Below, one piece after another: positions 1 through 64,000 of a DNA stretch of 64,000 nucleotides; the first letter of the stretch is position 1; each line of letters starts with the position of its first letter. The position numbers were made by a program, and so were the translations under genes. The stretch is from the NCBI GenBank assembly GCA_964360335.1, contig CAYHVH010000002.1, positions 804 to 64,803 of the forward strand. The letters run 5' to 3'. The notes under the pieces are model-generated. The model did not search any database and was not told the DNA's origin. It worked only from the letters and a program-made list of their open reading frames with translations. The stretch comes from an uncultured Candidatus Saccharibacteria bacterium (GTDB taxonomy: Bacteria > Patescibacteriota > Doudnabacteria > UBA920 > 2-01-FULL-46-14).

Positions 1-900
1 AAACTTAAAAATCAGTCCATGCATGTTCGTCAGGACCTGGCGCGACATGCGGCAAAATGGTGCTGGATGCCTTATGAATATATAGGTCCCAAGGTATGGA
101 CACAACAGGATTTTTTAGATCGGATTCTTAAATTTGCAAAAAAGAGACAAGAGGCAAACCGTTTGATTAGGGAAAAACTTGCCTACCTGCGTAGATTAAA
201 AACAAGACAAAATTTTCTTGTAAAAAAATACAAAATCTCGAGGGAGGACTTGCGCTTTGTGAACAATTTGCGGCAAATTGCCACGATGCAGGACGAAAAG
301 AAATACAATTGCAGTATAGCCCAGTATGCTTTACAGGAGGCAATCTTTAAACGCATCGCGGACAAATTACATCTTAGTAACCATCAGTTCTGTATGAAAT
401 TTACCGAGGAGGAGCTTTCGAGGGCTCTAAAGAGGGGTGATGCAAATTCAATTACGAAATTGCTACCGGAGCGGCTTAAAGCAATATCTGCGATAGCGAC
501 TCCCCGCCAATTAGTAATCGTGTCGGGTAACAAGGCAATAAGATTTTATGATAAATTCAATCCCAAACTTTCCGGTGCCGAATTTTTAAAGGGACAAATT
601 GCCTCGCGTGGAACGGTACGAGGACTCGCCAAGATTCTAAATGGACCCTACGAGATTGCAAAAGTCAAGCGTGGCAATATTTTAATGGCGCCGATGACAA
701 CGCCTGATTATGTGCCGGCCATGCGTCGCGCTGCGGCAATTGTGACGAACGAAGGTGGTATGACATCGCATGCAGCCATAGTTTCCCGAGAGTTGGGCAT
801 TCCGTGCATAGTTGGGACCAAAATCGCGACTAGCATTTTCAAAAACGGCGACCTGGTCGAAGTGGATGCAAATAAAGGAGTTGTGAGGAAGTTGAAATAA
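1..900 (+). CDS. PEP-utilising-enzyme mobile (phosphohistidine swivel) domain protein, paralog 1; 5'-partial (runs off window start)
   Basis: Reading frame is open from nt 1 (no in-frame stop before the Met at 19). C-terminal ~100 aa carries G-x-aS-x-G...GGMTSHAAIVSRELGIPCIVG, the PEP-utilizers domain signature with a catalytic His. Its W-x-P motif (WCWMPYEY) sits ~200 aa deep in the other paralogs, so roughly 200 codons lie upstream of the window. Confidence 0.8.
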   Translation, partial: KLKNQSMHVRQDLARHAAKWCWMPYEYIGPKVWTQQDFLDRILKFAKKRQEANRLIREKLAYLRRLKTRQNFLVKKYKISREDLRFVNNLRQIATMQDEKKYNCSIAQYALQEAIFKRIADKLHLSNHQFCMKFTEEELSRALKRGDANSITKLLPERLKAISAIATPRQLVIVSGNKAIRFYDKFNPKLSGAEFLKGQIASRGTVRGLAKILNGPYEIAKVKRGNILMAPMTTPDYVPAMRRAAAIVTNEGGMTSHAAIVSRELGIPCIVGTKIATSIFKNGDLVEVDANKGVVRKLK

Positions 901-2399
901 TGCCTGATTATTCTTACATTTACAAAACCAAGTTTCGGAAAATGGGGAAATGGAATTTACTGCCCGCTGACAGCAATTGCAACTGGCATTCCGAGGAGAC
1001 CTCCCGATACTTCAAAAAGATTTTCGGGTTTGGCAAAGGCACCTTCATTATCCAAACCCTGGATGATGACATGCAACACGCTTATTTTCCGCAGTTTTAT
1101 ATAGATAAAATTTATAATTTCATTCTCAGAACGAATAAACAGCATTATAAAAAGTTCGCGAGGATTATCAGCAGTTTTTATCCTTTGCGGAGACAAGCTG
1201 TCAAAGCAATCCCTAAAACCGGAAAAATCGATTTAAAAAAACTTTCAAACAGGAAGCTTGTTGAAGTCTTTAAGTACAACCGTGATTGGGCGCATCGGGT
1301 GACTCCATATGACCAATTTGGCTGGATTGCCGAGGATTATTGGAACCCGGTCATGGAGAAAATCTTGGTCAGACATGGCTTGAAAAAAGGGTCGGATGAA
1401 TTTTTGCGAGTACTTTTTGTGCTGACCAAGCCCGAGGAAATTTCCACGACCTTGATGGAAAAGCGAGATGTCTTGGAACAAGCCATGAAAATAAAAGAGA
1501 AAAAGACCAATTTGATATCTGCTAGTAAATCATTGGCGAAAGAATACGGTTGGATACCGGTATTTACTTTTGGCACGCCCTGGGACAGTAAGCATTATGT
1601 TTCGGAACTGAAAGGAGTTTTGAAAAAAAGTCACCAGGGCCTTTGGCATGAGTATCTGAAACTGAAAAATTATAGACAGATAAGGAATCACGAGCTTCGG
1701 GATGTGGTCAGGAAATATAAGATTTCCAAAGAAGACTTGCAGAAATTCATTGATTTTGGCCTGGCCTTGGATGCCCGCAACGAAGCTGAATATCTGGTCA
1801 GCCTTTGCGGTTTCTACGTTTTACCAATCTATAGTGAAATAGCCAGAAGGTTGTACATTTCGGTTAAGCAGTTACGCAATCTGGTCAAAAGAGAAATTAT
1901 CGCGTGTCTGGAAGATAAAGCCAATGCCCAAGAGATTCTAGAAAATCAGGGCAAGATCATTGGTTGGGTTTTCGACAAAAGCATGTTGCATATGAAGTAT
2001 TTGGATTCCAAAGAAGCCCAAAAGTTTTTCAAGTATCTTAATAAAACTTCCAAAAATCTGCAGGGCAATGATGAAGCCAAAGGCATTTGCGCCAGCCCGG
2101 GCAAAGTTAAGGGCAAGGCGAAAATTATTCATTATCCAAGCGAGGGCGACAAAGTTAAAGAGGGCGATATTTTAATCACCCATGCCACGACTGTTGATTA
2201 CCTGCCGCCAATGAAACTCGCCGCGGCTTATGTTACGGAAGTAGGAGGTCTTACTTGCCATGCGGCCGTGGTGGCGCGTGAATTTGGCGTGCCATGTGTA
2301 GTTGGATTTAAAAACGCGACTAAGAATTTTAAAGACGGCGATTTGGTCGAGGTGGATGCGAATAAGGGGATTGTAAAATTGCTGAAAAAAGCCAAATAG
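900..2399 (+). CDS. PEP-utilising-enzyme swivel-domain protein, paralog 2 (499 aa)
   Basis: ATG at 900 overlaps the paralog 1 stop (TAATG). C-terminus GICASPGKVKGKAKII...GGLTCHAAVVAREFGVPCVVG...GDLVEVDANKG. The N-terminal ~390 aa is unique but shares the K-x-Y-x-W-I-P and EIARRLxxS motifs with the other paralogs. Confidence 0.85.
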   Translation: MPDYSYIYKTKFRKMGKWNLLPADSNCNWHSEETSRYFKKIFGFGKGTFIIQTLDDDMQHAYFPQFYIDKIYNFILRTNKQHYKKFARIISSFYPLRRQAVKAIPKTGKIDLKKLSNRKLVEVFKYNRDWAHRVTPYDQFGWIAEDYWNPVMEKILVRHGLKKGSDEFLRVLFVLTKPEEISTTLMEKRDVLEQAMKIKEKKTNLISASKSLAKEYGWIPVFTFGTPWDSKHYVSELKGVLKKSHQGLWHEYLKLKNYRQIRNHELRDVVRKYKISKEDLQKFIDFGLALDARNEAEYLVSLCGFYVLPIYSEIARRLYISVKQLRNLVKREIIACLEDKANAQEILENQGKIIGWVFDKSMLHMKYLDSKEAQKFFKYLNKTSKNLQGNDEAKGICASPGKVKGKAKIIHYPSEGDKVKEGDILITHATTVDYLPPMKLAAAYVTEVGGLTCHAAVVAREFGVPCVVGFKNATKNFKDGDLVEVDANKGIVKLLKKAK

Positions 2400-2405
2400 A
2401 CTTCT

Positions 2406-3503
2406 ATGAGCAGGTCTATTATCAAAAAAATTCGTGGCAAGAAGTTCATCCGAGCTTGGGATCATTATGATTCGCCAGTATTGTGGGTCGAATTTTTATG
2501 GATAGCTGATATGCAAAAAATGAAAAAACTATTCGGATTTACATATGGTGGCCATTGTTTTGTTTCAAGAAGTCAAAAAACAAGTTTTTACATCAATGCC
2601 GCCAGCGAAAAGAAAGCAACTAAACTGGGAGCTGAGTATTTTTCGAAACCCACTTTTCTTAAAAAATATATTAGTCAAAGTTTACAGGCCGAACAGCGGC
2701 TGTTGAATATTGTGAAAAATTTCAACGAATCTAAAGTTAGACAGTGGAGTAATAAGCAAATAAGAAAGTACTTCAATCCTTTCTGTGACGCCTTTTCCAC
2801 AATAATGGCCTACTATAGAATTTCGCGCCCGGAGTTTTATAAAAAAACTATACTAAATGCTGACTTAGCTCATAAACTAAGGCCGCTAGGTAAAAGAAGA
2901 TTTCATATGCATCGCACATGGATGGAAGCTTTTGAAAAAGCAGAGCCTTTGTTTGCTGAAATTGCCAAAAGAGCTGGCCTGACCACGATGGAAATTATAA
3001 ACTGTACACAGCGAGAGGTGAATACGATCTTAGATAAGTCGGGAATCCCAGTCAATCTGAAAGAAAGAATAAAAGGATTTGAGTTTATATATAAAGAAAA
3101 CAACTTTATTCTGAATACTTTACGTCTTAATGCTAATGTATTGGAGCCAAGGAAGAATATCACTTCGGTTTCGGGACACAATGCTTTCCCTGGAATTGTA
3201 AAAGGAAAAGTTTTATTTATAGCCGAATCTTTGAAAAAAATAACTTTGCCTATGAACGATGTGCCCAAGAGAGCTGTGCTAGTGACTAATATGACCTCAC
3301 CTAATATGCTCTCAATTATGAAAAAGGCCGTTGCGTTTGTTACTGATGAAGGAGGTATGCTTTGCCATGCAGCTATTGTCGCACGTGAGATGAAAAAACC
3401 TTGCATAATCGGCACCAAAATCGCAACCAAAGTCCTGAAGGACGGCGATTTGGTCGAAGTAGATGCGAATAGGGGAGTCGTCAGAATCTTGAAAAGATCT
3501 TGA
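2406..3503 (+). CDS. PEP-utilising-enzyme swivel-domain protein, paralog 3 (365 aa)
   Basis: ATG at 2406 lies 7 nt after the previous stop. C-terminus GGMLCHAAIVAREMKKPCIIGTKIATKVLKDGDLVEVDANRG. N-terminal region is AT-rich and divergent. Confidence 0.85.
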   Translation: MSRSIIKKIRGKKFIRAWDHYDSPVLWVEFLWIADMQKMKKLFGFTYGGHCFVSRSQKTSFYINAASEKKATKLGAEYFSKPTFLKKYISQSLQAEQRLLNIVKNFNESKVRQWSNKQIRKYFNPFCDAFSTIMAYYRISRPEFYKKTILNADLAHKLRPLGKRRFHMHRTWMEAFEKAEPLFAEIAKRAGLTTMEIINCTQREVNTILDKSGIPVNLKERIKGFEFIYKENNFILNTLRLNANVLEPRKNITSVSGHNAFPGIVKGKVLFIAESLKKITLPMNDVPKRAVLVTNMTSPNMLSIMKKAVAFVTDEGGMLCHAAIVAREMKKPCIIGTKIATKVLKDGDLVEVDANRGVVRILKRS

Positions 3504-3504
3504 C

Positions 3505-3541
3505 ATAGAATTCTATATAGAATATTATATAGTTGAAAGGA
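3505..3541 (+). promoter_or_regulatory. Palindromic operator-like site plus RBS upstream of the antitoxin gene
   Basis: Perfect palindrome ATAGAATTCTAT at 3505-3516, followed by an A/T-rich TATA stretch and AAAGGAG 7 nt before the ATG at 3549. This is the usual arrangement for an autoregulated TA operon. Confidence 0.4.
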
Positions 3542-3548
3542 GACTAAT

Positions 3549-3833
3549 ATGCCAAAAATAAGCATTTTACCCGAGACCGCCTCGGTTCAGGAAATTCAGA
3601 GAAATTATCGTCGGCTCCTCGACAAAGTCAAGTCTACAAGGACGCCTTTATTTATTTTGCGCAATAGCCTTCCCGAAGCAGTAATTGTTGATGTCAAATC
3701 CTGGAATGAAATAGTTACCCGCTTGCAAAAGGAAGAGGAGAGGTTAGCTTTAGAGGCCATAAAAACCTTCGAAACAGAGCGAAGGCGAGGTAAACTGAAG
3801 CTTTTGAAGGGCTCTCTTGCGGATTTAATTTAG
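3549..3833 (+). CDS. Phd/YefM-family antitoxin
   Basis: 94-aa protein with an N-terminal motif (VQEIQRNYRRLLDKVKSTRTPLFILRNSLPEAVIVDVKSW) typical of Phd/YefM. Stop sits 6 nt before the toxin ATG. Confidence 0.8.
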   Translation: MPKISILPETASVQEIQRNYRRLLDKVKSTRTPLFILRNSLPEAVIVDVKSWNEIVTRLQKEEERLALEAIKTFETERRRGKLKLLKGSLADLI

Positions 3834-3839
3834 TACCGC

Positions 3840-4106
3840 ATGGAAATTCGTGAGATTTATTATTCTGAGCATTTCAAAAGGGCTCTGAAAAAATTACCAG
3901 CAGAGCTTAAACCACAAATAAGAACCAGGGAAAAGATTTTTAAAAAGAACTGTTTTGACCCGAGGCTTAAAACACACAAGCTGTCAGGTGCACTGAAAAA
4001 CTTCTGGTCTTTCTCAATCACGCATTCCCACCGCGTTCTTTTTCAGTTTTTAGGAGAGAGGAGGGTAGGTTTTATTGATGTAGGGGACCACTCGATTTAT
4101 CAGTAA
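3840..4106 (+). CDS. RelE/ParE-superfamily (YoeB-like) toxin
   Basis: 88 aa. The ...KLSGALKNFWSFSITHSHRVLFQF...IDVGDHSIY pattern is typical of the RelE/YoeB mRNA-interferase fold. Paired with the upstream antitoxin. Confidence 0.8.
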   Translation: MEIREIYYSEHFKRALKKLPAELKPQIRTREKIFKKNCFDPRLKTHKLSGALKNFWSFSITHSHRVLFQFLGERRVGFIDVGDHSIYQ

Positions 4107-4142
4107 ATTTTATATCCTCCAAAGCTGCCCGATTACGACGCT

Positions 4143-5597
4143 ATGAACCGAAAAGGAATTAATTGGCTAGAGGTTGCCAGGCGAGCGAAAGTCCAGTCTA
4201 CCCTGATTACTGATGCCGCTGCCGAAGGCATCAAGCGCGGATACTATAAAAAGTTTCACGACAACAAAGTCAATTTAACTGCCTACCGTCACTTTGATGC
4301 ATCACGGTCGTTTGATGAGGCGGAAGTTGGCTCGGTCGTGGAGTGGCTCTCGGGACAGGAGAAAAAACGCCCTGGCTTTTTGATTCATTTCGCTCGAAAA
4401 TTAGCCAGGGTTTATCTCAATTTTGCAACATGGGCACACAACACAGTTTATACAGATCCGAAAAAATTCTCAAATAGCGAGTTGGCGCGAAGTTTTTGGA
4501 ATTTTTACGTTAGGAGCTTCTGGTTGGTTAATGACTACGATTATATTTTTGTAAACCGTTTTCTCCCCGACGAAATTACCGAAGCGGTCGCCAAAAAAGT
4601 GCCTGATCTTCACAGGCAGACCCAATACCTTTCTGTCCTTTTCGCCACAGACGAGGTGACCCAGATAAAAGCCGATAAATTGAGTATTCATCGGATAGCA
4701 AGTCGGGTTTTAAAGGGTGAAGGTATCGATTCTACGTCGATAAATTCTGCGATTGAGGTTCATTGGAAAAAATTTAAACATTTAAATCGCTATTACTACT
4801 TGCAGCTTGATTACTCGATTGCCGACATTAAACGACGGGTAAGGTTGACTTTGAAAAAACTTCAAAGGAGGAAAAAAGAGTCCGAGATGAACGTTGCCCA
4901 GGAAAGCAGAAGAATATTGGCCAGTCTAGCGTTTCCCCCGAGACTCGTCAAGAAAGTTTATGCAATCAAATCTTTTGGTTACTTGTCTAATGTGTTCGAT
5001 GAAACCATAACTTTTGCAATAAGCCAGTACGACCCGCTGTTTTTGGAAATCGCGCGTCGGCTGGGCCTTACCCGTACGGAACTTGTAATGGCACGGGGTG
5101 AGGAGATCGTAGACGCACTTGTCCACGGCTTAAGAAAAGATTTGAAAAAGCAGCTTCATCTTAGGAGCCAAGATTATGCGCTGGTTTTAGAGAGAGGAGA
5201 GATTGAAATCTTCACAGGAACACAACTCGCACTATACCGAAAACAGGAGCTTAAATCTGAAAATATTTCAAACAGGCTGCGCGTGCTGAAGGGGCAGGCG
5301 GCTTCGCCAGGAAAGGTCCGGGGCCGGGTTAAAGTTCTGTGGGACCTGGAAGAAATAAACAAGGTTAAAAAGGGCGATATTCTAGTTGCCCCCTCCACTT
5401 ACCCCGCCCTTGTACCTGCTATGGAAAAATCAGCAGCGATAGTGACGAACGAAGGAGGACTTCTTTCTCACGCCGCCATTGTCAGTCGAGAAATTGGGAT
5501 TCCTTGCGTCGTCGGCACGAAAATCGCCACCAAAGTCCTCAAAGACGGGGATTTGGTGGAGGTGGATGCGAATAAAGGGGTTGTGCGTAAGTTATGA
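4143..5597 (+). CDS. PEP-utilising-enzyme swivel-domain protein, paralog 4 (484 aa)
   Basis: C-terminus GQAASPGKVRGRVKVL...GGLLSHAAIVSREIGIPCVVGTKIATKVLKDGDLVEVDANKGVVRKL. Stop overlaps the next gene's start (ATGA). Confidence 0.85.
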   Translation: MNRKGINWLEVARRAKVQSTLITDAAAEGIKRGYYKKFHDNKVNLTAYRHFDASRSFDEAEVGSVVEWLSGQEKKRPGFLIHFARKLARVYLNFATWAHNTVYTDPKKFSNSELARSFWNFYVRSFWLVNDYDYIFVNRFLPDEITEAVAKKVPDLHRQTQYLSVLFATDEVTQIKADKLSIHRIASRVLKGEGIDSTSINSAIEVHWKKFKHLNRYYYLQLDYSIADIKRRVRLTLKKLQRRKKESEMNVAQESRRILASLAFPPRLVKKVYAIKSFGYLSNVFDETITFAISQYDPLFLEIARRLGLTRTELVMARGEEIVDALVHGLRKDLKKQLHLRSQDYALVLERGEIEIFTGTQLALYRKQELKSENISNRLRVLKGQAASPGKVRGRVKVLWDLEEINKVKKGDILVAPSTYPALVPAMEKSAAIVTNEGGLLSHAAIVSREIGIPCVVGTKIATKVLKDGDLVEVDANKGVVRKL

Positions 5598-6199
5598 GCA
5601 AAATTAAGCTCATCATCGTCGATTTTTACGGGGTATTAACCTTGGGCAGTTACCGCGAGACATGTCAGTGGATAGCGAAAAAATTCGGGCTAGACTACGA
5701 TAAAGTCTACAAAATCTTTTACTTTAAGTATTTCAATAAAGCGGCGCTGGGGAAGATTACAGAAAGACAATCCTTCGAGCTTCCCCTGAAAGAACTGGGT
5801 CTAAATGAGGATTGGCAAAAGCTCCGCCGGAAACATTTGTCTTTTCAGAAACTTAATAAACCGGTTTTTAGATTTTTTTTGAGTTTACAGAACAGAGGCT
5901 TTCGGATTCTGTTACTTTCAAAAAACACCCCCCGTCAGTTCAAGGAGACGGTCAAGCGACTGCGAATCAGAAGGTATTTCAAAACTATCATTAATACCTT
6001 TGATTTGCGGTTACCCAAAGCCAGCCCCAAAATGATAAAATATGTTCTGGCCAAATTTAAAATACAGCCTGGCGAGGCGGTATTTGTTGATGACCAAGAT
6101 TTTAACCTCGCAGCGCCAAGACGTTTAGGTGTTCATACAATCCTTTACAAAAATTTTCGCGACCTCAAACGCCGGGTCGAGAGATTACTATACTCCTGA
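5594..6199 (+). CDS. HAD-superfamily hydrolase (phosphatase-like)
   Basis: N-terminal IVDFYGVL (DxYGx motif I) and VFVDDQ (motif IV). 201 aa. Translationally coupled to paralog 4. Confidence 0.7.
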   Translation: MSKIKLIIVDFYGVLTLGSYRETCQWIAKKFGLDYDKVYKIFYFKYFNKAALGKITERQSFELPLKELGLNEDWQKLRRKHLSFQKLNKPVFRFFLSLQNRGFRILLLSKNTPRQFKETVKRLRIRRYFKTIINTFDLRLPKASPKMIKYVLAKFKIQPGEAVFVDDQDFNLAAPRRLGVHTILYKNFRDLKRRVERLLYS

Positions 6200-6895
6200 T
6201 TTGCTTTTGTGTGTTTTGGTTTTTAGGTAGTTGCGGAAAAAAGCAAGTTTAGTTTTGTCCTTTTGCCAGCCAAAGGCGTCGTCCACATACCAGTGCAGAA
6301 GCGTGCGCGCGTCTTTTGAAATGATTTTATGCCGGTACGAATAGTTAATAATATCATAGAGATCGCAAAAGGACTGGAGTCGCACTTTGCTGGGTTTAAT
6401 CCAACGACGATACTTCTTGGCATCTTGTCTGCGGTTTGACCTGGAGACCGGAACAATTACCCAATTTATTTTCAAACCCGCTTGTCTGATGTTCTTTATG
6501 AATTTTACCTTGGAAGCCCCGTGCCCCGTAGCGTCATCCACGAGAATCGCGGTCATTCCTTTTTTGAAGTTTCCTTCCAGTGCTTGCGCTGTCCCGCCCT
6601 TTTTCGGCTCTTTGCGAACGTAACCGTGAAGTTTACCCGACATTAGAGAGAGGGCGGTAGCGATTGGTATGCCTGCAGTAACTCCGCCAATAATGCAATC
6701 AAATTTTATTTTCTTGTCCCTTATGAACTTTAGTATTTCTTGGCAAATTATTTTCAGTCTTCGCGGATCAGAAAAGGTCTTTCGCAAATCGGGATAAATC
6801 GGCACATAATTGCCGCTGGTGGTGACTTTGGGCCCTATGACGTAAAAACCCGGTGTTCCGGCAAAAATCTTGATAATGTTTGCACTTTTTACCAT
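6188..6895 (-). CDS. Type I phosphoribosyltransferase (orotate-PRTase-like) with C-terminal extension
   Basis: PRPP-binding loop ILVDDATGHGAS preceded by GGVTAGIPIATAL. The ORF-track N-terminal extension (to 7090) is rejected; start placed at Met66 (ATG whose complement is at 6893-6895). Confidence 0.65.
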   Translation of the reverse strand: MVKSANIIKIFAGTPGFYVIGPKVTTSGNYVPIYPDLRKTFSDPRRLKIICQEILKFIRDKKIKFDCIIGGVTAGIPIATALSLMSGKLHGYVRKEPKKGGTAQALEGNFKKGMTAILVDDATGHGASKVKFIKNIRQAGLKINWVIVPVSRSNRRQDAKKYRRWIKPSKVRLQSFCDLYDIINYSYRHKIISKDARTLLHWYVDDAFGWQKDKTKLAFFRNYLKTKTHKSKSGV

Positions 6896-6986
6896 AGCTG
6901 GATTTAGTATATAAATTCCCGGACAAAAAAAGAAGGGCGGCGCAGAGCTTTTCCAGCTCTGGCCGCCCCGAATCAGTGGAGCCGGC

Positions 6987-7595
6987 CTACTGTCGGCCGA
7001 GGTTGCCGAGGTAGTCGACGTCGAGCAGGCAGTCGCTCTCAAAGGTGAGGATTGCCACGCTACCCGCTTCGAAGCGTGTACCGACCGCATCTAGTTCGAC
7101 TCCCAGCAGCGCGGCCAGTACCGGTTCCAGTCTGCCGCCGCCGTGACTGGCGATCCCGATAATTTTGCCCGGATAACCCCGGACATACTCCAGAATGGCC
7201 TCCGCCCCCTCTTTTCCACGAGCCATGAGTTGCTCGCGGAATTGAGGATCGCTTAATAGCAGTTCTTCAGCCGAAGTGCCGGTTTCCGTTGCGCGTTTCT
7301 TGAGAGCATCAATCTCTTCCGGCGCAAAGGGGTACCGACCGAGCAAAGCGTCCCCCAGTCGGGGATCGGCACTCGTGAGCGGGACGACTTCCCCCATCCC
7401 AATCATGTTGCAGTAGAGCGTGTCGATCGAGCGGAATTGCGGGGACGAAACCGCGACATCGATTGTTAAGCCCATTTCCTTCAGCCTGGAGCCGGATCTA
7501 ACCGCCCTTTTCCTGGATTCCTCCGGTAGCGCGTTCAAGGGCACATCCGAGCCTTCCCGGCTTTCGTGCCGGATAAACAAAACGGTTGTCTTCAT
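6987..7595 (-). CDS. Histidine-phosphatase superfamily protein (PGAM/SixA branch)
   Basis: N-terminal LFIRHESREG (RH catalytic dyad) and C-terminal GIASHGGG (second catalytic His). 202 aa. Visibly more GC-rich than its neighbours. Confidence 0.75.
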   Translation of the reverse strand: MKTTVLFIRHESREGSDVPLNALPEESRKRAVRSGSRLKEMGLTIDVAVSSPQFRSIDTLYCNMIGMGEVVPLTSADPRLGDALLGRYPFAPEEIDALKKRATETGTSAEELLLSDPQFREQLMARGKEGAEAILEYVRGYPGKIIGIASHGGGRLEPVLAALLGVELDAVGTRFEAGSVAILTFESDCLLDVDYLGNLGRQ

Positions 7596-7637
7596 CTTCC
7601 CCTCCGATTTTGGTTTTGGCCATCAAGAGTAGCATGT

Positions 7638-7666
7638 TTGCGGCTGTCCGTCAAGCTCTATATAAT
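7638..7666 (+). promoter_or_regulatory. Sigma-70-like promoter (TTGCGG-17-TATAAT) for paralog 5
   Basis: TTGCGG at 7638-7643, a 17-nt spacer, then TATAAT at 7661-7666. The in-frame ATG at 7679 is 12 nt downstream, giving a near-leaderless transcript. Confidence 0.4.
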
Positions 7667-7678
7667 TCAAATCAGAAT

Positions 7679-9214
7679 ATGGCTATCATTTGGAAAAAAA
7701 AGGAAGCATTGCGCTGCGATTTCAATGTTCCGGCCGACACGATTCCCGGCTGGTATCACCTGCAGACGAAAACCATCGGCCAACACGCGATCACGAAAAG
7801 TCTTTTTGTTTTTGAAAACGGGGTCTTGGCCGGCTATTACCTTCCCAAAAAAGAGCTGCGAAAAATCGCAACTCTCACTCTGCGAGCGGTATTGGAAAAC
7901 CCGACGCGCATCGACCGCGTTCACAAACGAGCCACGGATCTTAACTGGCAGTATTTTCGTTTTGCCGAAAAAATCCGGAAGCTTGATTTAACCAAGCTTA
8001 CCAACCGACAACTCCTTAAGCTCCATTCGCGGCTTTTTAGATTACAGATGCTGAGTCACTGCTATGCTCAACCCACGACTTGGTTTGTGGACAGTGACGG
8101 AAACGATTTAACTAATTATTTGATGAATTTCCTGAAGCGGCGAATTCAGGCCACTCGGGAAAGACTGGATTTTGCCGCTGCTTTCAGCATTTTGACGACA
8201 CCTTCCAGGATAACGCTCGGCAGTCAGGAAGAGAAAGAGTCACTGCAAATCCTGGAGTGGATACAAAAGCAGGCGAAAGTGAAGAACTGGTTTCTTGCCA
8301 AGAACCGTTCGCCATTAAGCCAGAAGTTCACGCAGCTTCCCGCGGCCGCCAGAAGCAAACTTTACCGCCATTATTACAAATGGACCTGGCTCCCGTACGC
8401 ATACACCGGGCCCCCATATAGCTTGGATTATTATTTGGATGTCTGGAGAGGGCTGTTGCGGGAAAGAGTAAATCCGCAAAAGGAGATTAAGGGAAAATCG
8501 CAGCAAGCCCTGGAAACGCGCAGGCGACATGCTGTTCTGTTCAAAAAGCTCAAATTTAGCGGCTATGAAAAGAAATTATTTGATACTGCTGCCGACATCG
8601 TCTGGCTTAAAGGGTTTCGCAAGGATTGTTATTTTCACGGTTTTTTCGTCCTGGATTTGATCCTTGCAGAAATCGGCAAGCGCACGGGTTTAGCCTTGAA
8701 GCAGGTAAAGTTTTTGCTGCCGCTGGAACTGCCCCTGGCGTTGCGCGGCAAAGACCTGACAAATCTTGTGAACGAAAGGATCAATTTCTCGCTGCTGTAT
8801 GGGGTCAAGGGGCGCATCAAAGCTTTGAGTGGCAGAGCCGCGCATGTTTTCTTGAAAAAATTCCGCTTTCAAAGGGAGAGGCGAGAAAGTTTTGGGGGTA
8901 AGCTCTTCGGTACTTGCGCTTGTCCAGGGGCGGCGAGGGGAGCGGTGAGGATCGTGAACTATCCCGAGGAAATGGGCAGGATGAAATCCGGCGATATCAT
9001 GTTGGCGACGCAGACTTATCCGTCATTGGTGCCGGCCATGAAAAAAGCGGCGGCAATCGTGACGGAAGAGGGCGGGCTCACTTGCCATGCCGCAATTGTC
9101 TCTCGAGAGCTCAAAATTCCCTGTATAGTAGGCATAAAGGGCCTGCTTACCTTTTTGAAAGATGGCGATAGGATAGAGGTGGATGCAAATAAAGGGGTGG
9201 TGAGGAAGTTATGA
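7679..9214 (+). CDS. PEP-utilising-enzyme swivel-domain protein, paralog 5
   Basis: C-terminus GTCACPGAARGAVRIV...GGLTCHAAIVSRELKIPCIVG...GDRIEVDANKGVVRKL. Start is ambiguous: the track uses TTG at 7586, and in-frame ATGs occur at 7634 and 7679. 7679 was chosen because of the upstream promoter-like box. Confidence 0.75.
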   Translation: MAIIWKKKEALRCDFNVPADTIPGWYHLQTKTIGQHAITKSLFVFENGVLAGYYLPKKELRKIATLTLRAVLENPTRIDRVHKRATDLNWQYFRFAEKIRKLDLTKLTNRQLLKLHSRLFRLQMLSHCYAQPTTWFVDSDGNDLTNYLMNFLKRRIQATRERLDFAAAFSILTTPSRITLGSQEEKESLQILEWIQKQAKVKNWFLAKNRSPLSQKFTQLPAAARSKLYRHYYKWTWLPYAYTGPPYSLDYYLDVWRGLLRERVNPQKEIKGKSQQALETRRRHAVLFKKLKFSGYEKKLFDTAADIVWLKGFRKDCYFHGFFVLDLILAEIGKRTGLALKQVKFLLPLELPLALRGKDLTNLVNERINFSLLYGVKGRIKALSGRAAHVFLKKFRFQRERRESFGGKLFGTCACPGAARGAVRIVNYPEEMGRMKSGDIMLATQTYPSLVPAMKKAAAIVTEEGGLTCHAAIVSRELKIPCIVGIKGLLTFLKDGDRIEVDANKGVVRKL

Positions 9215-10590
9215 AAATAACTTGGAAACGCTTGTGGGCGAGAAGGTATGCGCCGTTTTTGGGCGGTATCTTCACTCTGGCCTTCAGCAGACGCAACCCA
9301 TACGGGTTCAGTCGGAACAAATTGTTCGTACCGGAGGGAGATTTGCATGCGTGCTATTTTGCAAAACGCGAATTTGAAAACATTGTTCGCAACTACGCCC
9401 GCTTTGTCCGAAAACAAAATTTAAAACGTTATGCCGTACGTTACGAAGCGTATTTTAAACGATTTCTTAAAGGAGCAAAGCAATTCGCCAGGATAAATTA
9501 CGCCACGCTGGACAACCTAGAACTTGCTGACTTATTAGAGAGGATTACGGCATTTTACGCCGATTATGCGGAAGTTCAGTATCTTGGTTTTGTAATTTTA
9601 GAGGGGCCGGGCAGGCAACTGGAAAAAGCATTGGCGCGATACGCTAACCAAACAGAAATTTCGCAATGGGTGGCAACACTCTACAAAATTCCGAAAATTA
9701 CAAAAGCCCGTTTGGAACTACTGCGGCTGGTTCGCGACCATAAGGCCAGCGCGAGCGCGTTGAGGAGATATCTGAAAAAATATTCTTGGATTCCGATATA
9801 TGATTTTGTGGATCGACCCTGGACGCTCAAAGACATAAAAGCCCAGGTCAAGGCCGTCAAAGATGCAGGCGCAGAAATCAAGCAATACCGGGAGAGCAGG
9901 CGCAAGAGTTTGCACAGACTTCATAACTTCCTGCGAAACTTGCAAAGCCGAAAACTGAAAAAACTGATTGAAATCGTCCATACATTTTCGTATCTCAAAG
10001 ATATGCGGGACGACTATCGGCGGCAGACTTATTTTCTTTTGCGCCCATTTTGGCAGGAAGTTGGAAAAAGGCTCGGGGTTACTTTCGTGCAGGCCAATTA
10101 TCTGTTGTCGGAGGAGCTGGTCAGGCTTTTAAGTACGGGGCAGAAGCCCAGCCTCAAGCTGATTTCCGCGAGGCAAAAGACCTATTCATTTTCATTGATA
10201 GGGGGAAAACTCCGCATTTTTGCCGGAGATTTGACCAAGCAATATCTGGTCCAGCATGGTACACAAGAAACAAGTATTCTCAAGGGGACCGCTGCCCATC
10301 CAGGAATTGTGCGCGGCCCCGCGAAAGTTATTTATCATAACGGCGAGTTTGAAAAACTTAGAAAGGGTGACATTTTAGTGACAGTCATGACCCACCCGGA
10401 GTTTTTACCGATAATGAAGCTGGCCGCGGCGTTTGTGACTGACGAAGGCGGAATCACCTGCCATGCCGCAATCGTAGCGCGGGAGCTTGAGAAACCCTGC
10501 GTTATCGGCACGAAAATCGCCACCAAAGTTCTGAAGGACGGCGATTTGGTGGAAGTCGATGCTGACGAAGGAATTGTAAGAAAACTGTAA
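9211..10590 (+). CDS. PEP-utilising-enzyme swivel-domain protein, paralog 6 (459 aa)
   Basis: ATGA overlap with paralog 5. C-terminus GTAAHPGIVRGPAKVI...GGITCHAAIVARELEKPCVIGTKIATKVLKDGDLVEVDADEG. The KKYSWIPIYDF motif is present. Confidence 0.85.
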   Translation: MKITWKRLWARRYAPFLGGIFTLAFSRRNPYGFSRNKLFVPEGDLHACYFAKREFENIVRNYARFVRKQNLKRYAVRYEAYFKRFLKGAKQFARINYATLDNLELADLLERITAFYADYAEVQYLGFVILEGPGRQLEKALARYANQTEISQWVATLYKIPKITKARLELLRLVRDHKASASALRRYLKKYSWIPIYDFVDRPWTLKDIKAQVKAVKDAGAEIKQYRESRRKSLHRLHNFLRNLQSRKLKKLIEIVHTFSYLKDMRDDYRRQTYFLLRPFWQEVGKRLGVTFVQANYLLSEELVRLLSTGQKPSLKLISARQKTYSFSLIGGKLRIFAGDLTKQYLVQHGTQETSILKGTAAHPGIVRGPAKVIYHNGEFEKLRKGDILVTVMTHPEFLPIMKLAAAFVTDEGGITCHAAIVARELEKPCVIGTKIATKVLKDGDLVEVDADEGIVRKL

Positions 10591-10601
10591 CTGTAATAAG
10601 T

Positions 10602-12059
10602 ATGGCGAAATATTTTAAATTCGGGTCGTGGTCTATTAGCATACTGCATTATTCTCTTTACTATTGGAATAAAAGAGAACTAGTTTTTCTGCGCCCAATT
10701 AGGTGGCACCAAGATCAACTAGCTGAATACCTCGGTTACAAGCAAGACGAAAGGCGAATGTATCGGATTTGGAATGATCGAATTGTGAAAGACGCTCAAT
10801 ATATGTATCGGTATGGGAAAGAACACGAAAAGAATTTTAGAAATGTCGTTAATTACTTAAACAAAAAAATATCGAAAGTTAAATCAGCTAAAAGATTAGA
10901 AATTCTTAGAATTTTTAATAAATACTGGTCCCTGCTTTTTCTGTCAGAACCTATCGGTGATATAAATCACACAGTAGATGAAATCTATACTAAAAGGATA
11001 ATGGGCCCCTTGAAGCAAATTCTCTATAAGATTGGCAAGGAAGAAAAGGTTACAGAATATATGCTGGGTTTGACAACGCCTTGGGAGTCTTTGCCAACAC
11101 AGAAAGAAGATATGCAATTCCTACTCTTTGCTAGAGACGTCAATAAAGGGAAAGTTAAAGATGTCAATGCATTTTTTCAAAAACATCTTAAGCAATATGC
11201 TTGGATTCCGGTATGGTATGATAATAAACCCTGGGATATAAATGACTTGAAATCTAGACTAAATTCAGAGCTTAAGTTTGGTGATTTTGCCCAGCGAATT
11301 AATCGACTAAAAAATTACGGAAAAAGTACCAAACTAATCAATCGCAAGCAAAAAGCCGAACTTAAAGTTAGCGGTAGGCTACTTCAGGACATAGACGCTC
11401 TTAGGTACTTCACCTATATTCGGAATCTAGTTGACTTGCACACCGGTTACATAGTGCATAAAGCCAGGCCAATTTATGAAAAAATTGCCAATTTTTTGGA
11501 AATTAGCTTTGATGAGTTAAAATATCTCACTCCGAATGAAATTCGACTTGGTTTGAAAAACAAATTACCGCTAAAAGCTGTTAAAAGTCAAATCACACAG
11601 CGGCAAAAATTTGCTTTGACAATCTTTAGCAGATCAAAACAAAAAGTCTTAGCCGGGCTTAAGGCAAAAAGAGAATATCTAAGAATTAAAGAGGAGATTC
11701 AGAAAGAATCACCTAAGAAAAGTGTGGAATTAAGGGATCAAAAGCTTAGCGGAATTGGTGCCTCCCTCGGTAAGGCCAAGGGCCGGGCAAGGGTAATAAA
11801 AAGCATTTCGGAGTTGAATACGATGAAAGAGGATGAAATTTTGATTGTACCCTCAACTTCTGTTGATTTCGTGGGAGCTATGAAAAAATCGGTCGCGGTA
11901 GTGACAGAGATAGGCGGTATTACTTGTCATGCGGCAATCGTTTCTCGGGAACTTGGCAAGCCTTGTATTGTTAATACCTTAATCGCAACAAAAGTTTTTA
12001 AAACTGGCGATCTTGTGGAAGTAGATGCGAATAAAGGGATAGTAAGAAAATTAACCTAA
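10602..12059 (+). CDS. PEP-utilising-enzyme swivel-domain protein, paralog 7 (485 aa)
   Basis: C-terminus GIGASLGKAKGRARVI...GGITCHAAIVSRELGKPCIVNTLIATKVFKTGDLVEVDANKG. N-terminus is very AT-rich. The KQYAWIPVWYDNKPW motif is present. Confidence 0.85.
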   Translation: MAKYFKFGSWSISILHYSLYYWNKRELVFLRPIRWHQDQLAEYLGYKQDERRMYRIWNDRIVKDAQYMYRYGKEHEKNFRNVVNYLNKKISKVKSAKRLEILRIFNKYWSLLFLSEPIGDINHTVDEIYTKRIMGPLKQILYKIGKEEKVTEYMLGLTTPWESLPTQKEDMQFLLFARDVNKGKVKDVNAFFQKHLKQYAWIPVWYDNKPWDINDLKSRLNSELKFGDFAQRINRLKNYGKSTKLINRKQKAELKVSGRLLQDIDALRYFTYIRNLVDLHTGYIVHKARPIYEKIANFLEISFDELKYLTPNEIRLGLKNKLPLKAVKSQITQRQKFALTIFSRSKQKVLAGLKAKREYLRIKEEIQKESPKKSVELRDQKLSGIGASLGKAKGRARVIKSISELNTMKEDEILIVPSTSVDFVGAMKKSVAVVTEIGGITCHAAIVSRELGKPCIVNTLIATKVFKTGDLVEVDANKGIVRKLT

Positions 12060-12083
12060 TTGCTTTAATTGACCTAATTTCTA

Positions 12084-12440
12084 ATGTCTCACAAGTTCAG
12101 GTTTTGGCTTATATTTGTCTTTAGCGCGGTCTCGTTTTTTACGCCATTGGCGGTTGAAGAACGAGTGGGGTTGGGGCTGGATAAAGTTGTGCATGCATTT
12201 TTATTTTTCTTGCTGGTGTACTTCGCGTTCCAGGCCTACCCGGAGAGAAAAGTCTTGTCGGTAATTCTGCTGTTGCTTTATACCGTTGCTACCGAATTTA
12301 TTCAGGAGAGCTATATTCCGCATCGGAGTTTTGATGTGTATGATATTGTCGCTGATACCGCGGGAATTATTGCAGGTGCTATTTATACACTCACTAAGAG
12401 GGAGAGATCCTTCGTCCCGCCGTGGCGGGACGAAGGATGA
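12084..12440 (+). CDS. VanZ-like family membrane protein
   Basis: 118 aa. Hydrophobic segments plus HRSFDVYDIVADTAGIIAG, typical of VanZ-like proteins. Confidence 0.65.
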   Translation: MSHKFRFWLIFVFSAVSFFTPLAVEERVGLGLDKVVHAFLFFLLVYFAFQAYPERKVLSVILLLLYTVATEFIQESYIPHRSFDVYDIVADTAGIIAGAIYTLTKRERSFVPPWRDEG

Positions 12441-12450
12441 CAAACAGGGC

Positions 12451-13305
12451 GTGAATAACATCACAAGCCGAATAGTTAAAAGACTAAAGCTTCCCAAACC
12501 CACGTCGTACAAAGGTGACAACGGCCAACTTTTGATTATCGCAGGAAGCAAGCAGTACCACGGTTCGCTTCTTTATGCTATCAAAGCCGCCAGTAAAATC
12601 GTGGATTTGATTTATGTGCTGACGACAAAGGAAAATCAGCGACTGGTGCAACTGCTGAAGAACAGGAGTGCAGGGTTTATATCCGTTGGCGACCTCTCCC
12701 TCATTCCCTCCCCTCGCCAGGGGAGGGAGGTAAAAGCTGATTGCGTACTCATTGGACCGGGGATGGGGACGGGAGAACGGACTTATAAACTTGTAGAGAG
12801 AGTTTTGAAGAGCGGAGTCAAAGCGGTCCTAGACGCGGATGCCATTAATGTTTTGGATAAAAAATTACTTAATTTACTCGATACCAATCATATTTTGACT
12901 CCGCATAAAGGGGAATTCGGACGGCTATGGCAGAAATCTTCGACCTCTCCCTCATTCCCTCCCCATCGCCTGGGGAGGAAGGCCGAAGAGTTGATGCACA
13001 GATATGGCTCTACGATTGTACTAAAGGGCAGGGTAGATGTCGTAGCTCACGCCGAGCAAGGCTTAAAATTTAACTACACTGGCAACGAGGGGATGACCAA
13101 GGGAGGAACGGGGGATGTGCTGGCCGGGCTGATTGCAGGGCTTTTCTGCAAAAATGACGCCTTTGCGGCGGCCGCGGCTAGCGTTTATATAAACGGCTTG
13201 GCTGGCGATGAGCTTTATAAAAAAGTTGGGCCTTACTATAATGCCGAGGATTTGGTAGAGCAGATACCCCAAACGCTATGGCGTTTGATAAATCCTAAGC
13301 ACTAA
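12451..13305 (+). CDS. ADP-dependent NAD(P)H-hydrate dehydratase (YjeF C-terminal, carbohydrate-kinase-like)
   Basis: Motifs YKGDNGQLLIIAGS..YHGS, VLIGPGMG, HKGEF and KGGTGDVLAG. Start assigned to the GTG at 12451, just after the VanZ stop; the track ORF extends upstream into VanZ. The gene contains two copies of a GC-rich palindromic repeat. Confidence 0.75.
   Translation: MNNITSRIVKRLKLPKPTSYKGDNGQLLIIAGSKQYHGSLLYAIKAASKIVDLIYVLTTKENQRLVQLLKNRSAGFISVGDLSLIPSPRQGREVKADCVLIGPGMGTGERTYKLVERVLKSGVKAVLDADAINVLDKKLLNLLDTNHILTPHKGEFGRLWQKSSTSPSFPPHRLGRKAEELMHRYGSTIVLKGRVDVVAHAEQGLKFNYTGNEGMTKGGTGDVLAGLIAGLFCKNDAFAAAAASVYINGLAGDELYKKVGPYYNAEDLVEQIPQTLWRLINPKH
12691..12730 (+). repeat. GC-rich palindromic element, copy a (intragenic, in-frame)
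   Basis: gacctctccctcattccctcccctcgccaggggagggagg. It has a 9-bp perfect stem (ccctcccct / aggggaggg) around a cgcc loop. It lies within the NAD(P)HX dehydratase CDS and keeps the frame. Confidence 0.8.
12941..12982 (+). repeat. GC-rich palindromic element, copy b (intragenic, in-frame)
   Basis: cgacctctccctcattccctccccatcgcctggggaggaagg. Its first 23 nt are identical to copy a, 250 nt upstream in the same gene. Confidence 0.8.
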
Positions 13306-13405
13306 ATCCTAAATACTAAATAAATCCAAAATCATAAATCTCAAATCGTTCGGAATTTAAAGAGTTCGTATTTGTTTAGGATTTAGATATTAGAATTTAG
13401 AATTT
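13298..13405. repeat. AT-rich imperfect inverted repeat with short tandem 6-7-mers
   Basis: ctaaatcctaaatactaaataaatcc ... ggatttagatattagaatttag. The arms are near reverse complements and flank ~50 nt. Internal aaatcc / taaata / ctaaat periodicity. Lies between the dehydratase stop and the PIN gene start. Confidence 0.5.
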
Positions 13406-13413
13406 AACTTCCC

Positions 13414-13863
13414 ATGAAGGTCGTCATTGACACCAACATTTTAATCAGCGGTTCTTATGACGAATCTTCGCATTCTTTTAAGATACTCCAGGAAGTCATA
13501 GCCGGGAAGATTCAGGCTTGTGCGACGCATCAGACGATGAGCGAAAACCGGCAAATGCTTCGAAAACTGGTCAAGGACAGAAATTACCGGACTCTTTTGG
13601 AAAGCTATTTTCAAAAACTGCAAGTTACTAAACTTTTCAGGCCGCTTCAGGTCGTGGCAGACCCCGAGGACAATAAACTTTTTGAGTCCGCGGTGTCAGC
13701 CGGCGCCCAATATATCATCACCGAAGATCGGGAAGTTCTGGATGTTGAGGTATATCGCGACGTAAAAGTCATCACCCCAGAGGATTTTTGGGCGGTTTAC
13801 GAAAATCAAAGTGGCAGTGACTCGGCGTGGCAGGATTGGACGAAAATAGTGATGGGGAAATGA
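13414..13863 (+). CDS. PIN-domain protein (putative RNase / TA toxin-like)
   Basis: MKVVIDTNIL... with acidic residues (D5, E, D...ITED) in the PIN pattern. 149 aa. No obvious cognate antitoxin ORF upstream. Confidence 0.65.
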   Translation: MKVVIDTNILISGSYDESSHSFKILQEVIAGKIQACATHQTMSENRQMLRKLVKDRNYRTLLESYFQKLQVTKLFRPLQVVADPEDNKLFESAVSAGAQYIITEDREVLDVEVYRDVKVITPEDFWAVYENQSGSDSAWQDWTKIVMGK

Positions 13864-13875
13864 CTTTACGAACTA

Positions 13876-13930
13876 CCCCCACTCTTTCTTCCCCTATTTG
13901 CTTCGCTGTCAGGGGGAGAGGAAGAGGGGG
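13876..13930. repeat. GC-rich imperfect palindrome (related to the intragenic palindrome family)
   Basis: Left arm cccccactctttcttcccc, a 17-nt loop, right arm gggggagaggaagaggggg. Intergenic, upstream of the helicase gene. Confidence 0.5.
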
Positions 13931-13954
13931 TCATTGTGCTAGAATAATGGTGCT

Positions 13955-16933
13955 ATGCAGAAGACTAAGATCGAACTCAAAACCAAATCTAAGATTTTAG
14001 AAGGTTTAAATGATGAGCAGGCCCGAGCGGTGACTCACGGCGAAGGGCCGCTTCTGATTGTTGCTGGGGCCGGTACCGGCAAAACAACGGTTATCACCAG
14101 ACGCGTGGCTTACCTGATTGAACGGGGAATAAAACCGGAGCAGATTTTGGCGCTCGCTTTCGGCGACAAAGCCGCTCAAGAGATGGAAGAACGCGCGGAC
14201 AAGCTTTTGCCCTACGGCTACTACAATTTGCAAATTTCTACTTTCCACGCCTTCGCGGAATCGGTCCTCAAAGAGCACAGCCTGGAGATTGGCCTGCCGG
14301 ATTTTAAGGTGCTGGACGAGGTCGGCCAGTGGTTACTCATCAGAAATAACCTGGAAAAGTTTGACCTTGATTACTACCGGCCTCTGGGCAACCCCACGCG
14401 GTTTATTAAGGCCTTGGTTACGCACTTTGCCCGGGCCAAGGATGAACTTATTACCCCCGAGGAATACTTGGGATATGCGGAAAAACTTAAATTAGTATCT
14501 GACCAAGACCCTTCGACTTCACTTCGCTCCGCTCAGGGACTGAAATCGTTAGCGCCCGAGCTTGCCCGCCCGCTGAAGCTAGGCGAAGGCTGGGTCGAGG
14601 GCCAGGAACTCAAAAGGATTGCCGAGGTCGCCAACGCTTATCACGTTTATCAAAGACTTTTGCTGCAAAATAGCGTTTTGGATTTTGGGGATCTCATCAA
14701 TTATACCCTAACGCTTTTCCAGAAACGGCCGCGCGTTTTGGAGCTTTACCGGAAGCGTTTTCAGTACATCTTGATTGACGAGTTTCAGGATACGAATTAT
14801 GCGCAGTACGAGCTTTTGAAATTTCTGGCTGCGCCGAAAAACAACCTCACGGTCGTCGGCGACGACGACCAGAGTATTTTTAAGTTCCGCGGTGCTTCGA
14901 TTTCCAATATTCTGCATTTTCAAAAGGATTACCCGGACGCGGTGTTTGTTTCTCTCACCAGGAATTACCGGAGCGGCCAGAACATCTTGGACGAAGCCCA
15001 CCGGTTTATCCAGCAGAATGATCCGGACCGGCTGGAGGTCCGCCTCCAGCTTTCCAAAAAACTCCAAAATCCGGAGAACCTAAGAGGGGAGATTCAGCCG
15101 CTTCTGGCGCAAGACTATATCAGCGAGGCCCGACTGGTGGCAGAGAAAATCCTGGAATTTTTGAACAAAGACCCGGGTTTGACTTGGGACGACTTTGCCA
15201 TCCTGGCGCGCTCCCACGACACGCTCAATCCTTTTATCACGGTTCTGGAGGAAAATCACATTCCACACATTTATTTTGCCAACAAAGGCCTGTACAAAAA
15301 AGCCGCAATCTTGGATATTTTGGCCTATTTCCGGCTTTTGGACAATTATCACGAATCGCAGGCTTTGTACCGGGTGGCGAATTTTCCGCTGTTCCAAATT
15401 TCCCACGCCGCCATTGTGGAGCTTTCACACTTTGCCAAAAGGAAGTCGCTCTCGCTATTTGAAGCCTTCCGGCTGGCCCCGGCCGTCTTAAACCTTGACG
15501 AAAAAAGCCGGGAGGGACTCCAGAAACTTTTAATCCTTTTGGAGCAGCACGCCAAGCTCGCGCGCGAGAAGAGCGCCGAGCAAGTCTACATTCAGGTGGT
15601 AAACGATCTGGATTTTGCGGCAGCGGCCCTCCAGGATTATCAAAACGGGAAATATTTGGAAAATTTTCGGCGGCGCATCCAGGATTTTCAGGTCCAAAAT
15701 CCGGACAAAACTCTAAAGAACTTTATGCGGGAGCTTAATTTTGAGCAAGAGGCCGGGGGACTGGGAGAGTTGGAGTTTGACGCGGAAGCCGGCCCGGAGG
15801 CCGTAAAACTCATGACGGTCCACGGCGCCAAGGGACTGGAGTTTAGCCACGTGTTTGTCGTAGGGCTGGTGGATAAAAGATTTCCAAGTCTGGAGCGGCG
15901 GGAAGCGATCGAGATTCCGCAGGCGCTCATCAAAGAGGTTTTGCCGGTGGGGGACATTCATTTAGAAGAAGAGCGGCGGCTTTTCTACGTGGCGATGACC
16001 CGACCCAAAAAAACCTTGTTTTTGACGAGAGCCCTGGATTACGGGGGCAAGCTTCAGAAAAAGCCTTCCCGCTTTCTAGAGGAGCTAGGGCTTGCCCGAG
16101 CGACGGGGGCGAAGCCGACTGGCGAGGTGGTTTTTGCCGGAACCAACACGTCCGGAAGACCGCAAAGATTGCCGCTCCCAAAGTTGTTTTCCTTCACCCA
16201 AATCTCTGTCTTTAGAAGTTGTCCGCTGGAGTACAAATTCAAATATGTCCTGAAGCTCCCGCTTCCCGGTCGGGCAAGTTTGTCTTTCGGACAAACCATC
16301 CACCAAACCTTGGAAAAATTTTTGCGTCTCACGAAGCAACACCGGGAAAGTCAGGACCTCTTCGGTCAACACTCCGGAGCCGAACCTCTGGACTTTGACG
16401 CTCTCCGGAAGCTGTATCGCGAGTCTTGGACTGATGATTGGTACGAAAGCCGCGCGCAAATGGAAGATTACCGGGACAAAGGCGAGAAGATCCTGAAATT
16501 TTTCCATGAGGACTCAAAAACCAACCCCCCGCGTCCGAAATACCTCGAGGCGAATTTTAAACTTAAGCTCGGGCCGTATCTCCTGCAGGGTAGGATCGAC
16601 CGGGTCGACGAAGCCCCTGGGGGTTTGCTGATCATTGACTACAAAACCGGGCCTCCCCGGGGCATCAACAAAGTGGACAAAGAACAACTCCTCCTCTACC
16701 AGTGGGCCACGGAAGAGTTTCTGAAAGAACGCGTCGCCGATTTGCAATATTGGTTTCTTTGGGATAGTCTGAAAAAACAATCCTTTTTGGGGAGACCAGA
16801 AGAGATTACTAAACTTAAGGAAGATTTCACGGCGACCATTTCCGAAATCGTATCCGCCGTGCAGGGCGACGACTTTTATAACCGGGATTTGCACATCTCT
16901 CATGACTGCGAGTTCCGGGATTTAGGACTATGA
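13955..16933 (+). CDS. UvrD/PcrA/AddA-type SF1 helicase with C-terminal PD-(D/E)XK (RecB-like) nuclease domain
   Basis: Walker A AGAGTGKT; helicase motifs (DEFQDT, VGDDDQSIF, TRNYRS, MTVHGAKGLEF, VAMTR). C-terminal GRIDRVDE...LIIDYKTG is a RecB-family nuclease motif. 992 aa. Confidence 0.85.
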   Translation: MQKTKIELKTKSKILEGLNDEQARAVTHGEGPLLIVAGAGTGKTTVITRRVAYLIERGIKPEQILALAFGDKAAQEMEERADKLLPYGYYNLQISTFHAFAESVLKEHSLEIGLPDFKVLDEVGQWLLIRNNLEKFDLDYYRPLGNPTRFIKALVTHFARAKDELITPEEYLGYAEKLKLVSDQDPSTSLRSAQGLKSLAPELARPLKLGEGWVEGQELKRIAEVANAYHVYQRLLLQNSVLDFGDLINYTLTLFQKRPRVLELYRKRFQYILIDEFQDTNYAQYELLKFLAAPKNNLTVVGDDDQSIFKFRGASISNILHFQKDYPDAVFVSLTRNYRSGQNILDEAHRFIQQNDPDRLEVRLQLSKKLQNPENLRGEIQPLLAQDYISEARLVAEKILEFLNKDPGLTWDDFAILARSHDTLNPFITVLEENHIPHIYFANKGLYKKAAILDILAYFRLLDNYHESQALYRVANFPLFQISHAAIVELSHFAKRKSLSLFEAFRLAPAVLNLDEKSREGLQKLLILLEQHAKLAREKSAEQVYIQVVNDLDFAAAALQDYQNGKYLENFRRRIQDFQVQNPDKTLKNFMRELNFEQEAGGLGELEFDAEAGPEAVKLMTVHGAKGLEFSHVFVVGLVDKRFPSLERREAIEIPQALIKEVLPVGDIHLEEERRLFYVAMTRPKKTLFLTRALDYGGKLQKKPSRFLEELGLARATGAKPTGEVVFAGTNTSGRPQRLPLPKLFSFTQISVFRSCPLEYKFKYVLKLPLPGRASLSFGQTIHQTLEKFLRLTKQHRESQDLFGQHSGAEPLDFDALRKLYRESWTDDWYESRAQMEDYRDKGEKILKFFHEDSKTNPPRPKYLEANFKLKLGPYLLQGRIDRVDEAPGGLLIIDYKTGPPRGINKVDKEQLLLYQWATEEFLKERVADLQYWFLWDSLKKQSFLGRPEEITKLKEDFTATISEIVSAVQGDDFYNRDLHISHDCEFRDLGL

Positions 16934-17826
16934 GGGCAATCATTGACCCAAGCAAACAAAAATTCGTGATTATCCTGGTGGCAGCGCTCACCACGTTTTT
17001 TGGCCTGGAGGTTGCGAGCCAAACTCTCGCGACTTATCAGCTACCGCTGTTTTTGCGGGTCAGCTTGTATGTCTATTTATTTTTGATTTTTTGGCAGACT
17101 TTTGTATTTGATTTACACCTCAAAAAAGCCGGCTCTTGGCGAGCGCTGGAACACTCCCTTTGGCAGGCCTTGAAGGCTCGGTTCGAATACCTCAAGGAGC
17201 GCCACCACTGGCTGCATTTCCAGAACTACCTGATTTTGCCCGGTTTTATTTACTGGATGACGGTCGCGTTGTTGTTTCTCAATCCTTTCGACGAACTTCG
17301 GAAGCAAGTCTGGATTTTTCTCTCGACAGTAGCCCTAAGCGGCGGCTTTTGGTACCTGAAAACCGTATTTTATTCCCATCGCGAGGCGAGCCGAATCTCG
17401 CGAGAAGTCATTTTTTTGGCCAAACTCTATGCCTCCTATTTGTCCTTTGCGGCGGGGTTGGGACTTGTTCGCTACTTCGGGCTGGGGGCGGAATTTTTTA
17501 CTTTGACCGCGTTTTTGATCACGTTTTGGCTTTTGTTTCAGGCCTTGTTCCAACACCACTTTATCGGGTTTCAAACCTTAAAGTTTCTTTTGCTGGCAGG
17601 AATCGGGATGGCCGCGGCCGGTTATTTCGTGTATTCCTTGTGGAACGTCAATTTTTACAGCGGTGGACTGGTTTTGGCCGCAGTTTATAACACCATCTGG
17701 GGACTTGTGCACCACAAGTTTATTGACCAGAACTTGACCCGGAGAATCGTCTACGAGTATCTGGCCGTGCTGTTCGTGATTTTGGTGATTGTCTTTGGAA
17801 CGACTAACTTCGCTGAGCGAATTTAG
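16930..17826 (+). CDS. Polytopic membrane protein, hypothetical
   Basis: ATGA overlap with the helicase stop. At least 8 hydrophobic helices. No recognisable catalytic motif. Confidence 0.6.
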   Translation: MRAIIDPSKQKFVIILVAALTTFFGLEVASQTLATYQLPLFLRVSLYVYLFLIFWQTFVFDLHLKKAGSWRALEHSLWQALKARFEYLKERHHWLHFQNYLILPGFIYWMTVALLFLNPFDELRKQVWIFLSTVALSGGFWYLKTVFYSHREASRISREVIFLAKLYASYLSFAAGLGLVRYFGLGAEFFTLTAFLITFWLLFQALFQHHFIGFQTLKFLLLAGIGMAAAGYFVYSLWNVNFYSGGLVLAAVYNTIWGLVHHKFIDQNLTRRIVYEYLAVLFVILVIVFGTTNFAERI

Positions 17827-17878
17827 CCGAGGGCGTCGAATTCATTTCGCGCCCGAGGCACATTCGAAAAGGGAGGCA

Positions 17879-17934
17879 GTCCCGACTTGGTCGGGACGGT
17901 TGGAGGGAAAAACGCCTCTCGGGTTTTTCCCTCC
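17879..17934. terminator. Bidirectional terminator-like tandem hairpins between convergent genes
   Basis: gtcccgacttggtcgggac (8-bp stem) followed by ggagggaaaaacgcctctcgggtttttccctcc (11-bp stem with A- and T-runs), at 17902-17934. Confidence 0.55.
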
Positions 17935-17942
17935 AAGATCTG

Positions 17943-18908
17943 TTACCACCACCAAATCAGAATTGAAAGCAAAACTATCAGAATAAAAGTAAACAAGTGA
18001 TAACTGGAGTGGCTGCGTTCTATCACCGCTTCGTGTCTAGAAATGATGACGGAATCCGCCGAAAGCACCAGAAGTAAAAACACGCCAAACAGGGTAAAAA
18101 CGGTGCGGCTCAAGTTCCGCGCACTTCCCAGGAAATCAAAGACAGTCGAGCGGGCAGGTGGCGATGGTTCTGGCGCTACGAACGGCTCGGGCGCGCGTGG
18201 CGCTTTTTTTACTACGAGCGGCGGCGACTTGGCTTCTTCGCCGCTTGCCGCAGTCGTGGTCGGGGTGGAAATGGCTTCGGGAACGCTCAAGGGAGGTGGG
18301 ACTCCTGGTGCAGGAGGGGGGAGGGCCGGTGCTTCGGCCTTGACTTTGGGTTTGGGTTTCGCGGCTTCGGTCGGCGCGCCAAATAGGCTGGTAGTGAGGT
18401 TGGTATATCGCCCTTGATAATCGCCGAACAGCGCCGCCAGCCCCTGATCAAAAAAATCGGGATGCAAGAGGTTCGCTCGATGAGTGGGACTATCGATCCA
18501 GGCTTTGACTAATCCCTCGGAGGTTGCAAAATCTACTGCCAAATTTTCGCCCAGGATTTTGTACGGCGTATAACCGGCGGCGACGATTTTCGGCCAGACG
18601 TAGTTGCCATCGGGATCAACGTGAGCGAAGTAGTCGCGATCAATCATGTCTTGCGACTTCTCCGATGCCGCCGTAAGCAACGCTCGGTGGGTGAAGAGGC
18701 GAGTAAGATTGCGGTTCTCCCGCTCCTCGTTGATGAGGGACATCAAGGTTTGAGATTCGACTGCGGCGCTTTCGGCTGACAGGGCTCCCAGAAAAAGGCG
18801 CAGTAAAAGTAAGAGGATGCCGTAAATTAAAAAAGCTTTGTAGGAAAGGACGGGCGGGCGGAAATTATTCTCGGGGGAAGCTATTAAAAAACTGGCGATT
18901 TTGCCCAT
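17943..18908 (-). CDS. CAP/SCP/PR1-like (YkwD-type) domain protein with Pro/Ala-rich linker and C-terminal membrane anchor
   Basis: Central ...YFAHVDPDGNYVWPKIVAAGYTPYKILGENLAVDFATSEGLVKAWIDSPTHRANLLHPDF... matches the CAP domain. PKPKVKAEAPALPPPAPGVPPP linker. Hydrophobic N-terminus (signal/TM) and hydrophobic C-terminus. Confidence 0.7.
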   Translation of the reverse strand: MGKIASFLIASPENNFRPPVLSYKAFLIYGILLLLLRLFLGALSAESAAVESQTLMSLINEERENRNLTRLFTHRALLTAASEKSQDMIDRDYFAHVDPDGNYVWPKIVAAGYTPYKILGENLAVDFATSEGLVKAWIDSPTHRANLLHPDFFDQGLAALFGDYQGRYTNLTTSLFGAPTEAAKPKPKVKAEAPALPPPAPGVPPPLSVPEAISTPTTTAASGEEAKSPPLVVKKAPRAPEPFVAPEPSPPARSTVFDFLGSARNLSRTVFTLFGVFLLLVLSADSVIISRHEAVIERSHSSYHLFTFILIVLLSILIWWW

Positions 18909-18927
18909 AATTTGGTATAATTATAGC

Positions 18928-19293
18928 ATGGCAAGAGTGGGAATGCATCTCTGGTTGGCAGTCACAGCCGTTATTGCGGCCCTGACTGTGGGGCTATGGT
19001 TGATGAGCATGGTCAGTCCCGAGGAGGCTCAAATCTGGCAGCAAGCCGTTGTTTATGGGGCGGCATTTCTGGGAGTATTTGGGCTAGCCACACTTTTAGG
19101 ATATCTTGTGCGTGCGATTTTTTGGCCGGGCGGCCTCCGGTACGAGCACTTGAAATCTTCGAGGCGGCAAGGCATACTCTTGGGCTTTCTGGCCGTGGTT
19201 TCCCTCATTCTCCAAGCGGCCGCCATTTTTAACAGCGGCACGGCCCTGCTGCTCCTGATAATTTTTGGGCTTTTGGAACTTTATGTCCAATAA
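18928..19293 (+). CDS. Small membrane protein, hypothetical (likely leaderless)
   Basis: Extended -10 (TGgTATAAT at 18913-18921) lies 6 nt upstream of the ATG at 18928. The track start is TTG at 18901. 3-4 hydrophobic helices. Confidence 0.5.
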   Translation: MARVGMHLWLAVTAVIAALTVGLWLMSMVSPEEAQIWQQAVVYGAAFLGVFGLATLLGYLVRAIFWPGGLRYEHLKSSRRQGILLGFLAVVSLILQAAAIFNSGTALLLLIIFGLLELYVQ

Positions 19294-19414
19294 AGCAAGC
19301 CTCGGTGACCTAAAGAGGACGGCATTAAAAGAGCTTGATGCGGCAACCAGCTTATCGGCCCTGTTTCTGGTGGAAAAAAGATATTTAGGATATAAAGGAC
19401 GCTTGACCGATTAA
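19283..19414 (+). pseudogene. pheS: Detached 5' segment of pheS (43 codons) ending in a stop
   Basis: Translation is MSNKASLGDLKRTALKELDAATSLSALFLVEKRYLGYKGRLTD*. The RYLGxKGxLT motif matches the conserved N-terminal region of PheS (compare E. coli VEYLGKKGHLT). Confidence 0.5.
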
Positions 19415-19435
19415 GAACGTTAAGCCAATTTTGAC

Positions 19436-20491
19436 ATGGCCGAAAACGACCAACAGAGATCAGACCAAGAGCCTAAGGACGAAGATTTGGAATTTATTGT
19501 CATGCCCCAGGGTGAAGGGCTGGCCGTAGGAAACTCTCTTCCCTCAAAGGCCGAGCCCGGTGCGCGGAGCAAGCCGTCCTTCAAAGTCTGGTTAGTGCTC
19601 CTCGTCCTGCTGCTGGTTTTGCTTGGTGGTTTGGTTTACTGGCGCTATCCGGATGTTCTAGAGCGACTTAATTTCGGCAAGCAGGGACCCGCGTCCTTGC
19701 CGGAGTTGAGCTTGCCTGCCGGGGAAGAGGAACGAGTCGATTCCGACAAGGACGGGCTTACCGACAAGGAGGAATTTGATCTGGCCCTTAATCCGCAAAA
19801 GGCCGACAGTGACGATGACGGCCTGGCAGACAGCGATGAAATCAAGATTTATGGCTCGGACCCGCTGCTTCTGGATACGGACAATGACGGGTTTGACGAC
19901 GGCCGCGAAGTAGCCCTAGGTTACAGTCCTGTAAGCCCGTCCCCAGAGAAAGCCGGTGCCGAGGAACTTCAGCTTTGGACCGAGCGGATTCGCGTGCAGG
20001 GTTTGCATGAACCAACCAAAACCACCTTGGCGCTCAAGAGTTTTGACTCGGACCAGCCGGAGTCGGCCTATGTCAACAGCCAATACGGATATCGGTTGGT
20101 TTTACCCGCGGCCTTGACCTACCGCGAAGCTCAAGGTCAGGGCCTTGTTGGATTTTATGTAGCGGGCACCACCCCGGCCGACAGCGACCCCGCCACAGAC
20201 CCAATCAGCATCAATGTGGCTGTAAAAACGGGAAGCCAAACCTTGGAGGATTGGCTCAAGGACTTCCACCAGCCGGCAGACTATGGAAAAGCGGAAAATC
20301 TGGCAGTGAACAACCTCCAGGCGATACGCCTCCGCGGCCTCAAAACCGAAACCTGTCCCCAGGATAAGACTTTCTTCCTGAGACCAGAGCAAAGCGGAAC
20401 GGTGATTGTCTTGACTTGGACCTGCAATGAAAACACGGCATATAGCCCGATATATGAACAAATTATTACGAGTTTTGAGTTCGTGCAATGA
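19436..20491 (+). CDS. Membrane-anchored protein with thrombospondin-type-3-like Ca-binding Asp repeats
   Basis: Single TM (VWLVLLVLLLVLLGGLVYW), then DSDKDGLTDKEE / DSDDDGLADSDE / DTDNDGFDDGRE repeats (the DxDxDG calcium-binding motif). Confidence 0.7.
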   Translation: MAENDQQRSDQEPKDEDLEFIVMPQGEGLAVGNSLPSKAEPGARSKPSFKVWLVLLVLLLVLLGGLVYWRYPDVLERLNFGKQGPASLPELSLPAGEEERVDSDKDGLTDKEEFDLALNPQKADSDDDGLADSDEIKIYGSDPLLLDTDNDGFDDGREVALGYSPVSPSPEKAGAEELQLWTERIRVQGLHEPTKTTLALKSFDSDQPESAYVNSQYGYRLVLPAALTYREAQGQGLVGFYVAGTTPADSDPATDPISINVAVKTGSQTLEDWLKDFHQPADYGKAENLAVNNLQAIRLRGLKTETCPQDKTFFLRPEQSGTVIVLTWTCNENTAYSPIYEQIITSFEFVQ

Positions 20492-21669
20492 GTAGCATTT
20501 TGTCCACTGATAAAACTTTGCGCGACCATCAGCACATCAAAGTCCAATCGGCTCAAGAAACGCGTCTGAAACAGGAGCTTCAGAGTCGGACCGACGCGGA
20601 AAGCCAGAGGATAGAGCGTTATTTGGCCATGCCCGACTTATCACGTACTGAAGGCAGCCCGCTTCGGGAACTAGTAAAGCGGATAGTTAATCTGCCCGAT
20701 TTTAAGGATTTTGATGTTATCCAGGTCCCCGAGATCGTGCCCGCGGACATTAGTTTTGATTTATTTGATTTTCCGAAAGACCATCCAGCCAGATCAAAAT
20801 CTGATACCTATTACGCGGACTCAAACCACATTCTACGCACGCATACAACTGTGATGTGGTATTACTATCTCAAGCACCCCGCTATTAAAAGACGAATTGC
20901 GAATGGGGAAGCGGTTGGTTCATTCTGCTATGGCAAAGTCTATCGCAAAGATGAAATTGACCGGCATCACATGAATGTATTTCACAATATGGACGGCTGG
21001 TATCTTATCCCAAAGGACCAAAAAATAATTACCAGCCAGGACTTACAGGATGTTCTCGCGATAATTGCCAAATCGAATTTTGGTCTACGGGTAAAATATC
21101 GATTCAACGAAGATACCTTTCCATACACTGTCCCATCATTGGAAATGGAAATCGATAAAGGGGATGGCAAGTGGCTTGAAGTAGTCGGCGCTGGTATTGT
21201 AAAAGGGAGTGTGCTGGACAAATTAGGCGTCGATTCTGCGGAATACAATGGCTGGGCGTTTGGATTTGGATTGGAACGTTTGGCGATGATTAGCATGGAG
21301 CTGCCTGATATTCGGCTGTTTTGGTCCCAGGACGGACGCGTTAAAAAGCAGCTTGTCCTTGGAAACAAATTTAGGGAAGTTTCGAAATTTCCGTCGATCA
21401 CGCGCGATATTTCATTTATCGTTGATAAGAGTTTTGTTCCTAATGATTACTTTGATCTAATACGCGATATTGGCGGAGATCTGGTGGAGGAGGTTCGACT
21501 TTTGGACAAATACGAAGACCTGGAGAAGTTTGGACGAGATAAGGTGAGTTACACTTACCGGGTGGTGTACCGCAGTCCTCAAAGAACCCTGACCGCGGAG
21601 GAAGTAGAAAAGCTGCAAAGCAGACTTTATCAGCAAACAAAGATGCAGTATAAAGCCGACCTGAGATGA
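20488..21669 (+). CDS. pheS: Phenylalanine--tRNA ligase alpha subunit, catalytic portion
   Basis: Class II aaRS motifs: FPKDHPAR (motif 1), GKVYRKDEIDRHHMNVFHNMDG (motif 2), GWAFGFGLERLAM (motif 3). It lacks the N-terminal YLGKKG segment, which lies 1 kb upstream at 19283-19414. No pheT follows. Confidence 0.85.
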   Translation: MSSILSTDKTLRDHQHIKVQSAQETRLKQELQSRTDAESQRIERYLAMPDLSRTEGSPLRELVKRIVNLPDFKDFDVIQVPEIVPADISFDLFDFPKDHPARSKSDTYYADSNHILRTHTTVMWYYYLKHPAIKRRIANGEAVGSFCYGKVYRKDEIDRHHMNVFHNMDGWYLIPKDQKIITSQDLQDVLAIIAKSNFGLRVKYRFNEDTFPYTVPSLEMEIDKGDGKWLEVVGAGIVKGSVLDKLGVDSAEYNGWAFGFGLERLAMISMELPDIRLFWSQDGRVKKQLVLGNKFREVSKFPSITRDISFIVDKSFVPNDYFDLIRDIGGDLVEEVRLLDKYEDLEKFGRDKVSYTYRVVYRSPQRTLTAEEVEKLQSRLYQQTKMQYKADLR

Positions 21670-21677
21670 TATGCTAA

Positions 21678-23792
<2,115 letters not shown>

Positions 23793-23816
23793 TCGACTGT
23801 TCAATAATCAAAACGC

Positions 23817-24527
23817 ATGATACGGGGAATCGCTTTTGATCTTGAGGGCCCGATTATTAATGTGGAGTCTATTCACTTCGAAGCTTTTGTACGTGCTGCA
23901 AAAGGATTGGGTATCGATATAACGTTCGAACGAATTGTTCAAGCAATCCCTAATGCGATTGGCGGTGGAGATAAAGTTATATCAGAGGGGATCTCTAAGA
24001 TGGCTGGGGGGCGCGTCTCTGCCGAGGACGTTCATGACCGCAAACGGCAGGTGTACGATGAGCTTATAGAGACGGAAACAATCACGATGCGCGATGGTTT
24101 CAAAGAGGTTCTGGATTATTTTACACAGCAAAAGATTCCTATCTCCATAGGCTCTCTGACTCCCGTGAACCAAGCTCGTTTATTGCTGGAGAGATCCGGA
24201 CTCGACAGGTTTATTCCCCCAGAAAAAATCGTGCTCCAAGATGCGGTAAGAAATTTGAAGCCCGCACCCGATGTGTTCCTCGAGACCGCTCGTCGCATGA
24301 GGATTTCTCCTACAGAGCAATTAATTTTCGAGGATTCTGTACCCGGAGTACTGGCAGCTCGCGCGGCTCACTCGCTCGTTATTGCGGTTCCGGTTTACGC
24401 CTTTTCTGAAAATTTACTACAAATAGTCGAAGCCGGTGCGAATAGGGTTTTTGTGGATTGGAAGGAAATGAACATTGATCAGGTTTTCCGTAATCTCCAA
24501 AAAGACTCCGCAACATATTCCTCATGA
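23817..24527 (+). CDS. HAD-superfamily phosphatase (subfamily IA-like)
   Basis: N-terminal IAFDLEGPI (DxD-type motif I), ..SIGSLTP.., FEDSVPGVLAARAA (motif IV region). 236 aa. Confidence 0.75.
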   Translation: MIRGIAFDLEGPIINVESIHFEAFVRAAKGLGIDITFERIVQAIPNAIGGGDKVISEGISKMAGGRVSAEDVHDRKRQVYDELIETETITMRDGFKEVLDYFTQQKIPISIGSLTPVNQARLLLERSGLDRFIPPEKIVLQDAVRNLKPAPDVFLETARRMRISPTEQLIFEDSVPGVLAARAAHSLVIAVPVYAFSENLLQIVEAGANRVFVDWKEMNIDQVFRNLQKDSATYSS

Positions 24528-24572
24528 ATAAATTTGTTTTGGTAATGCTTTAATATTAATGTATCTGCGTAC

Positions 24573-25532
24573 ATGAAAAAAACGGTGAATGTTGGGGGCA
24601 TTCCGGTCGGGGCGGATTATCCAGCTCTGGTTATAGGAGAGATAGGTATAAACGCCAATGGCGTTATGGATATCGCAATGAAGCTGATTGATGTTGCCGC
24701 AGATGTTGGGTGTGGTGCCGTCAAGTTCCAAAAGCGCGATATTAATAAAGTTTTCTCAGCAGACGCGCTGGCGAAATCCTGGGCAGGGGGGATGCCCGCA
24801 GAGTTGCTCCAAAACGCAATTGCCAGAGGAGTTCTTCAGGAAGAGAATGTAAGACGTTTACGGGCAACGAATTTCTCGGATGTTACAGAAGGCGATTTCA
24901 GATGGACGATCGAGTTTACGGAGGAAGAGTTCAAACAAATTGACGCATACTGTAAAAAGAAGGAGATTATATGGTACGCCTCTCCCTGGGATATGGAGAG
25001 TGTGGACGTACTTGAGCGGCTCGGGGTACCATGTTACAAGGTCGCGTCTGCATCGATCTCGGATCATCCGCTTTTGAAGCATATCCGGTCAAAAGGTAAG
25101 CCCGTTATCCTTGCAACCGGGATTAGCGAGATGAACGAGGTAGATGCCGCGGTGGATATTCTGGGCAGAGAGAACCTTATTATTCTACATTGTGTTTCCA
25201 CTTATCCGTCCGAAGACTCTGAGCTGAATCTCCGCGTCATTCATACTCTACAGAATCGCTTTCCCGGTGTTCCCGTCGGCTACAGTGGACACGAGCGGGG
25301 TGTAGCGACATCAGTGGCGGCAGTGGCCCTTGGTGCCTGCATGGTTGAGCGGCATATTACGCTTGATCGCGGAATGTATGGCCCTGATCAGGCAGCTAGT
25401 GTCGATCCAGAAAACCTCCGAATAATGGTCCGCGATATTCGGAGTGTTGAGGCCGCGCTTGGTGATGGTGTGAAACGTTTTCTCGATAGGGAGCGCCCCG
25501 TCAGAAAAATGTTGGAGACCCGCTCTTCCTAA
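24573..25532 (+). CDS. NeuB-family PEP-dependent ulosonic/nonulosonic acid synthase (TIM-barrel part; no C-terminal SAF domain)
   Basis: ALVIGEIGINANGVMDIAMKLIDVAADVGCGAVKFQKR and ILHCVSTYPS...GYSGHERG match NeuB/SpsE. 319 aa, ending before the usual antifreeze-like (SAF) domain. Confidence 0.8.
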   Translation: MKKTVNVGGIPVGADYPALVIGEIGINANGVMDIAMKLIDVAADVGCGAVKFQKRDINKVFSADALAKSWAGGMPAELLQNAIARGVLQEENVRRLRATNFSDVTEGDFRWTIEFTEEEFKQIDAYCKKKEIIWYASPWDMESVDVLERLGVPCYKVASASISDHPLLKHIRSKGKPVILATGISEMNEVDAAVDILGRENLIILHCVSTYPSEDSELNLRVIHTLQNRFPGVPVGYSGHERGVATSVAAVALGACMVERHITLDRGMYGPDQAASVDPENLRIMVRDIRSVEAALGDGVKRFLDRERPVRKMLETRSS

Positions 25533-25555
25533 GTATGTCGTTAGGTAAGTAAGGG

Positions 25556-25651
25556 TCGGACATCTTCGAGACCCTGATGGGCGACGAAGTCGGCCCGCGG
25601 AAGAAATTCATTCAAACGCACGCCAAAACCGTTAAGAATTTGGATATTTAG
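25556..25651 (+). repeat. Second copy of the gyrB 3' end (last ~96 bp including the stop)
   Basis: 25576-25651 is 76/76 identical to 23717-23792. The preceding 20 nt differ only at synonymous codon positions ([10 protein letters not shown] versus [10 protein letters not shown]). Confidence 0.85.
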
Positions 25652-25721
25652 CTCGATTTTTATCGGGTAGCCAGAATAAAATCGTCCCCGAGGCGGTTTT
25701 TTTAGATTCTTATCAATTAAT

Positions 25722-25790
25722 AAAAAGGCCTTTCAAAAGGCCGATAAAGCGGCGCGCTACCGAAGCGTAGCTTGCCTATTAATAGGCATA
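25722..25790 (+). repeat. Structured tandem repeat unit 1 upstream of secE
   Basis: ggcctttcaaaaggcc hairpin, then gataaagcggcgcgctaccgaagcgtagc (stem gctac/gtagc), then the palindrome gcctattaataggc. A TTGCCT ... TATAAA promoter-like spacing overlaps it. Confidence 0.6.
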
Positions 25791-25842
25791 ACTTATAAAC
25801 TTGCATTATTCCGAGCGTTCTCGTACAATGAGCTTAAGTTAA

Positions 25843-25930
25843 AAGAAAGGCCGCGAAAGGCCTTTTAAAAAAGGGAAAAAGGCCGATAAAGCGGCGCGCT
25901 ACAGAGGTAGCTTGCCCATTTATGGGCATA
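25843..25930 (+). repeat. Structured tandem repeat unit 2 upstream of secE
   Basis: aaaggccgcgaaaggcctttt hairpin, then gataaagcggcgcgctacagaggtagc (same stem, different loop), then the palindrome gcccatttatgggc. Second copy of unit 1 with compensatory loop changes. Confidence 0.6.
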
Positions 25931-25935
25931 AGGAA

Positions 25936-26118
25936 ATGGGCAGAATTATCCAATTCTTGAAGGACGTCAGGGTTGAGCTAGCTAAGGTTGTCTGGCCGAC
26001 CCGTAAAGAGGCGTTGAAGATAACAGGCATTGTTATCCTATTTTCGGTTTTTGTCGCCCTGTTTCTTGGAGCGATCGACTACGGCCTGACGAGACTAATT
26101 AGTTTGCTTTTGAAGTAG
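25936..26118 (+). CDS. secE: Preprotein translocase subunit SecE
   Basis: 61 aa, MGRIIQFLKDVRVELAKVVWPTRKEALKITGIVILFSVFVALFLGAIDYGL. Sits immediately before nusG. The track uses an upstream TTG at 25912. Confidence 0.75.
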   Translation: MGRIIQFLKDVRVELAKVVWPTRKEALKITGIVILFSVFVALFLGAIDYGLTRLISLLLK

Positions 26119-26119
26119 C

Positions 26120-26665
26120 ATGCCCAGGCAAATCTCGACCGGCGAAACCCATTGGTACGTGCTCCATACTTACTCGGGGTATGAGGACTCGGTCGTCCAT
26201 AATTTAAAACAGAGAATCGAGTCCATGGGAATGGAGGACAAAATTTTTGAAGTTATCGTACCGAAGGAGAAAAAAATCAAAATCCGGGAGGGCAAACGGC
26301 TGACTGTCGAGGAGAAAATTTTTCCCGGATATGTTTTGGTCAACATGATTGTCACTGATGATTCCTGGTACGTGGTCAGGAACACCCCGAATGTTACCGG
26401 GTTCGTCGGTTCCGGCACCATCCCCAGCCCCATCTCGGACGAAGAGGTCAAAGTCATCCAGAAACGCATGGGGATGGAAGAGCCGAAATACAAGATCGAG
26501 TTTGTGGTCAATGACCTGGTGAGGATTACCGATGGGCCTTTCAAGAGCTATGAGGGTAAGGTCTCGGAGATTGACGAGGCGAAAGGGAAAATTAAAGTAC
26601 TGGTGTCCATTTTTGGCCGGGAAACCCCCGTAGAACTGGACTTCTTGCAGGCGAAGAAACTATGA
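26120..26665 (+). CDS. nusG: Transcription termination/antitermination factor NusG
   Basis: NGN domain (WYVLHTYSGYE...VPKEK...FPGYVLV) and KOW (GKVSEIDEAKGKIKVLVSIFGRETPVEL). Confidence 0.9.
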   Translation: MPRQISTGETHWYVLHTYSGYEDSVVHNLKQRIESMGMEDKIFEVIVPKEKKIKIREGKRLTVEEKIFPGYVLVNMIVTDDSWYVVRNTPNVTGFVGSGTIPSPISDEEVKVIQKRMGMEEPKYKIEFVVNDLVRITDGPFKSYEGKVSEIDEAKGKIKVLVSIFGRETPVELDFLQAKKL

Positions 26666-26671
26666 TTATTA

Positions 26672-26836
26672 AGTAGTCCCTCGACTTCGCTCATCCTTCG
26701 GCAAGCTCAGGATGACCTTGAGCCAGCCGAAACGGTCAGGACATTCGACTTCTTTCAACAAGAGGTCGAGGTCCTGCGGTAAGCAGGAACGAGACCATGA
26801 GCGAAGCGAGGAGGCGTTAGCGAGGAACGAAGTCGA
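26672..26836 (+). promoter_or_regulatory. Structured 5' leader element shared by rplK and rpmA (copy E1)
   Basis: About 165 nt, ending ...gaacgaagtcgaATGgc at the rplK start. Segment 26742-26752 (cattcgacttc) is the perfect complement of 26829-26839 (gaagtcgaATG). cctcgacttcgctc pairs with gagcgaagcgagg. Confidence 0.5.
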
Positions 26837-27262
26837 ATGGCAAAAAAAGTCAAAATTACTCTCAAGCTACAAATTACCGCAGGCAAAGCCAGTCCCGCGC
26901 CGCCCATCGGCCCGGCCTTGGGCCAGCACGGGATTAACATCATGGATTTTTGCAATAAATTCAACGAGAAAACCCGTGACAAAGCCGACTCCGTGATCCC
27001 CGTACTGATTACCATCTACGAGGATCGGAGTTTCGATTTTATCCTCAAAACTCCACCAGTTTCGGACTTGATTAAAAAGGCTCTCAAAATAGAAAAGGGC
27101 TCGGGTAATCCCCTCAAGGCCAAAGTCGGGAAGTTGACCCGGGCGCAATTGCGGGAAATTGCCGAAGCCAAGCGGCAGGACCTCAATGCCAGCACCATTG
27201 AAGCCGCGGAAAAAATCGTAGCCGGCACGGCCCGGAGCATGGGTGTCGAGATAGAGCAGTAG
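26837..27262 (+). CDS. rplK: 50S ribosomal protein L11
   Basis: [43 protein letters not shown]... is canonical L11. Confidence 0.95.
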
Positions 27263-27284
27263 AATTTCTAATTTCTAATGTCTA

Positions 27285-27959
27285 ATGTCTAAACGTTTTG
27301 AGGAAATTGCCAAGCTCGTGGATCCGGCTAAGGTCTACCCCATCGAGGAGGCGATAAAGCTAGCGAAGCAAACCTCAACCGTGAAGTTTGACGCCTCGGT
27401 TGAGGTGCATTTCAAGCTGAATGTTGACCCAAAGCAGACTGACCAAAAGGTCCGCACCCAGGTAATGTTGCGGCATGGAACCGGCAAAACTTTGCGCGTG
27501 GCGGCTTTTGTGACCCACACTCGGGAAAAGGAAGCGAGAGAGGCAGGGGCAGAGCCGGTTGGGGGGGAGGAACTGGTAAAGCGCATCAAGGAAACGGAAA
27601 AAACCGATTTTGATGTTGCCGTCGCCGAACCCGCGATGATGAAAAGTTTGACCATGATTGCCAAGATTTTGGGGCAACGGGGCCTAATGCCCAACCCGAA
27701 AACTGGAACCGTCGGCGAGGCAGTGGCGAAAATGATTAAAGAGCTAAAGGCCGGAAAAATCGACATCAAAACAGACGATTCCGGCAACATCCACCAAACC
27801 ATCGGCCGGGTGTCCTTTGACGATCGGAAACTTCTGGAAAATTTCCAAGATCTCAAGGAAGCGATCTATAAAGCCAAACCGGGTTCGGTCAAACGGGATT
27901 TTGTCTCTGCCATTACTTTGAGTTCCTCGATGGGCCCGGGGATCCGGGTTGAGAAATAA
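27285..27959 (+). CDS. rplA: 50S ribosomal protein L1
   Basis: MSKRFEEIAKLVDPAKVYPIEEAIKLAK...FDASVEVHFKLNVDPKQTDQKVR... is canonical L1. Preceded by tctaatttctaatgtctaatgtct repeats. Confidence 0.95.
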   Translation: MSKRFEEIAKLVDPAKVYPIEEAIKLAKQTSTVKFDASVEVHFKLNVDPKQTDQKVRTQVMLRHGTGKTLRVAAFVTHTREKEAREAGAEPVGGEELVKRIKETEKTDFDVAVAEPAMMKSLTMIAKILGQRGLMPNPKTGTVGEAVAKMIKELKAGKIDIKTDDSGNIHQTIGRVSFDDRKLLENFQDLKEAIYKAKPGSVKRDFVSAITLSSSMGPGIRVEK

Positions 27960-27973
27960 ATGTTTGGGAAAAC

Positions 27974-27996
27974 CCGACCTGGAGTCGGATTTTTTT
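27974..27996 (+). terminator. Rho-independent terminator-like hairpin after rplA
   Basis: ccgac-ctgga-gtcgg followed by a T7 run at 27990-27996. Confidence 0.45.
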
Positions 27997-28051
27997 GACC
28001 CCTGGTTTCAGATGGGGTAAGATAAGAAGGAAGAATCTAAAAAGACCTGGC

Positions 28052-28651
28052 GTGCTGCTTTCCGACAAAGACATCAAAGCGAAACTTGCAAACGGCGAGA
28101 TTAAAATTGAACCCTTGCCGGATTTGGATATAGCCCTGGGCCCAATTTCGATTGACTTGCGGCTGGGGCACCAATTTTTGGTCTACAAACGGACCGAGCA
28201 GCCCTTTATCGATGTCAAAAAACCGGAAACTTTCGAGAATTTGACCACGCTCCTGAGCAAAAACGAGGCGGAGTCGTTTACCATTCACCCCGGGGAGTTT
28301 GTTCTCGCCGGTACTCTGGAATATGTGGAGATTCCCAATAACCTGGCCGGCCGTCTGGAAGGCCGCTCCAGCCTCGGCCGTCTGGGGATTATCATCCACT
28401 CGACCGCCGGGAAGTTTGACCCGGGCTGGAAAGGCCGGCTGGTTTTGGAAATCAGCAATATCGGCCTTGTTCCGGTCCGGCTTTACCCGGAGATGCGGGT
28501 CTGCCAGCTGCTGTTTGAGGAGTTAAGCTCGGAAACTTCCCAGCCCTATACGGCGCGAAAAACCTCGAAATACAAATTCCAGGGTCAGCCGGTCGGCAGC
28601 CGGATCGTGGCCGAGGAGGAAGAATTGCAAAATAAAGGGAAACTGCTGTGA
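28052..28651 (+). CDS. dcd: dCTP deaminase
   Basis: (M)LLSDKDIKAKLANGEIKIEP...GRSSLGRLGIIIHSTAGKFDPGWKGRLVLEISN is canonical Dcd. GTG start at 28052 gives the typical MxLSDxDI N-terminus. The track uses TTG at 27995, which would overlap the terminator T-run. Confidence 0.8.
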   Translation: MLLSDKDIKAKLANGEIKIEPLPDLDIALGPISIDLRLGHQFLVYKRTEQPFIDVKKPETFENLTTLLSKNEAESFTIHPGEFVLAGTLEYVEIPNNLAGRLEGRSSLGRLGIIIHSTAGKFDPGWKGRLVLEISNIGLVPVRLYPEMRVCQLLFEELSSETSQPYTARKTSKYKFQGQPVGSRIVAEEEELQNKGKLL

Positions 28652-29073
28652 AGGTTAAAATCAAGCGGCTCGATAAAAGTTTACCCTTGCCGGACTATCA
28701 CACAAAGGGAGCAGTGGCGTTTGATATTTATTCGCGCGTTGACGAAATCATCGGGCCACACGGCAGAAAAATCGTTCCCTCGAACCTAATCATTGAGGTT
28801 CCCAAAGGTTATGTCCTGGTTCTTGCCGCCCGAAGCAGCCTGTCTAAAAAGGGGCTGAGGCTCAGTAATGGCATCGGAATCATTGACCAAGATTATCACG
28901 GACCTCAAGATGAAATCAGTATTCTTTTGAATAACTTTACGGACCAATCGGTTGAGGTAAAAAAAGGCGAAAGGATTGCGCAAGGATTCATCATTCCTGT
29001 GGAAAAGGCGGATTGGGAAGAGGTTCCGGAAATAAAAAAAGAATCAAGAGGCGGATTTGGTTCAACGGGATAA
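28648..29073 (+). CDS. dut: dUTP diphosphatase
   Basis: GTGA overlap with dcd. AFDIYSR..., GLRLSNGIGIIDQDYHGP, RIAQ, SRGGFGSTG are the dUTPase motifs. Confidence 0.9.
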   Translation: MKVKIKRLDKSLPLPDYHTKGAVAFDIYSRVDEIIGPHGRKIVPSNLIIEVPKGYVLVLAARSSLSKKGLRLSNGIGIIDQDYHGPQDEISILLNNFTDQSVEVKKGERIAQGFIIPVEKADWEEVPEIKKESRGGFGSTG

Positions 29074-29159
29074 CTACTTAGCTTCGTCATTGCGAGGAGC
29101 TCTGCGACGAAGCAATCTGCATTGGGATTGCTTCGCTTCACTCGCAATGACAAAACAAT
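29074..29159. repeat. Long-hairpin intergenic element (family R2), copy A
   Basis: ...tcattgcgaggagctctgcgacgaagcaatc tgcattggg attgcttcgcttcactcgcaatgacaaaacaata. The ends tcattgcgag / ctcgcaatga are perfectly complementary and the whole element folds as an ~80-nt hairpin. Confidence 0.7.
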
Positions 29160-29813
29160 ATGAAAGGCAAACTTATCGTCATAGACGGTACTGACGGTTC
29201 GGGCAAAGCTACCCAGACAACCACGCTCATTAAAAATTTAAAAAAGGCAGGATATAGAGTTGCCCGGATTGATTTCCCTCGATATGGGCGAAAATCAGCG
29301 GCCCTAGTTGAAGCTTATCTCAAAGGAGAACTGGGTTCGGCCAGAAAGCTAGGGCCCTATATTCCTTCCCTCTTCTACGCGGTTGATCGGTTTGCTGCAA
29401 GCCACGAAATACGCACTAAACTGCAAAAAGGACAAATCGTAATCGCCAACCGCTATGTCGCGGCTAACCTGGCCCACCAGGGCGGTAAAATCGACGATAA
29501 AAGGGCGAGGATGGCCTATTATGAGTGGGTTTTGAACCTCGAATATGGCTTGATGAAGCTACCTCATCCAGCTTTGAACATTATCCTCTATCTGCCAGCT
29601 GAAGTCGCCTTGGGTCTTGTGGAAAAACGCGGTAACAAAAAAGATATCCACGAAAAAGACCTAGCCCACCTGCGAGCCGCAGAAAAAACTTACCTTGAGA
29701 TTGCGGAAAAGTTCGGCTTTCCTGTAATCAAGTGTTATCAAAATGGCGGGCTCTTGAGTCGGGCAAAAGTCGCAGAGTTAGTTTGGAAAAAAGTTAAGCA
29801 GGTCCTGCGATGA
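29160..29813 (+). CDS. tmk: Thymidylate kinase
   Basis: P-loop [15 protein letters not shown] and a DRF-like motif (VDRFAAS); LID region present. Confidence 0.9.
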
Positions 29814-30739
29814 AACAATATCTTCAGCTTCTCGACAATGTTCTGAAAGAGGGGAGAGACCGTCCGGACCGCACGGACGTGGGAACGCGCGGGATTTTTG
29901 GCTACCAGATGCGCTTTGATCTCGAGAAAGGATTCCCGCTTTTAACAACCAAGAAAGTCAATATCAAGGCGGTTATCTACGAGTTGCTGTGGTTTTTGCG
30001 CGGGGACACAAACATCAAGTTTTTAGTCGATAACGACGTGAAGATCTGGAACGAATGGGGCTTCCAAGTTTATTTGGAAGAAAACGGTCTTCACAAACGG
30101 TACCCGATGTATTCGGAAGCCTGGAAGGAAAAATTGGAAGAATTTGTGCAGAATGTCAAAGACGATCGCGAGTTTGCGGCTAAATGGGGAGAGCTCGGGC
30201 CGGTTTACGGCAAGCAGTGGGTGAGATGGTTGGGTCCGGATGGCCAGGAAATCAACCAAATTCAAAATGTGGTGGAGATGATTAAAAAAGACCCATATTC
30301 CCGTCGGATTATTGTCAGCGGCTGGAATGTTGGCGAAATCCAGGGCTTGATTAAGCAAAAACATGCGGCACCCCCATCTTGCCACACGATTTTTCAATTC
30401 TACGTCGTGGACGGAAAACTATCCTGCCAACTTTATCAGCGAAGCGCTGACCTTTTTTTGGGCGTACCTTTTAATCTGGCGTCCTATTCACTTTTAACGA
30501 TGATGATGGCCCAGGTTTGTGGCCTTAAACCCGGCGAGTTTGTCCACACTTTCGGCGATGTCCATATTTACCAGAATCACTTTGAGCAAGTGAAATTACA
30601 GCTCTCCCGCGAGCCACGGCCCCTGCCGACGATGAAGATTAATCCGAAGGTTAAGGACATTTTTAGCTTTAAATACGAGGATTTTACCTTGGAGAATTAT
30701 AATCCTCATCCGGGAATCAAAGCGCCAATAGCCGTATGA
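29810..30739 (+). CDS. thyA: Thymidylate synthase (ThyA type)
   Basis: [25 protein letters not shown], the active-site PPCH motif ([14 protein letters not shown]) and [13 protein letters not shown]. Confidence 0.95.
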
Positions 30740-31218
30740 AAATCACACTTATCGCGGCGGTAGCCAAAAACGGGGTGATTGGCAAAGAAAACGACCTACC
30801 GTGGTATTTGCCAGAAGATCTGAGGCATTTTAAAGCCCTGACGACCGGCAAAACCGTACTAATGGGCCGGAAGACTTTAGAATCCATATTGAGACGCAAC
30901 GGCAAGCCCTTGCCAAATCGTAAAAGTGTAGTCGTTACAAGAGATCAGAACTTTCAAGCACCGGAAGACGTGGTTGTTTTTCACAGTTTGGAAGAAGCTC
31001 TGAAAAACTTGAAAGACGAAGATGTCTTCATCATCGGCGGCGGGGAGGTATTTCGCCAAACCATAACCCTGGCCGACGCCCTGGAAATCACTCGCGTCGA
31101 TCGAGAAATCGCCGGTGATGTATTTTTTCCAAAAATCGACGAGGCGAAGTGGCGAAAAATCAAGGAAGTGACGCATCAGGGTTTCTCTTTCGCGACCTAC
31201 GAGCGGGTCAAGCATTAA
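30736..31218 (+). CDS. folA: Dihydrofolate reductase
   Basis: [47 protein letters not shown]...IIGGGEV matches canonical DHFR. Confidence 0.9.
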
Positions 31219-31249
31219 CAAGTTCTTTTTTTTCTGCTATCATATTTCT

Positions 31250-32351
31250 ATGAATGAAATCAATCTGCTGGACCGGGTTAGAGAACTAAAGTCGGCTATC
31301 GACTCGTTGCGGAGGCATCTTTGAGCTACCCCAGAAAAAGCAGAAGATTCTGGAGCTCGAGGAGCAAATGCAGCAACCTGATTTCTGGTCCGACCAGAAA
31401 TCCGCGCAAGAGGCAGCAAAAAATCTTAGCACTCTGAAAAACCAAGTGGCATTCTGGAACCAATTGGAAGTGGATATCGAGGAGCTTCTAAATTTGGCAA
31501 AACTCGCGACCCAGGAAAGCGACCGAACCTTAGAGCAGGAACTGGAGAAGAAATATCGGGAAGTTCTTCGAAAATACGAGTCCACCAGAATCACCACTTT
31601 TTTTAGTGAGAAGTACGATGATCATAACGCAATTGTTTCCATCCATGCGGGCGCCGGCGGACTAGATGCCCAGGATTGGGCGGAAATGCTCTTGCGAATG
31701 TATCTTAGATTTTGCGAAAAAAAACAGTTCCAAACAGAAATGTTCGACCAAAACCGCAATCCCGAGGGAGGAATAAAAAGCGCCACATTTGAGGTGCGCG
31801 GCAATTACGCCTACGGCTTTTTCAAAAGCGAAGCAGGCGTGCACCGTCTGGTTCGGCTTTCGGCGTTCAATCCCGCCCATACCCGCGAAACGTCTTTTGC
31901 GCTTCTTGAAGTTTTACCGGTCTTGGAGGCGAAGGAGGAGCTCGAATTGAACCCGAAGGATCTGAAAATTGAAGCGAAAACTTCGCGCGGTCATGGCGGG
32001 CAATCAGTGAATACCACCTATTCTGCAGTCCGCATCACCCACCTCCCGACCGGGATAACGGTTTCCATTCAAAACGAGCGCAGCCAAACGCAGAACAAAG
32101 CCCGAGCGCTGCAAGTTCTTACGGCCAAGGTTAAGGCCCGGGAGGAGGAACGGAAACTGCAGGAAAAGCTAAAATTACGAGGCGAATTTAAAAGCGCGGA
32201 ATGGGGGAACCAAATCAGAAGTTACGTTTTGCATCCCTATAAGCTGGTGAAAGATCACCGAACCGGCTACGAAAGCGCCGACGTCGACGGCGTTCTGAAT
32301 GGGGAACTGGACCCCTTCATTGAAAAATACCTCGAAAGACAGAAAAATTAA
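31250..32351 (+). CDS. prfB: Peptide chain release factor 2, with programmed +1 ribosomal frameshift at CTT TGA G (31319-31325)
   Basis: Frame 0 gives MNEINLLDRVRELKSAIDSLRRHL then TGA at 31322-31324, preceded by the SD-like GGAGG at 31311-31315. The +1 frame continues ELPQKKQKILELEEQMQQPDFWSDQ... through the GGQ motif (SRGHGGQSVN) to 32351. Confidence 0.9.
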
Positions 32352-32386
32352 AACATCTCCGAGTTTTGAACATTGATTTTCTGGCT

Positions 32387-33067
32387 ATGATAAAGTTTGA
32401 CCATGTCACTAAATCCTACTCCAACCAAGTAGTTGCCCTGCACGACTTGGATTTTGAAATCCAAAGCGGGGAGTTCATTTCCATTGTGGGACGCTCGGGT
32501 GCCGGAAAAAGCACCCTGCTGCGCTTGATTATCCGAGAAGAATATCCCACGTCTGGCGTTGTCCTTATCGAAGGAACTGACATCGCCGGCATTAGATCGC
32601 AGGATATTCCTTACCTGCGGCGCAAAATCGGCGTCGTCTTTCAAGACATCAAGCTGCTTCCTTCTCGGACAGCGTTTGAAAATGTGTCCTTCGCCATGGA
32701 AGTCGGCGGCGTACCTTGGTCGGAAATTGAAAACGAGGTGCCGGAAATCCTGGCGCTGGTTGGCCTGGCAGAAAAGGCCAGTGCTTTTCCCAGCGAACTT
32801 TCGGGAGGGGAAAAGCAAAGGGTGGCAATCGCTCGGGCCTTGGCCCACAAACCAGCTCTCTTATTGGCGGACGAGCCGACCGGCAATCTCGACGAGATCA
32901 ATGCCATGGAACTCCTGACTGTGCTCAGAAAAATCAACGAGTTCGGCACGACCGTGGTCCTGGCGACCCACGCCAAGGAGCTCGTCGACAAAATGAAGAA
33001 ACGAGTGATTGTTCTGGAACAGGGGGAGATCGTTTCCGACCAGCAACAGGGCAAATATCGCTTATGA
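32387..33067 (+). CDS. ftsE: Cell-division ABC ATPase FtsE
   Basis: MIKFDHVTKSY...GRSGAGKSTLL (Walker A), LSGGEKQRVAIARAL (signature), LLLADEPTGNLD (Walker B). The track start is an upstream TTG. Confidence 0.9.
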   Translation: MIKFDHVTKSYSNQVVALHDLDFEIQSGEFISIVGRSGAGKSTLLRLIIREEYPTSGVVLIEGTDIAGIRSQDIPYLRRKIGVVFQDIKLLPSRTAFENVSFAMEVGGVPWSEIENEVPEILALVGLAEKASAFPSELSGGEKQRVAIARALAHKPALLLADEPTGNLDEINAMELLTVLRKINEFGTTVVLATHAKELVDKMKKRVIVLEQGEIVSDQQQGKYRL

Positions 33068-33170
33068 TTATTAATTTGGTCTTTGCGAGGAGTCCCGTCG
33101 GACGGAACGACGATGCAATCTCAAAGATTGCCGCGCCTCGTCGGACGAGGCTCGCAATGACAAAAAATAA
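33068..33170. repeat. Long-hairpin intergenic element (family R2), copy B
   Basis: ...tctttgcgaggagtcccgtcggacggaacgacgatgcaatc tcaaag attgccgcgcctcgtcggacgaggctcgcaatgacaaaaaataa. It shares the ttgcgaggag start and the ctcgcaatgacaaaa end with copy A; the internal arms differ but remain complementary. Confidence 0.7.
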
Positions 33171-34085
33171 GTGAATTCCGTAACTTTTGGCCGCATCCTG
33201 AATAACGGTTTCCTTAACTATTGGCGGAATTTTTGGCTGTCCGTGGCCGCTACCGCCATTATGGTCATTACCCTGTTTATTATCAGTAGTCTCTTGGTGC
33301 TTAATACCCTTGCGAACGTTTCCCTCGCTTCCATTCAGGAAAAGGTTGACATCGGCGTGTACTTCAAGCTCACAACAACAGAGCAGACTATCAAACAAAT
33401 CGAGCGGCAGTTGGAGCTTTTGGGGGAGGTTAAATCCATTGTCTACATTCCGCCCGTCGTGGCGCGGGAAAAGTTTAAGGAATTGCACAAGGATGAACCG
33501 CTGCTTCTAGAGTCAGTCGAGCAGTTTTCGGACGAAGAAAACCCTTTTCCGGCCTCTTTCGCCATCCGGGTGAGGAGCCTCGCCGATTATCCAACCATTA
33601 TCAATCTATTTCAGGGCGAAAAATTTACGCCCTTTGTCAAAAAGATTACCGACAAGCGCGCCGTGGTCGACCGCCTGAACAGGATCACGACCGGCATCAG
33701 GAAGTTAGGCTTTGGCCTAACCTCGGTCTTTGGGGTCATTACGCTTATTGTGATGTTCAATACTGTCCGTCTCACCATCTATAACCGCAGAGAGGAAATC
33801 GAGATTATGCGGCTAGTCGGCGCCTCGAACTGGTTCATCCGCGGGCCGTTCGTCATCGAAGGGATGCTCTACGGAATAGTGGGGGCGATTCTTACGGCCG
33901 TTTTGCTTTATCCCCTAATTTTCATCCTTACCCCAAAAATTTCCGGTTTTTTGGAGCTGGATCTCCTGACCTCAAATTATCTGGGGCTAAATTTTTGGGC
34001 CCTGTTCCTTCTGCAGTTGGCACTCGGCATCAGCTTGGGGACGATCTCCTCGGTCATCGTCATTCGCCGCTATCTGAGGATTTGA
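33171..34085 (+). CDS. ftsX: Cell-division permease-like protein FtsX
   Basis: Follows ftsE. N-terminal TM, a large extracytoplasmic loop, and three C-terminal TMs (FtsX-like permease topology). GTG start. Confidence 0.8.
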   Translation: MNSVTFGRILNNGFLNYWRNFWLSVAATAIMVITLFIISSLLVLNTLANVSLASIQEKVDIGVYFKLTTTEQTIKQIERQLELLGEVKSIVYIPPVVAREKFKELHKDEPLLLESVEQFSDEENPFPASFAIRVRSLADYPTIINLFQGEKFTPFVKKITDKRAVVDRLNRITTGIRKLGFGLTSVFGVITLIVMFNTVRLTIYNRREEIEIMRLVGASNWFIRGPFVIEGMLYGIVGAILTAVLLYPLIFILTPKISGFLELDLLTSNYLGLNFWALFLLQLALGISLGTISSVIVIRRYLRI

Positions 34086-34089
34086 ACAG

Positions 34090-34539
34090 ATGAAGATTAT
34101 TTTACTGAAGGACATTAAGAACTTGGGGCGGCTAGGCGAAATTTTAGAGGTGAAAAGCGGCTACGCGAGGAATTTTTTGATTCCCCGCCACCTCGCCCGC
34201 CTGGCAGATCTCAAAAGCGTCGAGGAAATCGAGAAGCGCCGAGACCAGGAGAGATCTCAGGAGGCCAAAGCCCAAGCGCAGGCTGAGAAACTTGCAACGA
34301 GTCTTAAGTCTCGGACCTTTGGGACAGCGGCTGCGGCTGACGAGAAAGGCCACCTTTACGCGGGCTTGAAAGAGACTGCAATTCTCGCTAAGATTAGGGA
34401 GAGCGAACCGGGACTTCCGATCGAGACCAAACTTCTGGATTACGTGCCGATTAAAGAGTTGGGAAGTTATGTGCTGAAAGTTAGGATTCGACCGGGTGCC
34501 GAGGCCGTGGAAATAAACCTTCAGGTTACCAAAGCATAA
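34090..34539 (+). CDS. rplI: 50S ribosomal protein L9
   Basis: MKIILLKDIKNLGRLGEILEVKSGYARNFLIPRHLA is canonical L9. Confidence 0.9.
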   Translation: MKIILLKDIKNLGRLGEILEVKSGYARNFLIPRHLARLADLKSVEEIEKRRDQERSQEAKAQAQAEKLATSLKSRTFGTAAAADEKGHLYAGLKETAILAKIRESEPGLPIETKLLDYVPIKELGSYVLKVRIRPGAEAVEINLQVTKA

Positions 34540-34543
34540 TTTG

Positions 34544-36214
34544 ATGGCAAAAAAAGCAAACATTTCCAAAGCCAAGCAGACGCGTTACCTCTTTGTCATC
34601 GGGGGCGTAATGTCATCTGTGGGCAAAGGAGTTACTACGGCTTCCATCGGCCGTATTTTAAAATCCAAGGGCTACAACGTCGCCATCGTGAAATGTGAGA
34701 TGTACATCAATATTGACGCCGGCACCATTCGGCCCACAGAACACGGAGAAGTCTTTGTGGGCTCAGACGGGATCGAAGCCGACCAAGATTTAGGGAACTA
34801 TGAACGCTTTACCGGGAATCTTTCGCAGTCAGAAAATTTTATCACGCAAGGCCAAATTTACTTGGAGGTCGTCCGCCGGGAACGCAATCTAGGTTACGGC
34901 GGGGAAGACGTAGAGGTCATTCCGGACATTCCCAACGAAATTATCCGCCGTCTGAAAGTCGTGGAGAAGAAACAAAGACCGGATTTTATCATCGTGGAAA
35001 TCGGCGGGACGGTGGGCGAGTATCAGGACTTGTTGTTTTTGGAGGCGGCTCGAATGATGCACCTCAAGTCGCCGGAATTGGTACAGTTTGTCCTGGTAAG
35101 CTATCTCCCGATCCCCAAGACTGTGGGAGAAATGAAGACGAAACCCACCCAGTATGCGACCCGGACTCTGAATTCGGCGGGCATCGAGCCAGACTTCATC
35201 GTTTGTCGCTCCGAACAACCCCTGGACCGGAAGCGCAAAGACAAACTCTCGGTACTGTGCAACGTCTCCCCCGACGACCTGATTTCCGCTCCCGACGCGG
35301 AATCGATTTACGAGGTACCGCTCCTTTTGGAAAAGGAAAACTTGGGCGAGAAAATCCTGCGCAAATTCGATTTGAAACCGCGCTCGCGTGACCTTCGGGA
35401 TTGGCGGCTCTTAGTGAAAAAAATCAAAAAAGCGCAAAAGCCCCTAGACATTGCGGTGGTTGGCAAATACTTCGCGACCGGCGATTATACCCTGGTTGAT
35501 TCCTACATTTCAGTGGTCGAGGCCTTGCGCCACGCCTGCTGGCAAAACAACCGCCGACCGCGCCTGCATTGGATTAACTCCGAGGACTTTGAACAAAATC
35601 CCCGGGAGGTCGAGAAACTCAAAACCATGGCCGGGATTTTAGTCCCTGGGGGGTTTGGGGGCAGGGGGGTGGAGGGCATCATCTTGGCCATCAAATACGC
35701 GCGCGAGAAAAAAATTCCCTACTTCGGTCTGTGCTATGGCATGCAACTGATGATGGTGGAGTTCGCCAGAAATATTTGCGGCTTCAGCGGAGCCCATACC
35801 ACCGAGGTGGACCGGAATACCAAATTTCCGGTAATTGACGTGATGGAAGAGCAAAAGAAAAACCTGGCCGATAAAAATTTCGGGGCGTCGATGAGGTTGG
35901 GGAACTATCCCTGCAAAATCAAAAAGGGAACGTTGGCCGCCGCCGCCTACCAGACTACCGGTCCGGTGCTGGAGCGGCACCGCCACCGCTACGAGGTGAA
36001 CAATAAGTTTCGGAAAAAAATGGAAGAAAAAGGCATGGTGTTTTCCGGGGTTTATGCCAAAAAGGACCTGGTGGAAATTGCGGAACTTGACAAAAAAAAG
36101 CACCCCTGGTACTTGGGGACGCAATTCCATCCGGAATTTGATTCTCGTCCTTGGAAGCCGCAAGCGCTGTTCGACGGCTTTATCAAAGCCTGCATTAGGC
36201 TACATTCACAATAG
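34544..36214 (+). CDS. pyrG: CTP synthase
   Basis: N-terminal [17 protein letters not shown]; C-terminal glutamine amidotransferase GLCYGMQ with HPEF. ATG at 34544 (the track uses TTG at 34541). Confidence 0.95.
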
Positions 36215-36467
36215 TCCGCGGTTTTAGCCGGCCGTTAAAAGCCCGTTTAAGTTTTTTCTGAAACCTCACGACGCCGGTCTTGAGAGAATACAGCGTGTCG
36301 TCCTTGCCGAGCCGAACGTTTTTGCCGGGATGATATTTCGTTCCGCGCTGGCGGACGATGACGTTGCCGACTCGTACCGCTTGGCCGCCAAAAATTTTGA
36401 CTCCTAAACGCTTGGAGATGGAATCGCGTCCGAGACTAGTACTACCGCCCGCTTTTTTGTGAGCCAT
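36195..36467 (-). CDS. rpmA: 50S ribosomal protein L27
   Basis: [29 protein letters not shown]... is canonical L27. Its 3' end overlaps the pyrG 3' end by 20 nt (convergent). Confidence 0.95.
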
Positions 36468-36582
36468 TCGACTTCGTTCTCCGCTTTGCTTCCAACTTCG
36501 CTCATGGTCTTCGTTCAGCTTGCGGCTGAACTTCGACCTCTAATTGAAGAAGTCGAATGTCCCGAGCGAAGTCGAGGGACTA
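36468..36582 (-). promoter_or_regulatory. Structured 5' leader element shared by rplK and rpmA (copy E2)
   Basis: The reverse complement reads (ta)gtccctcgacttcgctc gggacattcgacttc...gaacgaagtcgaATGgc. It is near-identical to E1 minus a ~46-nt block, and again ends exactly at the r-protein start codon (rpmA). Confidence 0.5.
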
Positions 36583-37866
36583 CATTAACTTGAAAATAAA
36601 AATTTCCCGACTGACAAATTGGTCCTTGCGATCGTAGATGATGCTGTTGCGCTCTGTGACTCCGAGGAAAGGGAAGCGTTCTCGTAAAACCGAGGGCAAC
36701 GGATCAACAGTAGTGTAGCCAAGTTTTAGAAGCTTGTCAACCACCGGGAAAAAACGATAATCCCGGTCCTGACGATAAGCCGGGAGCGCGACGACGATCC
36801 GCTTCCCGGGTTCCAAAATCTTGCCGAAAACCTTAAATGCAGAAAGATAAATCTTCTCCAAAACTCTGAAGTTCCCCTGAATGTCCTTTTCCGCCGGCGG
36901 CTCGCTATACGCCGGGCCCAAGGTCCCTTCTGTGACTATCGCTTGGTATGAAAGTTTTGGCAGATTCTTGGGTAAATCCTTAACGTCGCTTAAATAAAGT
37001 TCGAAACGGCCAAGGGGAAGTTTATAGCGGTTTTTAATCCAGGACAGATTTTTTTCGGCATTCTCAATTGCTTTTTCCGCCAGGTCGGCCCCTACACCTT
37101 TAAAACCCATAATCATCGCCTCCTGGAGGATCGTCCCCGAGCCGACAAAGGGATCCAGCACAGCCGCTTTGAGGTTCTGGGCGGCGCTCGCGGGGAGCTG
37201 GGCCAGGTTCAGCATCATCTGGGCAACTTTGGGCGGCAGGAGGCCGATACGGGTGTCCCGAGCCGGTCGCTGGTAGTCCCGCCGACCGTAGTCCTCAAAG
37301 TCCTGGACAGAAAGGGTCTTCGCCAAGTAAATTCGCTCAAAGCCCACCAGAAAATCCAGCTCCGCGCCATGATCAAGAAGATGCTCGTTGGTTACCGTGA
37401 CCGATGGCAAAGAAATTGCCTCCAGCTGCGGCAAAACTCCGCGGACCGAAAAACCGGCCGCGGTCAGGATGCGCTTGAGCATCAGACCGACTCTCTTGGC
37501 CTCGCCGTGCAAAGGTAACTGTTTGGCCATCGGGTAAAGGGAGATTCCGAGCTGAATCTTGCCGGTCAAGTTCCCCAAGATTTTTTCTTTCAGTAATTTG
37601 GCGTCAAAATAATCCTTAAAAACGGCTGACGGGCCAAATTGTTTCTTCCGACCGAGGGCATCCAGCACCGCCATAATCTTGATTGTCCCGCCCAGCCGCC
37701 TCTGAAGCTTGGGAATGTCTAAGCTTTGTTCAACCTCGATAATTAAAACCTCGCGATAAAAATCAACGAGGCGAAAGCTCAAACCCATGTTTTCAAACAC
37801 TGCGAACAGTTCCGCCAGTGACAAAGTAAAGACCCGACCGAGGTGGAAAGCGTATTTAAACTTCAT
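36580..37866 (-). CDS. Class I SAM-dependent RNA methyltransferase (UPF0020 / RlmL/Trm11-like, THUMP-type N-terminus)
   Basis: LDPFVGSGTILQEAMIMG (the DPFxGSGT SAM-binding motif) and a later DPP-like motif region. 428 aa. Confidence 0.65.
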   Translation of the reverse strand: MKFKYAFHLGRVFTLSLAELFAVFENMGLSFRLVDFYREVLIIEVEQSLDIPKLQRRLGGTIKIMAVLDALGRKKQFGPSAVFKDYFDAKLLKEKILGNLTGKIQLGISLYPMAKQLPLHGEAKRVGLMLKRILTAAGFSVRGVLPQLEAISLPSVTVTNEHLLDHGAELDFLVGFERIYLAKTLSVQDFEDYGRRDYQRPARDTRIGLLPPKVAQMMLNLAQLPASAAQNLKAAVLDPFVGSGTILQEAMIMGFKGVGADLAEKAIENAEKNLSWIKNRYKLPLGRFELYLSDVKDLPKNLPKLSYQAIVTEGTLGPAYSEPPAEKDIQGNFRVLEKIYLSAFKVFGKILEPGKRIVVALPAYRQDRDYRFFPVVDKLLKLGYTTVDPLPSVLRERFPFLGVTERNSIIYDRKDQFVSREIFIFKLM

Positions 37867-38248
37867 GGCCGAGATAAAAAATCATGAACGCAATTTAGCT
37901 CTGCTTCTGGGCTACATTTTGGTGGCTGGCCTGTTTTTCAATCTTGGCCGATATGCCGGTTTGAGTAATCCTCCCCAAATTCGTATCGAGGAACCTGCCC
38001 TGAACACTTCACAATTAAATGATACTCTAAAACTTTTGCAGACGCAAACCGCAAAGACCGAAACAGGCGAGGTGGCGGGAGCCGCCACCGAGCTTAATTG
38101 CGAGGGAAAAATCAAAGGCAACATTTCCGCATCCGGAAAGATTTACCACCTCCCGGGCGGAGCGTTTTACAAACGGACTAATCCGGAACTGTGCTTTGGC
38201 ACCGAAGCTGAGGCCCAAACCGCCGGTTTTCGGAAAAGCCAGCGCTAG
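37865..38248 (+). CDS. Small membrane-anchored protein with a conserved C-terminal KIKGN..KIYH.PGG.Y..T..E.CF.TE.EA...GFR.S motif
   Basis: ATG at 37865 after one TM (LALLLGYILVAGLFF). The C-terminal ~45 aa motif recurs in small secreted proteins of Gram-positive and CPR-like genomes; identity is from memory and unverified. Confidence 0.45.
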   Translation: MAEIKNHERNLALLLGYILVAGLFFNLGRYAGLSNPPQIRIEEPALNTSQLNDTLKLLQTQTAKTETGEVAGAATELNCEGKIKGNISASGKIYHLPGGAFYKRTNPELCFGTEAEAQTAGFRKSQR

Positions 38249-38292
38249 GGTATAATCGAATTGAACTAAACCCGAATTTTCGAGGGGGAGCT

Positions 38293-39000
38293 ATGGTCAA
38301 GGAAGGCCGAGAAAACTTAAAAAAGGCAGAGGGATATCTAGCTCAAGGCTCAACTCTCCGCGAACAGGCAAGTCACGCAGCCGCTTTAAGTTTCCTCAAC
38401 GCGGCGATAGCACTGTTTGTCACCGGCAAGGACTACTCCGGGCTGATAAGTGCTTTGGGCAGTCGGTGTCTCACCTGGAAGCACCTCTTGCAGCTGACCG
38501 GAGACAGGGCCTATGCTGTTTTGGCAAAAAAAGACGCGGAGGCTTGTCTTGAGTTAACTCGAATGAAAGGGGTCAAAGCCCATCTTCATACCTCCCATTT
38601 TCGCGTCGCCGAGATACTCATATACTTCAAAGACTACAGCGGCGCGATCAAACACTACGAGCTTGCTTTGCGCCACTATCGCGGGACAAGGGCGGAAAAG
38701 GGAGATTTTCGCTACCACTTGGGAGAAGCCCTTTTTCGGAATGGTCAGGAGAATCTCGGCAAAGCCACGATCCTCAAGGGCCTAAAAGAAATCCAGGACA
38801 ACCGGCGGGAAGTCGGCTCGTTTCTCAGTCACGTTTGGGAGTCGGGCGCTCTAATGCGACTCACTGAACTGTTGTGGCCATCGGAGAGGCAGCTGGCGCG
38901 CGATTACCTTGCTCGAGCGCGGCAAATAATTTCCAGGGACCAAAGACTTGTAATGCGCAAAAAACAGTTGCGTTTATTAACTCAGAGGATTCTAAAATGA
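38293..39000 (+). CDS. Alpha-helical (TPR-like) hypothetical protein
   Basis: Strong SD GAGGGGGAG 3 nt upstream. Helical repeat-like composition. No catalytic motif. Confidence 0.55.
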   Translation: MVKEGRENLKKAEGYLAQGSTLREQASHAAALSFLNAAIALFVTGKDYSGLISALGSRCLTWKHLLQLTGDRAYAVLAKKDAEACLELTRMKGVKAHLHTSHFRVAEILIYFKDYSGAIKHYELALRHYRGTRAEKGDFRYHLGEALFRNGQENLGKATILKGLKEIQDNRREVGSFLSHVWESGALMRLTELLWPSERQLARDYLARARQIISRDQRLVMRKKQLRLLTQRILK

Positions 39001-39004
39001 AACC

Positions 39005-39034
39005 GGGCCTATCTCGCGCGAGATAGGCCTTTTT
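39005..39034 (+). terminator. Rho-independent terminator
   Basis: gcctatctcgcg | cgcgagataggc (12-bp perfect palindrome) followed by TTTTT at 39030-39034, directly after the stop at 39000. Confidence 0.7.
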
Positions 39035-39091
39035 GTTCCATTGTCAACTCTTCTAAATTCCGGTAAAATTCAGTTATTGTTTAGCTTCGGA

Positions 39092-40438
39092 ATGTCTATC
39101 TTTGAAAAAGTTTTTGGCGGCAATCCAATCAAAAGTCTCGAAATTATGAAAATTGATTTTCACGTTCATACGTCCTATTCTCATGATGCTTCTGATTCGC
39201 CGCAAAAATTAATCGACCGGGCTTTGCAAATAGGTCTTGATGCAATTTGCATCACTGACCATAATACCATTGCCGGACTCGAGGAAACAGCCGCCTACGC
39301 CTCGGACAAGCCGATATTAATCATTCCCGGAATTGAAATTCATACCCGTGATGGGCATGTTTTGGGTATCAATGTCACGAAAAAAATTGAGCCGGGACTA
39401 AATTTCGAAGATACAGTGAGACAAATTCGAGATGGTGGAGGAATTGCCATTTTGGCGCACCCCTTTTTTTGGCCACACCATTTTAAGGCCTGGGAGAGGG
39501 TTGATTTTACCAAAATCCGTGATTATTTTGACGGAATAGAAATAATCAACACCTCTGTGTTTCGCAGGGCAAACCGCAAAGCTAGAGTTTTAGCGGAAAA
39601 GTTCGGCCTTCCAGTAACGGCCGGCTCTGATTCGCACAGTCGTGATTATCTCGGCAAAGGGTTTATCGAATTGACCGGTCACGGTCTTACAAGCAAAGAA
39701 GTGGTTGAGGCTATACTCTCCAACCATCCCGGAAATAGGGTTATCGGGCAGGAAATTAAACTTTTGGAAAAGGTAAAATCAGCGGGAATCATTTTTCGGG
39801 AGACGAGGAAAACCCGAGTCAGAGCCGCAGGCACGGAACTGGGGATAATGTCTTTTTTAAAAAACCGCGTCAAGCGGCGGGGTCCAAAAATTGGCAGATT
39901 GGGCTCTTCTCTAGGGCTGCCGCCTAATTTTTTTACCCTCCTGTCTATGGGGTTTGGTGGACTGGTCCTAATCTTTCTCGTAAAAATTAATCTTATTTTT
40001 GCATCTATATTTTTTGCAGCCGCGATTTTTCTGGACTTTGTGGACGGGGCTCTAGCCCGGGCCACTGGTCAGGAAACGACAAAAGGGGCTTATCTGGATA
40101 CCGTGGCTGACCGATATGTCGAAGCCCTGGCTTGGCTAGGATTTTTGTTCCTTCCCTTACCCACCTATTTTTTTGCTCCCCAGATATGGATATTTTTAGG
40201 CTTATTTGGAGGACTCATGACTGCTTACGTCAAGGCAGCAGCAGCGGAAAAAAACTTAGTTCAGGAAGAACTTCCGGATGGCTTTTTCAGTCGGCCCGAG
40301 AGAACCCTTTCCCTCTTAGTAGCTATGGCGGTCGGGCTTTTTGATCTGAAGCTAACTATGATTATTTTAATCTTCGTGGCTTTGGCCGCAAATCTCGCCG
40401 CTTGGCAGAGATTTGCAGCTTACACAAGACATGAATAA
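39092..40438 (+). CDS. Fusion protein: N-terminal PHP-family phosphoesterase plus C-terminal CDP-alcohol phosphatidyltransferase
   Basis: N-terminus: MKIDFHVHTSYSHD...CITDHNT...ILAHPF (PHP metal-binding His/Asp motifs). C-terminus: D-FVDGALARATGQETTKGAYLDTVADRYVE matches the CDP-OH phosphatidyltransferase signature DG..AR...G...D...D inside a polytopic membrane domain. The start could be ATG 39092 or 39146 (the track uses TTG 39041). Confidence 0.75.
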   Translation: MSIFEKVFGGNPIKSLEIMKIDFHVHTSYSHDASDSPQKLIDRALQIGLDAICITDHNTIAGLEETAAYASDKPILIIPGIEIHTRDGHVLGINVTKKIEPGLNFEDTVRQIRDGGGIAILAHPFFWPHHFKAWERVDFTKIRDYFDGIEIINTSVFRRANRKARVLAEKFGLPVTAGSDSHSRDYLGKGFIELTGHGLTSKEVVEAILSNHPGNRVIGQEIKLLEKVKSAGIIFRETRKTRVRAAGTELGIMSFLKNRVKRRGPKIGRLGSSLGLPPNFFTLLSMGFGGLVLIFLVKINLIFASIFFAAAIFLDFVDGALARATGQETTKGAYLDTVADRYVEALAWLGFLFLPLPTYFFAPQIWIFLGLFGGLMTAYVKAAAAEKNLVQEELPDGFFSRPERTLSLLVAMAVGLFDLKLTMIILIFVALAANLAAWQRFAAYTRHE

Positions 40439-40994
40439 CTTGATGGTCTTGATAGGGCAAAGTTTGTATTTTTATTTGCCGGCGTATTTTGCAAACATGA
40501 CTCCACCCGTGATCGCGAAGCTGGGGCTCGTAAAATTCCTGGATAAACCCATGGACTTTGGAGCAAGCTATAAAGGCATACGCATTTTGGGTGATAATAA
40601 AACTTGGCGAGGGTTAGTGTCTGGAACAATCGTCGGAATGGTTGTATTTCTGGTTCAAGCAGAACTTTTCTCCATACCCTACTTTCAAAGGATTTCGCTC
40701 CTCGACTATAATAGTGGAGAGAAAAAGCTTTTGGTTGGGTTTTTCCTGGCCTTTGGGGCCTTGTTTGGAGACGCCCTATTTAGTTTTTTTAAGCGCCGGA
40801 TCGGGCTTGCATCCGGGCGAAAGTGGATTCCCTTTGATCAAATTGACCATGTCATTGGCGCATTTCTTTTGACCTCGCTGGTCCTGCCGCTCGATTTAAA
40901 AGTTTGGCTTCTGGTTTTGATCCTGACTTTTTTCCTGCATTTATTTGTGAATCGGATCGGGTTCGGTCTAGGAATCTCAGAAAGTAAATTTTAG
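40431..40994 (+). CDS. CDP-archaeol synthase-like (CarS/DUF46) CTP:lipid cytidylyltransferase
   Basis: Membrane protein with GDNKTWRG and GDALFSFFKRRIGLASGRKWIPFDQIDHVIGA, which resembles the CarS/CdsA-type cytidylyltransferase signature. Overlaps the upstream stop (ATGAATAA). Confidence 0.6.
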   Translation: MNNLMVLIGQSLYFYLPAYFANMTPPVIAKLGLVKFLDKPMDFGASYKGIRILGDNKTWRGLVSGTIVGMVVFLVQAELFSIPYFQRISLLDYNSGEKKLLVGFFLAFGALFGDALFSFFKRRIGLASGRKWIPFDQIDHVIGAFLLTSLVLPLDLKVWLLVLILTFFLHLFVNRIGFGLGISESKF

Positions 40995-41000
40995 CACGAT

Positions 41001-43601
41001 ATGAATCTTTTGAGGAAAATTTTAGGAGTAGAAAATCCGGTCAGAGGCAGCGAGCATATGGTTGAGAAAATCAATCAACTCGAAAAAGAATTCGAGCAGC
41101 TGTCGCGTAAGGAGCTCCGGGAGAAGACTAATTTTTGGCAAGAGCACATCCGTAACCTCTCCCGGCCTCCAGCCACTCTCCCCTCGTCAGGGGAGGGAAA
41201 AGTTGTAGACTATCTAAACCAAATTCTTCCGGAGGCTTTTGCGGCAGTCCGGGAAGCGGCGAAAAGGACCTTGGGCCAGCGGCACTATGATGTCCAGCTC
41301 GTGGGAGGCATGGTGCTCCATCACGGCAAAGTCGCGGAGATGAAGACCGGCGAGGGAAAAACCTTGGCTGCCACATTAGCCGTGTATTTAAACGCCCTGA
41401 CTGGCAAAGGAGTGCATATCGTAACCGTCAACGATTATCTCGCGCGGCGCGATGCCTCCTGGATGGGTCAAATTTACGACTATCTGGGTTTATCCGTGGC
41501 CGCAATTCAGCACGAGCAGTCGTTTCTTTATACCGAAAAGGACCTCAAAGACGAAATCATTACGGAAGAAGAAAGAACCGGGGTCCAAACTGACGTCAAA
41601 AACTTGGTTTCCCGCTCGCGGAAAGAGGCCTACGCCGCAGACATTCTCTACGGGACGAACAACGAATTTGGCTTTGATTACCTGCGCGACAATATGGCCG
41701 GGAATCTGGAACAGATGGTTCAGCGCGAACTCCACTACGCCATCGTCGACGAGGTTGATTCGATTTTGATTGACGAGGCCAGAACGCCTTTGATTATTTC
41801 TGCGCCAGACGTGGAAAGCACTGACCTGTATCGGGATTTTGCGGGTTTTGCCAAGACTCTGACCGCCGAGGACTACCTGGCGGAGGAAAAACACCGGCAG
41901 GTTACTTACACCGAGAAAGGTTACGAGAAGCTGGAAAAAAAATACGGGCAGGAAATTTATAGCGACATCAAGCTCCGGCACCACGCCGACAGCGCCCTGC
42001 GGGCGGAGATTTTGTTTAAAAAAGACAAAGATTACGTCGTGCGCGAGGGCGAGATTCTCATCGTGGACGAGTTCACCGGCCGGCTGATGCTTGGGCGGCG
42101 CTACTCCGAAGGTTTGCACCAGGCCATCGAAGCCAAAGAAGGAGTGGAGGTCAAACACGAGTCCAAAACCTTGGCGACCATCACCTTCCAGAACTACTTC
42201 CGGCTTTATCAGAAACTGGCTGGGATGACCGGCACGGCCGCGACCGAAGCCGAGGAGTTTCACAAAATTTACAAACTCGACGTGGTGGAAGTTCCGACCA
42301 ACCGGGCGATGATCCGGGCTGACCTGCCGGACAGCGTTTACAAAACCGAGGCCGGAAAATTTCAAGCCATCGTCCGGGAAGTAAAACGCCGTCACGGGCT
42401 CGGCCAACCGCTTTTGATCGGCACCATTTCGATTGAAAAAAACGAACACCTCTCAAACCTCCTCCAAAAGGCCGGCGTCACGCACGAAGTTCTAAACGCC
42501 AAAAACCACGAAAGAGAAGCACAGATTATTGCCCAGGCCGGCCGCCTGGGCGCCGTGACTCTGGCTACGAACATCGCGGGCCGCGGCGTGGACATTATTC
42601 TAGGCGGCAACCCTCCCGATGGGGAGGAAGCCGAAAAAATCAAGGCCGCAGGCGGGCTCCATGTCTTGGGCACCGAACGGCACGAGGCGCGGCGGATAGA
42701 CAACCAGCTCCGCGGCCGCTCCGGGCGCCAAGGGGATCCCGGGTCCTCGCAATTCTTCCTTTCTTTAGAAGACGACTTGATGCGGCTGTTCGGCGGCGAC
42801 CGCGTAAAAGGGCTGATGGATACTTTGGGGATCCCCGAGGACGAGCCGATCGAGCACGGCATGGTGAGCAAAACCATAGAAAGTGCCCAAAAGAAAATTG
42901 AGGGGATGAATTTTGACCTGCGAAAGCACGTCTTGGAATTCGACGACGTCCTGAACAAACAGCGGGAGGTGATTTACGGGAGGCGCCGCAAGATTTTGAG
43001 GGGTGAACTGGACTTGAAAACTTATATTTTGGACAAAGTCGCGCAAGAGATTACAGAGATTGCCACTAACGAAACGGACCAAAAACTGGCGCATCAAGCC
43101 GTGAACGCAATTTTTCCGGTTCCTCAAACTCTCGGAGAGGCCAGAAAAGAAATGGAGCTGTGGATAAGTGATTTGACAAACGCCGCCAAAACTACCTACG
43201 AGGAGAAAGAAAAACGGTTGACCGCCCCTCTAATGCGGCAAATTGAACGAATTATCGCCCTGCAGGCCATCGATAATCTCTGGATGGAACACTTGGACAC
43301 CATGGATCACCTCCGGCAATCCGTGCGGCTCCGAGGTTACGCCCAAAAAGATCCGCTCGTAGAATACAAACAAGATGGCCTGCGGCTTTTTGAGCGGATG
43401 CTCAAAGAGATTGACAAAACCATCGTCTACACGATTTACAAGGTCGAGGTCAGGCCGCGGGAAGAGGTCGCTCCGGTGGGCCGGCCCGCTGAGCGGGCCC
43501 CGGGCCAAGCGAAGCTCGGCCGGAATGATCCCTGTCCCTGCGGTTCGGGCAAGAAATGGAAGAAATGCGGAATGATAAACGCGCCGTATCATAAAAAATA
43601 A
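41001..43601 (+). CDS. secA: Preprotein translocase ATPase SecA (with C-terminal Zn-finger)
   Basis: DEAD motor motifs (MKTGEGKTL, DEVDSILIDEARTPLIIS, TGTA) and the C-terminal CPCGSGKKWKKCG. It contains an in-frame GC-rich palindrome insertion near the N-terminus. Confidence 0.95.
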   Translation: MNLLRKILGVENPVRGSEHMVEKINQLEKEFEQLSRKELREKTNFWQEHIRNLSRPPATLPSSGEGKVVDYLNQILPEAFAAVREAAKRTLGQRHYDVQLVGGMVLHHGKVAEMKTGEGKTLAATLAVYLNALTGKGVHIVTVNDYLARRDASWMGQIYDYLGLSVAAIQHEQSFLYTEKDLKDEIITEEERTGVQTDVKNLVSRSRKEAYAADILYGTNNEFGFDYLRDNMAGNLEQMVQRELHYAIVDEVDSILIDEARTPLIISAPDVESTDLYRDFAGFAKTLTAEDYLAEEKHRQVTYTEKGYEKLEKKYGQEIYSDIKLRHHADSALRAEILFKKDKDYVVREGEILIVDEFTGRLMLGRRYSEGLHQAIEAKEGVEVKHESKTLATITFQNYFRLYQKLAGMTGTAATEAEEFHKIYKLDVVEVPTNRAMIRADLPDSVYKTEAGKFQAIVREVKRRHGLGQPLLIGTISIEKNEHLSNLLQKAGVTHEVLNAKNHEREAQIIAQAGRLGAVTLATNIAGRGVDIILGGNPPDGEEAEKIKAAGGLHVLGTERHEARRIDNQLRGRSGRQGDPGSSQFFLSLEDDLMRLFGGDRVKGLMDTLGIPEDEPIEHGMVSKTIESAQKKIEGMNFDLRKHVLEFDDVLNKQREVIYGRRRKILRGELDLKTYILDKVAQEITEIATNETDQKLAHQAVNAIFPVPQTLGEARKEMELWISDLTNAAKTTYEEKEKRLTAPLMRQIERIIALQAIDNLWMEHLDTMDHLRQSVRLRGYAQKDPLVEYKQDGLRLFERMLKEIDKTIVYTIYKVEVRPREEVAPVGRPAERAPGQAKLGRNDPCPCGSGKKWKKCGMINAPYHKK
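41160..41200 (+). repeat. GC-rich palindromic element, copy e (in-frame inside secA)
   Basis: ctctcccggcctccagccactctcccctcgtcaggggagggaa, with stem ctctcccct / aggggaggg and loop cgtc. It encodes ...SRPPATLPSSGEGKV..., in a stretch not matched in the E. coli SecA alignment (from memory; no search run). Confidence 0.75.
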
Positions 43602-43639
43602 AACTGGACTCTAATTGAAAATGTGCCCTGGAAAATAAT

Positions 43640-43891
43640 ATGGGAAATTTAGAACAAAGAATCCGGACGATTGAGGAAAGAAATCAGCGGGTTGAGGCTG
43701 ATAAAGTATGGGAAACAAGCTGGACAAGACGGGGTTTACTGACAGCATTCACTTATCTGGCAATCGGAGTGTATATGTGGGCGATTGATATTTCTCGACC
43801 GTGGTTGAATGCTGTGGTGCCCGCAGTAGCATTTATGCTATCCACGCTAACGATGCCGTTTTTCAAGAAAATTTGGTTGAAAATAAAATAA
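43640..43891 (+). CDS. Small 2-TM membrane protein, hypothetical
   Basis: 83 aa with two hydrophobic helices. No homology recognised. Confidence 0.4.
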   Translation: MGNLEQRIRTIEERNQRVEADKVWETSWTRRGLLTAFTYLAIGVYMWAIDISRPWLNAVVPAVAFMLSTLTMPFFKKIWLKIK

Positions 43892-43948
43892 TCCTCGCGG
43901 GACAAGTAATAAAAACCAGAGGTGTCGCGGGGCGTAGAAGGATGAAAC

Positions 43949-44338
43949 ATGAAGCAAATCACATTTAGACTAAAACCGGGTCAGTATCTGAAAGAAGAGA
44001 TCGAAAAAGCGGCCCGCGAAAAAGAGATAAGCGCGGGAGTTTTGCTGTCAATTGTTGGTGGGGTTCAAAATGCTGTTTTGCGAATGGCAAAAAATCAGAT
44101 AGTGAAAAAGTGGGATGGGCCATTCGAGATCGTCTCCGGGACAGGTACCGTATCTAAGGATGGCTGCCATATCCACCTATCCTTGTCAGACCAGAAAGGC
44201 AATGTCATTGGCGGACACTTAAAGGACGGTTGCAAAGTGAAATATACAGCAGAGATTGTCATAGGAATATTTGATGATATCTCCTATAAGAGAATTTATG
44301 ATGCTAGTACTGGTTTCAAGGAGTTAGAGATCGAATAA
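43949..44338 (+). CDS. PPC/DUF296-like (AT-hook-associated PD1 fold) protein
   Basis: The pattern ...VLLSIVGGVQNAVLRMAKNQI...FEIVSGTGTVS...HIHLSLSDQKGNVIGGHL resembles DUF296 (PPC domain). Low-to-moderate certainty. Confidence 0.5.
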   Translation: MKQITFRLKPGQYLKEEIEKAAREKEISAGVLLSIVGGVQNAVLRMAKNQIVKKWDGPFEIVSGTGTVSKDGCHIHLSLSDQKGNVIGGHLKDGCKVKYTAEIVIGIFDDISYKRIYDASTGFKELEIE

Positions 44339-44413
44339 TTCCTGCGGTCAGGTAATAAGTACCAAAATTGCCATGGGCAAAAAAAGTCAAATGAGTAATG
44401 AAAACAGAAAGTG

Positions 44414-44422
44414 TGATATAAT
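44414..44422 (+). promoter_or_regulatory. Extended -10 element (TGaTATAAT) 9 nt upstream of the secD ATG
   Basis: tgatataat at 44414-44422. No SD before the ATG at 44432, which suggests a leaderless or very-short-leader transcript. Confidence 0.35.
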
Positions 44423-44431
44423 TTCCTTGCG

Positions 44432-45703
44432 ATGTCGAAAACGCGACTCTATCTGAAATTGGTTGCGGTACTACTGCTCGCTACGGCTAGCGGTTTTATT
44501 GTTTTTGACAGACTGGATATCCTCAAACTTCGGCAAAAGTTTCCTTTTCGGCTAGGCCTCGACCTCCAGGGTGGAACGCATCTGGTCTACGAAGGCGATC
44601 TCAAGGACATTGAGGGCGCCGACCGCAGGGATGCTATGAGTTCAGTCCGGGAGGTCATCGAACGGCGAGTCAACGCGTTTGGCGTTACGGAACCGGTAGT
44701 CCAGGTGGCTGGGGAAAACCGACTGATTGTCGAACTCCCGGGAATCAAGGACATCGCGGGAGCGGTCAAACAAATTGGCCTGACGCCTTTCCTGGAATTC
44801 CGCGAGGAAAACCCAGAGTACCAGCCAGAGGAGGGGACGGGGCAGATCGACTTTTCGAAACAATATCGACCGACCGGCCTTTCCGGAAAACACCTCAAGC
44901 GTTCGGACATCGTCTTTGACCCCAACACCAACCAGCCCCAAATCACCCTGCAGTTCAATGATGAGGGGCGGGACCTGTTTCGGGAAATTACCCGCCGAAA
45001 CGTCGGCCAAACGGTAGCGATCTTTTTGGATGGCGTCCCGATTTCCGCCCCCGTGGTACAGCAAGAAATTACTGCGGGCCAAGCCGTGATCACCGGCCAA
45101 TTTAGTGTCGATGAAGCAAAGCTTTTGGCCCAGCGATTAAACGCGGGCGCCCTGCCGGTCCCGATTAAGCTTCTAGAGCAGCAAAACGTCGGTCCGTCTT
45201 TAGGCAAAATCTCCCTACAGCAAAGTGTCCTGGCCGGAGTTGTCGGCTTTATCGTGGTGGCGCTTTTCATGCTGGCCTACTACCAGCTTTCCGGATTCTC
45301 GGCCGTGCTGGCGCTTTTGGTTTACGTCCTCCTGACTTTGAGCCTCTTCAAGCTTTTCGGCGTCACCTTGACCCTAGCGGGTATTGCCGGCTTTATACTC
45401 TCTGTGGGAATGGCAGTGGATGCCAATGTTTTAGTTTTTGAAAGGGTCAAGGAGGAGCTGCGCGCCGGACTGCCGCCCCCCAAAGCGCTGGAGGAAGGTT
45501 TCCGGCGGGCTTGGAGCGCGATTCGGGATTCTAACGTTTCTTCCCTGATTACCGTCTTTATCCTGGGCTATTTCGGCACAAGCTTGATCCGCGGTTTCGC
45601 CGTAACTCTCGGGGTCGGCATCGTAGTTTCGATGTTCACGGCTTTGACAATTGCTCGAATTTTTCTGCGTACCTTTTACTCTCTAAAACGGTCGGAAAAC
45701 TGA
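44432..45703 (+). CDS. secD: Protein-export membrane protein SecD
   Basis: N-terminal TM, large periplasmic domain (LGLDLQGGTHLVYE...), and a C-terminal 5-TM bundle. Followed by secF. Confidence 0.9.
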   Translation: MSKTRLYLKLVAVLLLATASGFIVFDRLDILKLRQKFPFRLGLDLQGGTHLVYEGDLKDIEGADRRDAMSSVREVIERRVNAFGVTEPVVQVAGENRLIVELPGIKDIAGAVKQIGLTPFLEFREENPEYQPEEGTGQIDFSKQYRPTGLSGKHLKRSDIVFDPNTNQPQITLQFNDEGRDLFREITRRNVGQTVAIFLDGVPISAPVVQQEITAGQAVITGQFSVDEAKLLAQRLNAGALPVPIKLLEQQNVGPSLGKISLQQSVLAGVVGFIVVALFMLAYYQLSGFSAVLALLVYVLLTLSLFKLFGVTLTLAGIAGFILSVGMAVDANVLVFERVKEELRAGLPPPKALEEGFRRAWSAIRDSNVSSLITVFILGYFGTSLIRGFAVTLGVGIVVSMFTALTIARIFLRTFYSLKRSEN

Positions 45704-45704
45704 A

Positions 45705-46601
45705 ATGTTGACTGTCTTGAGATTTTCGAAAATCTGGTTTGGCCTCTCGGGTCTGCTGGTCGGCGGCGCTCTGGTTCTGCTGTTCACTTGGGGGCTAGAG
45801 CCGGGAATCGATTTCCGGGGGGGGGCTCTCCTGGAATTGGAATTTCCGCGAGCCATATCCGTTCCTGAACTAAGCCAGGCCCTCATGGCCCGAGGGCTCA
45901 AGGGAGCGGTAGTCCAGCCGATCAATGACCAAAGGGTAATCATCAAAACCGAAATCCTCGATGAAGCTAAAACCGAGCTCCTGAACAAGACTTTACAGGA
46001 AGAGTTCGGCGATTTCCGGGAGCTTCGATTTGAATCCATCGGGCCAACTATCAGTCGAGAGCTCATCCGGAAATCCTACTGGCAAATCATTCTAGTCTGC
46101 CTGGGAATTTTGTTCTACATCGCTTACGCTTTCCGCCGCATCAGCAAGGATACGAAGCGAACGGAAATCTCCCCTTGGCGACTGGGACTAGCCGCTGTCA
46201 TAGCGCTGTTTCATGATCTTTTAATCACGGTTGGTTTTTTTGTCCTCCTTGGCCACTTCCGGGGAGTCGAAATCGACAGCCTGTTTGTCACGGCGCTTCT
46301 CACAATTCTGGGTTTTTCCGTCCATGACACGATCGTAGTCTTTGACCGGATTAGGGAAAATGCCCAAAAGTTTCCCTACAAATCTTTCGGTACCATCATC
46401 GATCACGCCATTGCCTCTACCCTGGCCCGGTCCATCAACACCAGTTCGACTCTAGTATTCGTGCTCTTGGCCATGCTCTTGTTTGGCGGCCAAACCGTAT
46501 TTTACTTTGTCCTTGCGCTCCTCATAGGCGTTCTGGTCGGCACCTATTCTTCGATTTTTATTGCCAGTCCGCTCCTTCGAATTTGGGCAAAAGCCAAGTA
46601 A
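45705..46601 (+). CDS. secF: Protein-export membrane protein SecF
   Basis: GIDFRGG...; the typical SecF TM bundle (FHDLLITVGFFVLLG...). Confidence 0.9.
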   Translation: MLTVLRFSKIWFGLSGLLVGGALVLLFTWGLEPGIDFRGGALLELEFPRAISVPELSQALMARGLKGAVVQPINDQRVIIKTEILDEAKTELLNKTLQEEFGDFRELRFESIGPTISRELIRKSYWQIILVCLGILFYIAYAFRRISKDTKRTEISPWRLGLAAVIALFHDLLITVGFFVLLGHFRGVEIDSLFVTALLTILGFSVHDTIVVFDRIRENAQKFPYKSFGTIIDHAIASTLARSINTSSTLVFVLLAMLLFGGQTVFYFVLALLIGVLVGTYSSIFIASPLLRIWAKAK

Positions 46602-46662
46602 ACCCCGCCCCACGGGCTTACCCCCTCGTCCACATAAACGACTGATTTTTGCCAATTGTGAT

Positions 46663-46691
46663 TTGACAAAAAAAACAATTTATGCTATACT
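46663..46691 (+). promoter_or_regulatory. Consensus sigma-70 promoter (TTGACA-17-TATACT)
   Basis: TTGACA at 46663-46668, a 17-nt A-rich spacer, then TATACT at 46686-46691. It sits 27 nt upstream of the ATG at 46719. Confidence 0.6.
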
Positions 46692-46718
46692 GGCATCGTC
46701 TTATTTAACGGCTAGACT

Positions 46719-47843
46719 ATGCCAGAAGGTGATATTGAAAAAAAACCCGCGAAGTCTCCGAGTATCCTGGAGACAGTGAGCTTTTCCCAACAAACCGCGA
46801 CCCTACGAACGTTCAATCCCCAAGTTCTGCTTCAGGAGTACCTAGCGGTCCTCAAACCGCGGGAGCGACAGATTTTGGAAAACCGCCACGGCTTGCAGGA
46901 TGGGGAACCGCAAACTCTGGAAAGCATCGGGAAACACTTAAATCTCACTCGAGAACGGGTCAGGCAAATTGAAAAGGAAGCTCTGAAAAAACTGACCCGG
47001 GCCCCGTTACCCGCCCATCTCGCGGAGGCCGTGGGTTTAATTTTTGGAATTATTGAAGAGCAGGGAGCGATAATCCGAGAGACCAAAATCCTCGACACGC
47101 TGCTGGCGAGTAACAACACGCCGGTCGCTCGGCGGGGAATTTTGTTCATCCTCAACCTCGTTCCCCGTTTTATGTTGTTCCCGGAAAATTCCGAATACCA
47201 CCAGAGCTGGTATGTTAGCGGGTTTGACCAAAAACCGCTCCGAGAAGTGATTGGGCTGGCGCAGAAGGCGCTTCAAGAATCCGAAAAGCCCATCCCGCTC
47301 GGGACCGTTTTGGAGCGCGTCAAAAAAGCCACTACTGACCCGGAAATTCTAGCGCTCTCCAATGAGGCGCTCGAGAGCTACATTGGCATTTCCAAATCTC
47401 TGGGCCGCAACGCCTATGAGGAGTGGGGACTCTCGGCGTGGACAGAAATTCATCCCAAGGATATTGGTGACAAAATTTACCTCGTCCTCCTGCACTACGG
47501 GAAACCGGAACACTACGCGAAAATCACGGAACTCATCAATAAACAGAGTTTTGACCAGCGCGTGGCGAACAAGGAAACCGTGCACAACGAACTCATCAAG
47601 GACGAACGGTTCGTGCTGGTGGGCCGCGGCATTTACGCCCTCAAGGACTGGGGCTATGAGCGGGGTATCGTGGCCGATGTCATCCGGCAAATTCTGCAAA
47701 CTGCCAAGGAGCCCCTCACCAAAGCACAAATCATCGAGGAGGTCCTGAAGCGTCGTCTGGTAAAACGCAACACGGTGATTGTCGGTCTTTCCAACAAAAA
47801 ACTCTTCAAAAAAACCGCCGACAATCGATACGCAAATGTTTAG
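46719..47843 (+). CDS. Sigma-70 region-4-type HTH domain protein with a ~270-aa C-terminal domain of unknown function
   Basis: RERQILENRHGLQDGEPQTLESIGKHLNLTRERVRQIEKEALKKL is a classic sigma-70 region 4.2 HTH. The remainder is unassigned. Confidence 0.55.
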   Translation: MPEGDIEKKPAKSPSILETVSFSQQTATLRTFNPQVLLQEYLAVLKPRERQILENRHGLQDGEPQTLESIGKHLNLTRERVRQIEKEALKKLTRAPLPAHLAEAVGLIFGIIEEQGAIIRETKILDTLLASNNTPVARRGILFILNLVPRFMLFPENSEYHQSWYVSGFDQKPLREVIGLAQKALQESEKPIPLGTVLERVKKATTDPEILALSNEALESYIGISKSLGRNAYEEWGLSAWTEIHPKDIGDKIYLVLLHYGKPEHYAKITELINKQSFDQRVANKETVHNELIKDERFVLVGRGIYALKDWGYERGIVADVIRQILQTAKEPLTKAQIIEEVLKRRLVKRNTVIVGLSNKKLFKKTADNRYANV

Positions 47844-49128
47844 CGACTTGGTAGAATTATTTCGCTTAGTCGTTTTTGTCCTCCTCAAGGGCGGCTGGGT
47901 GGTGCTGGTCGCCGCCCTGATTTACATGTTTTGGAAGCTCTACATCGATTATATTCAAATCCGATATTACAATCAGCAGGAATGGGTGTATCTCAGCATA
48001 TCCGCCCCGCGGGAAAGCGAGAAAAGCCCGCTGGCTTTTGAACAGATTTTCAACCAGCTCCATGCCATACACTCTACCTACCAGCCGGCGGAAAGATACA
48101 TCGAGGGCAAAATTCACATTTGGTTTACCTGGGAAATGGTGGGGATTGGCGGGACAATCAGCAACTTTGTAAAAATTCTCACCAAGCACCGCGACACGCT
48201 GGAAGCGGCAATTTATTCCCAATTTCCCGAGGCGGAAATCACGGAAACCGACGATTACTTTGACCGCCTGCCGCGCTACCACACTGACACCTCGGATTTT
48301 GACATCTTTGCTTTCAGCTTCAAGCTCGCTAATCCCGATCCTTACCCGATCCGCAGTTACCTGGATTTCGAACACCCCACTGCCGATACTTTCGTGGATC
48401 CGGTGACCGGGATCTGGGAAGAACTGGGAAAACTCAATCCCTACGAGATGTTTGTCGTCCAGTACCTCATCCGGCCCTGGGATGACAAATGGAAAGTCAA
48501 AGGTTACGAACTAGTCCAAAAGCTGAAAGGCGTGCCGGAGGCCAACAGAAAACCGGCGGGAATTGGCGGGATTATCGGAAAAGTTTTCGGACCCTTCCTC
48601 GATATTTTGATTCGCCCCGAACCGACTATGGCTAGGCCGAAAAAGGAAGAGCCGCCCAGCTTGATGCTCCACCTCTCCGAAGGGGAAAAGATCATTATCG
48701 CTGCGATTGAGCGCAAACTCTCCAAACTCTCTTTCAAGGTCAAGATCCGCTGTCTATATCTCGCCCCGCGGGAAAAATACAACCCCAGTCCCGTCTATAC
48801 TGCGGTAATCGGGGCTTTTAAAAGCTGGCGCGCTACCAACCTCAATGCCCTAAAACCCGACACGGATCACTGGACCAAACCGCATTATTGGGTGGACAAA
48901 GACTGGGAAAAATCGATCCATGAGTTGCGCAACAAATACCGTAAACGCCGATTCTGGTCCCAGATTCGTCGCCGGTTCATCATCCACGGTCGAAAGCATA
49001 TGATGCTGAATTCTGAGGAGCTGGCCACCATTCTACATTTCCCGACCATCGAAGTCACGGTGCCGCGCATTGAGAAGGTTACGGTCACCAAAATCCAGCC
49101 CCCGCCCGAACTTCCCGTAGCCCCATAG
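47836..49128 (+). CDS. N-terminally membrane-anchored hypothetical protein (possible partner of the downstream T4CP-like ATPase)
   Basis: ATG at 47836 overlaps the upstream stop. One TM (VVFVLLKGGWVVLVAALIYMFW), then a ~400-aa soluble domain. Shares the MFS- start context aaATGtttagc with the next gene. Confidence 0.5.
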   Translation: MFSDLVELFRLVVFVLLKGGWVVLVAALIYMFWKLYIDYIQIRYYNQQEWVYLSISAPRESEKSPLAFEQIFNQLHAIHSTYQPAERYIEGKIHIWFTWEMVGIGGTISNFVKILTKHRDTLEAAIYSQFPEAEITETDDYFDRLPRYHTDTSDFDIFAFSFKLANPDPYPIRSYLDFEHPTADTFVDPVTGIWEELGKLNPYEMFVVQYLIRPWDDKWKVKGYELVQKLKGVPEANRKPAGIGGIIGKVFGPFLDILIRPEPTMARPKKEEPPSLMLHLSEGEKIIIAAIERKLSKLSFKVKIRCLYLAPREKYNPSPVYTAVIGAFKSWRATNLNALKPDTDHWTKPHYWVDKDWEKSIHELRNKYRKRRFWSQIRRRFIIHGRKHMMLNSEELATILHFPTIEVTVPRIEKVTVTKIQPPPELPVAP

Positions 49129-49159
49129 CAAATTATTTATCCGGCCATAAAAAATTAAA

Positions 49160-50758
49160 ATGTTTAGCAACGCGGGCCTCAACCCAACCAAGGAGCACAT
49201 CAACGTGTTCGCCAGAACGAACTTCCGAAACCGAGAAGTGGCTTTTGGCATCAAGCAGGACGACCGGCGCCGCCATATGTACATCATCGGCAAAACCGGG
49301 ATGGGCAAAACAACGATGATTGAAAACATGATTGTCCAGGACATTATCGCCGGACACGGGGTGGCGTTCGTCGATCCGCATGGCGAATCCGTGGAGAAAA
49401 TCCTCAACTACATACCCACGTCCCGCGTCAATGACGTCATCTATTTTAACCCGGCCGATCTGGATTATCCAATTGCCTTTAATCCCCTAGAATCCGTGGA
49501 CCCAAAATATAAACACCTGGTGGCTTCGGGACTGATGGGGGTATTTACGAAAATTTGGGAAAACGTCTGGAGCGCGCGCATGGAGTACATCCTCAACAAT
49601 ACCATCCTCGCCCTCTTGGACACTCCCGGCAACACCATGCTCGGGATCGCCCGGATGCTCGTGGACAAGCAGTTCCGCAAAAAAATCGTGGACAATATCC
49701 GGGATCCGATTGTCAAATCCTTTTGGGTCGATGAATTTGCCAACTACAACGACCGCTTCCGCAACGAGGCCATTGCTCCGATTCAAAATAAAGTCGGGCA
49801 ATTCCTGTCTTCGGCCATCATCAGGAACATCGTCGGCCAGCCGAAAAGCACGATTGACCTCCGGGAAATTATGGATCAAAAAAAGATTCTCCTTTTGAAC
49901 CTTTCCAAAGGCCGCATCGGGGAAGACAACTCCGCGCTCCTGGGCGCAATGTTCATCACCAAAGTGCAGCTCGCCGCCATGAGCCGGGTGGATATGCCGG
50001 AGGAGAATCGCACTGACTTTTATCTCTACGTCGACGAATTCCAAAATTTCGCCACCGAGTCATTTGCGACCATTCTCTCGGAGGCCAGGAAGTACCATCT
50101 CAACCTCACGATTGCCCACCAGTACATCGAACAGCTCGACGAAAAAGTCGCCGCCGCGGTTTTCGGCAACGTCGGAACGATTATCGTCTTTCGGATCGGC
50201 GCCACGGATGCGGAAGCCCTGGAACCGGAATTCGAACCAATCTTTGAGATGACTGATTTGGTCAACTTGAGCAAATACCACATTTATCTCAAATTGATGA
50301 TTAATGGCGTGGCTTCCCAGCCGTTCTCCGCCGTAACCCTGCCCCCGCTCGCGGAAAAAACTGGAAACGAGGAGAAAATCATCCGGGTGTCGCGCGAACG
50401 TTACAGCCGTCTTCGGGAAAAGATCGAGGAGAAAATTACGCGCTGGATGGGTCAGGAATACCATCAGGAAGCCGCCCAGCAAGATCTCACGGCAGAAGAC
50501 GAAGATCAGGAAAGGGGAGGGGTGATCTTTACCGGCCCCACGGCCCGGAGACCAAACGTCGCCAGCACGGAAATGCCCAAAGCAGCGCCCGCTCCCGAGA
50601 GGCCTCAACCAAAACCGGCGGCGCGGCAGGAACATCCGGTCTGGCAACAGGTCGCCGCAGAAACGCAAAAAAAGACCGAGGAGGCGGCCAAAAAACTCGC
50701 CAAAGGCTTGCGTTTTGACTTCGGCAAAAACAGGCCGGAACCACCCCAACAGCAATAG
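49160..50758 (+). CDS. VirD4/TraG/TraD-superfamily (type IV coupling-protein-like) P-loop ATPase with disordered Pro/Glu-rich tail
   Basis: Walker A IIGKTGMGKTT; Walker B-like FYLYVDEFQNFATESFATILSEARKYHLNLTIAHQYIEQLD. C-terminal ~110 aa is low-complexity (PKAAPAPERPQPKPAARQ...). The family call is from motif pattern only. Confidence 0.55.
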   Translation: MFSNAGLNPTKEHINVFARTNFRNREVAFGIKQDDRRRHMYIIGKTGMGKTTMIENMIVQDIIAGHGVAFVDPHGESVEKILNYIPTSRVNDVIYFNPADLDYPIAFNPLESVDPKYKHLVASGLMGVFTKIWENVWSARMEYILNNTILALLDTPGNTMLGIARMLVDKQFRKKIVDNIRDPIVKSFWVDEFANYNDRFRNEAIAPIQNKVGQFLSSAIIRNIVGQPKSTIDLREIMDQKKILLLNLSKGRIGEDNSALLGAMFITKVQLAAMSRVDMPEENRTDFYLYVDEFQNFATESFATILSEARKYHLNLTIAHQYIEQLDEKVAAAVFGNVGTIIVFRIGATDAEALEPEFEPIFEMTDLVNLSKYHIYLKLMINGVASQPFSAVTLPPLAEKTGNEEKIIRVSRERYSRLREKIEEKITRWMGQEYHQEAAQQDLTAEDEDQERGGVIFTGPTARRPNVASTEMPKAAPAPERPQPKPAARQEHPVWQQVAAETQKKTEEAAKKLAKGLRFDFGKNRPEPPQQQ

Positions 50759-50779
50759 AGTGCCACAGAAAGAAACGAT

Positions 50780-51625
50780 CTACAGGCTACAACTGCTGCT
50801 CTTGTCTCGTTCCACGGGTAGCAACTGTTTCAAAACCTCCTGATAGCCGCTGGCGCTGGAATACGGTACACCTAAAACAACTTTCGGATCAACATCAATC
50901 CACTCCAAACCTTTGGTGGCAAGGTATTTAGCGATCGTTAGATAGGTGCCCGGAAACCAAAACGAATTGACCTGAAGAGCGACTTGATACATCTCGGTTT
51001 CGGAAACGCCCTGAGCGGCCATAAGTTCCAAAAGTCCGAGCATTGCCATGCCGTGGTTGCAATCCGGAAAATAGGTCGGGTTATCGCAGCAGGGGCGATA
51101 GATATTTTTGGAAACCCGCTCGACCAAAGCTTGTTCCTGGGCATTGAGCGGCACGAACTGATATTTCGCATAATGTTCCATGGCGTTTCCCTTAGAGAGG
51201 GTCCAGCCGCCGGTTGAAGCAAAAACTTGAGCACCGCCGTATTGCGGATCGGTCATCGGCCCGCGTTCCAAAATTTCGTTCTTGTTGCTCAGGCCAAAGC
51301 CCCAGAGTAAAGTTAGCAAAAAATTGGCATTGGCCGCGGTTATTTTTATGTTGCCATCAACTTTCTCGGTCAAGAGTCTGTTATTCTCGCCACTCAAGTC
51401 GCCCGAGGGACCATAAACTGCCTGAAGCTTTTCTGGATCAAGCACCCCTCTCTCAACCATTTTAATCCCGAGGTCGCCCCAGGTTATCGGCAAAATCACT
51501 CCCCCTGGCGGCAAAACGGATTTCTCCAGATCGGCAGTATCGGTTTTTACCTCAACTCTGCTGCCCAGAATCACTAAAACGGCTAGGAGCAAACCCAAGA
51601 CGACTGGATAAAACTTTTCTGTCAT
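50780..51625 (-). CDS. Exported Cys-containing hypothetical protein (adjacent to Cu-ATPase)
   Basis: N-terminal signal/TM, then a CCDNPTYFPDCNHGM cysteine cluster. 281 aa. Confidence 0.5.
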   Translation of the reverse strand: MTEKFYPVVLGLLLAVLVILGSRVEVKTDTADLEKSVLPPGGVILPITWGDLGIKMVERGVLDPEKLQAVYGPSGDLSGENNRLLTEKVDGNIKITAANANFLLTLLWGFGLSNKNEILERGPMTDPQYGGAQVFASTGGWTLSKGNAMEHYAKYQFVPLNAQEQALVERVSKNIYRPCCDNPTYFPDCNHGMAMLGLLELMAAQGVSETEMYQVALQVNSFWFPGTYLTIAKYLATKGLEWIDVDPKVVLGVPYSSASGYQEVLKQLLPVERDKSSSCSL

Positions 51626-51632
51626 ACGGAAC

Positions 51633-53792
51633 TTAGAGTTTCTGTCTTCTTAAGAATAAAGCGTTAATGGCCACAATAATCGTGCTCAAAGACATAAAGA
51701 CGGCGGCCAAGGCGGGTTGTAACAAAATACCTTTAAAAGCCAAAACCCCAGCGGCCAGGGGCAGGGCTACGACGTTGTAGCCGGTAGCCCAGAACAAGTT
51801 TTGAATCATTTTCCGGTAAGTGGTCCGCGAGAGTTTGATAATCTTTACGATGTCGCGCGGGTCATTTTTGACCAAAATTATTCCCGCTGATTCGATTGCT
51901 ACATTGGTTCCCGCCCCAATGGCAATCCCAATATCGGCGTGCGTCAAGGCCGGCGCATCGTTTACGCCGTCCCCGACCATGGCGACTTTGTACCCCTTGG
52001 CCTGCAAAAGTTTAACCTTTGCCGATTTGGCCCCGGGCAAGACCCTGGCAAAGTATTCGTCAATGCCCAGCTCACTCGCGACCCAAAGGGCGACCTCTTC
52101 CGAATCACCGGTGAGCATCGCGACCTTTACCCCCATGGTTTTTAAGTCTTTTACCGCTTGTCGCGATTCCTCGCGGATCAAATCAGAAAGAGCAATAACG
52201 CCCAGGAGGCTGTTTTCCATGACCACGTAGATGATGGTTTTACCAAGACCGGCGAGATGCGAAATTTCAGGCAAGAGGTTAACCGGAACTACTACCCCCA
52301 GGTCCTTCAAGAGCGCCTCGCTGCCGACATAAACCATCTGATCTTTAATTTTGGCCTTGGCTCCAAGTCCCGGGATTCTTAGGAAATCACTGACCTCAAG
52401 CAATTGCAATTTTGACTCCTCGGCTCTTTTGACAATCGCTCGAGCAATATAGTGCTCCGACCCCCGGTCGACCGAGGCCGCGTACTCCAAAACTTTCGCG
52501 ACACCCTGTGCCCTATCTCCTAGCTCTGGTCCAAGATTGGGAAGCACTCGTTCTACGCCAAACTCACCTGTAGTTAAAGTACCCGTTTTATCAAAAAGCA
52601 CCATGTCGAGCTTTCGGGCGGCTTCCAAAGCCATCCTTTGTTTAACTAGAAGTCCGTTGCGGGCCGCTAGGGTGGTGGAAATGGAGGCGACCAGAGGAAC
52701 GGCCAGGCCCAAGGCGTGGGGGCAGGCGATAACGAGCACGGCCACCAACCGTTCGGTCGCGAAAACTACCCCAGCCCGCGCCAAAAGCCAGACAACGAAG
52801 GTCAGAGTGCCAGTGGCGATGGCAATTATTGTTAGATAAAAAGCCGCACGGTCGGAAAGAACCTGGAGTCGAGACTTAGACGCTTGAGCCTCCGCCACGA
52901 GTCTCATCACCCCGGCCAGAAAAGTAGACTCACCAATTTTGTTGACGCGAATCTGGAGGCTCCCGTCCCCATTGATTGTCCCAGCAATCACCTGACTGCC
53001 AACCGTTTTCTCCACTGGCTTTGACTCGCCGGTAACAATTGATTCATTAACTTCTGACTTGCCCTTAATGACCGCGGCATCAGAGGGGACCTTACCTCCA
53101 GGTTTTACCAAAACAATGTCCCCGACGCGGAGCTCGGCTAGAGGAATAATTTTTGTGCTATTCCCGCTAACCACCTCGGCGGTATCCGGCAAAAGTTTCG
53201 AAAGCTCCTTGAGGGCGCCCTGCGCTCCTTGGACGGCTTTCATCTCCAGGTAGTGACCGAGAAGCATGATAGTGATCAGGGTCACAAGCTCCCAAAACAG
53301 GGTATGGGGACTGCCCCGCAGAGTTTCAAAAACACTAAAAAGATAAGCCGCCGAGATCGCGACCGCGATAAGAGTCATCATCCCCGGCAAACGCGCCCTT
53401 AGCTCCCGCCAGGCCCCTGCTAAAAAGACCCAGCCGCCGTAGAAGAAGACGATTGAGCCCAAGCCCAACGCCAGGTACTGCGCGCCCGGGAACGGGGGAG
53501 CCGTGATCTTTAAGAGCTCTTTCGCCAAGTCAGAATACCAGAGTACCGGAACCGTCAAAATCAAACTCACCCAGAATTTCCGAGCAAATTGAGCAAGGCT
53601 ATGGCCTTCGTGTTTATTGAACCCTTCGTGCTGCTCATGTCCCGACTGTTTCGCCTCGCCCCTTTCGCTTTTCGCCTTGACCAGAGCCATCCCGCATTCC
53701 GGGCAAATCCCGGGACCATCCTGCCGGACCTCCGGGTGCATGGGGCAGATGTATACCTGCTCCTCCTTTTGTCCGTGATTTTGCGCGTCCAT
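51633..53792 (-). CDS. P1B-type heavy-metal (copper) translocating P-type ATPase with N-terminal CPxHP...CPxCGM metal-binding domain
   Basis: DKTGTLT phosphorylation motif; CPH motif in the TM helix (IACPHALGLA); TGES-like, GDGVNDAPAL. N-terminus CPMHPEVRQDGPGICPECGM and His-rich HEQHEGFNKHEGH. Confidence 0.9.
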   Translation of the reverse strand: MDAQNHGQKEEQVYICPMHPEVRQDGPGICPECGMALVKAKSERGEAKQSGHEQHEGFNKHEGHSLAQFARKFWVSLILTVPVLWYSDLAKELLKITAPPFPGAQYLALGLGSIVFFYGGWVFLAGAWRELRARLPGMMTLIAVAISAAYLFSVFETLRGSPHTLFWELVTLITIMLLGHYLEMKAVQGAQGALKELSKLLPDTAEVVSGNSTKIIPLAELRVGDIVLVKPGGKVPSDAAVIKGKSEVNESIVTGESKPVEKTVGSQVIAGTINGDGSLQIRVNKIGESTFLAGVMRLVAEAQASKSRLQVLSDRAAFYLTIIAIATGTLTFVVWLLARAGVVFATERLVAVLVIACPHALGLAVPLVASISTTLAARNGLLVKQRMALEAARKLDMVLFDKTGTLTTGEFGVERVLPNLGPELGDRAQGVAKVLEYAASVDRGSEHYIARAIVKRAEESKLQLLEVSDFLRIPGLGAKAKIKDQMVYVGSEALLKDLGVVVPVNLLPEISHLAGLGKTIIYVVMENSLLGVIALSDLIREESRQAVKDLKTMGVKVAMLTGDSEEVALWVASELGIDEYFARVLPGAKSAKVKLLQAKGYKVAMVGDGVNDAPALTHADIGIAIGAGTNVAIESAGIILVKNDPRDIVKIIKLSRTTYRKMIQNLFWATGYNVVALPLAAGVLAFKGILLQPALAAVFMSLSTIIVAINALFLRRQKL

Positions 53793-53796
53793 ATCC

Positions 53797-54072
53797 TTAT
53801 TGCTCCGTCTGCTTAGTAAGGGAATTATACATTACGGCAAACAAATAATCCGCTGCCCAAGCCACAATCACGATACTAACCAGGCCGAACAGGAAGGAAC
53901 CGAAAGTTACGTCAACACCTTTGATTTTAGCAAGGTCGATCGCATGAAACCATGAGTTTCCGAGGGAGATTAAGAAATCCGGAGCTCCTACTGTCAATCC
54001 TACGCACACGACATAAAGGATGCCGACAATGACCGCCGAGGCATTGGCAAAAGCTTTAGCATTAAGTTTCAT
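53797..54072 (-). CDS. Small membrane protein, hypothetical
   Basis: 91 aa, 2-3 hydrophobic helices. In the copper island operon. Confidence 0.4.
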   Translation of the reverse strand: MKLNAKAFANASAVIVGILYVVCVGLTVGAPDFLISLGNSWFHAIDLAKIKGVDVTFGSFLFGLVSIVIVAWAADYLFAVMYNSLTKQTEQ

Positions 54073-54518
54073 TTAAATTCACCCCCTTTCCATTCGAAAA
54101 TTCTTAGGGGTATGCTTCCGACATTTTGAATCCTGACCTCAAGACGTGAGGGAAAAGGGGTGAGGGATTTAAACACCAGCCGACCTTCACGGTGATGGCC
54201 GCCAGGCGGATCACCTTCCCAGGCCAGAGCTCCTAGCCGTCTACCCGCGTCGTCAATCAGGATGGCGCTTGCTGACATATCCTCGTCTAATTCAACCGAG
54301 TGAGTATTCAAGGTTACCTTGAACTTCCAAACTGCCGCGTCCGGCGACAGATCTTCCGGCGCCACTTCAACACTTACCGGTCCTTGTTCATCCAGCTTCG
54401 GTTCCCAAGTCCTTCTTGGCACTTCTTGCGATATCGGCGACCCGTCCGACCACAGGAGAAAGAACAGAATGATTCCTGCCGCAACAAACAAAATCAGCCC
54501 TAATTTTTTTAAGTTCAT
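54069..54518 (-). CDS. Exported/membrane-anchored hypothetical protein
   Basis: N-terminal TM, then a soluble beta-rich-looking domain with a His cluster (GDPPGGHHREG). Overlaps its neighbours by 4 nt. Confidence 0.45.
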   Translation of the reverse strand: MNLKKLGLILFVAAGIILFFLLWSDGSPISQEVPRRTWEPKLDEQGPVSVEVAPEDLSPDAAVWKFKVTLNTHSVELDEDMSASAILIDDAGRRLGALAWEGDPPGGHHREGRLVFKSLTPFPSRLEVRIQNVGSIPLRIFEWKGGEFK

Positions 54519-54976
54519 AGCGCTGCCTGCTTTCTGAATTGCATCACCCGCCTACCAACATAAGCGATTCCAAAAAGGTTGAAGGCCAACCCGACCCAAA
54601 AAAATTGTGTTTGGTATTGCGCGGCGACGCTCAAGAAACCGGAGATTCCCAAGATCGGCACTAAATTTACGAGATAATGGGCGCAACAGGAGATCATTGC
54701 GGCTGTGGAAGTCGTTCCGGAAACCGCCAAGACTTTGCCTGAAGAACCACCAGCGCGGTGAACTGAGTTTTTGAGGTATGTAAAGAGGCTTACTTGGATG
54801 CCAAAGCCGATAGCTAAAGCCAAAATGAAATACCAAAAACTTCTAAATTGATCTCTTGCGAAGGTCCAATCGTTTAACGAGGTCAGAACAAAAAAATAGA
54901 CAGCAAGCAAGATGCTACTTGCTAATATGCCAAAAAATGCGGCCCTTATTTTGAGGCTATTTTCTCTTGGAGACAT
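54515..54976 (-). CDS. Polytopic membrane protein, hypothetical (CCAHY motif)
   Basis: 153 aa with 4 hydrophobic helices. Overlaps csoR by 20 nt. Confidence 0.45.
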   Translation of the reverse strand: MSPRENSLKIRAAFFGILASSILLAVYFFVLTSLNDWTFARDQFRSFWYFILALAIGFGIQVSLFTYLKNSVHRAGGSSGKVLAVSGTTSTAAMISCCAHYLVNLVPILGISGFLSVAAQYQTQFFWVGLAFNLFGIAYVGRRVMQFRKQAAL

Positions 54977-55226
54977 TGAAGACTGAAAGGATTTCCCTAA
55001 TGGCTTTACCCTCTTTACCGGATTTCATTTGCTCGATGACGTGGGTTTCAAGATGGTTCCCTAGGAGCAAATCCTCTACGCTGGAGAGCGCTTCTTTCAC
55101 CGCTTGCGACTGGTTGATGATATCAATGCAGTACTTGTCTTCGTCAACCAACCGCTCAAGACCGCGCACCTGGCCCTCAACAATCTTCAGTCGTCTAATC
55201 AGTTTGTTTCTGATATCGTGTTTCAT
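54957..55226 (-). CDS. csoR: CsoR/RcnR/FrmR-family metal-sensing transcriptional repressor
   Basis: 89 aa helical protein with metal-ligand pattern Cys (YCIDIINQ) ... His/His (LGNHLETHV), as in CsoR (DUF156). First gene of the minus-strand metal operon. Confidence 0.75.
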   Translation of the reverse strand: MKHDIRNKLIRRLKIVEGQVRGLERLVDEDKYCIDIINQSQAVKEALSSVEDLLLGNHLETHVIEQMKSGKEGKAIREILSVFNVSKRK

Positions 55227-55393
55227 AATTTTGCATTTTCTTCACTTTTCCGCCAAAGGCGGATCCGCCTCGGGCGGAAAACTTTGTACTTCCATGATAC
55301 CCCCAGGGGGTATATCTGTCAAGAGTCGATATTCTTCGAGCGAAGTCGAGAAGAGTTCTCGACAGGCTCGAACAATAATATTATAATTTAGCT

Positions 55394-56584
55394 ATGAAAA
55401 AAGTTCATCCTGAGCGTAGCCGAAGGATTCTGGTAGCAATGAGCGGGGGTGTGGACTCTTCGGTGGCGGCGGCCTTGCTAAAAAAGCAAGGTTATCTAGT
55501 GGTGGGCGCGTATATGAAAAACTTCTCCGAAGAGTCCTGGAAAGGAGTGATCAAAGCCGATTGTCCATGGCGGCAGGACCTCGCGGACGCCCGCGCAGTC
55601 TGCGAACTTTTGGGAATTGAGCTTCGGAGCTTTAATTTCGAAAAAGAGTATTCAGAAAAGGTCATCGAATACTTTTTCGCCGAGTATGCCGCCGGCCGGA
55701 CTCCCAATCCCGACATCAAGTGCAATAAAGAAATTAAATTTGGCTTATTTTTGGAAAAGGCCCTGGGGTTAGGCTTTGATTATATCGCCACCGGACATTA
55801 TGCGCGGATTCGAAAGGCTAACGCCCCCCAACCCCCGCTTAAGGTAAGAGGGGGAGAGGGGGAGTTATGCCTTCTCAAAGGCCGCGACCCTCAAAAAGAT
55901 CAGTCTTACTTTCTCTACACCCTCACCCAAAACCAACTCGCTCGGACTTTATTTCCGATCGGCAAGTACACCAAGCTCCAAGTCCGGGCCTTGGCGCGAA
56001 AATTCGGCCTCCCCAACGCCGAAAAAAAGGACTCGCAGGGAGTGTGCTTTGTCGGGCACATCAACTTACGCGAATTCTTGAAGCAGCGAATACCCGAAAG
56101 GGTAGGGGAGATTGTTACGACTTCCGGACAAGTCATTGGATCTCATCATGGCGCTGCCTACTTTACGATTGGCCAAAGGGAAGGAATAGGAATTGGCGGC
56201 GGTAGCCCTTATTATGTTGTGCAAAAGGACGTCATAAAGAATCGGGTAGTCGTCGCACGAAAAACTTTAGTCCCTGAGCTTGCCCCCCCGCCGAAGCCAG
56301 GCGAAGGCTGGGTCGAGGGGCCACCGACTTTGTATTCAAAATCCGTGATGGTCAAGGACATTCACTGGATTGGTGAAAAACCCAAACTGCCGCTTAAGTG
56401 TTCTGCCAAAATCCGCTACCAGCAAGAAGATCAGGAGTGCGCTGTATTTCCCTCCCCAGGCGTGGGGAGGGTAGGGGAGAGGTCGCTCTTGGTCAAATTC
56501 AAAATCCCCCAGTTCGCCCCTGCTCCCGGCCAGGCGGTAGTGTTTTATGACGGCGAAAAGGTCTTAGGAGGCGGTACTATTTAA
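55394..56584 (+). CDS. mnmA: tRNA-specific 2-thiouridylase MnmA
   Basis: PP-loop VAMSGGVDSSVAA; catalytic Cys region; DQSYFLY. About 35 aa longer than typical because it contains two GC-rich palindrome-encoded segments. Confidence 0.9.
   Translation: MKKVHPERSRRILVAMSGGVDSSVAAALLKKQGYLVVGAYMKNFSEESWKGVIKADCPWRQDLADARAVCELLGIELRSFNFEKEYSEKVIEYFFAEYAAGRTPNPDIKCNKEIKFGLFLEKALGLGFDYIATGHYARIRKANAPQPPLKVRGGEGELCLLKGRDPQKDQSYFLYTLTQNQLARTLFPIGKYTKLQVRALARKFGLPNAEKKDSQGVCFVGHINLREFLKQRIPERVGEIVTTSGQVIGSHHGAAYFTIGQREGIGIGGGSPYYVVQKDVIKNRVVVARKTLVPELAPPPKPGEGWVEGPPTLYSKSVMVKDIHWIGEKPKLPLKCSAKIRYQQEDQECAVFPSPGVGRVGERSLLVKFKIPQFAPAPGQAVVFYDGEKVLGGGTI
55822..55864 (+). repeat. GC-rich palindrome variant (in-frame inside mnmA), copy g
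   Basis: cccccaacccccgcttaaggtaagagggggagagggggag: arms ccccc(aa)ccccc / ggggg(aga)ggggg around a 13-nt loop. It encodes NAPQPPLKVRGGEGE. Confidence 0.55.
56444..56480 (+). repeat. GC-rich palindromic element, copy f (in-frame inside mnmA)
   Basis: tttccctccccaggcgtggggagggtaggggagagg, with a perfect 8-bp stem ccctcccc / ggggaggg and loop aggcgt (same subtype as copy c). It encodes [12 protein letters not shown]. Confidence 0.75.
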
Positions 56585-56707
56585 GAAGTTTCCGCTTGCT
56601 CACTTTTGCGCGATCGCACAAAAGTTGACAATCAAAAAACGGCTCAACCGACGGTTGAGCCGTTTTGCGGACTAGATTCTTCGCTACGCTCAGAATGACG
56701 AGAAAAA

Positions 56708-58843
56708 CTAAACCAAAAACCTCACAATCAGCAAGGCGACGATATTGATGATTTTAATCATCGGGTTGATGGCTGGCCCGGCTGTGTCTTTGTACGGATC
56801 GCCGACCGTGTCGCCGGTGACAGCCGCGGCGTGGGCCGGGGAGCCCTTGCCGTCCAGGTTTCCTTCCTCAATAAACTTTTTGGCATTGTCCCAAGCTGCC
56901 CCGCCGGAAGTCATGGAGATTGCCACAAACAGGCCAGTGATGATGGAACCCACGAGTAATCCGCCGAGGGCCTTGGGGCCAAGCGTAAAACCAACTAAAA
57001 TCGGCACGGCGACCGGCAGCAGTGCTGGAATTATCATCTCCTTAATTGCGGCCCGGGTTACAATATCAACTGCCCGGGCATAATCCGGCTTTGTCGTGCC
57101 TGCCATAATTCCTTTGATTTCCCGAAATTGCCGCCGGACTTCTTCTACTACGGCGCTCCCGGCTTTCCCCACCGCCCGCATGGCCATCGAGCCGAAAAGA
57201 TAGGGAAGGAGCGCGCCGATTAAAAGTCCCGCCAAAACTTCCACATCAGACAATTCGAACGCAAGACGCGCTCCTAGACCAGCCAGTTCCTGGGTATACG
57301 CGCCAAACAGGACAAGTGCGGCAAGGCCAGCCGACGCGATAGCATAGCCCTTGGTCACGGCCTTCGTGGTATTACCAACGGCATCCAGAGCGTCGGTTAC
57401 TTTTCGCACATCGTCCGGGAGATGAGCCATTTCCGCAATTCCACCAGCGTTGTCCGTGATTGGGCCAAATGCATCAACCGCAACGATGATACCAGTAAGT
57501 GACAGGAGCGCTACGACAGCAATGCCTACTCCATAGATGCCCGCTAAGCCAAAACTCACCAGAATCCCGGCAACGATCAGAAGGGCAGGTAATGCGGTCG
57601 ACTCCATGCTCATCGCAAGACCGGTGATGATGTTTGTGCCATGCCCGGTCGTCGAAGATTTGGCAATTGACTGTACGGGACGGAATTTTTTTGAGGTGTA
57701 ATATTCGGTTATAACAAACATCCCCAGGGCGATTAAAAGTCCAACAGCGGAAGCCAAAAAGACATGACTAGGAGACGGCAAATTGACGAGCTCGCATTTC
57801 GCTCCGACCATGTCCGGGCAGCCGCCACTGATTTGTCCGTTGATCAGAAAGTAATCCCCTATGTACATCGAGTCAAAGCTTTTCAGGCCAAGAGCGGTTG
57901 GGTTGGCAATCACGTAGTAGAAACCTAATAGCCCCAGCATCCCGCTAACTAGGAGACCCTTATAGAGCGCAGTCATAATCTTTAGCTTTTCTGATTTCGG
58001 GAGTCTCACGAAAAAAGAACCAATAATGGAAGCGAATATTGCGATGCCCCCCATAACCAAAGGCAGGTTCACCACTCCGGCCGAGCCTGGATACAGGAGT
58101 TTTCCAAGAAGCATCACAGACAGGAGAGAAACTACGTAAGTCTCGAAAAGGTCCGCGGCCATGCCTGCGCAATCACCGACATTGTCACCCACATTATCCG
58201 CAATGACTCCTGGATTGCGCGGGTCGTCCTCCGGGATACCCGCCTCAATTTTCCCTACCAAGTCCGCGCCGACATCCGCGCCTTTGGTGAAAATTCCGCC
58301 GCCTAAGCGGGCAAAAACAGAAATGAGCGAGCCGCCAAAGCCCAGACCGACCAACGCTTTCAAGTCCCCGGTTACGGCGTAAAATCCGGCGACGGACAGC
58401 AAAGCCAGGCCTACCACCAGGAAACCGGTAACCGAGCCGCCCTTGAAGGCCAAGTGCAACGCCTGCGCAAGTCCGCTTTTCGCCGCCTCGGCAGTCCGGA
58501 CATTAGCCCGCACTGATACACTCATTCCAATATACCCGGCCAAAGCCGAAGCGACAGCGCCCACCAGAAACGCCAGAGCGGTCGAACCGTTGAGCAGAAG
58601 CCAAATCAGAATGGCGAGGACCACAGCCACAATCCCGACCGCGAGATATTGCCTCTTGAGATACGCTCTCGCGCCCTCCTGAATGGCCGCGGCAATACTT
58701 CGCATTTTTTCATCACCAGCCGGCTTCTGGACGATTTGATAGGTCAAAAGCAAACCGTAACCGATAGCCAGAAGCGACGAAATGATCGCAAACCCTAAAA
58801 CACTCATAATATTAAAAAAATTAACTTCTCGCCATAACTTCAA
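56708..58843 (-). CDS. hppA: Membrane-bound proton/sodium-translocating pyrophosphatase (V-PPase / HppA)
   Basis: 711 aa, ~15 TM. Signature [41 protein letters not shown]. Confidence 0.9.
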
Positions 58844-58988
58844 TTACCCTAATTCTAGCCAAAAAGGGGGCGAACACGCAAATCTCTGAAAAACTTATCC
58901 ACACAGAATTTTGGCGCTCCCGGAAGCTTTCTTTTATAATGGATGTGAAAAAAGATGCAGGCGAGACTGAAGCCCAGAAGGAAAGGGG

Positions 58989-59360
58989 GTGATTAGCAAG
59001 ATGGCAAAAACGTTTGCAATGTTAGTAGGATGGGTACTGGTTATTGTTGGAGTTCTCAACTTCTTTGTAGAACCGATTAGACTTCTGCCCGCGCACGGTG
59101 TGTTTCACATTGCCGCCGGTGCTTTAGGTATTTGGGCCGCCAAAAGCCACGCTGTAGGATATGCGATGTGGGTCGGAATTATCGGGGTGGTGTTGGCAGT
59201 TTTGGGATTCTTTGGACTCACAAACGTCCTCGATTTGATTAATCTCCCTACCTGGATCAACGTCATTCACCTGGTCTTGGGAATCTGGGGTCTGTGGACG
59301 TACTGGGCGGCAACCAAGAAACCAGCTGCGACCGGAGCCGGTCCCGCCGGGGCGATGTAG
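58989..59360 (+). CDS. Small 4-TM membrane protein (DUF4383-like), hypothetical
   Basis: 123 aa with four hydrophobic helices. The family guess is from composition only. Confidence 0.45.
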   Translation: MISKMAKTFAMLVGWVLVIVGVLNFFVEPIRLLPAHGVFHIAAGALGIWAAKSHAVGYAMWVGIIGVVLAVLGFFGLTNVLDLINLPTWINVIHLVLGIWGLWTYWAATKKPAATGAGPAGAM

Positions 59361-59481
59361 TTAGTCTAGAAATTTGCGATAAACCCCGCACCACTTTTGC
59401 TTAGGTTCGGGTCGGTAGTTATGGTAATCCGAGGATTTCTCGTCGCTTATCCTAAAAAGCATACTCCGTTCAAAAGTCGTC

Positions 59482-59510
59482 GGGGTAAACCAAAAACCCT
59501 CGCTCCTAGC
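59482..59510. terminator. Bidirectional rho-independent terminator
   Basis: aaaaa-ccctcgct-cct-agcggggg-ttttt: an A5 / 8-bp stem / T5 arrangement. It lies downstream of both the + strand membrane gene and the minus-strand small ORF. Confidence 0.65.
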
Positions 59511-59521
59511 GGGGGTTTTTG

Positions 59522-59689
59522 TCATTCCTGACGCGGTTTCTTGAAGACAGCAAACATTTCCTGCCGGTAGCGATACAAGAAATAGAACATTGCCAATATT
59601 ACCAGGGCAAATTCCAGCTGGTGAAGATAGTGTACGAGCCACTCCTGAAGGGGATTGGTTGTTGCTCGCGAAGGAAGCTCGTGATGCAT
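59522..59689 (-). CDS. Small hydrophobic peptide, hypothetical (co-transcribed with the RRM protein gene?)
   Basis: 55 codons from the ATG (complement of 59687-59689): MHHELPSRATTNPLQEWLVHYLHQLEFALVILAMFYFLYRYRQEMFAVFKKPRQE, with one TM. It ends 12 nt before the terminator. The track start is an upstream TTG. Confidence 0.3.
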   Translation of the reverse strand: MHHELPSRATTNPLQEWLVHYLHQLEFALVILAMFYFLYRYRQEMFAVFKKPRQE

Positions 59690-59744
59690 AGAAAGGCAAA
59701 CTCCGCCCTCGATAAGCTCGGGGCGGAGTCGCAAGTCTCAAACC

Positions 59745-60071
59745 TTAAAAACTATCCTGCCGTGATCCGTAGCCGCCTCTGCCACCGCCGCGGTCGCCGA
59801 AATTTCGGCGGGGGGCGCGGGGCTGCAAGGGACGGGCTTCGTTGACCACAATCTTTCTGCCTTCGATCTCATAGCCATTGAGCATTTCAACAGCCTTGTC
59901 CGACTCCTCGTCGGATGACATCTCGACAAACCCGAAGCCTTTGGACCGGCCGGAGAATTTGTCGGTGATGACGGAGGCAGAAGAGACGGTGCCTGCTTGG
60001 GAAAAAAGATCCTGCAGGTCGCGATCAGTGGTTTTGTAAGGAAGACTCCCTACGAAAAGCCGTTTGGTCAC
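59745..60071 (-). CDS. RRM-domain RNA-binding protein with Gly/Arg-rich C-terminus
   Basis: RNP-2 LFVGSL and RNP-1 KGFGFVEM; C-terminal RGGGRGGYG. Probable GTG start at 60071 (VTKRLFVGSL) with AAGGA 9 nt upstream. The track start is an upstream ATG at 60116. Confidence 0.75.
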   Translation of the reverse strand: MTKRLFVGSLPYKTTDRDLQDLFSQAGTVSSASVITDKFSGRSKGFGFVEMSSDEESDKAVEMLNGYEIEGRKIVVNEARPLQPRAPRRNFGDRGGGRGGYGSRQDSF

Positions 60072-60373
60072 TTCTCTGTCCTTATTTAGCACGAGTAGGG
60101 GTCCGAACAAAACCACACTAACTAGTTGCTAACTTGTTAAGATTCAAGCAGTTCACGGGTCCGCGAACGGATGTGTGTTCGTACTGCCTCCGCAGTATAA
60201 CCCACAGCGCCAAATAAATCAAGTGCGTGAGGGTTTTCTGGCAAAAAGCCCCTGCACGAAGCTCTTGGTCAGGTGGACGAGCTGCCGCATAAACAAAAAC
60301 GCGGCAACTGCCGTATTTAGCCGCGCTCGCCGGTCATACCATTGCCAAAACCTCTTCATCCCCAGGGGAGAAA

Positions 60374-60631
60374 CTAGAGGCTGTTCAAGTCAGCATCGAC
60401 CGCCTGAAATTCGGCGTCCAGATCCCCAAGGTTAAGAGTCCCGAGATCCTGCTCAATACTCATGGTCTGGTCGTCTGGTGCCGCCGAGAGGTCCTGCTGC
60501 CCGGCCGGGGGTGTGGCCAGTGGTTGAGGAGATCCCTTCCGGCCCGGCCCGATAAACTGGGTGAAGAGCAGGGCCAAGACCGTCACCGCGACGATGAAGA
60601 CCACCAGAAAAATTAGTTTTTTGTAATTCAT
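60374..60631 (-). CDS. Small membrane-anchored acidic protein, hypothetical
   Basis: N-terminal TM (LIFLVVFIVAVTVLALLF), then an acidic Pro/Gln-rich tail. ATGA overlap with the upstream gene. Confidence 0.45.
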   Translation of the reverse strand: MNYKKLIFLVVFIVAVTVLALLFTQFIGPGRKGSPQPLATPPAGQQDLSAAPDDQTMSIEQDLGTLNLGDLDAEFQAVDADLNSL

Positions 60632-61497
60632 GGCAATAACTGGCTGGTTGAAGTGTTCTCGGCTTCATCTTCAGGTTCGATGTCGACTCGGGGAATTTTC
60701 GCCAAGGAAACGGCGGCGTTACGGACCGCGTCATGGGCCGCTTTTACCGTCTGGCGAACCCGCCGCAAATCGGCGTGGAGCGCCTGCCTGGCTTTGCCGA
60801 CATCAACGCGTAAAGCCCCTTCGGTGCTGATCACAATCTCATAGGTCTTGCCTGCCTGAGTTTCGACTGCAGAGCGGCTCGCCCGGATGGCCTCGTCCGC
60901 CTCCGTGATGGCCTGCCGAACGGCGCTCACGTCCAAACCCCGTTCGGCCGCCTTGTCGGCCCGGCTACTCACTCGCTCCAAAATTCCCTCAAGCTTGTCC
61001 AGAACATTCGATAAGTGATTCAGGACCCGCTTGTTCAGCTCGTCTAGCTGCTCGTCAATGCGTTCCACGACCCGCTTTTTCCGCTCGTCCCGAATCTTCG
61101 CCAAACGGGCTTTGAGCTCTTCGCGCTTTTCTCTAATCCGTGCTTCCAAATCCTCCCGCTTCTCCTCCAGACGCTGCTGAAATTCATCGCGACGTTCTTG
61201 AAATTTCTCCTTCAGTTCCTCGCGTTTCTCCTGGAGGCGATTCTTCAATTCCTCAAGCCGTTTTTCCCGCTCCTCGTCATCCAGACGGCCGTCTCGCGGG
61301 GTACTCGTGGCGTTGAGGGCACCCACGCGCCGAGTTTCGGTCCCGACTTCCTGGCCTGCTTCCCTTACTCGACTCTGACCCTGCTGCGCGGCCTCTTGCC
61401 TCGACTTCGGGGGTCGGATCTCATTCGTTTGAGCCAAAGCCGGGGAGGCCAGCAAAAAAACGAGGAGGAAGATAGCGAGAATTTTTGTTTCAGTCAT
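60628..61497 (-). CDS. Secreted charged coiled-coil repeat protein, hypothetical
   Basis: Signal peptide (ILAIFLLVFLLASPALA), then repeated EKREELK / ERRDEFQQRLEEKREDLEARIREKREELKARL heptad-like repeats. Confidence 0.55.
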   Translation of the reverse strand: MTETKILAIFLLVFLLASPALAQTNEIRPPKSRQEAAQQGQSRVREAGQEVGTETRRVGALNATSTPRDGRLDDEEREKRLEELKNRLQEKREELKEKFQERRDEFQQRLEEKREDLEARIREKREELKARLAKIRDERKKRVVERIDEQLDELNKRVLNHLSNVLDKLEGILERVSSRADKAAERGLDVSAVRQAITEADEAIRASRSAVETQAGKTYEIVISTEGALRVDVGKARQALHADLRRVRQTVKAAHDAVRNAAVSLAKIPRVDIEPEDEAENTSTSQLLP

Positions 61498-61550
61498 ACC
61501 TGCATTAAAGACTAAGGTCTAAGGCTTTGTCAAAAAATCAGTGGATAAAT

Positions 61551-62030
61551 TTAGTCTGTTTTCTGGAGCGGGGGATAAAAATCTTTATCGATTGTTCGCT
61601 CGAAGCATATATAACCCACGGCGTGATCCCAAGCCTCAACCCCAGAGTACGGAGCGACCGGTCGCGGTCCTTTGGCCGGAATGAAGGCTTCTGGTTCTCG
61701 TCCACTGGCAGACGGGCTCGAGCGGAGAAAGGTTGCGCAGAGGGCGAAGGTCAGGGGACCTCTAACCTCGTAGCCATACTCCGCGCCTGTCTGCGGATCG
61801 AGCGGCACTACTGTCCCGCGAATGTCATCTCGGAGATCAAGAAGTCTCGCCGGCAGGCGATCTTTACCTTGCCAGTAATAAATGATTTCCGACTGCAGAT
61901 ACTGAAGGTTCTGCACGCGTCGTTCGTCAAAACTGCGCAGACGCTGGTCCTGCGGGGAGCCGACGACAAAAAATCCCGCAATAACAGAAGCGGTGACAAC
62001 GGCAATGATGAGGTAGATGAAGTACTTCAT
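61551..62030 (-). CDS. N-terminally anchored hypothetical protein
   Basis: Start at Met67 of the track ORF (MKYFIYLIIAVVTASVIAGFFVVG). The upstream extension is Arg-rich and low-complexity, and is rejected. Confidence 0.45.
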   Translation of the reverse strand: MKYFIYLIIAVVTASVIAGFFVVGSPQDQRLRSFDERRVQNLQYLQSEIIYYWQGKDRLPARLLDLRDDIRGTVVPLDPQTGAEYGYEVRGPLTFALCATFLRSSPSASGREPEAFIPAKGPRPVAPYSGVEAWDHAVGYICFERTIDKDFYPPLQKTD

Positions 62031-62035
62031 CGGAA

Positions 62036-62560
62036 CTAACCCTCGTCCTTGTGTTTGCGCAGATCCCAGAGATAGTAGGAAAAAACTGAAACCGCGATAA
62101 ACATGACGGTCAGAATTTTCAGGATAAACCGCCATGTCAGATCGCCGCCGAGGAGGCTGTAAACGAGCGTTACCAAATCGACAATGATGATTATCGCGGC
62201 GAGAAACAGCGTGAGATAAATGAGCCACTTCCGGGTGCGCAAATTGAGCTTCTCGGGGCTCGCGGAGTAGATTTTGTTGAGGTACCGCGTCACCAGGACA
62301 TAGGTCGGAAAAACTATGATCAGGGAGGCAATAGATAACCGAATGGAGTTATAAGCGGCCGACAGCGAATAAGAGTTGCCCCCTTCTAGCGGATCCGGGA
62401 TGCCGATGTTGATGTACTGGAAGATGAGAAGCCCGAATCGAATCGCGCTGAAGTACAGGGTAAAAATCGCCAGGAGATGCAAAAATACATCCTTTGGCCC
62501 GGTTTTAGGTCTTGGTGTTTGTTGCAAAAATGGCTCTGCCATGCAGTTCCAATTTAGCAT
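62036..62560 (-). CDS. 4-TM membrane protein, hypothetical
   Basis: 174 aa with four hydrophobic helices. 5 nt from the downstream gene. Confidence 0.45.
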   Translation of the reverse strand: MLNWNCMAEPFLQQTPRPKTGPKDVFLHLLAIFTLYFSAIRFGLLIFQYINIGIPDPLEGGNSYSLSAAYNSIRLSIASLIIVFPTYVLVTRYLNKIYSASPEKLNLRTRKWLIYLTLFLAAIIIIVDLVTLVYSLLGGDLTWRFILKILTVMFIAVSVFSYYLWDLRKHKDEG

Positions 62561-62580
62561 ATCCGATCTCGAAGTGCAAA

Positions 62581-63978
62581 TCAGGCGTGGTAGGTTTCGG
62601 TATAACCCGGGAAGTAATCCCGCTTGATGTTTCCCGAGGCCACTCCCATACCGGACAGCATTTTTTCAAAGGCCTCAACCATCGGTTCCGGCCCGGAAAC
62701 ATAAAACCGGGCGGTTTGCCAGTCCGGTACTTCGGCCCGAATCATTTCCTGGTCCACAAATCCCACGCGCCCGGCCCAGTCCTTAGGCGCTTCTAGCTTA
62801 TCGGTGAGAACATAGATGACCTCGAGCCGCAATTTCCGGCTTCCCTCCTCAAAAATTTCCCGAAACGCGACGTCCTTTGCGGTTTTGCAGGAATAAAGCA
62901 GAGTGATTTTGTAGCTTGTGTTTTGCCGGTCCGAAAGGTCCTTAATCATGCTGCGGAAGGGCGTAATGCCGATGCCGCCGGCGATAAAAACGCACGGTTG
63001 ACTTGGAGTGGGCGGGAGTACAAATTCTCCCTCCCGATTGGAGACAATGATGTCGTCGCCGGCCTTAAGGGCGTTCAGGGCTTTTTTGAAACTGCTGGAG
63101 TCAGGCGAGAATTTCGTGGCGAGAAGAATACGACTTTCCGTCGGCGAGGAAGCAATTGTGAAATAACGGCGCACGCCGCGGCTATCAGGATGGGAGTGTG
63201 GTAAGGTCCACTCCAAAAACTGGCCGGCCGTAAAGGGAAAGGGATGCTGAGGTTCAAACCAAAAGGCAGAGGTATTGGCCGCAACCTCCTGTTTCCGCCT
63301 CAGAGTCAGGACCAACCGCGGATCCTGGCTCACGAACCGGGCCACCAGGTTGCCAACGAGAAGAGAAAGCTCCAAACCGTAAGAAATTTGCGCAAAATAT
63401 TTCTGGAGGATTACTGCGACCGCGGCAATCAGAAAGCCGTAACCCAGGCGCCAGCGGCGATCCTGCGGGCCGGTCAGGGGCTCCACCAACATCACGAAAG
63501 AGAAAAAGAGCAGGGGAGAAAACAGGAAGAGATTTTTTGCCGCGTTTAACGTTTGAACTAGAGGCTGCCCTCCTAGAAAAGCAAACAGCACATAAAAAAC
63601 CAAGTAACCCAAAAGAAACGAACCCACTAAATGGAACCGCCGGATTTTGGCGACCACGAGAAGGCCCCCCAGAAGCACGAACGGCAGGAGAATCTGATGC
63701 CCCACCCACCAGCTGGCCCCCTCGCCCAGAAAAAGCGCCACCGCGACGGCCGCGAAAGCGGCCGGATTGAAAATGTGCCGCCGCTTGATGACCAGCAGAT
63801 ATTTCGAAGCCATGGCAATTGCCGCGAGCGCTGTCAAAAACCAAAAATTCGAGGCGACAGAGAGCGGCCCGACAATCAGGGTGAGAATCAAGGCGGTTAT
63901 CGACCGGGATTCCAAATTCGGCCGGGTCCGGAACAGAAAAGCCAACAGCCGATTGGCGAGATAACAAATCAGCACCAA
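62581..63978 (-). CDS. Membrane-anchored FAD/NAD(P)-binding oxidoreductase (ferredoxin-reductase-type FNR module fused to a 6-TM domain)
   Basis: FAD motif RRYFTIAS (RxY[ST]); NAD(P) motif FIAGGIGITP; C-terminal YVSGPEPMVE. N-terminal ~230 aa is polytopic membrane. Confidence 0.7.
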   Translation of the reverse strand: MVLICYLANRLLAFLFRTRPNLESRSITALILTLIVGPLSVASNFWFLTALAAIAMASKYLLVIKRRHIFNPAAFAAVAVALFLGEGASWWVGHQILLPFVLLGGLLVVAKIRRFHLVGSFLLGYLVFYVLFAFLGGQPLVQTLNAAKNLFLFSPLLFFSFVMLVEPLTGPQDRRWRLGYGFLIAAVAVILQKYFAQISYGLELSLLVGNLVARFVSQDPRLVLTLRRKQEVAANTSAFWFEPQHPFPFTAGQFLEWTLPHSHPDSRGVRRYFTIASSPTESRILLATKFSPDSSSFKKALNALKAGDDIIVSNREGEFVLPPTPSQPCVFIAGGIGITPFRSMIKDLSDRQNTSYKITLLYSCKTAKDVAFREIFEEGSRKLRLEVIYVLTDKLEAPKDWAGRVGFVDQEMIRAEVPDWQTARFYVSGPEPMVEAFEKMLSGMGVASGNIKRDYFPGYTETYHA

Positions 63979-64000
63979 AAAAGCCCCGGAGGAGAGAATA

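Follow-up and report, generated by a model that had tools for sequence, protein, structure and literature searches.

Two operon-spacer hairpins on a groundwater Patescibacteria contig and their likely place among the CGTC-tagged repeats of Ssn nucleases

Tagged repeats and their partner enzymes

The closest described system is that of Chenal et al. 2025, in which the NTS repeat of Neisseria (CGTCATTCCCGCGMAVGCGGGAATCYRG) and the Ssn-related motifs (SRM) flank Ssn genes encoding single-domain GIY-YIG nucleases of about 94 aa (PMC11893778). Purified Ssn enzymes bind the hairpin as single-stranded DNA only, not as double-stranded DNA or RNA, and cut a few nucleotides upstream; this binding and cutting biochemistry covers the Neisseria and Wolbachia homologues only. 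The SRM tag and the C that follows the palindrome are critical (PMC11893778). The Neisseria SsnA belongs to CDD cd10448, and the published SRM pattern was built from 29 genomes as a search heuristic. The NTS-ssnA-NTS layout resembles an insertion sequence, an IS-like origin being put forward as a hypothesis only (PMC11893778).

A second group of relevant repeats is the CGTC-tagged REP superfamily defined by Di Nocera et al. 2013, with families CGTC-1 to CGTC-4 and including dRS3 as well as the Rickettsia repeats RPE-4 and RPE-6 (PMC3733652). Their terminal tag is CGTC, or alternatively TGTC or CCTC. The stems of these repeats start with AT (an A-T and then a T-A pair) and their tails are short; most occur as inverted dimers and most lie downstream of genes. 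A dedicated transposase or associated enzyme was not found for them, and they have no associated RAYT (PMC3733652).

Here we report on two long hairpins of a groundwater bacterium. Both are very probably ORF-less, MITE- or REPIN-like inverted dimers of a CGTC-tagged REP or SRM subtype. The full-length form of the same element carries an Ssn-family nuclease in its loop, and the hairpins therefore belong to the recently described repeat/nuclease system rather than to a new RNA.

Two hairpins in operon spacers

The window, that is the whole 64-kb stretch of DNA analysed, comes from a Hainich groundwater metagenome contig (well H51, 0.1 µm fraction). An initial annotation had drawn attention to long hairpins in its dut-tmk and ftsE-ftsX spacers. 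Both hairpins are present, and the spacers are correctly named, with all four genes on the + strand (Table 1). The coordinates first given were those of the whole spacers (86 nt between the dUTPase gene and tmk for copy A, 103 nt between ftsE and ftsX for copy B), within which the elements themselves occupy shorter intervals. The ftsX GTG start aligns with the ATG of its orthologues.

Table 1. Positions in the window of the two hairpins, their arms and the flanking genes.
Feature	Coordinates	Strand	Description
dUTPase gene	28648..29073	+	stop codon 11 nt before the CGTC tag of copy A and 12 nt before GTCATTGCGAG
Copy A, complete element	29085..29152		inverted dimer of two SRM-like arms, C-GTCATTGCGAG...CTCGCAATGAC-A
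Copy A 5' arm	29085..29120	+	CGTC tag, ATTGC, GAG, GAGC-TCT-GCGAC insert, GAA, GCAAT, tail CTGC; nhmmer E 3.3e-8
Copy A loop TGCATTGG	29118..29125		site of the 291-nt GIY-YIG ORF in full-length elements
Copy A 3' arm	29123..29152	-	- strand: TGTCATTGCGAG TGAAGC GAA GCAAT CCCA; nhmmer E 6.2e-8
Thymidylate kinase gene (tmk)	29160..29813	+	start codon 7 nt past the end of copy A (29152) and 8 nt past CTCGCAATGAC
ftsE-like ABC ATPase gene	32366..33067	+	stop codon 10 nt before copy B (33078) and 11 nt before GTCTTTGCGAG
Copy B, complete element	33078..33162		G-GTCTTTGCGAG...CTCGCAATGAC-A
Copy B 5' arm	33078..33123	+	GTCTTTGCGAG; side hairpin TCCCGTCGGACGGA at 33093-33106; nhmmer E 0.0032
Copy B 3' arm	33123..33162	-	side hairpin CCTCGTCGGACGAGG at 33136-33150; nhmmer E 5.2e-5
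ftsX	33171..34085	+	GTG start 8 nt past the end of copy B (33162) and 9 nt past CTCGCAATGAC

The two copies have near-identical termini, GTC(A/T)TTGCGAG...CTCGCAATGAC, and both contain the inner stem GCAATC...GATTGC. A shared 5' end, cattgcgaggag, had been proposed; this is the sequence of copy A, but copy B reads ctttgcgaggag (ctttgcgag, not cattgcgag). The description of the ends as mutual reverse complements is exact for copy A, with GTCATTGCGAG at 29086-29096 and CTCGCAATGAC at 29141-29151, and holds with one mismatch for copy B, with GTCTTTGCGAG at 33079-33089 and CTCGCAATGAC at 33151-33161. The A-rich 3' flank is common to both copies as described. The inner GCAATC/GATTGC pair spans 29112-29131 in copy A, which in full reads C-GTCATTGCGAG-GAGCTCTGCGAC-GAA-GCAATC-TGCATTGG-GATTGC-TTC-GCTTCA-CTCGCAATGAC-A, and 33115-33131 in copy B, which reads G-GTCTTTGCGAG-...-GCAATC-TCAAA-GATTGC-...-CTCGCAATGAC-A and whose two arms each contain a further small palindrome, CCGT-CGG-ACGG in one and CCTCGT-CGG-ACGAGG in the other. 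The tags are CGTC and TGTC on the arms of copy A and GGTC and TGTC on those of copy B, the G of GGTC on the 5' arm lying outside the H of the SRM tag (H)GTC. In all four window arms GCAAT is followed by C. The hairpin of copy A recurs in three independent assemblies from Hainich and on a Logan contig, and copy B is found again on another contig (L001, at 10912-10994).

The hairpin pattern in the window is far beyond chance. We counted four matches to the terminal 11-mer with at most one mismatch (0.99 expected), two to GCAATC-N(2-12)-GATTGC (0.07 expected) and one to TTGCGAG-N(30-60)-CTCGCAA (0.01 expected). An nhmmer profile of the arm recovers four arms only in the 64 kb, with E values from 3e-8 to 3e-3, and neither this profile nor a search for the 11-mers with up to three mismatches revealed further, degenerate or solo arms in the window. 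For a different palindrome at 12404-12442, other copies were not found in the fetched loci or in viral contigs.

Both copies fold into stable hairpins. As RNA, copies A and B reach -35.3 and -40.1 kcal/mol (z -5.9 and -4.1), with none of 200 shuffled sequences as stable; as DNA they reach -21.9 and -26.8 kcal/mol (z -5.8 and -5.1). The reverse strand of both hairpins folds equally well or better, which indicates that the element is a DNA palindrome without strand specificity. A transcription terminator was considered and rejected, as neither strand has a T-run after the hairpin. At the gathering threshold Rfam gave no match in the window and none in 12 related loci, and at relaxed E-values it gave sub-threshold chance matches only (SAH riboswitch, mir-1000). 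A full-text literature search by arm sequence returned primer matches only.

We also compared the orthologous spacers in related genomes. The closest Tmk relatives, at about 60 % identity, are found in Candidatus Doudnabacteria and other Patescibacteria. Synteny with the window extends from secE through pyrG in one relative (L208), where the dut-tmk gap is 12 nt and ftsE and ftsX overlap (ATGA), and in a second relative (L210) 23 nt separate ftsE from ftsX. No arms were found at the orthologous junctions of L208, L210 or the other relatives compared. Without the hairpins both window spacers would be 20 nt long. Since the L208 and L210 junctions are without arms, copies A and B are most simply read as insertions, and a gain of both in the window lineage would be the parsimonious account when set against loss in relatives as distant as these.

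The initial annotation had offered either a structured RNA or a MITE-like element. According to the first of these possibilities, the hairpins would be a selected cis-acting operon RNA, such as an mRNA stabiliser, a processing site or a device tuning translation, and their likeness to mobile repeats would be the result of exaptation. Both copies lie between co-directional genes, with 11-12 nt separating them from the preceding stop codon and 8-9 nt from the following start codon, they are predicted to fold strongly as RNA (-35 and -40 kcal/mol), and they have the same orientation relative to the genes, one that would put the lost ORF on the + strand. Stabilisation of upstream mRNA by REPs is described for other bacteria (work cited in PMC3733652), and another Patescibacteria genome (L212) has an unrelated 70-nt palindrome at its ftsE-ftsX junction. 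Nevertheless, the shared orientation of two copies is not statistically meaningful, and copies in other genomes are found in both orientations and between co-directional, convergent or divergent genes. The lack of an Rfam match, the equal or better folding of the reverse strand and the missing spacer element in syntenic relatives also count against a selected RNA, and the characterised Ssn partner binds single-stranded DNA, not RNA (PMC11893778). We regard this explanation as improbable; a dedicated RNA function for the hairpins is not supported. It is reasonable to assume that both copies are transcribed within their operons, and an effect on mRNA stability or on the translation of tmk or ftsX is possible.

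The hairpin across phyla and its nuclease-bearing form

To evaluate the distribution of the element we scanned one genome per species for the pattern GTCATTGCGAG-N(30-60)-CTCGCAATGAC, which gave at least 120 stretches. The same termini occur in many phyla: among the matches listed the hosts belong to Alpha-, Beta-, Gamma- and Deltaproteobacteria, Bacteroidota, Chloroflexota, Cyanobacteria, Planctomycetota, Berkelbacteria and Saccharibacteria, and they include Bradyrhizobium, sphingomonads, Rhodospirillales and Rickettsiales.

The 123 distinct hairpins follow one common plan. An 11-bp outer stem is followed by an inner 6-mer, CGNAGC facing GCTNCG, whose N is complementary in 18 of the 23 symmetric copies, and by an inner stem in which G(A/T/C)(A/G)GCAATC lies opposite GATTGC..., closed by a variable loop of 8-34 nt. 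Besides the symmetric class there are two mirror-image classes with at least 6 extra nt in one arm, which often form a side hairpin, either a GC-loop-GC mini-hairpin or a longer one. In about 94 % of copies C or T occupies position -1, and position +1 is G or A, giving the CGTC/TGTC tag, and the tail AAT-CCAG is present in 52 of the 123 hairpins. No target-site duplication was seen, and the flanks carry no motif beyond the C/T at -1 and the G/A at +1. For asymmetric dimers with co-directional neighbours, the long arm is on the template strand in 26 cases and on the coding strand in 10, a bias that is tentative because the ORF calls are crude.

The internal divergence of the two window copies had been described as compensatory. 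The divergence is real, but its cause lies elsewhere. At the variable triplet, GTG or GCG faces TTC 14 times and GAA faces CAC or CGC 8 times, so that many dimers pair two arm types that are mismatched at this position. The arms thus behave as separate repeat units and not as a co-evolving helix, and the unpaired triplets argue that pairing constraint did not produce the divergence. In one locus (L105) half-arms are arranged in tandem arrays.

The full-length element places an ORF between such arms. Its 5' arm reads (C/T)GTCATTGCGAG-x-GAAGCAATC and is followed by about 15-25 nt, a 291-nt ORF and a 3' arm GATTGC-x-CTCGCAATGAC(A/G). The ORF product is a single-domain GIY-YIG nuclease of about 96 aa. 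We found at least 8000 homologues of 87-118 aa with PF01541 as sole domain; between members from Patescibacteria, Cyanobacteria, Proteobacteria, Elusimicrobia and Cloacimonetes identity is 62-75 %, and the alignment shows no variation in the catalytic columns (Y, G, R, H, E and N). NCBIfam has no model for the nuclease, and a profile search of the PDB with it retrieved only the UPF0213 protein BH0048 (E 5e-6). In two database proteins the N-terminus is extended by a translated 5' arm, HCEEERRSNL in one and SLRVIRSNL in the other.

The association of arms and gene was assessed in 83 nuclease-gene loci, 80 of them metagenomic and 3 viral, the latter being the only loci in viral contigs with the gene. 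A 5' arm lies within 160 nt upstream of the gene in 73 of the 83 loci and a 3' arm within 220 nt downstream, likewise in 73. Near the gene there are 8.6 arms per kb compared to 0.47 per kb further off, an 18-fold difference. A clean arm-ORF-arm arrangement with a median length of 381 bp is found in 52 of the 83 loci. In locus L118, a 97-aa GIY-YIG ORF lies between a 5' arm and a full hairpin. In the clean layout the start codon is 15-25 nt past GCAATC and the stop codon abuts GATTGC.

Such exact placement of the ORF in the loop could also mean that the hairpin is a homing or target site and that the mobile part is the nuclease ORF, inserting like a free-standing homing endonuclease gene into the loops of palindromes that were there before it and have their own means of spreading or persisting. 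Copies A and B would in that case be vacant sites rather than deletion derivatives. GIY-YIG domains are common in homing endonucleases, and near any given locus hairpins with a gene are far fewer than short ones. We nevertheless consider homing unlikely. It leaves unexplained both the arrival of the hairpin at non-homologous intergenic sites in many phyla and its absence from the orthologous junctions, and the arm subtypes travel with the gene, the same types being found in full-length and short forms. In addition, cleavage by the characterised Ssn enzymes takes place in the outer flank, upstream of the tag, rather than within the loop (PMC11893778).

The arms of the window copies can be matched to full-length arm types. 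The 5' arm of copy A is of the 'long' type found upstream of the nuclease ORF, with comparable arms in three loci (L162, L153 and L165). In copy B, the variant GTCTTTGCGAG of the 5' arm is recurrent and also precedes nuclease ORFs in L187 and L192, and the 3' arm is of the same type as the 3' arms of full-length L174, L179 and L187. We take this as indication that the window copies are the same element without the ORF: both arms are kept, and 8 nt (A) or 5 nt (B) occupy the position of the ORF. Of the two readings offered initially, the MITE-like one is thus retained, the hairpins being the ORF-less form of a nuclease cassette of about 380 bp and absent from orthologous junctions. Some observations weigh against this reading, among them the lack of a target-site duplication. 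In only 1 of the 120 genome loci listed is a nuclease gene found within 8 kb of a short hairpin, suggesting that most short copies are far from any nuclease gene, and tblastn detected no ssn gene within the 64-kb window. A full-length element (L141) is present in the same Hainich H51 sample on a contig of different coverage.

The nuclease also connects the element to Neisseria. The L141 protein is 43 % identical over 94 aa to a 94-aa ORF of N. gonorrhoeae (E 5e-27). This ORF, located by tblastn in annotated records, lies in a cluster of at least 15 repeats that fit the published NTS consensus and is presumed to be the gonococcal ssnA.

Possible mechanism and relation to known systems

Under the preferred reading of the hairpins as ORF-less dimers, an Ssn nuclease would bind one arm as a tagged hairpin in single-stranded DNA and nick a few nucleotides upstream of the tag (PMC11893778), on occasions such as replication, transformation or repair. 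Because the arms are inverted, each strand has one sense arm at its 5' side and nicks would fall at both outer borders. The cassette and its gene-less copies may have spread through such cleavage, and for copies A and B the nuclease would be supplied in trans, from elsewhere in the genome or the community. Both copies would have landed in short operon spacers where they were tolerated and, as a side effect, would appear in the mRNA as very stable hairpins.

It is conceivable that the arm-ssn-arm cassette of about 380 bp is an autonomous mobile element with a new type of mechanism, in which a GIY-YIG nickase of single-stranded DNA acts on tagged hairpin ends, and that the dimers of 66-83 nt are its MITEs. 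We advance this idea tentatively and lean against it for now; no transposition or excision of an Ssn cassette is reported in the literature. If it were true, the 11-nt termini, near-identical from Patescibacteria to Bradyrhizobium, would be a sign of continuing transfer between phyla, and the ATTGCGAG subtype would be one of the most widespread lineages of the element. The arm-ORF-arm cassette and its ORF-less derivatives offer defined substrates for examining a possible Ssn-mediated mobility of the repeats.

More immediately, two puzzling operon hairpins of one uncultured groundwater Patescibacteria genome can now be assigned to the Ssn nuclease and tagged-hairpin system. The palindromes are also a source of false ORFs and false N-terminal extensions in annotation, HCEEERRSNL being an example.

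How the element relates to each known system can be examined in turn. Like the REPINs of Bertels and Rainey 2011 (PMC3116915), it is built of short palindromic units that are arranged as non-autonomous inverted doublets and fold into a long hairpin, it is linked to a single-copy nuclease or transposase gene flanked by the same units, and it would act through hairpins in single-stranded DNA. REPIN/RAYT systems differ in having an HUH Y1 transposase and a GTAG tag where we find a GIY-YIG nuclease and a CGTC tag, and REPIN-RAYT pairs are mostly lineage-specific and vertically inherited, whereas the arm sequence here is near-identical across phyla. The strict form of this relation, in which the hairpins are REP doublets mobilised by a RAYT (an IS200/IS605-like Y1 tyrosine transposase), would account for two inverted, partly self-complementary intergenic units in one long hairpin. 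We give it almost no weight, as the tag is CGTC/TGTC and not GTAG, CGTC REPs are without an associated RAYT (PMC3733652), and the nested gene in 52-73 of the 83 loci encodes a GIY-YIG nuclease, not a Y1 transposase.

The second comparison is with the CGTC-REPs. The terminal CGTC (also TGTC) tag, the stem starting with AT and the short tail after the palindrome are shared, as are inverted dimers that can fold as one long hairpin, with heterodimers of unit types being common, and a location mostly downstream of genes, between co-directional or convergent ORFs. Families CGTC-1 to CGTC-4 have stems of 8-9 bp with loops of 4-5 nt, compared to a 5 bp stem and a loop of 12-25 nt in the arms of this element, and in the dimers described here the tags point outward. 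Judged from the text descriptions and as far as these allow, the element is in the tagged CGTC superfamily and outside its four described families.

The third comparison is with the SRM/Ssn system. The published SRM pattern, HGTCWYN(0-2)YYVSBRHN(0-5)WNVSBRGN(0-2)RNCYNB, gives zero matches over the window; it fits none of the four window arms and not the family consensus arm, and it does match the canonical NTS. As this pattern misses the very widespread ATTGCGAG...GCAAT subtype, censuses of Ssn repeats are probably undercounts. A single consensus arm folds as DNA at -2.7 kcal/mol, no better than shuffled sequences, compared to -9 for the canonical NTS, and recognition of the subtype as a single-arm hairpin is for this reason only putative. 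In DNA, GNA mini-hairpins of the GCGAAGC type have an unusually high stability, and single arms may hence be more stable than nearest-neighbour predictions suggest.

The NTS unit CGTC-ATT[CCCGCGMAVGCGGG]AAT-CYRG and the family consensus arm CGTC-ATT[GCGAGCGAAGCGAAGC]AAT-CCAG nevertheless have the same frame. The window-type arm has an inner stem of 5 bp (ATTGC/GCAAT) and a loop of at least 12 nt, often with a GC-NNN-GC mini-hairpin or a longer side hairpin unlike the NTS, which has an 8-bp stem and a 4-nt loop. The stable structure of the window type is the two-arm dimer (-22 and -27 kcal/mol) and not the single arm. In contrast to the SRM of Chenal et al. 2025, the host here belongs to the Patescibacteria and the copies lie inside housekeeping operons. 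In both systems inverted repeats lie on either side of a single-domain GIY-YIG gene of about 94-96 aa, and many gene-less copies are found in intergenic DNA. Three features of an SRM are found in this family: its repeats flank an Ssn-family gene, its arms carry an oriented tag and a C after the palindrome, and its nuclease is homologous to the Ssn proteins of about 94 aa.

Arm arrays, nested dimers and orientation

Single half-arms also occur in tandem arrays, as in L105, where seven copies of about 36 nt each consist of GGGATTGCTTCGCTTCGCTCGCAATGACA plus a short spacer, and likewise in L159, L178 and L184. Since such arrays exist, arms are able to amplify alone and not only as the inverted dimers that form the long hairpins. 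At three loci a larger inverted repeat, unrelated to the element, encloses the dimer in its loop (for example GGCTGTTACGTTCT...[hairpin]...AGAACGTAACAGCC), an arrangement that suggests insertion into pre-existing palindromes or terminators.

Among asymmetric dimers between co-directional genes (loci L005-L124), the longer arm is on the template strand in 26 and on the coding strand in 10, a count that depends on crude ORF calling. Copies A (dut-tmk) and B (ftsE-ftsX) of the window both have the minority orientation.

Coordinates of the features discussed
Feature	Locus	Positions	Strand	Details
Single palindrome	window	12404-12442	-	perfect 15-bp palindrome TGTCATCCTTCGTCCCGCC-AC-GGCGGGACGAAGGATCTCT; TGTCAT tag, ATC tail
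Full-length element	L141	1428-1812		same Hainich sample
Half-arm tandem array	L105	1800-2060
Dimer in larger repeat	L035	3012-3138
Dimer in larger repeat	L077	1344-1474
Dimer in larger repeat	L111	1489-1614
ftsE-ftsX palindrome	L212	10516-10585		Doudnabacteria GCA_016182875.1
ssn-like gene	L217	18250-19713		Planktothrix agardhii plasmid NZ_LR882964.1; positions of the locus that holds the gene

Other palindromes in the window and in a relative

The palindrome at 12404-12442 of the window, which overlaps the stop codon of the ORF at 12084-12440, has the look of a lone CGTC-type REP belonging to another subtype. No further copy of it was found in the window, the 215 fetched loci or the viral contigs.

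In the Doudnabacteria relative, the ftsE-ftsX spacer holds a 70-nt AT-rich palindrome unrelated to copy B. The two occupy the same gene junction, where hairpin insertions seem to be repeatedly tolerated.

The nuclease gene and its neighbours

Full-length elements (L141 and others) have a TATAAT or TACAAT box close to the ATG of the GIY-YIG nuclease ORF, at a distance of only about 7-12 nt upstream. Transcription of the nuclease gene may begin inside the element and give an mRNA that is leaderless or has a very short leader. Database gene calls sometimes place the start codon too early, so that the 5' arm is read as coding sequence (SLRVIRSNL and HCEEERRSNL in the homologues P0004 and P0035); these N-terminal extensions are a systematic annotation artefact due to the arm palindromes.

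On the Planktothrix plasmid, tandem GTCATTCTGAG-type arms flank an ssn-like gene. This gene adjoins defence genes, as its neighbours are an MmeI-type restriction-modification gene and drmA, the DISARM helicase gene.

Follow-up and report, generated by a model that had tools for sequence, protein, structure and literature searches.

A PHP phosphoesterase fused to a CDP-alcohol phosphatidyltransferase and followed by a CarS-family gene: a candidate inositol phospholipid operon in a Patescibacteria bacterium

In an ultra-small groundwater bacterium of the Patescibacteria (CPR), a single gene joins a PHP phosphoesterase to a CDP-alcohol phosphatidyltransferase, and a gene of the CarS family overlaps its end. 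We propose that this operon, located within an analysed stretch of 64,000 nucleotides (the 64-kb window), encodes the last three steps of inositol phospholipid synthesis. In the first step, the CarS-family enzyme would use CTP to convert a lipid phosphate, either phosphatidic or archaetidic acid, into a CDP-lipid. In the second, the six-helix domain that forms the C-terminal part of the fusion protein would attach the lipid phosphate to a phospho-alcohol, for which 1L-myo-inositol-1-phosphate is the most likely candidate, yielding phosphatidyl- or archaetidyl-inositol phosphate and CMP. In the last, the N-terminal PHP domain would strip the lipid product of its head-group phosphate, leaving the mature inositol lipid. 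A short linker to the juxtamembrane helix on the cytoplasmic side would hold the PHP domain next to the active site, which faces the cytoplasm. Read from the sequence, this scheme of CarS-like activation, transfer to inositol-1-phosphate and dephosphorylation by PHP has, in our judgement, slightly better than an even chance of being correct; the parts of it that we infer are which acceptor is used, what PHP acts on and which lipid core is involved.

Table 1. Positions of the fusion gene and its parts, the CarS-family gene and the upstream signals in the window
Feature	Position	Strand	Remarks
Intrinsic-terminator hairpin	39005..39030	+	11-bp stem, T tail; ends the upstream TPR-like gene and separates the lipid operon from it
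Sigma-70-like promoter match	39041..39069	+	TTGTCA-17-TAAAAT, 10/12; best of the region; consensus match only
Fusion gene	39092..40438	+	448 aa, PHP phosphoesterase + CDP-alcohol phosphatidyltransferase; start of homologues corresponds to M19 (39146)
PHP + PHP_C catalytic domain	39146..39736	+	residues 19-215; metal ligands; AF2 model; folds like TM0559 and RNase AM
Basic helix ending the PHP part	39761..39826	+	residues 224-245; followed by low-confidence linker 245-251
Fusion junction	39841..39850	+	SD-like GGGGA; out-of-frame TAA overlapping ATG (TAATG); ancestral transferase start M253
CDP-alcohol phosphatidyltransferase part	39848..40435	+	residues 253-448; juxtamembrane helix and six transmembrane helices
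Catalytic CDP-alcohol signature	40034..40111	+	D315xxDGxxARx8GxxxDxxxD340
CarS-family CTP:lipid-phosphate cytidylyltransferase	40413..40994	+	likely start ATG 40431 or 40443

The fusion ORF runs without interruption from 39041/39092 to 40438 on the plus strand, and the ATG at 39092, from which the 448 aa are counted, is the first one 3' of the terminator hairpin and the promoter-like site. The original prediction had described one protein with an N-terminal PHP domain and a C-terminal CDP-alcohol transferase, and the Pfam models bear this out. PHP scores 54.0 bits (cut-off 26.4) over residues 22-86, PHP_C 49.0 bits (cut-off 21.3) over residues 159-210 and CDP-OH_P_transf 56.3 bits (cut-off 22) over residues 278-428, where PF02811 and PF13263 represent the PHP superfamily and PF01066 the class I CDP-alcohol phosphatidyltransferases; the CarS-like model likewise exceeds its cut-off on the next gene. 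The NCBIfam model of the CehA/McbA metallohydrolase domain also matches the fusion protein (92.9 bits, cut-off 80). The PHP metal constellation, on which the prediction had been staked, is complete (H24, H26, D32, H57, E82, H89, H123, D180 and H182), and the trinuclear metal-site residues are invariant in 28 transferase-linked PHPs, except at position 89, which is His or Asp. The signature claimed for the C-terminal domain is exact (D315xxD318G319xxA322R323x8G332xxxD336xxxD340), and the transferase part carries the phospho-acceptor pocket residues R341, K381, R401, R404 and R440.

The AF2 model (pLDDT 89.1 overall, >90 across most of the PHP domain) predicts both a PHP fold and a six-helix CDP-alcohol transferase fold, with helices of the transferase part at residues 252-273, 280-297, 301-325, 330-351, 363-386, 401-414 and 419-446. 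In Foldseek comparisons of this model, the PHP part matched TM0559 (2anu; E 3e-10, target-normalised TM-score 0.71-0.73) and RNase AM (7ug9; 0.68), and the membrane part matched Mycobacterium tuberculosis (Mtb) PgsA1 (6H53, 6H59; 0.76-0.79). Scans of the 64-kb window for tRNA genes and Rfam families returned none.

The second, overlapping gene belongs to the CarS family and not to CdsA, as had been foreseen. The product of 40413-40994 scores 120.8 bits on Pfam CarS-like (PF01864, cut-off 22) versus 25.7 bits on CTP_transf_1, the CdsA family, and on the NCBIfam equivalog model for CDP-archaeol synthase (NF003114) its 149.2 bits lie marginally above the cut-off of 148. It aligns with PDB 5GUF at 46.1 bits (E 5.6e-11), including the motifs GD.KT..G and GD...S..KRR.G......DQ.D. 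Counted from ATG 40431 or 40443, the protein has 183-187 aa, as in its homologues. The overlap with the fusion gene amounts to 26 nt from the TTG start or 8 nt from ATG 40431, and translational coupling of the two genes is predicted. What did not hold was the view that a CarS-like gene is an unusual complement for a bacterium: such genes are widespread in Patescibacteria, where NCBI names them CDP-archaeol synthase.

The transferase subfamily is common to Patescibacteria and DPANN archaea, and we surveyed 80 of its loci, 48 bacterial (Patescibacteria) and 32 archaeal. Of the 48 Patescibacteria loci, 31 have a PHP gene no more than 200 bp away from the transferase gene and 40 have one within 6 kb, in one of two arrangements, either upstream in the same direction or downstream and convergent. 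Of the PHPs in an independent metagenome set, 22 reached at least 290 bits with the HMM of the subfamily, and 19 of these had a transferase within 3 kb, compared with 1 of the 24 that scored below 290 bits. PHP relatives of at most 37% identity were also considered as pair members; two of these from Aenigmarchaeota (P0008 and P0013) do not stand beside a transferase, and the link is therefore specific to the PHP subfamily. Fusions of PHP to GT4 (P0009) and to HAD (P0007) exist, with uninformative gene contexts. The conserved adjacency in Patescibacteria gives comparative support to the predicted logic of a synthase accompanied by a putative phosphatase for its product. Beyond the pair, the related loci form a conserved lipid island that contains FakA, DegV/FakB, PlsY and CarS-like genes, to which PlsC, UbiA or GGR are sometimes added.

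The nature of the acceptor can be approached from both the neighbours and the pocket of the transferase. The predicted use of a phospho-alcohol is consistent with inositol-1-phosphate synthase (MIPS; Pfam PF01658, 121.6 bits) being the commonest other neighbour of the transferase subfamily, present within 3 kb in 40 of the 80 loci, namely 19 of the 48 bacterial and 21 of the 32 archaeal ones, and with the retention of the phosphate-binding residues of PgsA1. The Mtb pocket residues R94, K135, R152, R155 and R195 are conserved in all three transferase clades. Against solved structures, the transferase profile scores 68.9 bits with AF2299, 65.8 with IPCT-DIPPS and 62.7 with Mtb PIP synthase. The best NCBIfam match is the AIP synthase NF040950, at 108.3 bits against a cut-off of 180, and the model for PIP synthase, NF045883, gives 60.3 bits against a cut-off of 170; the transferase is therefore filed with these only as its nearest clade, not as an equivalog member. 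These scores count against inositol-1-phosphate, as do further observations. CarS-linked (type I) loci are all without MIPS within 9 kb, and the position of Mtb S132 is occupied by Ala378 in the window protein versus Thr in 77 of 80 relatives. Within the window itself, MIPS, PlsY, FakA and DegV were not found by Pfam search of 20 larger ORFs or by HMM search of all ORFs of at least 60 aa.

The same architecture and logic could serve another head group, with glycerol phosphate as the acceptor of a PGP/AGP synthase and PHP as a phosphatidylglycerophosphate phosphatase. The missing MIPS would fit this reading, as would the fact that PlsY, FakA and DegV, the neighbours in type I loci, need glycerol-3-phosphate. 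Several subfamily members are annotated as phosphatidylglycerophosphate synthase by JGI, the cut-offs for both inositol equivalogs are missed, and AF2299, the top structural relative by sequence, is without an assigned physiological substrate. However, the profile scores only 28.6 bits with Staphylococcus aureus PgsA versus 62-69 bits with the inositol-phosphate-using enzymes, and the NCBIfam pgsA models give about 25 bits. Moreover, the clade of type I transferases is sister to that of the MIPS-linked transferases; the two share all pocket residues and differ in a single discriminating column. Among the genomes behind the 80 loci, none contributed loci of types I and II together, which fits orthologues in separate lineages, not paralogues with different substrates. 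We regard a glycerol phosphate acceptor as rather unlikely.

For the lipid core, an acyl chain type is somewhat favoured, because the relatives place the same genes among FakA, DegV, PlsY and PlsC. A point against the proposed scheme is that characterised archaeal CarS strongly prefers DGGGP to phosphatidic acid (PMC9385802). If the window enzyme acted on DGGGP, GGGPS and DGGGPS would be expected in the genome; an HMM scan of the 64-kb window found no PcrB/GGGPS, UbiA/DGGGPS, GGR or polyprenyl synthase. In four relatives (L003, L020, L025 and L104) UbiA and GGR adjoin the cluster, together with a polyprenyl synthase in the first three and PcrB in L003, and in most relatives FakA, DegV and PlsY take the place of UbiA and GGR. 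Patescibacteria of the Paceibacteria/Nealsonbacteria type include ectoparasites of methanogenic archaea. Conceivably, an archaeal-type head-group pathway, with CarS, an AIP synthase of the DPANN type and PHP as phosphatase, could activate and re-decorate isoprenoid ether or mixed cores, either scavenged from the host or made by the cell's own UbiA, GGR and PcrB, and the PHP subfamily would be the long-missing AIP/PIP phosphatase, at least in DPANN archaea. We consider this unlikely; if true, the lipid divide would be crossed in the membranes of naturally occurring bacteria.

The assignment of the PHP domain as the product phosphatase of an inositol lipid pathway must be weighed against its relatives. 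The nearest characterised ones are nucleotide phosphatases and RNases (Cv1693, RNase AM), not lipid phosphatases, which counts against a PIP phosphatase, and among PHP proteins of solved structure those closest to the domain are RNase AM (7ug9, 9etk) and a 3',5'-bisphosphate nucleotidase (2yb1). PHP might instead hydrolyse a nucleotide by-product or regulator (CMP, pAp, CDP-alcohol), or serve in salvage, as a phosphodiesterase that releases head groups from scavenged host lipids; dephosphorylation of the product would then fall to some other enzyme, for instance a neighbouring HAD hydrolase. HAD genes do recur in the surveyed loci as a candidate alternative, near PlsY in loci of type I and between the transferase and PHP in those of type II; the PHP–HAD fusion is in line with this, and a fusion of a CDP-alcohol transferase with HAD has been noted in Prevotella veroralis (PMC9246714). 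However, PHP is a much steadier neighbour than HAD and is retained in type I and type II loci alike, and the transferase-linked PHPs constitute a discrete subfamily. Its stand-alone members bear basic, membrane-type amphipathic C-terminal tails where the fusion protein has helix 224-245, which supports membrane association of PHP. A cytoplasmic N-terminal fusion would, on the model and the topology described for the mycobacterial enzyme (PMC6506517), put PHP at the mouth of the transferase active site, and the PHP superfamily has bona fide small-molecule phosphomonoesterases such as histidinol phosphatase. A role for PHP apart from the lipid product appears quite unlikely.

The fusion, not the gene set, is what is unique to this operon. 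Two genes that stand apart in every relative, abutting in L002 and overlapping by 29 nt in L003, are joined in it end to end and in frame, and no second protein spanning both halves appeared among 101 word-search hits or in the best 150 from an exhaustive scan of 1.84 billion representatives. The intact fused ORF occurs in three assemblies from two replicate samples; contigs L001 and L094 carry the same 448-aa ORF, and within the fusion gene only synonymous SNPs set them apart from the window. A frameshift artefact near the out-of-frame TAATG was considered and rejected: the other frames are closed for more than 60 codons, except the last 23, frame-0 homology to PHP tails extends to about 14 codons short of M253, and the three assemblies agree; for the last ~12 codons a frameshift is conceivable but has nothing in its favour. 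A 119-aa gene call after the fusion in L001, which might be taken for a truncated CarS, is an artefact of a scaffold N-gap. That the fusion means little functionally, being either the result of a stop codon lost recently in a single population or a base-calling error common to the assemblies, is very unlikely. In favour of this view, the fusion is confined to one population, ENA contig coverage is low (about 3-5x), the L002 genes share a frame with one stop codon between them, so that one substitution would be enough to fuse them, and the junction retains the SD-like GGGGA and the ancestral ATG, from which the transferase may still be made alone. Against it, the three assemblies agree across the junction although their synonymous SNPs differ in other parts of the gene, the other frames are closed, the catalytic residues of both halves are all intact, so that the gene shows no decay, and the adjacency conserved in relatives supports the functional reading even if the fusion is neutral. 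Internal translation initiation at M253 of the fusion gene is possible in any case.

These findings bear on a step that lacks an assigned enzyme in several lineages. The PIP phosphatase has been called 'yet-unidentified' in mycobacteria (PMC6506517), a 2022 review of archaeal phospholipid synthesis lists the AIP/PIP phosphatase as 'unidentified' (PMC9385802), and the only assigned PIP phosphatase is a PgpA-family enzyme of Bacteroides (PMC9246714). The Rosetta-stone fusion, together with the conserved gene pair, makes the PHP subfamily a concrete candidate for the missing enzyme, and the PHP family may perform this dephosphorylation in archaea and mycobacteria. Patescibacteria are routinely portrayed as being without lipid biosynthesis, and a 2024 review states that no mechanism by which they take up lipids has been identified (PMC11665869; bioRxiv 2022.04.20.488981). 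For Nealsonbacteria, the source of acyl-phosphate for PlsY when PlsX is absent has been raised as a question (PMC7242380), to which the lipid island of the related loci is a possible answer. A CarS-family enzyme and a DPANN-type transferase amid bacterial fatty-acid salvage also make enzyme specificity across the lipid divide directly testable. We found no description of the PHP–transferase–CarS module in the literature on CarS, inositol and PHP in CPR, DPANN and Saccharibacteria, and CarS is not among the items analysed by Coleman 2019.

Comparison with known systems shows where the present module is familiar and where it departs from them. Archaeoglobus fulgidus IPCT-DIPPS (4MND) and AF2299 (4O6M), the top sequence and structure matches, are transferases of the inositol-phosphate clade that likewise carry an extra cytoplasmic N-terminal domain. 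In neither is this domain a phosphatase: that of IPCT-DIPPS is a cytidylyltransferase that makes the CDP-inositol donor, and that of AF2299 is small and without an assigned role; the DIPPS product, moreover, is a soluble osmolyte and not a lipid. In the P. veroralis fusion, too, the CDP-alcohol transferase comes from an inositol-lipid cluster and its partner from a phosphatase-type superfamily, but that partner is HAD rather than PHP, the proposed substrates are CDP-inositol and diacylglycerol, and the HAD part is proposed to be a PI-ceramide synthase (PMC9246714). The likeness of the CarS-family protein to Aeropyrum pernix CarS (5GUF) and the characterised A. fulgidus CarS lies in its Pfam, NCBIfam and 5GUF matches and the aligned motifs. 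Unlike these archaeal enzymes, the window protein is bacterial, and its relatives are embedded among FakA, DegV, PlsY and PlsC, whereas archaeal CarS discriminates against phosphatidic acid. Archaeal CarS also does not complement a conditional cdsA mutant of E. coli.

For the transferase, the match to archaeal AIP synthase covers model positions 4-187 of 191, and the subfamily extends at 38-52% identity to DPANN archaea, whose genes adjoin MIPS. The score of 108.3 bits, well below the AIP synthase cut-off, therefore indicates a distinct CPR/DPANN subfamily; here the host is bacterial and the lipid donor may be CDP-diacylglycerol instead of CDP-archaeol. The actinobacterial and mycobacterial PIP synthase PgsA1 (6H53, 5D91, 6WM5) shares the signature, the six-helix fold and all five pocket residues, and its pathway follows the same two-step logic of synthase and then phosphatase. 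The window transferase is only about 24% identical to PgsA1, lies below the PIP synthase cut-off and has Ala in place of S132, and its protein carries an N-terminally fused PHP, while mycobacteria are without a known partner phosphatase. Finally, the inositol-lipid cluster of Bacteroides thetaiotaomicron, composed of BT_1526 (MIPS), BT_1523 (PIP synthase) and BT_1525 (PIP phosphatase), has been demonstrated genetically (PMC9246714). Its phosphatase is a separate protein of the PgpA family rather than PHP and its donor synthase is CdsA rather than CarS, yet its gene logic is the same as that of the type II loci.

The original prediction of a PHP phosphoesterase joined to a CDP-alcohol phosphatidyltransferase was confirmed by profile and motif analysis, and the His/Asp metal-binding set is intact. 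Pfam places PHP (54.0 bits, residues 22–86), PHP_C (49.0 bits, residues 159–210) and CDP-OH_P_transf (56.3 bits, residues 278–428) on the one protein, all above their gathering scores. Every PHP ligand is present (H24, H26, D32, H57, E82, H89, H123, D180 and H182), and the transferase signature D315xxDGxxARx8GxxxDxxxD340 is an exact match. The same intact 448-aa fusion ORF recurs in two ENA contigs, L001 (ERZ1292623) and L094 (ERZ1292627), which come from replicate 0.1-µm groundwater samples and show synonymous SNPs relative to the window at 39920, 40330 and 39610; the alternative reading frames near the junction are closed. Alignment with split homologues revealed a clean end-to-end join: residues 19 to ~252 match a stand-alone PHP protein, and M253 (ATG 39848) marks where a 196-aa transferase ancestrally began. 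In the related locus L002, the two genes share one frame with a lone stop codon between them; the L003 pair has a 29-nt overlap. The fusion junction retains an SD-like GGGGA and an out-of-frame TAATG, and a separate translation start at M253 is therefore possible.

Besides the query, no second protein spanning both halves was found among 101 matches from 5.8 billion clusters searched by word index, or among the best 150 matches of an exhaustive phmmer search of 1.84 billion representatives, where any other fusion with both halves comparably similar would have been one of the highest-ranking matches. The fusion is a single-population event, limited to the population of the window. The terminator scan detected no stem comparable to that of the upstream hairpin between the start of the fusion gene and SecA at 41001; its matches within the fusion and CarS-like genes have stems of only 5–6 bp. 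These two genes overlap by 8–26 nt, depending on the start codon. Elsewhere in the window, six paralogous ORFs of 365–542 aa (900–12059) have as their sole Pfam domain a C-terminal PEP-utilizers mobile phosphohistidine domain (75–92 bits). Their N-terminal 290–470 aa have no Pfam match, and the six are interspersed with small ORFs and a HAD hydrolase.

Features of the window, with coordinates and strand
Feature	Coordinates	Strand	Remarks
Terminator hairpin, strong	39005-39030	+	5' of fusion gene
Promoter-like site, best of region	39041-39069	+	5' of fusion gene
Fusion gene	39041/39092-40438	+	uninterrupted ORF; 448 aa from ATG 39092
CarS-like gene	40413-40994	+	Pfam CarS-like, NCBIfam and 5GUF matches
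PF00391 paralogues	900-2399, 2406-3503, 4143-5597, 7586-9214, 9211-10590, 10602-12059	+	Pfam
NeuB-family sialic/legionaminic-acid-synthase-like gene	24573-25532	+	adjoins HAD hydrolase
VirD4/TrwB-type coupling-protein homologue	49160-50758	+	532 aa

The transferase half falls in a subfamily of 195–200-aa Patescibacteria proteins whose sole annotation is 'CDP-alcohol phosphatidyltransferase family protein'. Scanning one genome per GTDB species yielded 284 relatives, and the best 80 of these were analysed: 48 loci in bacteria-labelled records, nearly all Patescibacteria (Nealsonbacteria, Parcubacteria, Paceibacterota and Minisyncoccales; L080 bears a Chloroflexi label), and 32 loci from DPANN archaea. 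Bacterial and archaeal relatives are similarly identical to the transferase (38–52%). Neighbours, tabulated with HMMs built from sequences collected in the analysis, define two locus types. Type I, which is confined to bacteria and includes the window, usually groups thiolase, FakA, an MscS-like gene and CarS on one strand and PHP and the transferase on the opposite one; DegV and PlsY come next, and a HAD gene last. Type II occurs in both bacteria and DPANN, and consists of a ~100-aa gene, inositol-1-phosphate synthase (MIPS; PF01658, 121.6 bits), another ~100-aa gene, the transferase, an occasional HAD gene and a convergent PHP gene.

A PHP gene lies within 200 bp of the transferase in 31/48 bacterial and 2/32 archaeal loci, within 3 kb in 38/48 and 5/32, and within 6 kb in 40/48 and 7/32. 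MIPS is found within 3 kb in 19/48 bacterial and 21/32 archaeal loci, and CarS within 1.5 kb in 22/48 and 2/32; across the 80 loci, the two never occur beside the same transferase. None of these loci come from a genome supplying both types, which fits orthologues in separate lineages. A neighbour-joining tree separates the DPANN transferases from the bacterial ones, each set forming a clade. Type I is sister to type II, and a long basal branch of the bacterial clade carries the window and L002.

The gene tree contradicts some record labels (L022, L034 and L080): L022, labelled Pacearchaeota, carries PlsY and falls inside bacterial type II, and the Chloroflexi-labelled L080 clusters with a locus of Iainarchaeum. 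Wrong binning or labelling of MAG contigs is the probable cause. The ~100-aa family, which lacks a Pfam match and in both Patescibacteria and DPANN lies next to MIPS, often at both of its ends, is the commonest neighbour family (19 bacterial and 14 archaeal loci; L017, L018, L021, L023, L029, L043 and ~30 more, e.g. L021:4509-4808), and may regulate the inositol module or be one of its subunits. One locus, L031:3533-7011, has three tandem transferase paralogues between MIPS and the convergent PHP gene, the third being very divergent (103 bits) and missing some catalytic-motif residues in the alignment.

The pairing was also examined in reverse, by searching an independent collection of metagenome contigs with an alignment of 28 linked PHPs and counting only loci with both flanks present. 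A transferase lay within 3 kb of 19/22 PHPs scoring at least 290 bits on the subfamily HMM, as against 1/24 of those below 290 bits. Thus, there is a discrete PHP subfamily dedicated to the transferase context; the more distant PHPs P0008 and P0013 lack transferase linkage. If a gene occurs about once in a genome of ~1000 genes, we infer that chance adjacency would explain a fraction of one locus. The stand-alone PHP partners end in basic amphipathic tails, with mostly 8–12 Lys/Arg (5–12 overall) against 0–6 Asp/Glu in the last 35 residues, a composition that fits peripheral membrane binding.

Other PHP fusions were also encountered. Four recurrent GT4 glycosyltransferase fusions, P0009 (L090:137-2059), P0418, P0430 and P0442, carry a C-terminal PHP+PHP_C, with Glyco_transf_4 in all four and Glycos_transf_1 additionally in two; their PHPs are 37–38% identical to that of the window, and the one genomic context, L090, is too short to be informative. 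From their domains, they look like another phospho-acceptor enzyme paired with its phosphatase. MshA is a GT4 enzyme whose acceptor is inositol-1-phosphate, and we know of no phosphatase for its product. In the 466-aa P0007 (L091:8001-9401), PHP+PHP_C is fused to a HAD_2 hydrolase, and HAD_2 genes lie between the transferase and PHP genes in many type II loci.

Judged from sequence comparison, the transferase acceptor is very likely a phospho-alcohol. Against solved structures, the subfamily profile scores 68.9 bits with AF2299, 65.8 with IPCT-DIPPS and 62.7 with M. tuberculosis PgsA1, all of the inositol-phosphate clade, versus only 28.6 with S. aureus PgsA. The best NCBIfam models are AIP synthase (108.3 bits, below the cut-off of 180) and PIP synthase (60.3 bits, below 170), for archaetidyl- and phosphatidylinositol phosphate, and the pgsA models give ~25 bits. 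The PgsA1 pocket assigned to the phosphate of inositol-phosphate comprises R94, S132, K135, R152, R155 and R195 (PMC6506517); the HMMER alignment pairs these with R341, A378, K381, R401, R404 and R440 of the window protein. At the five basic positions there is essentially no variation in any of the three groups, archaeal, type II or type I (84 relatives), the S132 equivalent is Thr in 77/80 relatives, and only one column (residue 400) discriminates type I from type II transferases. MIPS is absent from the 64-kb window and from the vicinity of every type I locus. Inositol-1-phosphate is the best candidate acceptor; the scores fall below the equivalog cut-offs.

PHP enzymes include phosphomonoesterases (histidinol phosphatase and the Cv1693 bisphosphate nucleotidase) and nucleases, and the nearest solved relatives of the fused domain are TM0559, Cv1693 and RNase AM. 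The AF2 model of the fusion protein (pLDDT 89.1, pTM 0.69) has a confident PHP barrel, a helix (224–245), a low-confidence linker (245–251) and a juxtamembrane helix (252–273), followed by six transmembrane helices. PIP synthases have their N-terminus and active-site pocket on the cytoplasmic side (PMC6506517), so the fusion tethers the PHP site beside the exit point of the product. The product of PIP/AIP synthases requires dephosphorylation, and no phosphatase for this step is known outside Bacteroides (PMC9385802, PMC6506517, PMC9246714). On the simplest reading, the PHP domain is the putative PIP or AIP phosphatase, which would strip the phosphate from the head group.

The second gene encodes a CarS-type enzyme rather than CdsA, as predicted: it scores 120.8 bits with Pfam CarS-like versus 25.7 with the CdsA family, barely passes the NCBIfam CDP-archaeol synthase equivalog (149.2 versus a cut-off of 148), and aligns with the A. 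pernix CarS structure 5GUF (E 5.6e-11), catalytic motifs included. The gene had also been considered unusual for its host, but it is ordinary in Patescibacteria, since the nearest of its 191 homologues at E <= 1e-8 all belong to this group, Saccharimonadales included, and are already named CDP-archaeol synthase by NCBI and JGI. Our literature search found no published discussion of the patescibacterial gene. Archaeal CarS prefers DGGGP over phosphatidic acid and does not replace E. coli CdsA (PMC9385802). The L001 record calls a 119-aa product here because of a scaffold gap, a run of N at L001:4194-4215 (window 40733-40736), inside the CarS gene.

In type I relatives, the CarS-like gene lies among FakA (with DegV as FakB), PlsY and occasionally PlsC, and also beside a FabA-like–NMO fusion, SDR and thiolase. 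Four loci add UbiA and GGR (L003, L020, L025 and L104), the first three of them also a polyprenyl synthase, and L003 PcrB. The HMM scan found no FakA, DegV, PlsY, UbiA, GGR, polyprenyl synthase or PcrB in the window. The type I context somewhat favours an acyl lipid core; an isoprenoid or mixed core is possible as well. The lipid island around type I loci (L010:1-8063, L020:177-8531, L025:1-7944 and L003:513-8748) contains a FabA-like–nitronate monooxygenase (FabK-like) fusion, FabG-like SDR, thiolase, DUF362, DUF359, BioY, FakA, several DegV and PlsY, joined in some loci by UbiA, GGR, polyprenyl synthase and PcrB. In these bacteria, FakA and DegV would provide acyl-phosphate for PlsY, a source left unaccounted for in PlsX-less Nealsonbacteria by Probst et al. 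(PMC7242380).

The PHP–transferase pairing, the MIPS linkage and the lipid island are a more general result than the fusion. The window module would share its working logic with the two-step inositol-lipid routes of mycobacteria, archaea and Bacteroides. It differs from them in its candidate phosphatase, a PHP-family member fused to the synthase, in its CarS-type donor synthase, and in its host, a CPR bacterium with a DPANN-type transferase. Precedents for such fused domains are IPCT-DIPPS and the Prevotella transferase–HAD fusion.
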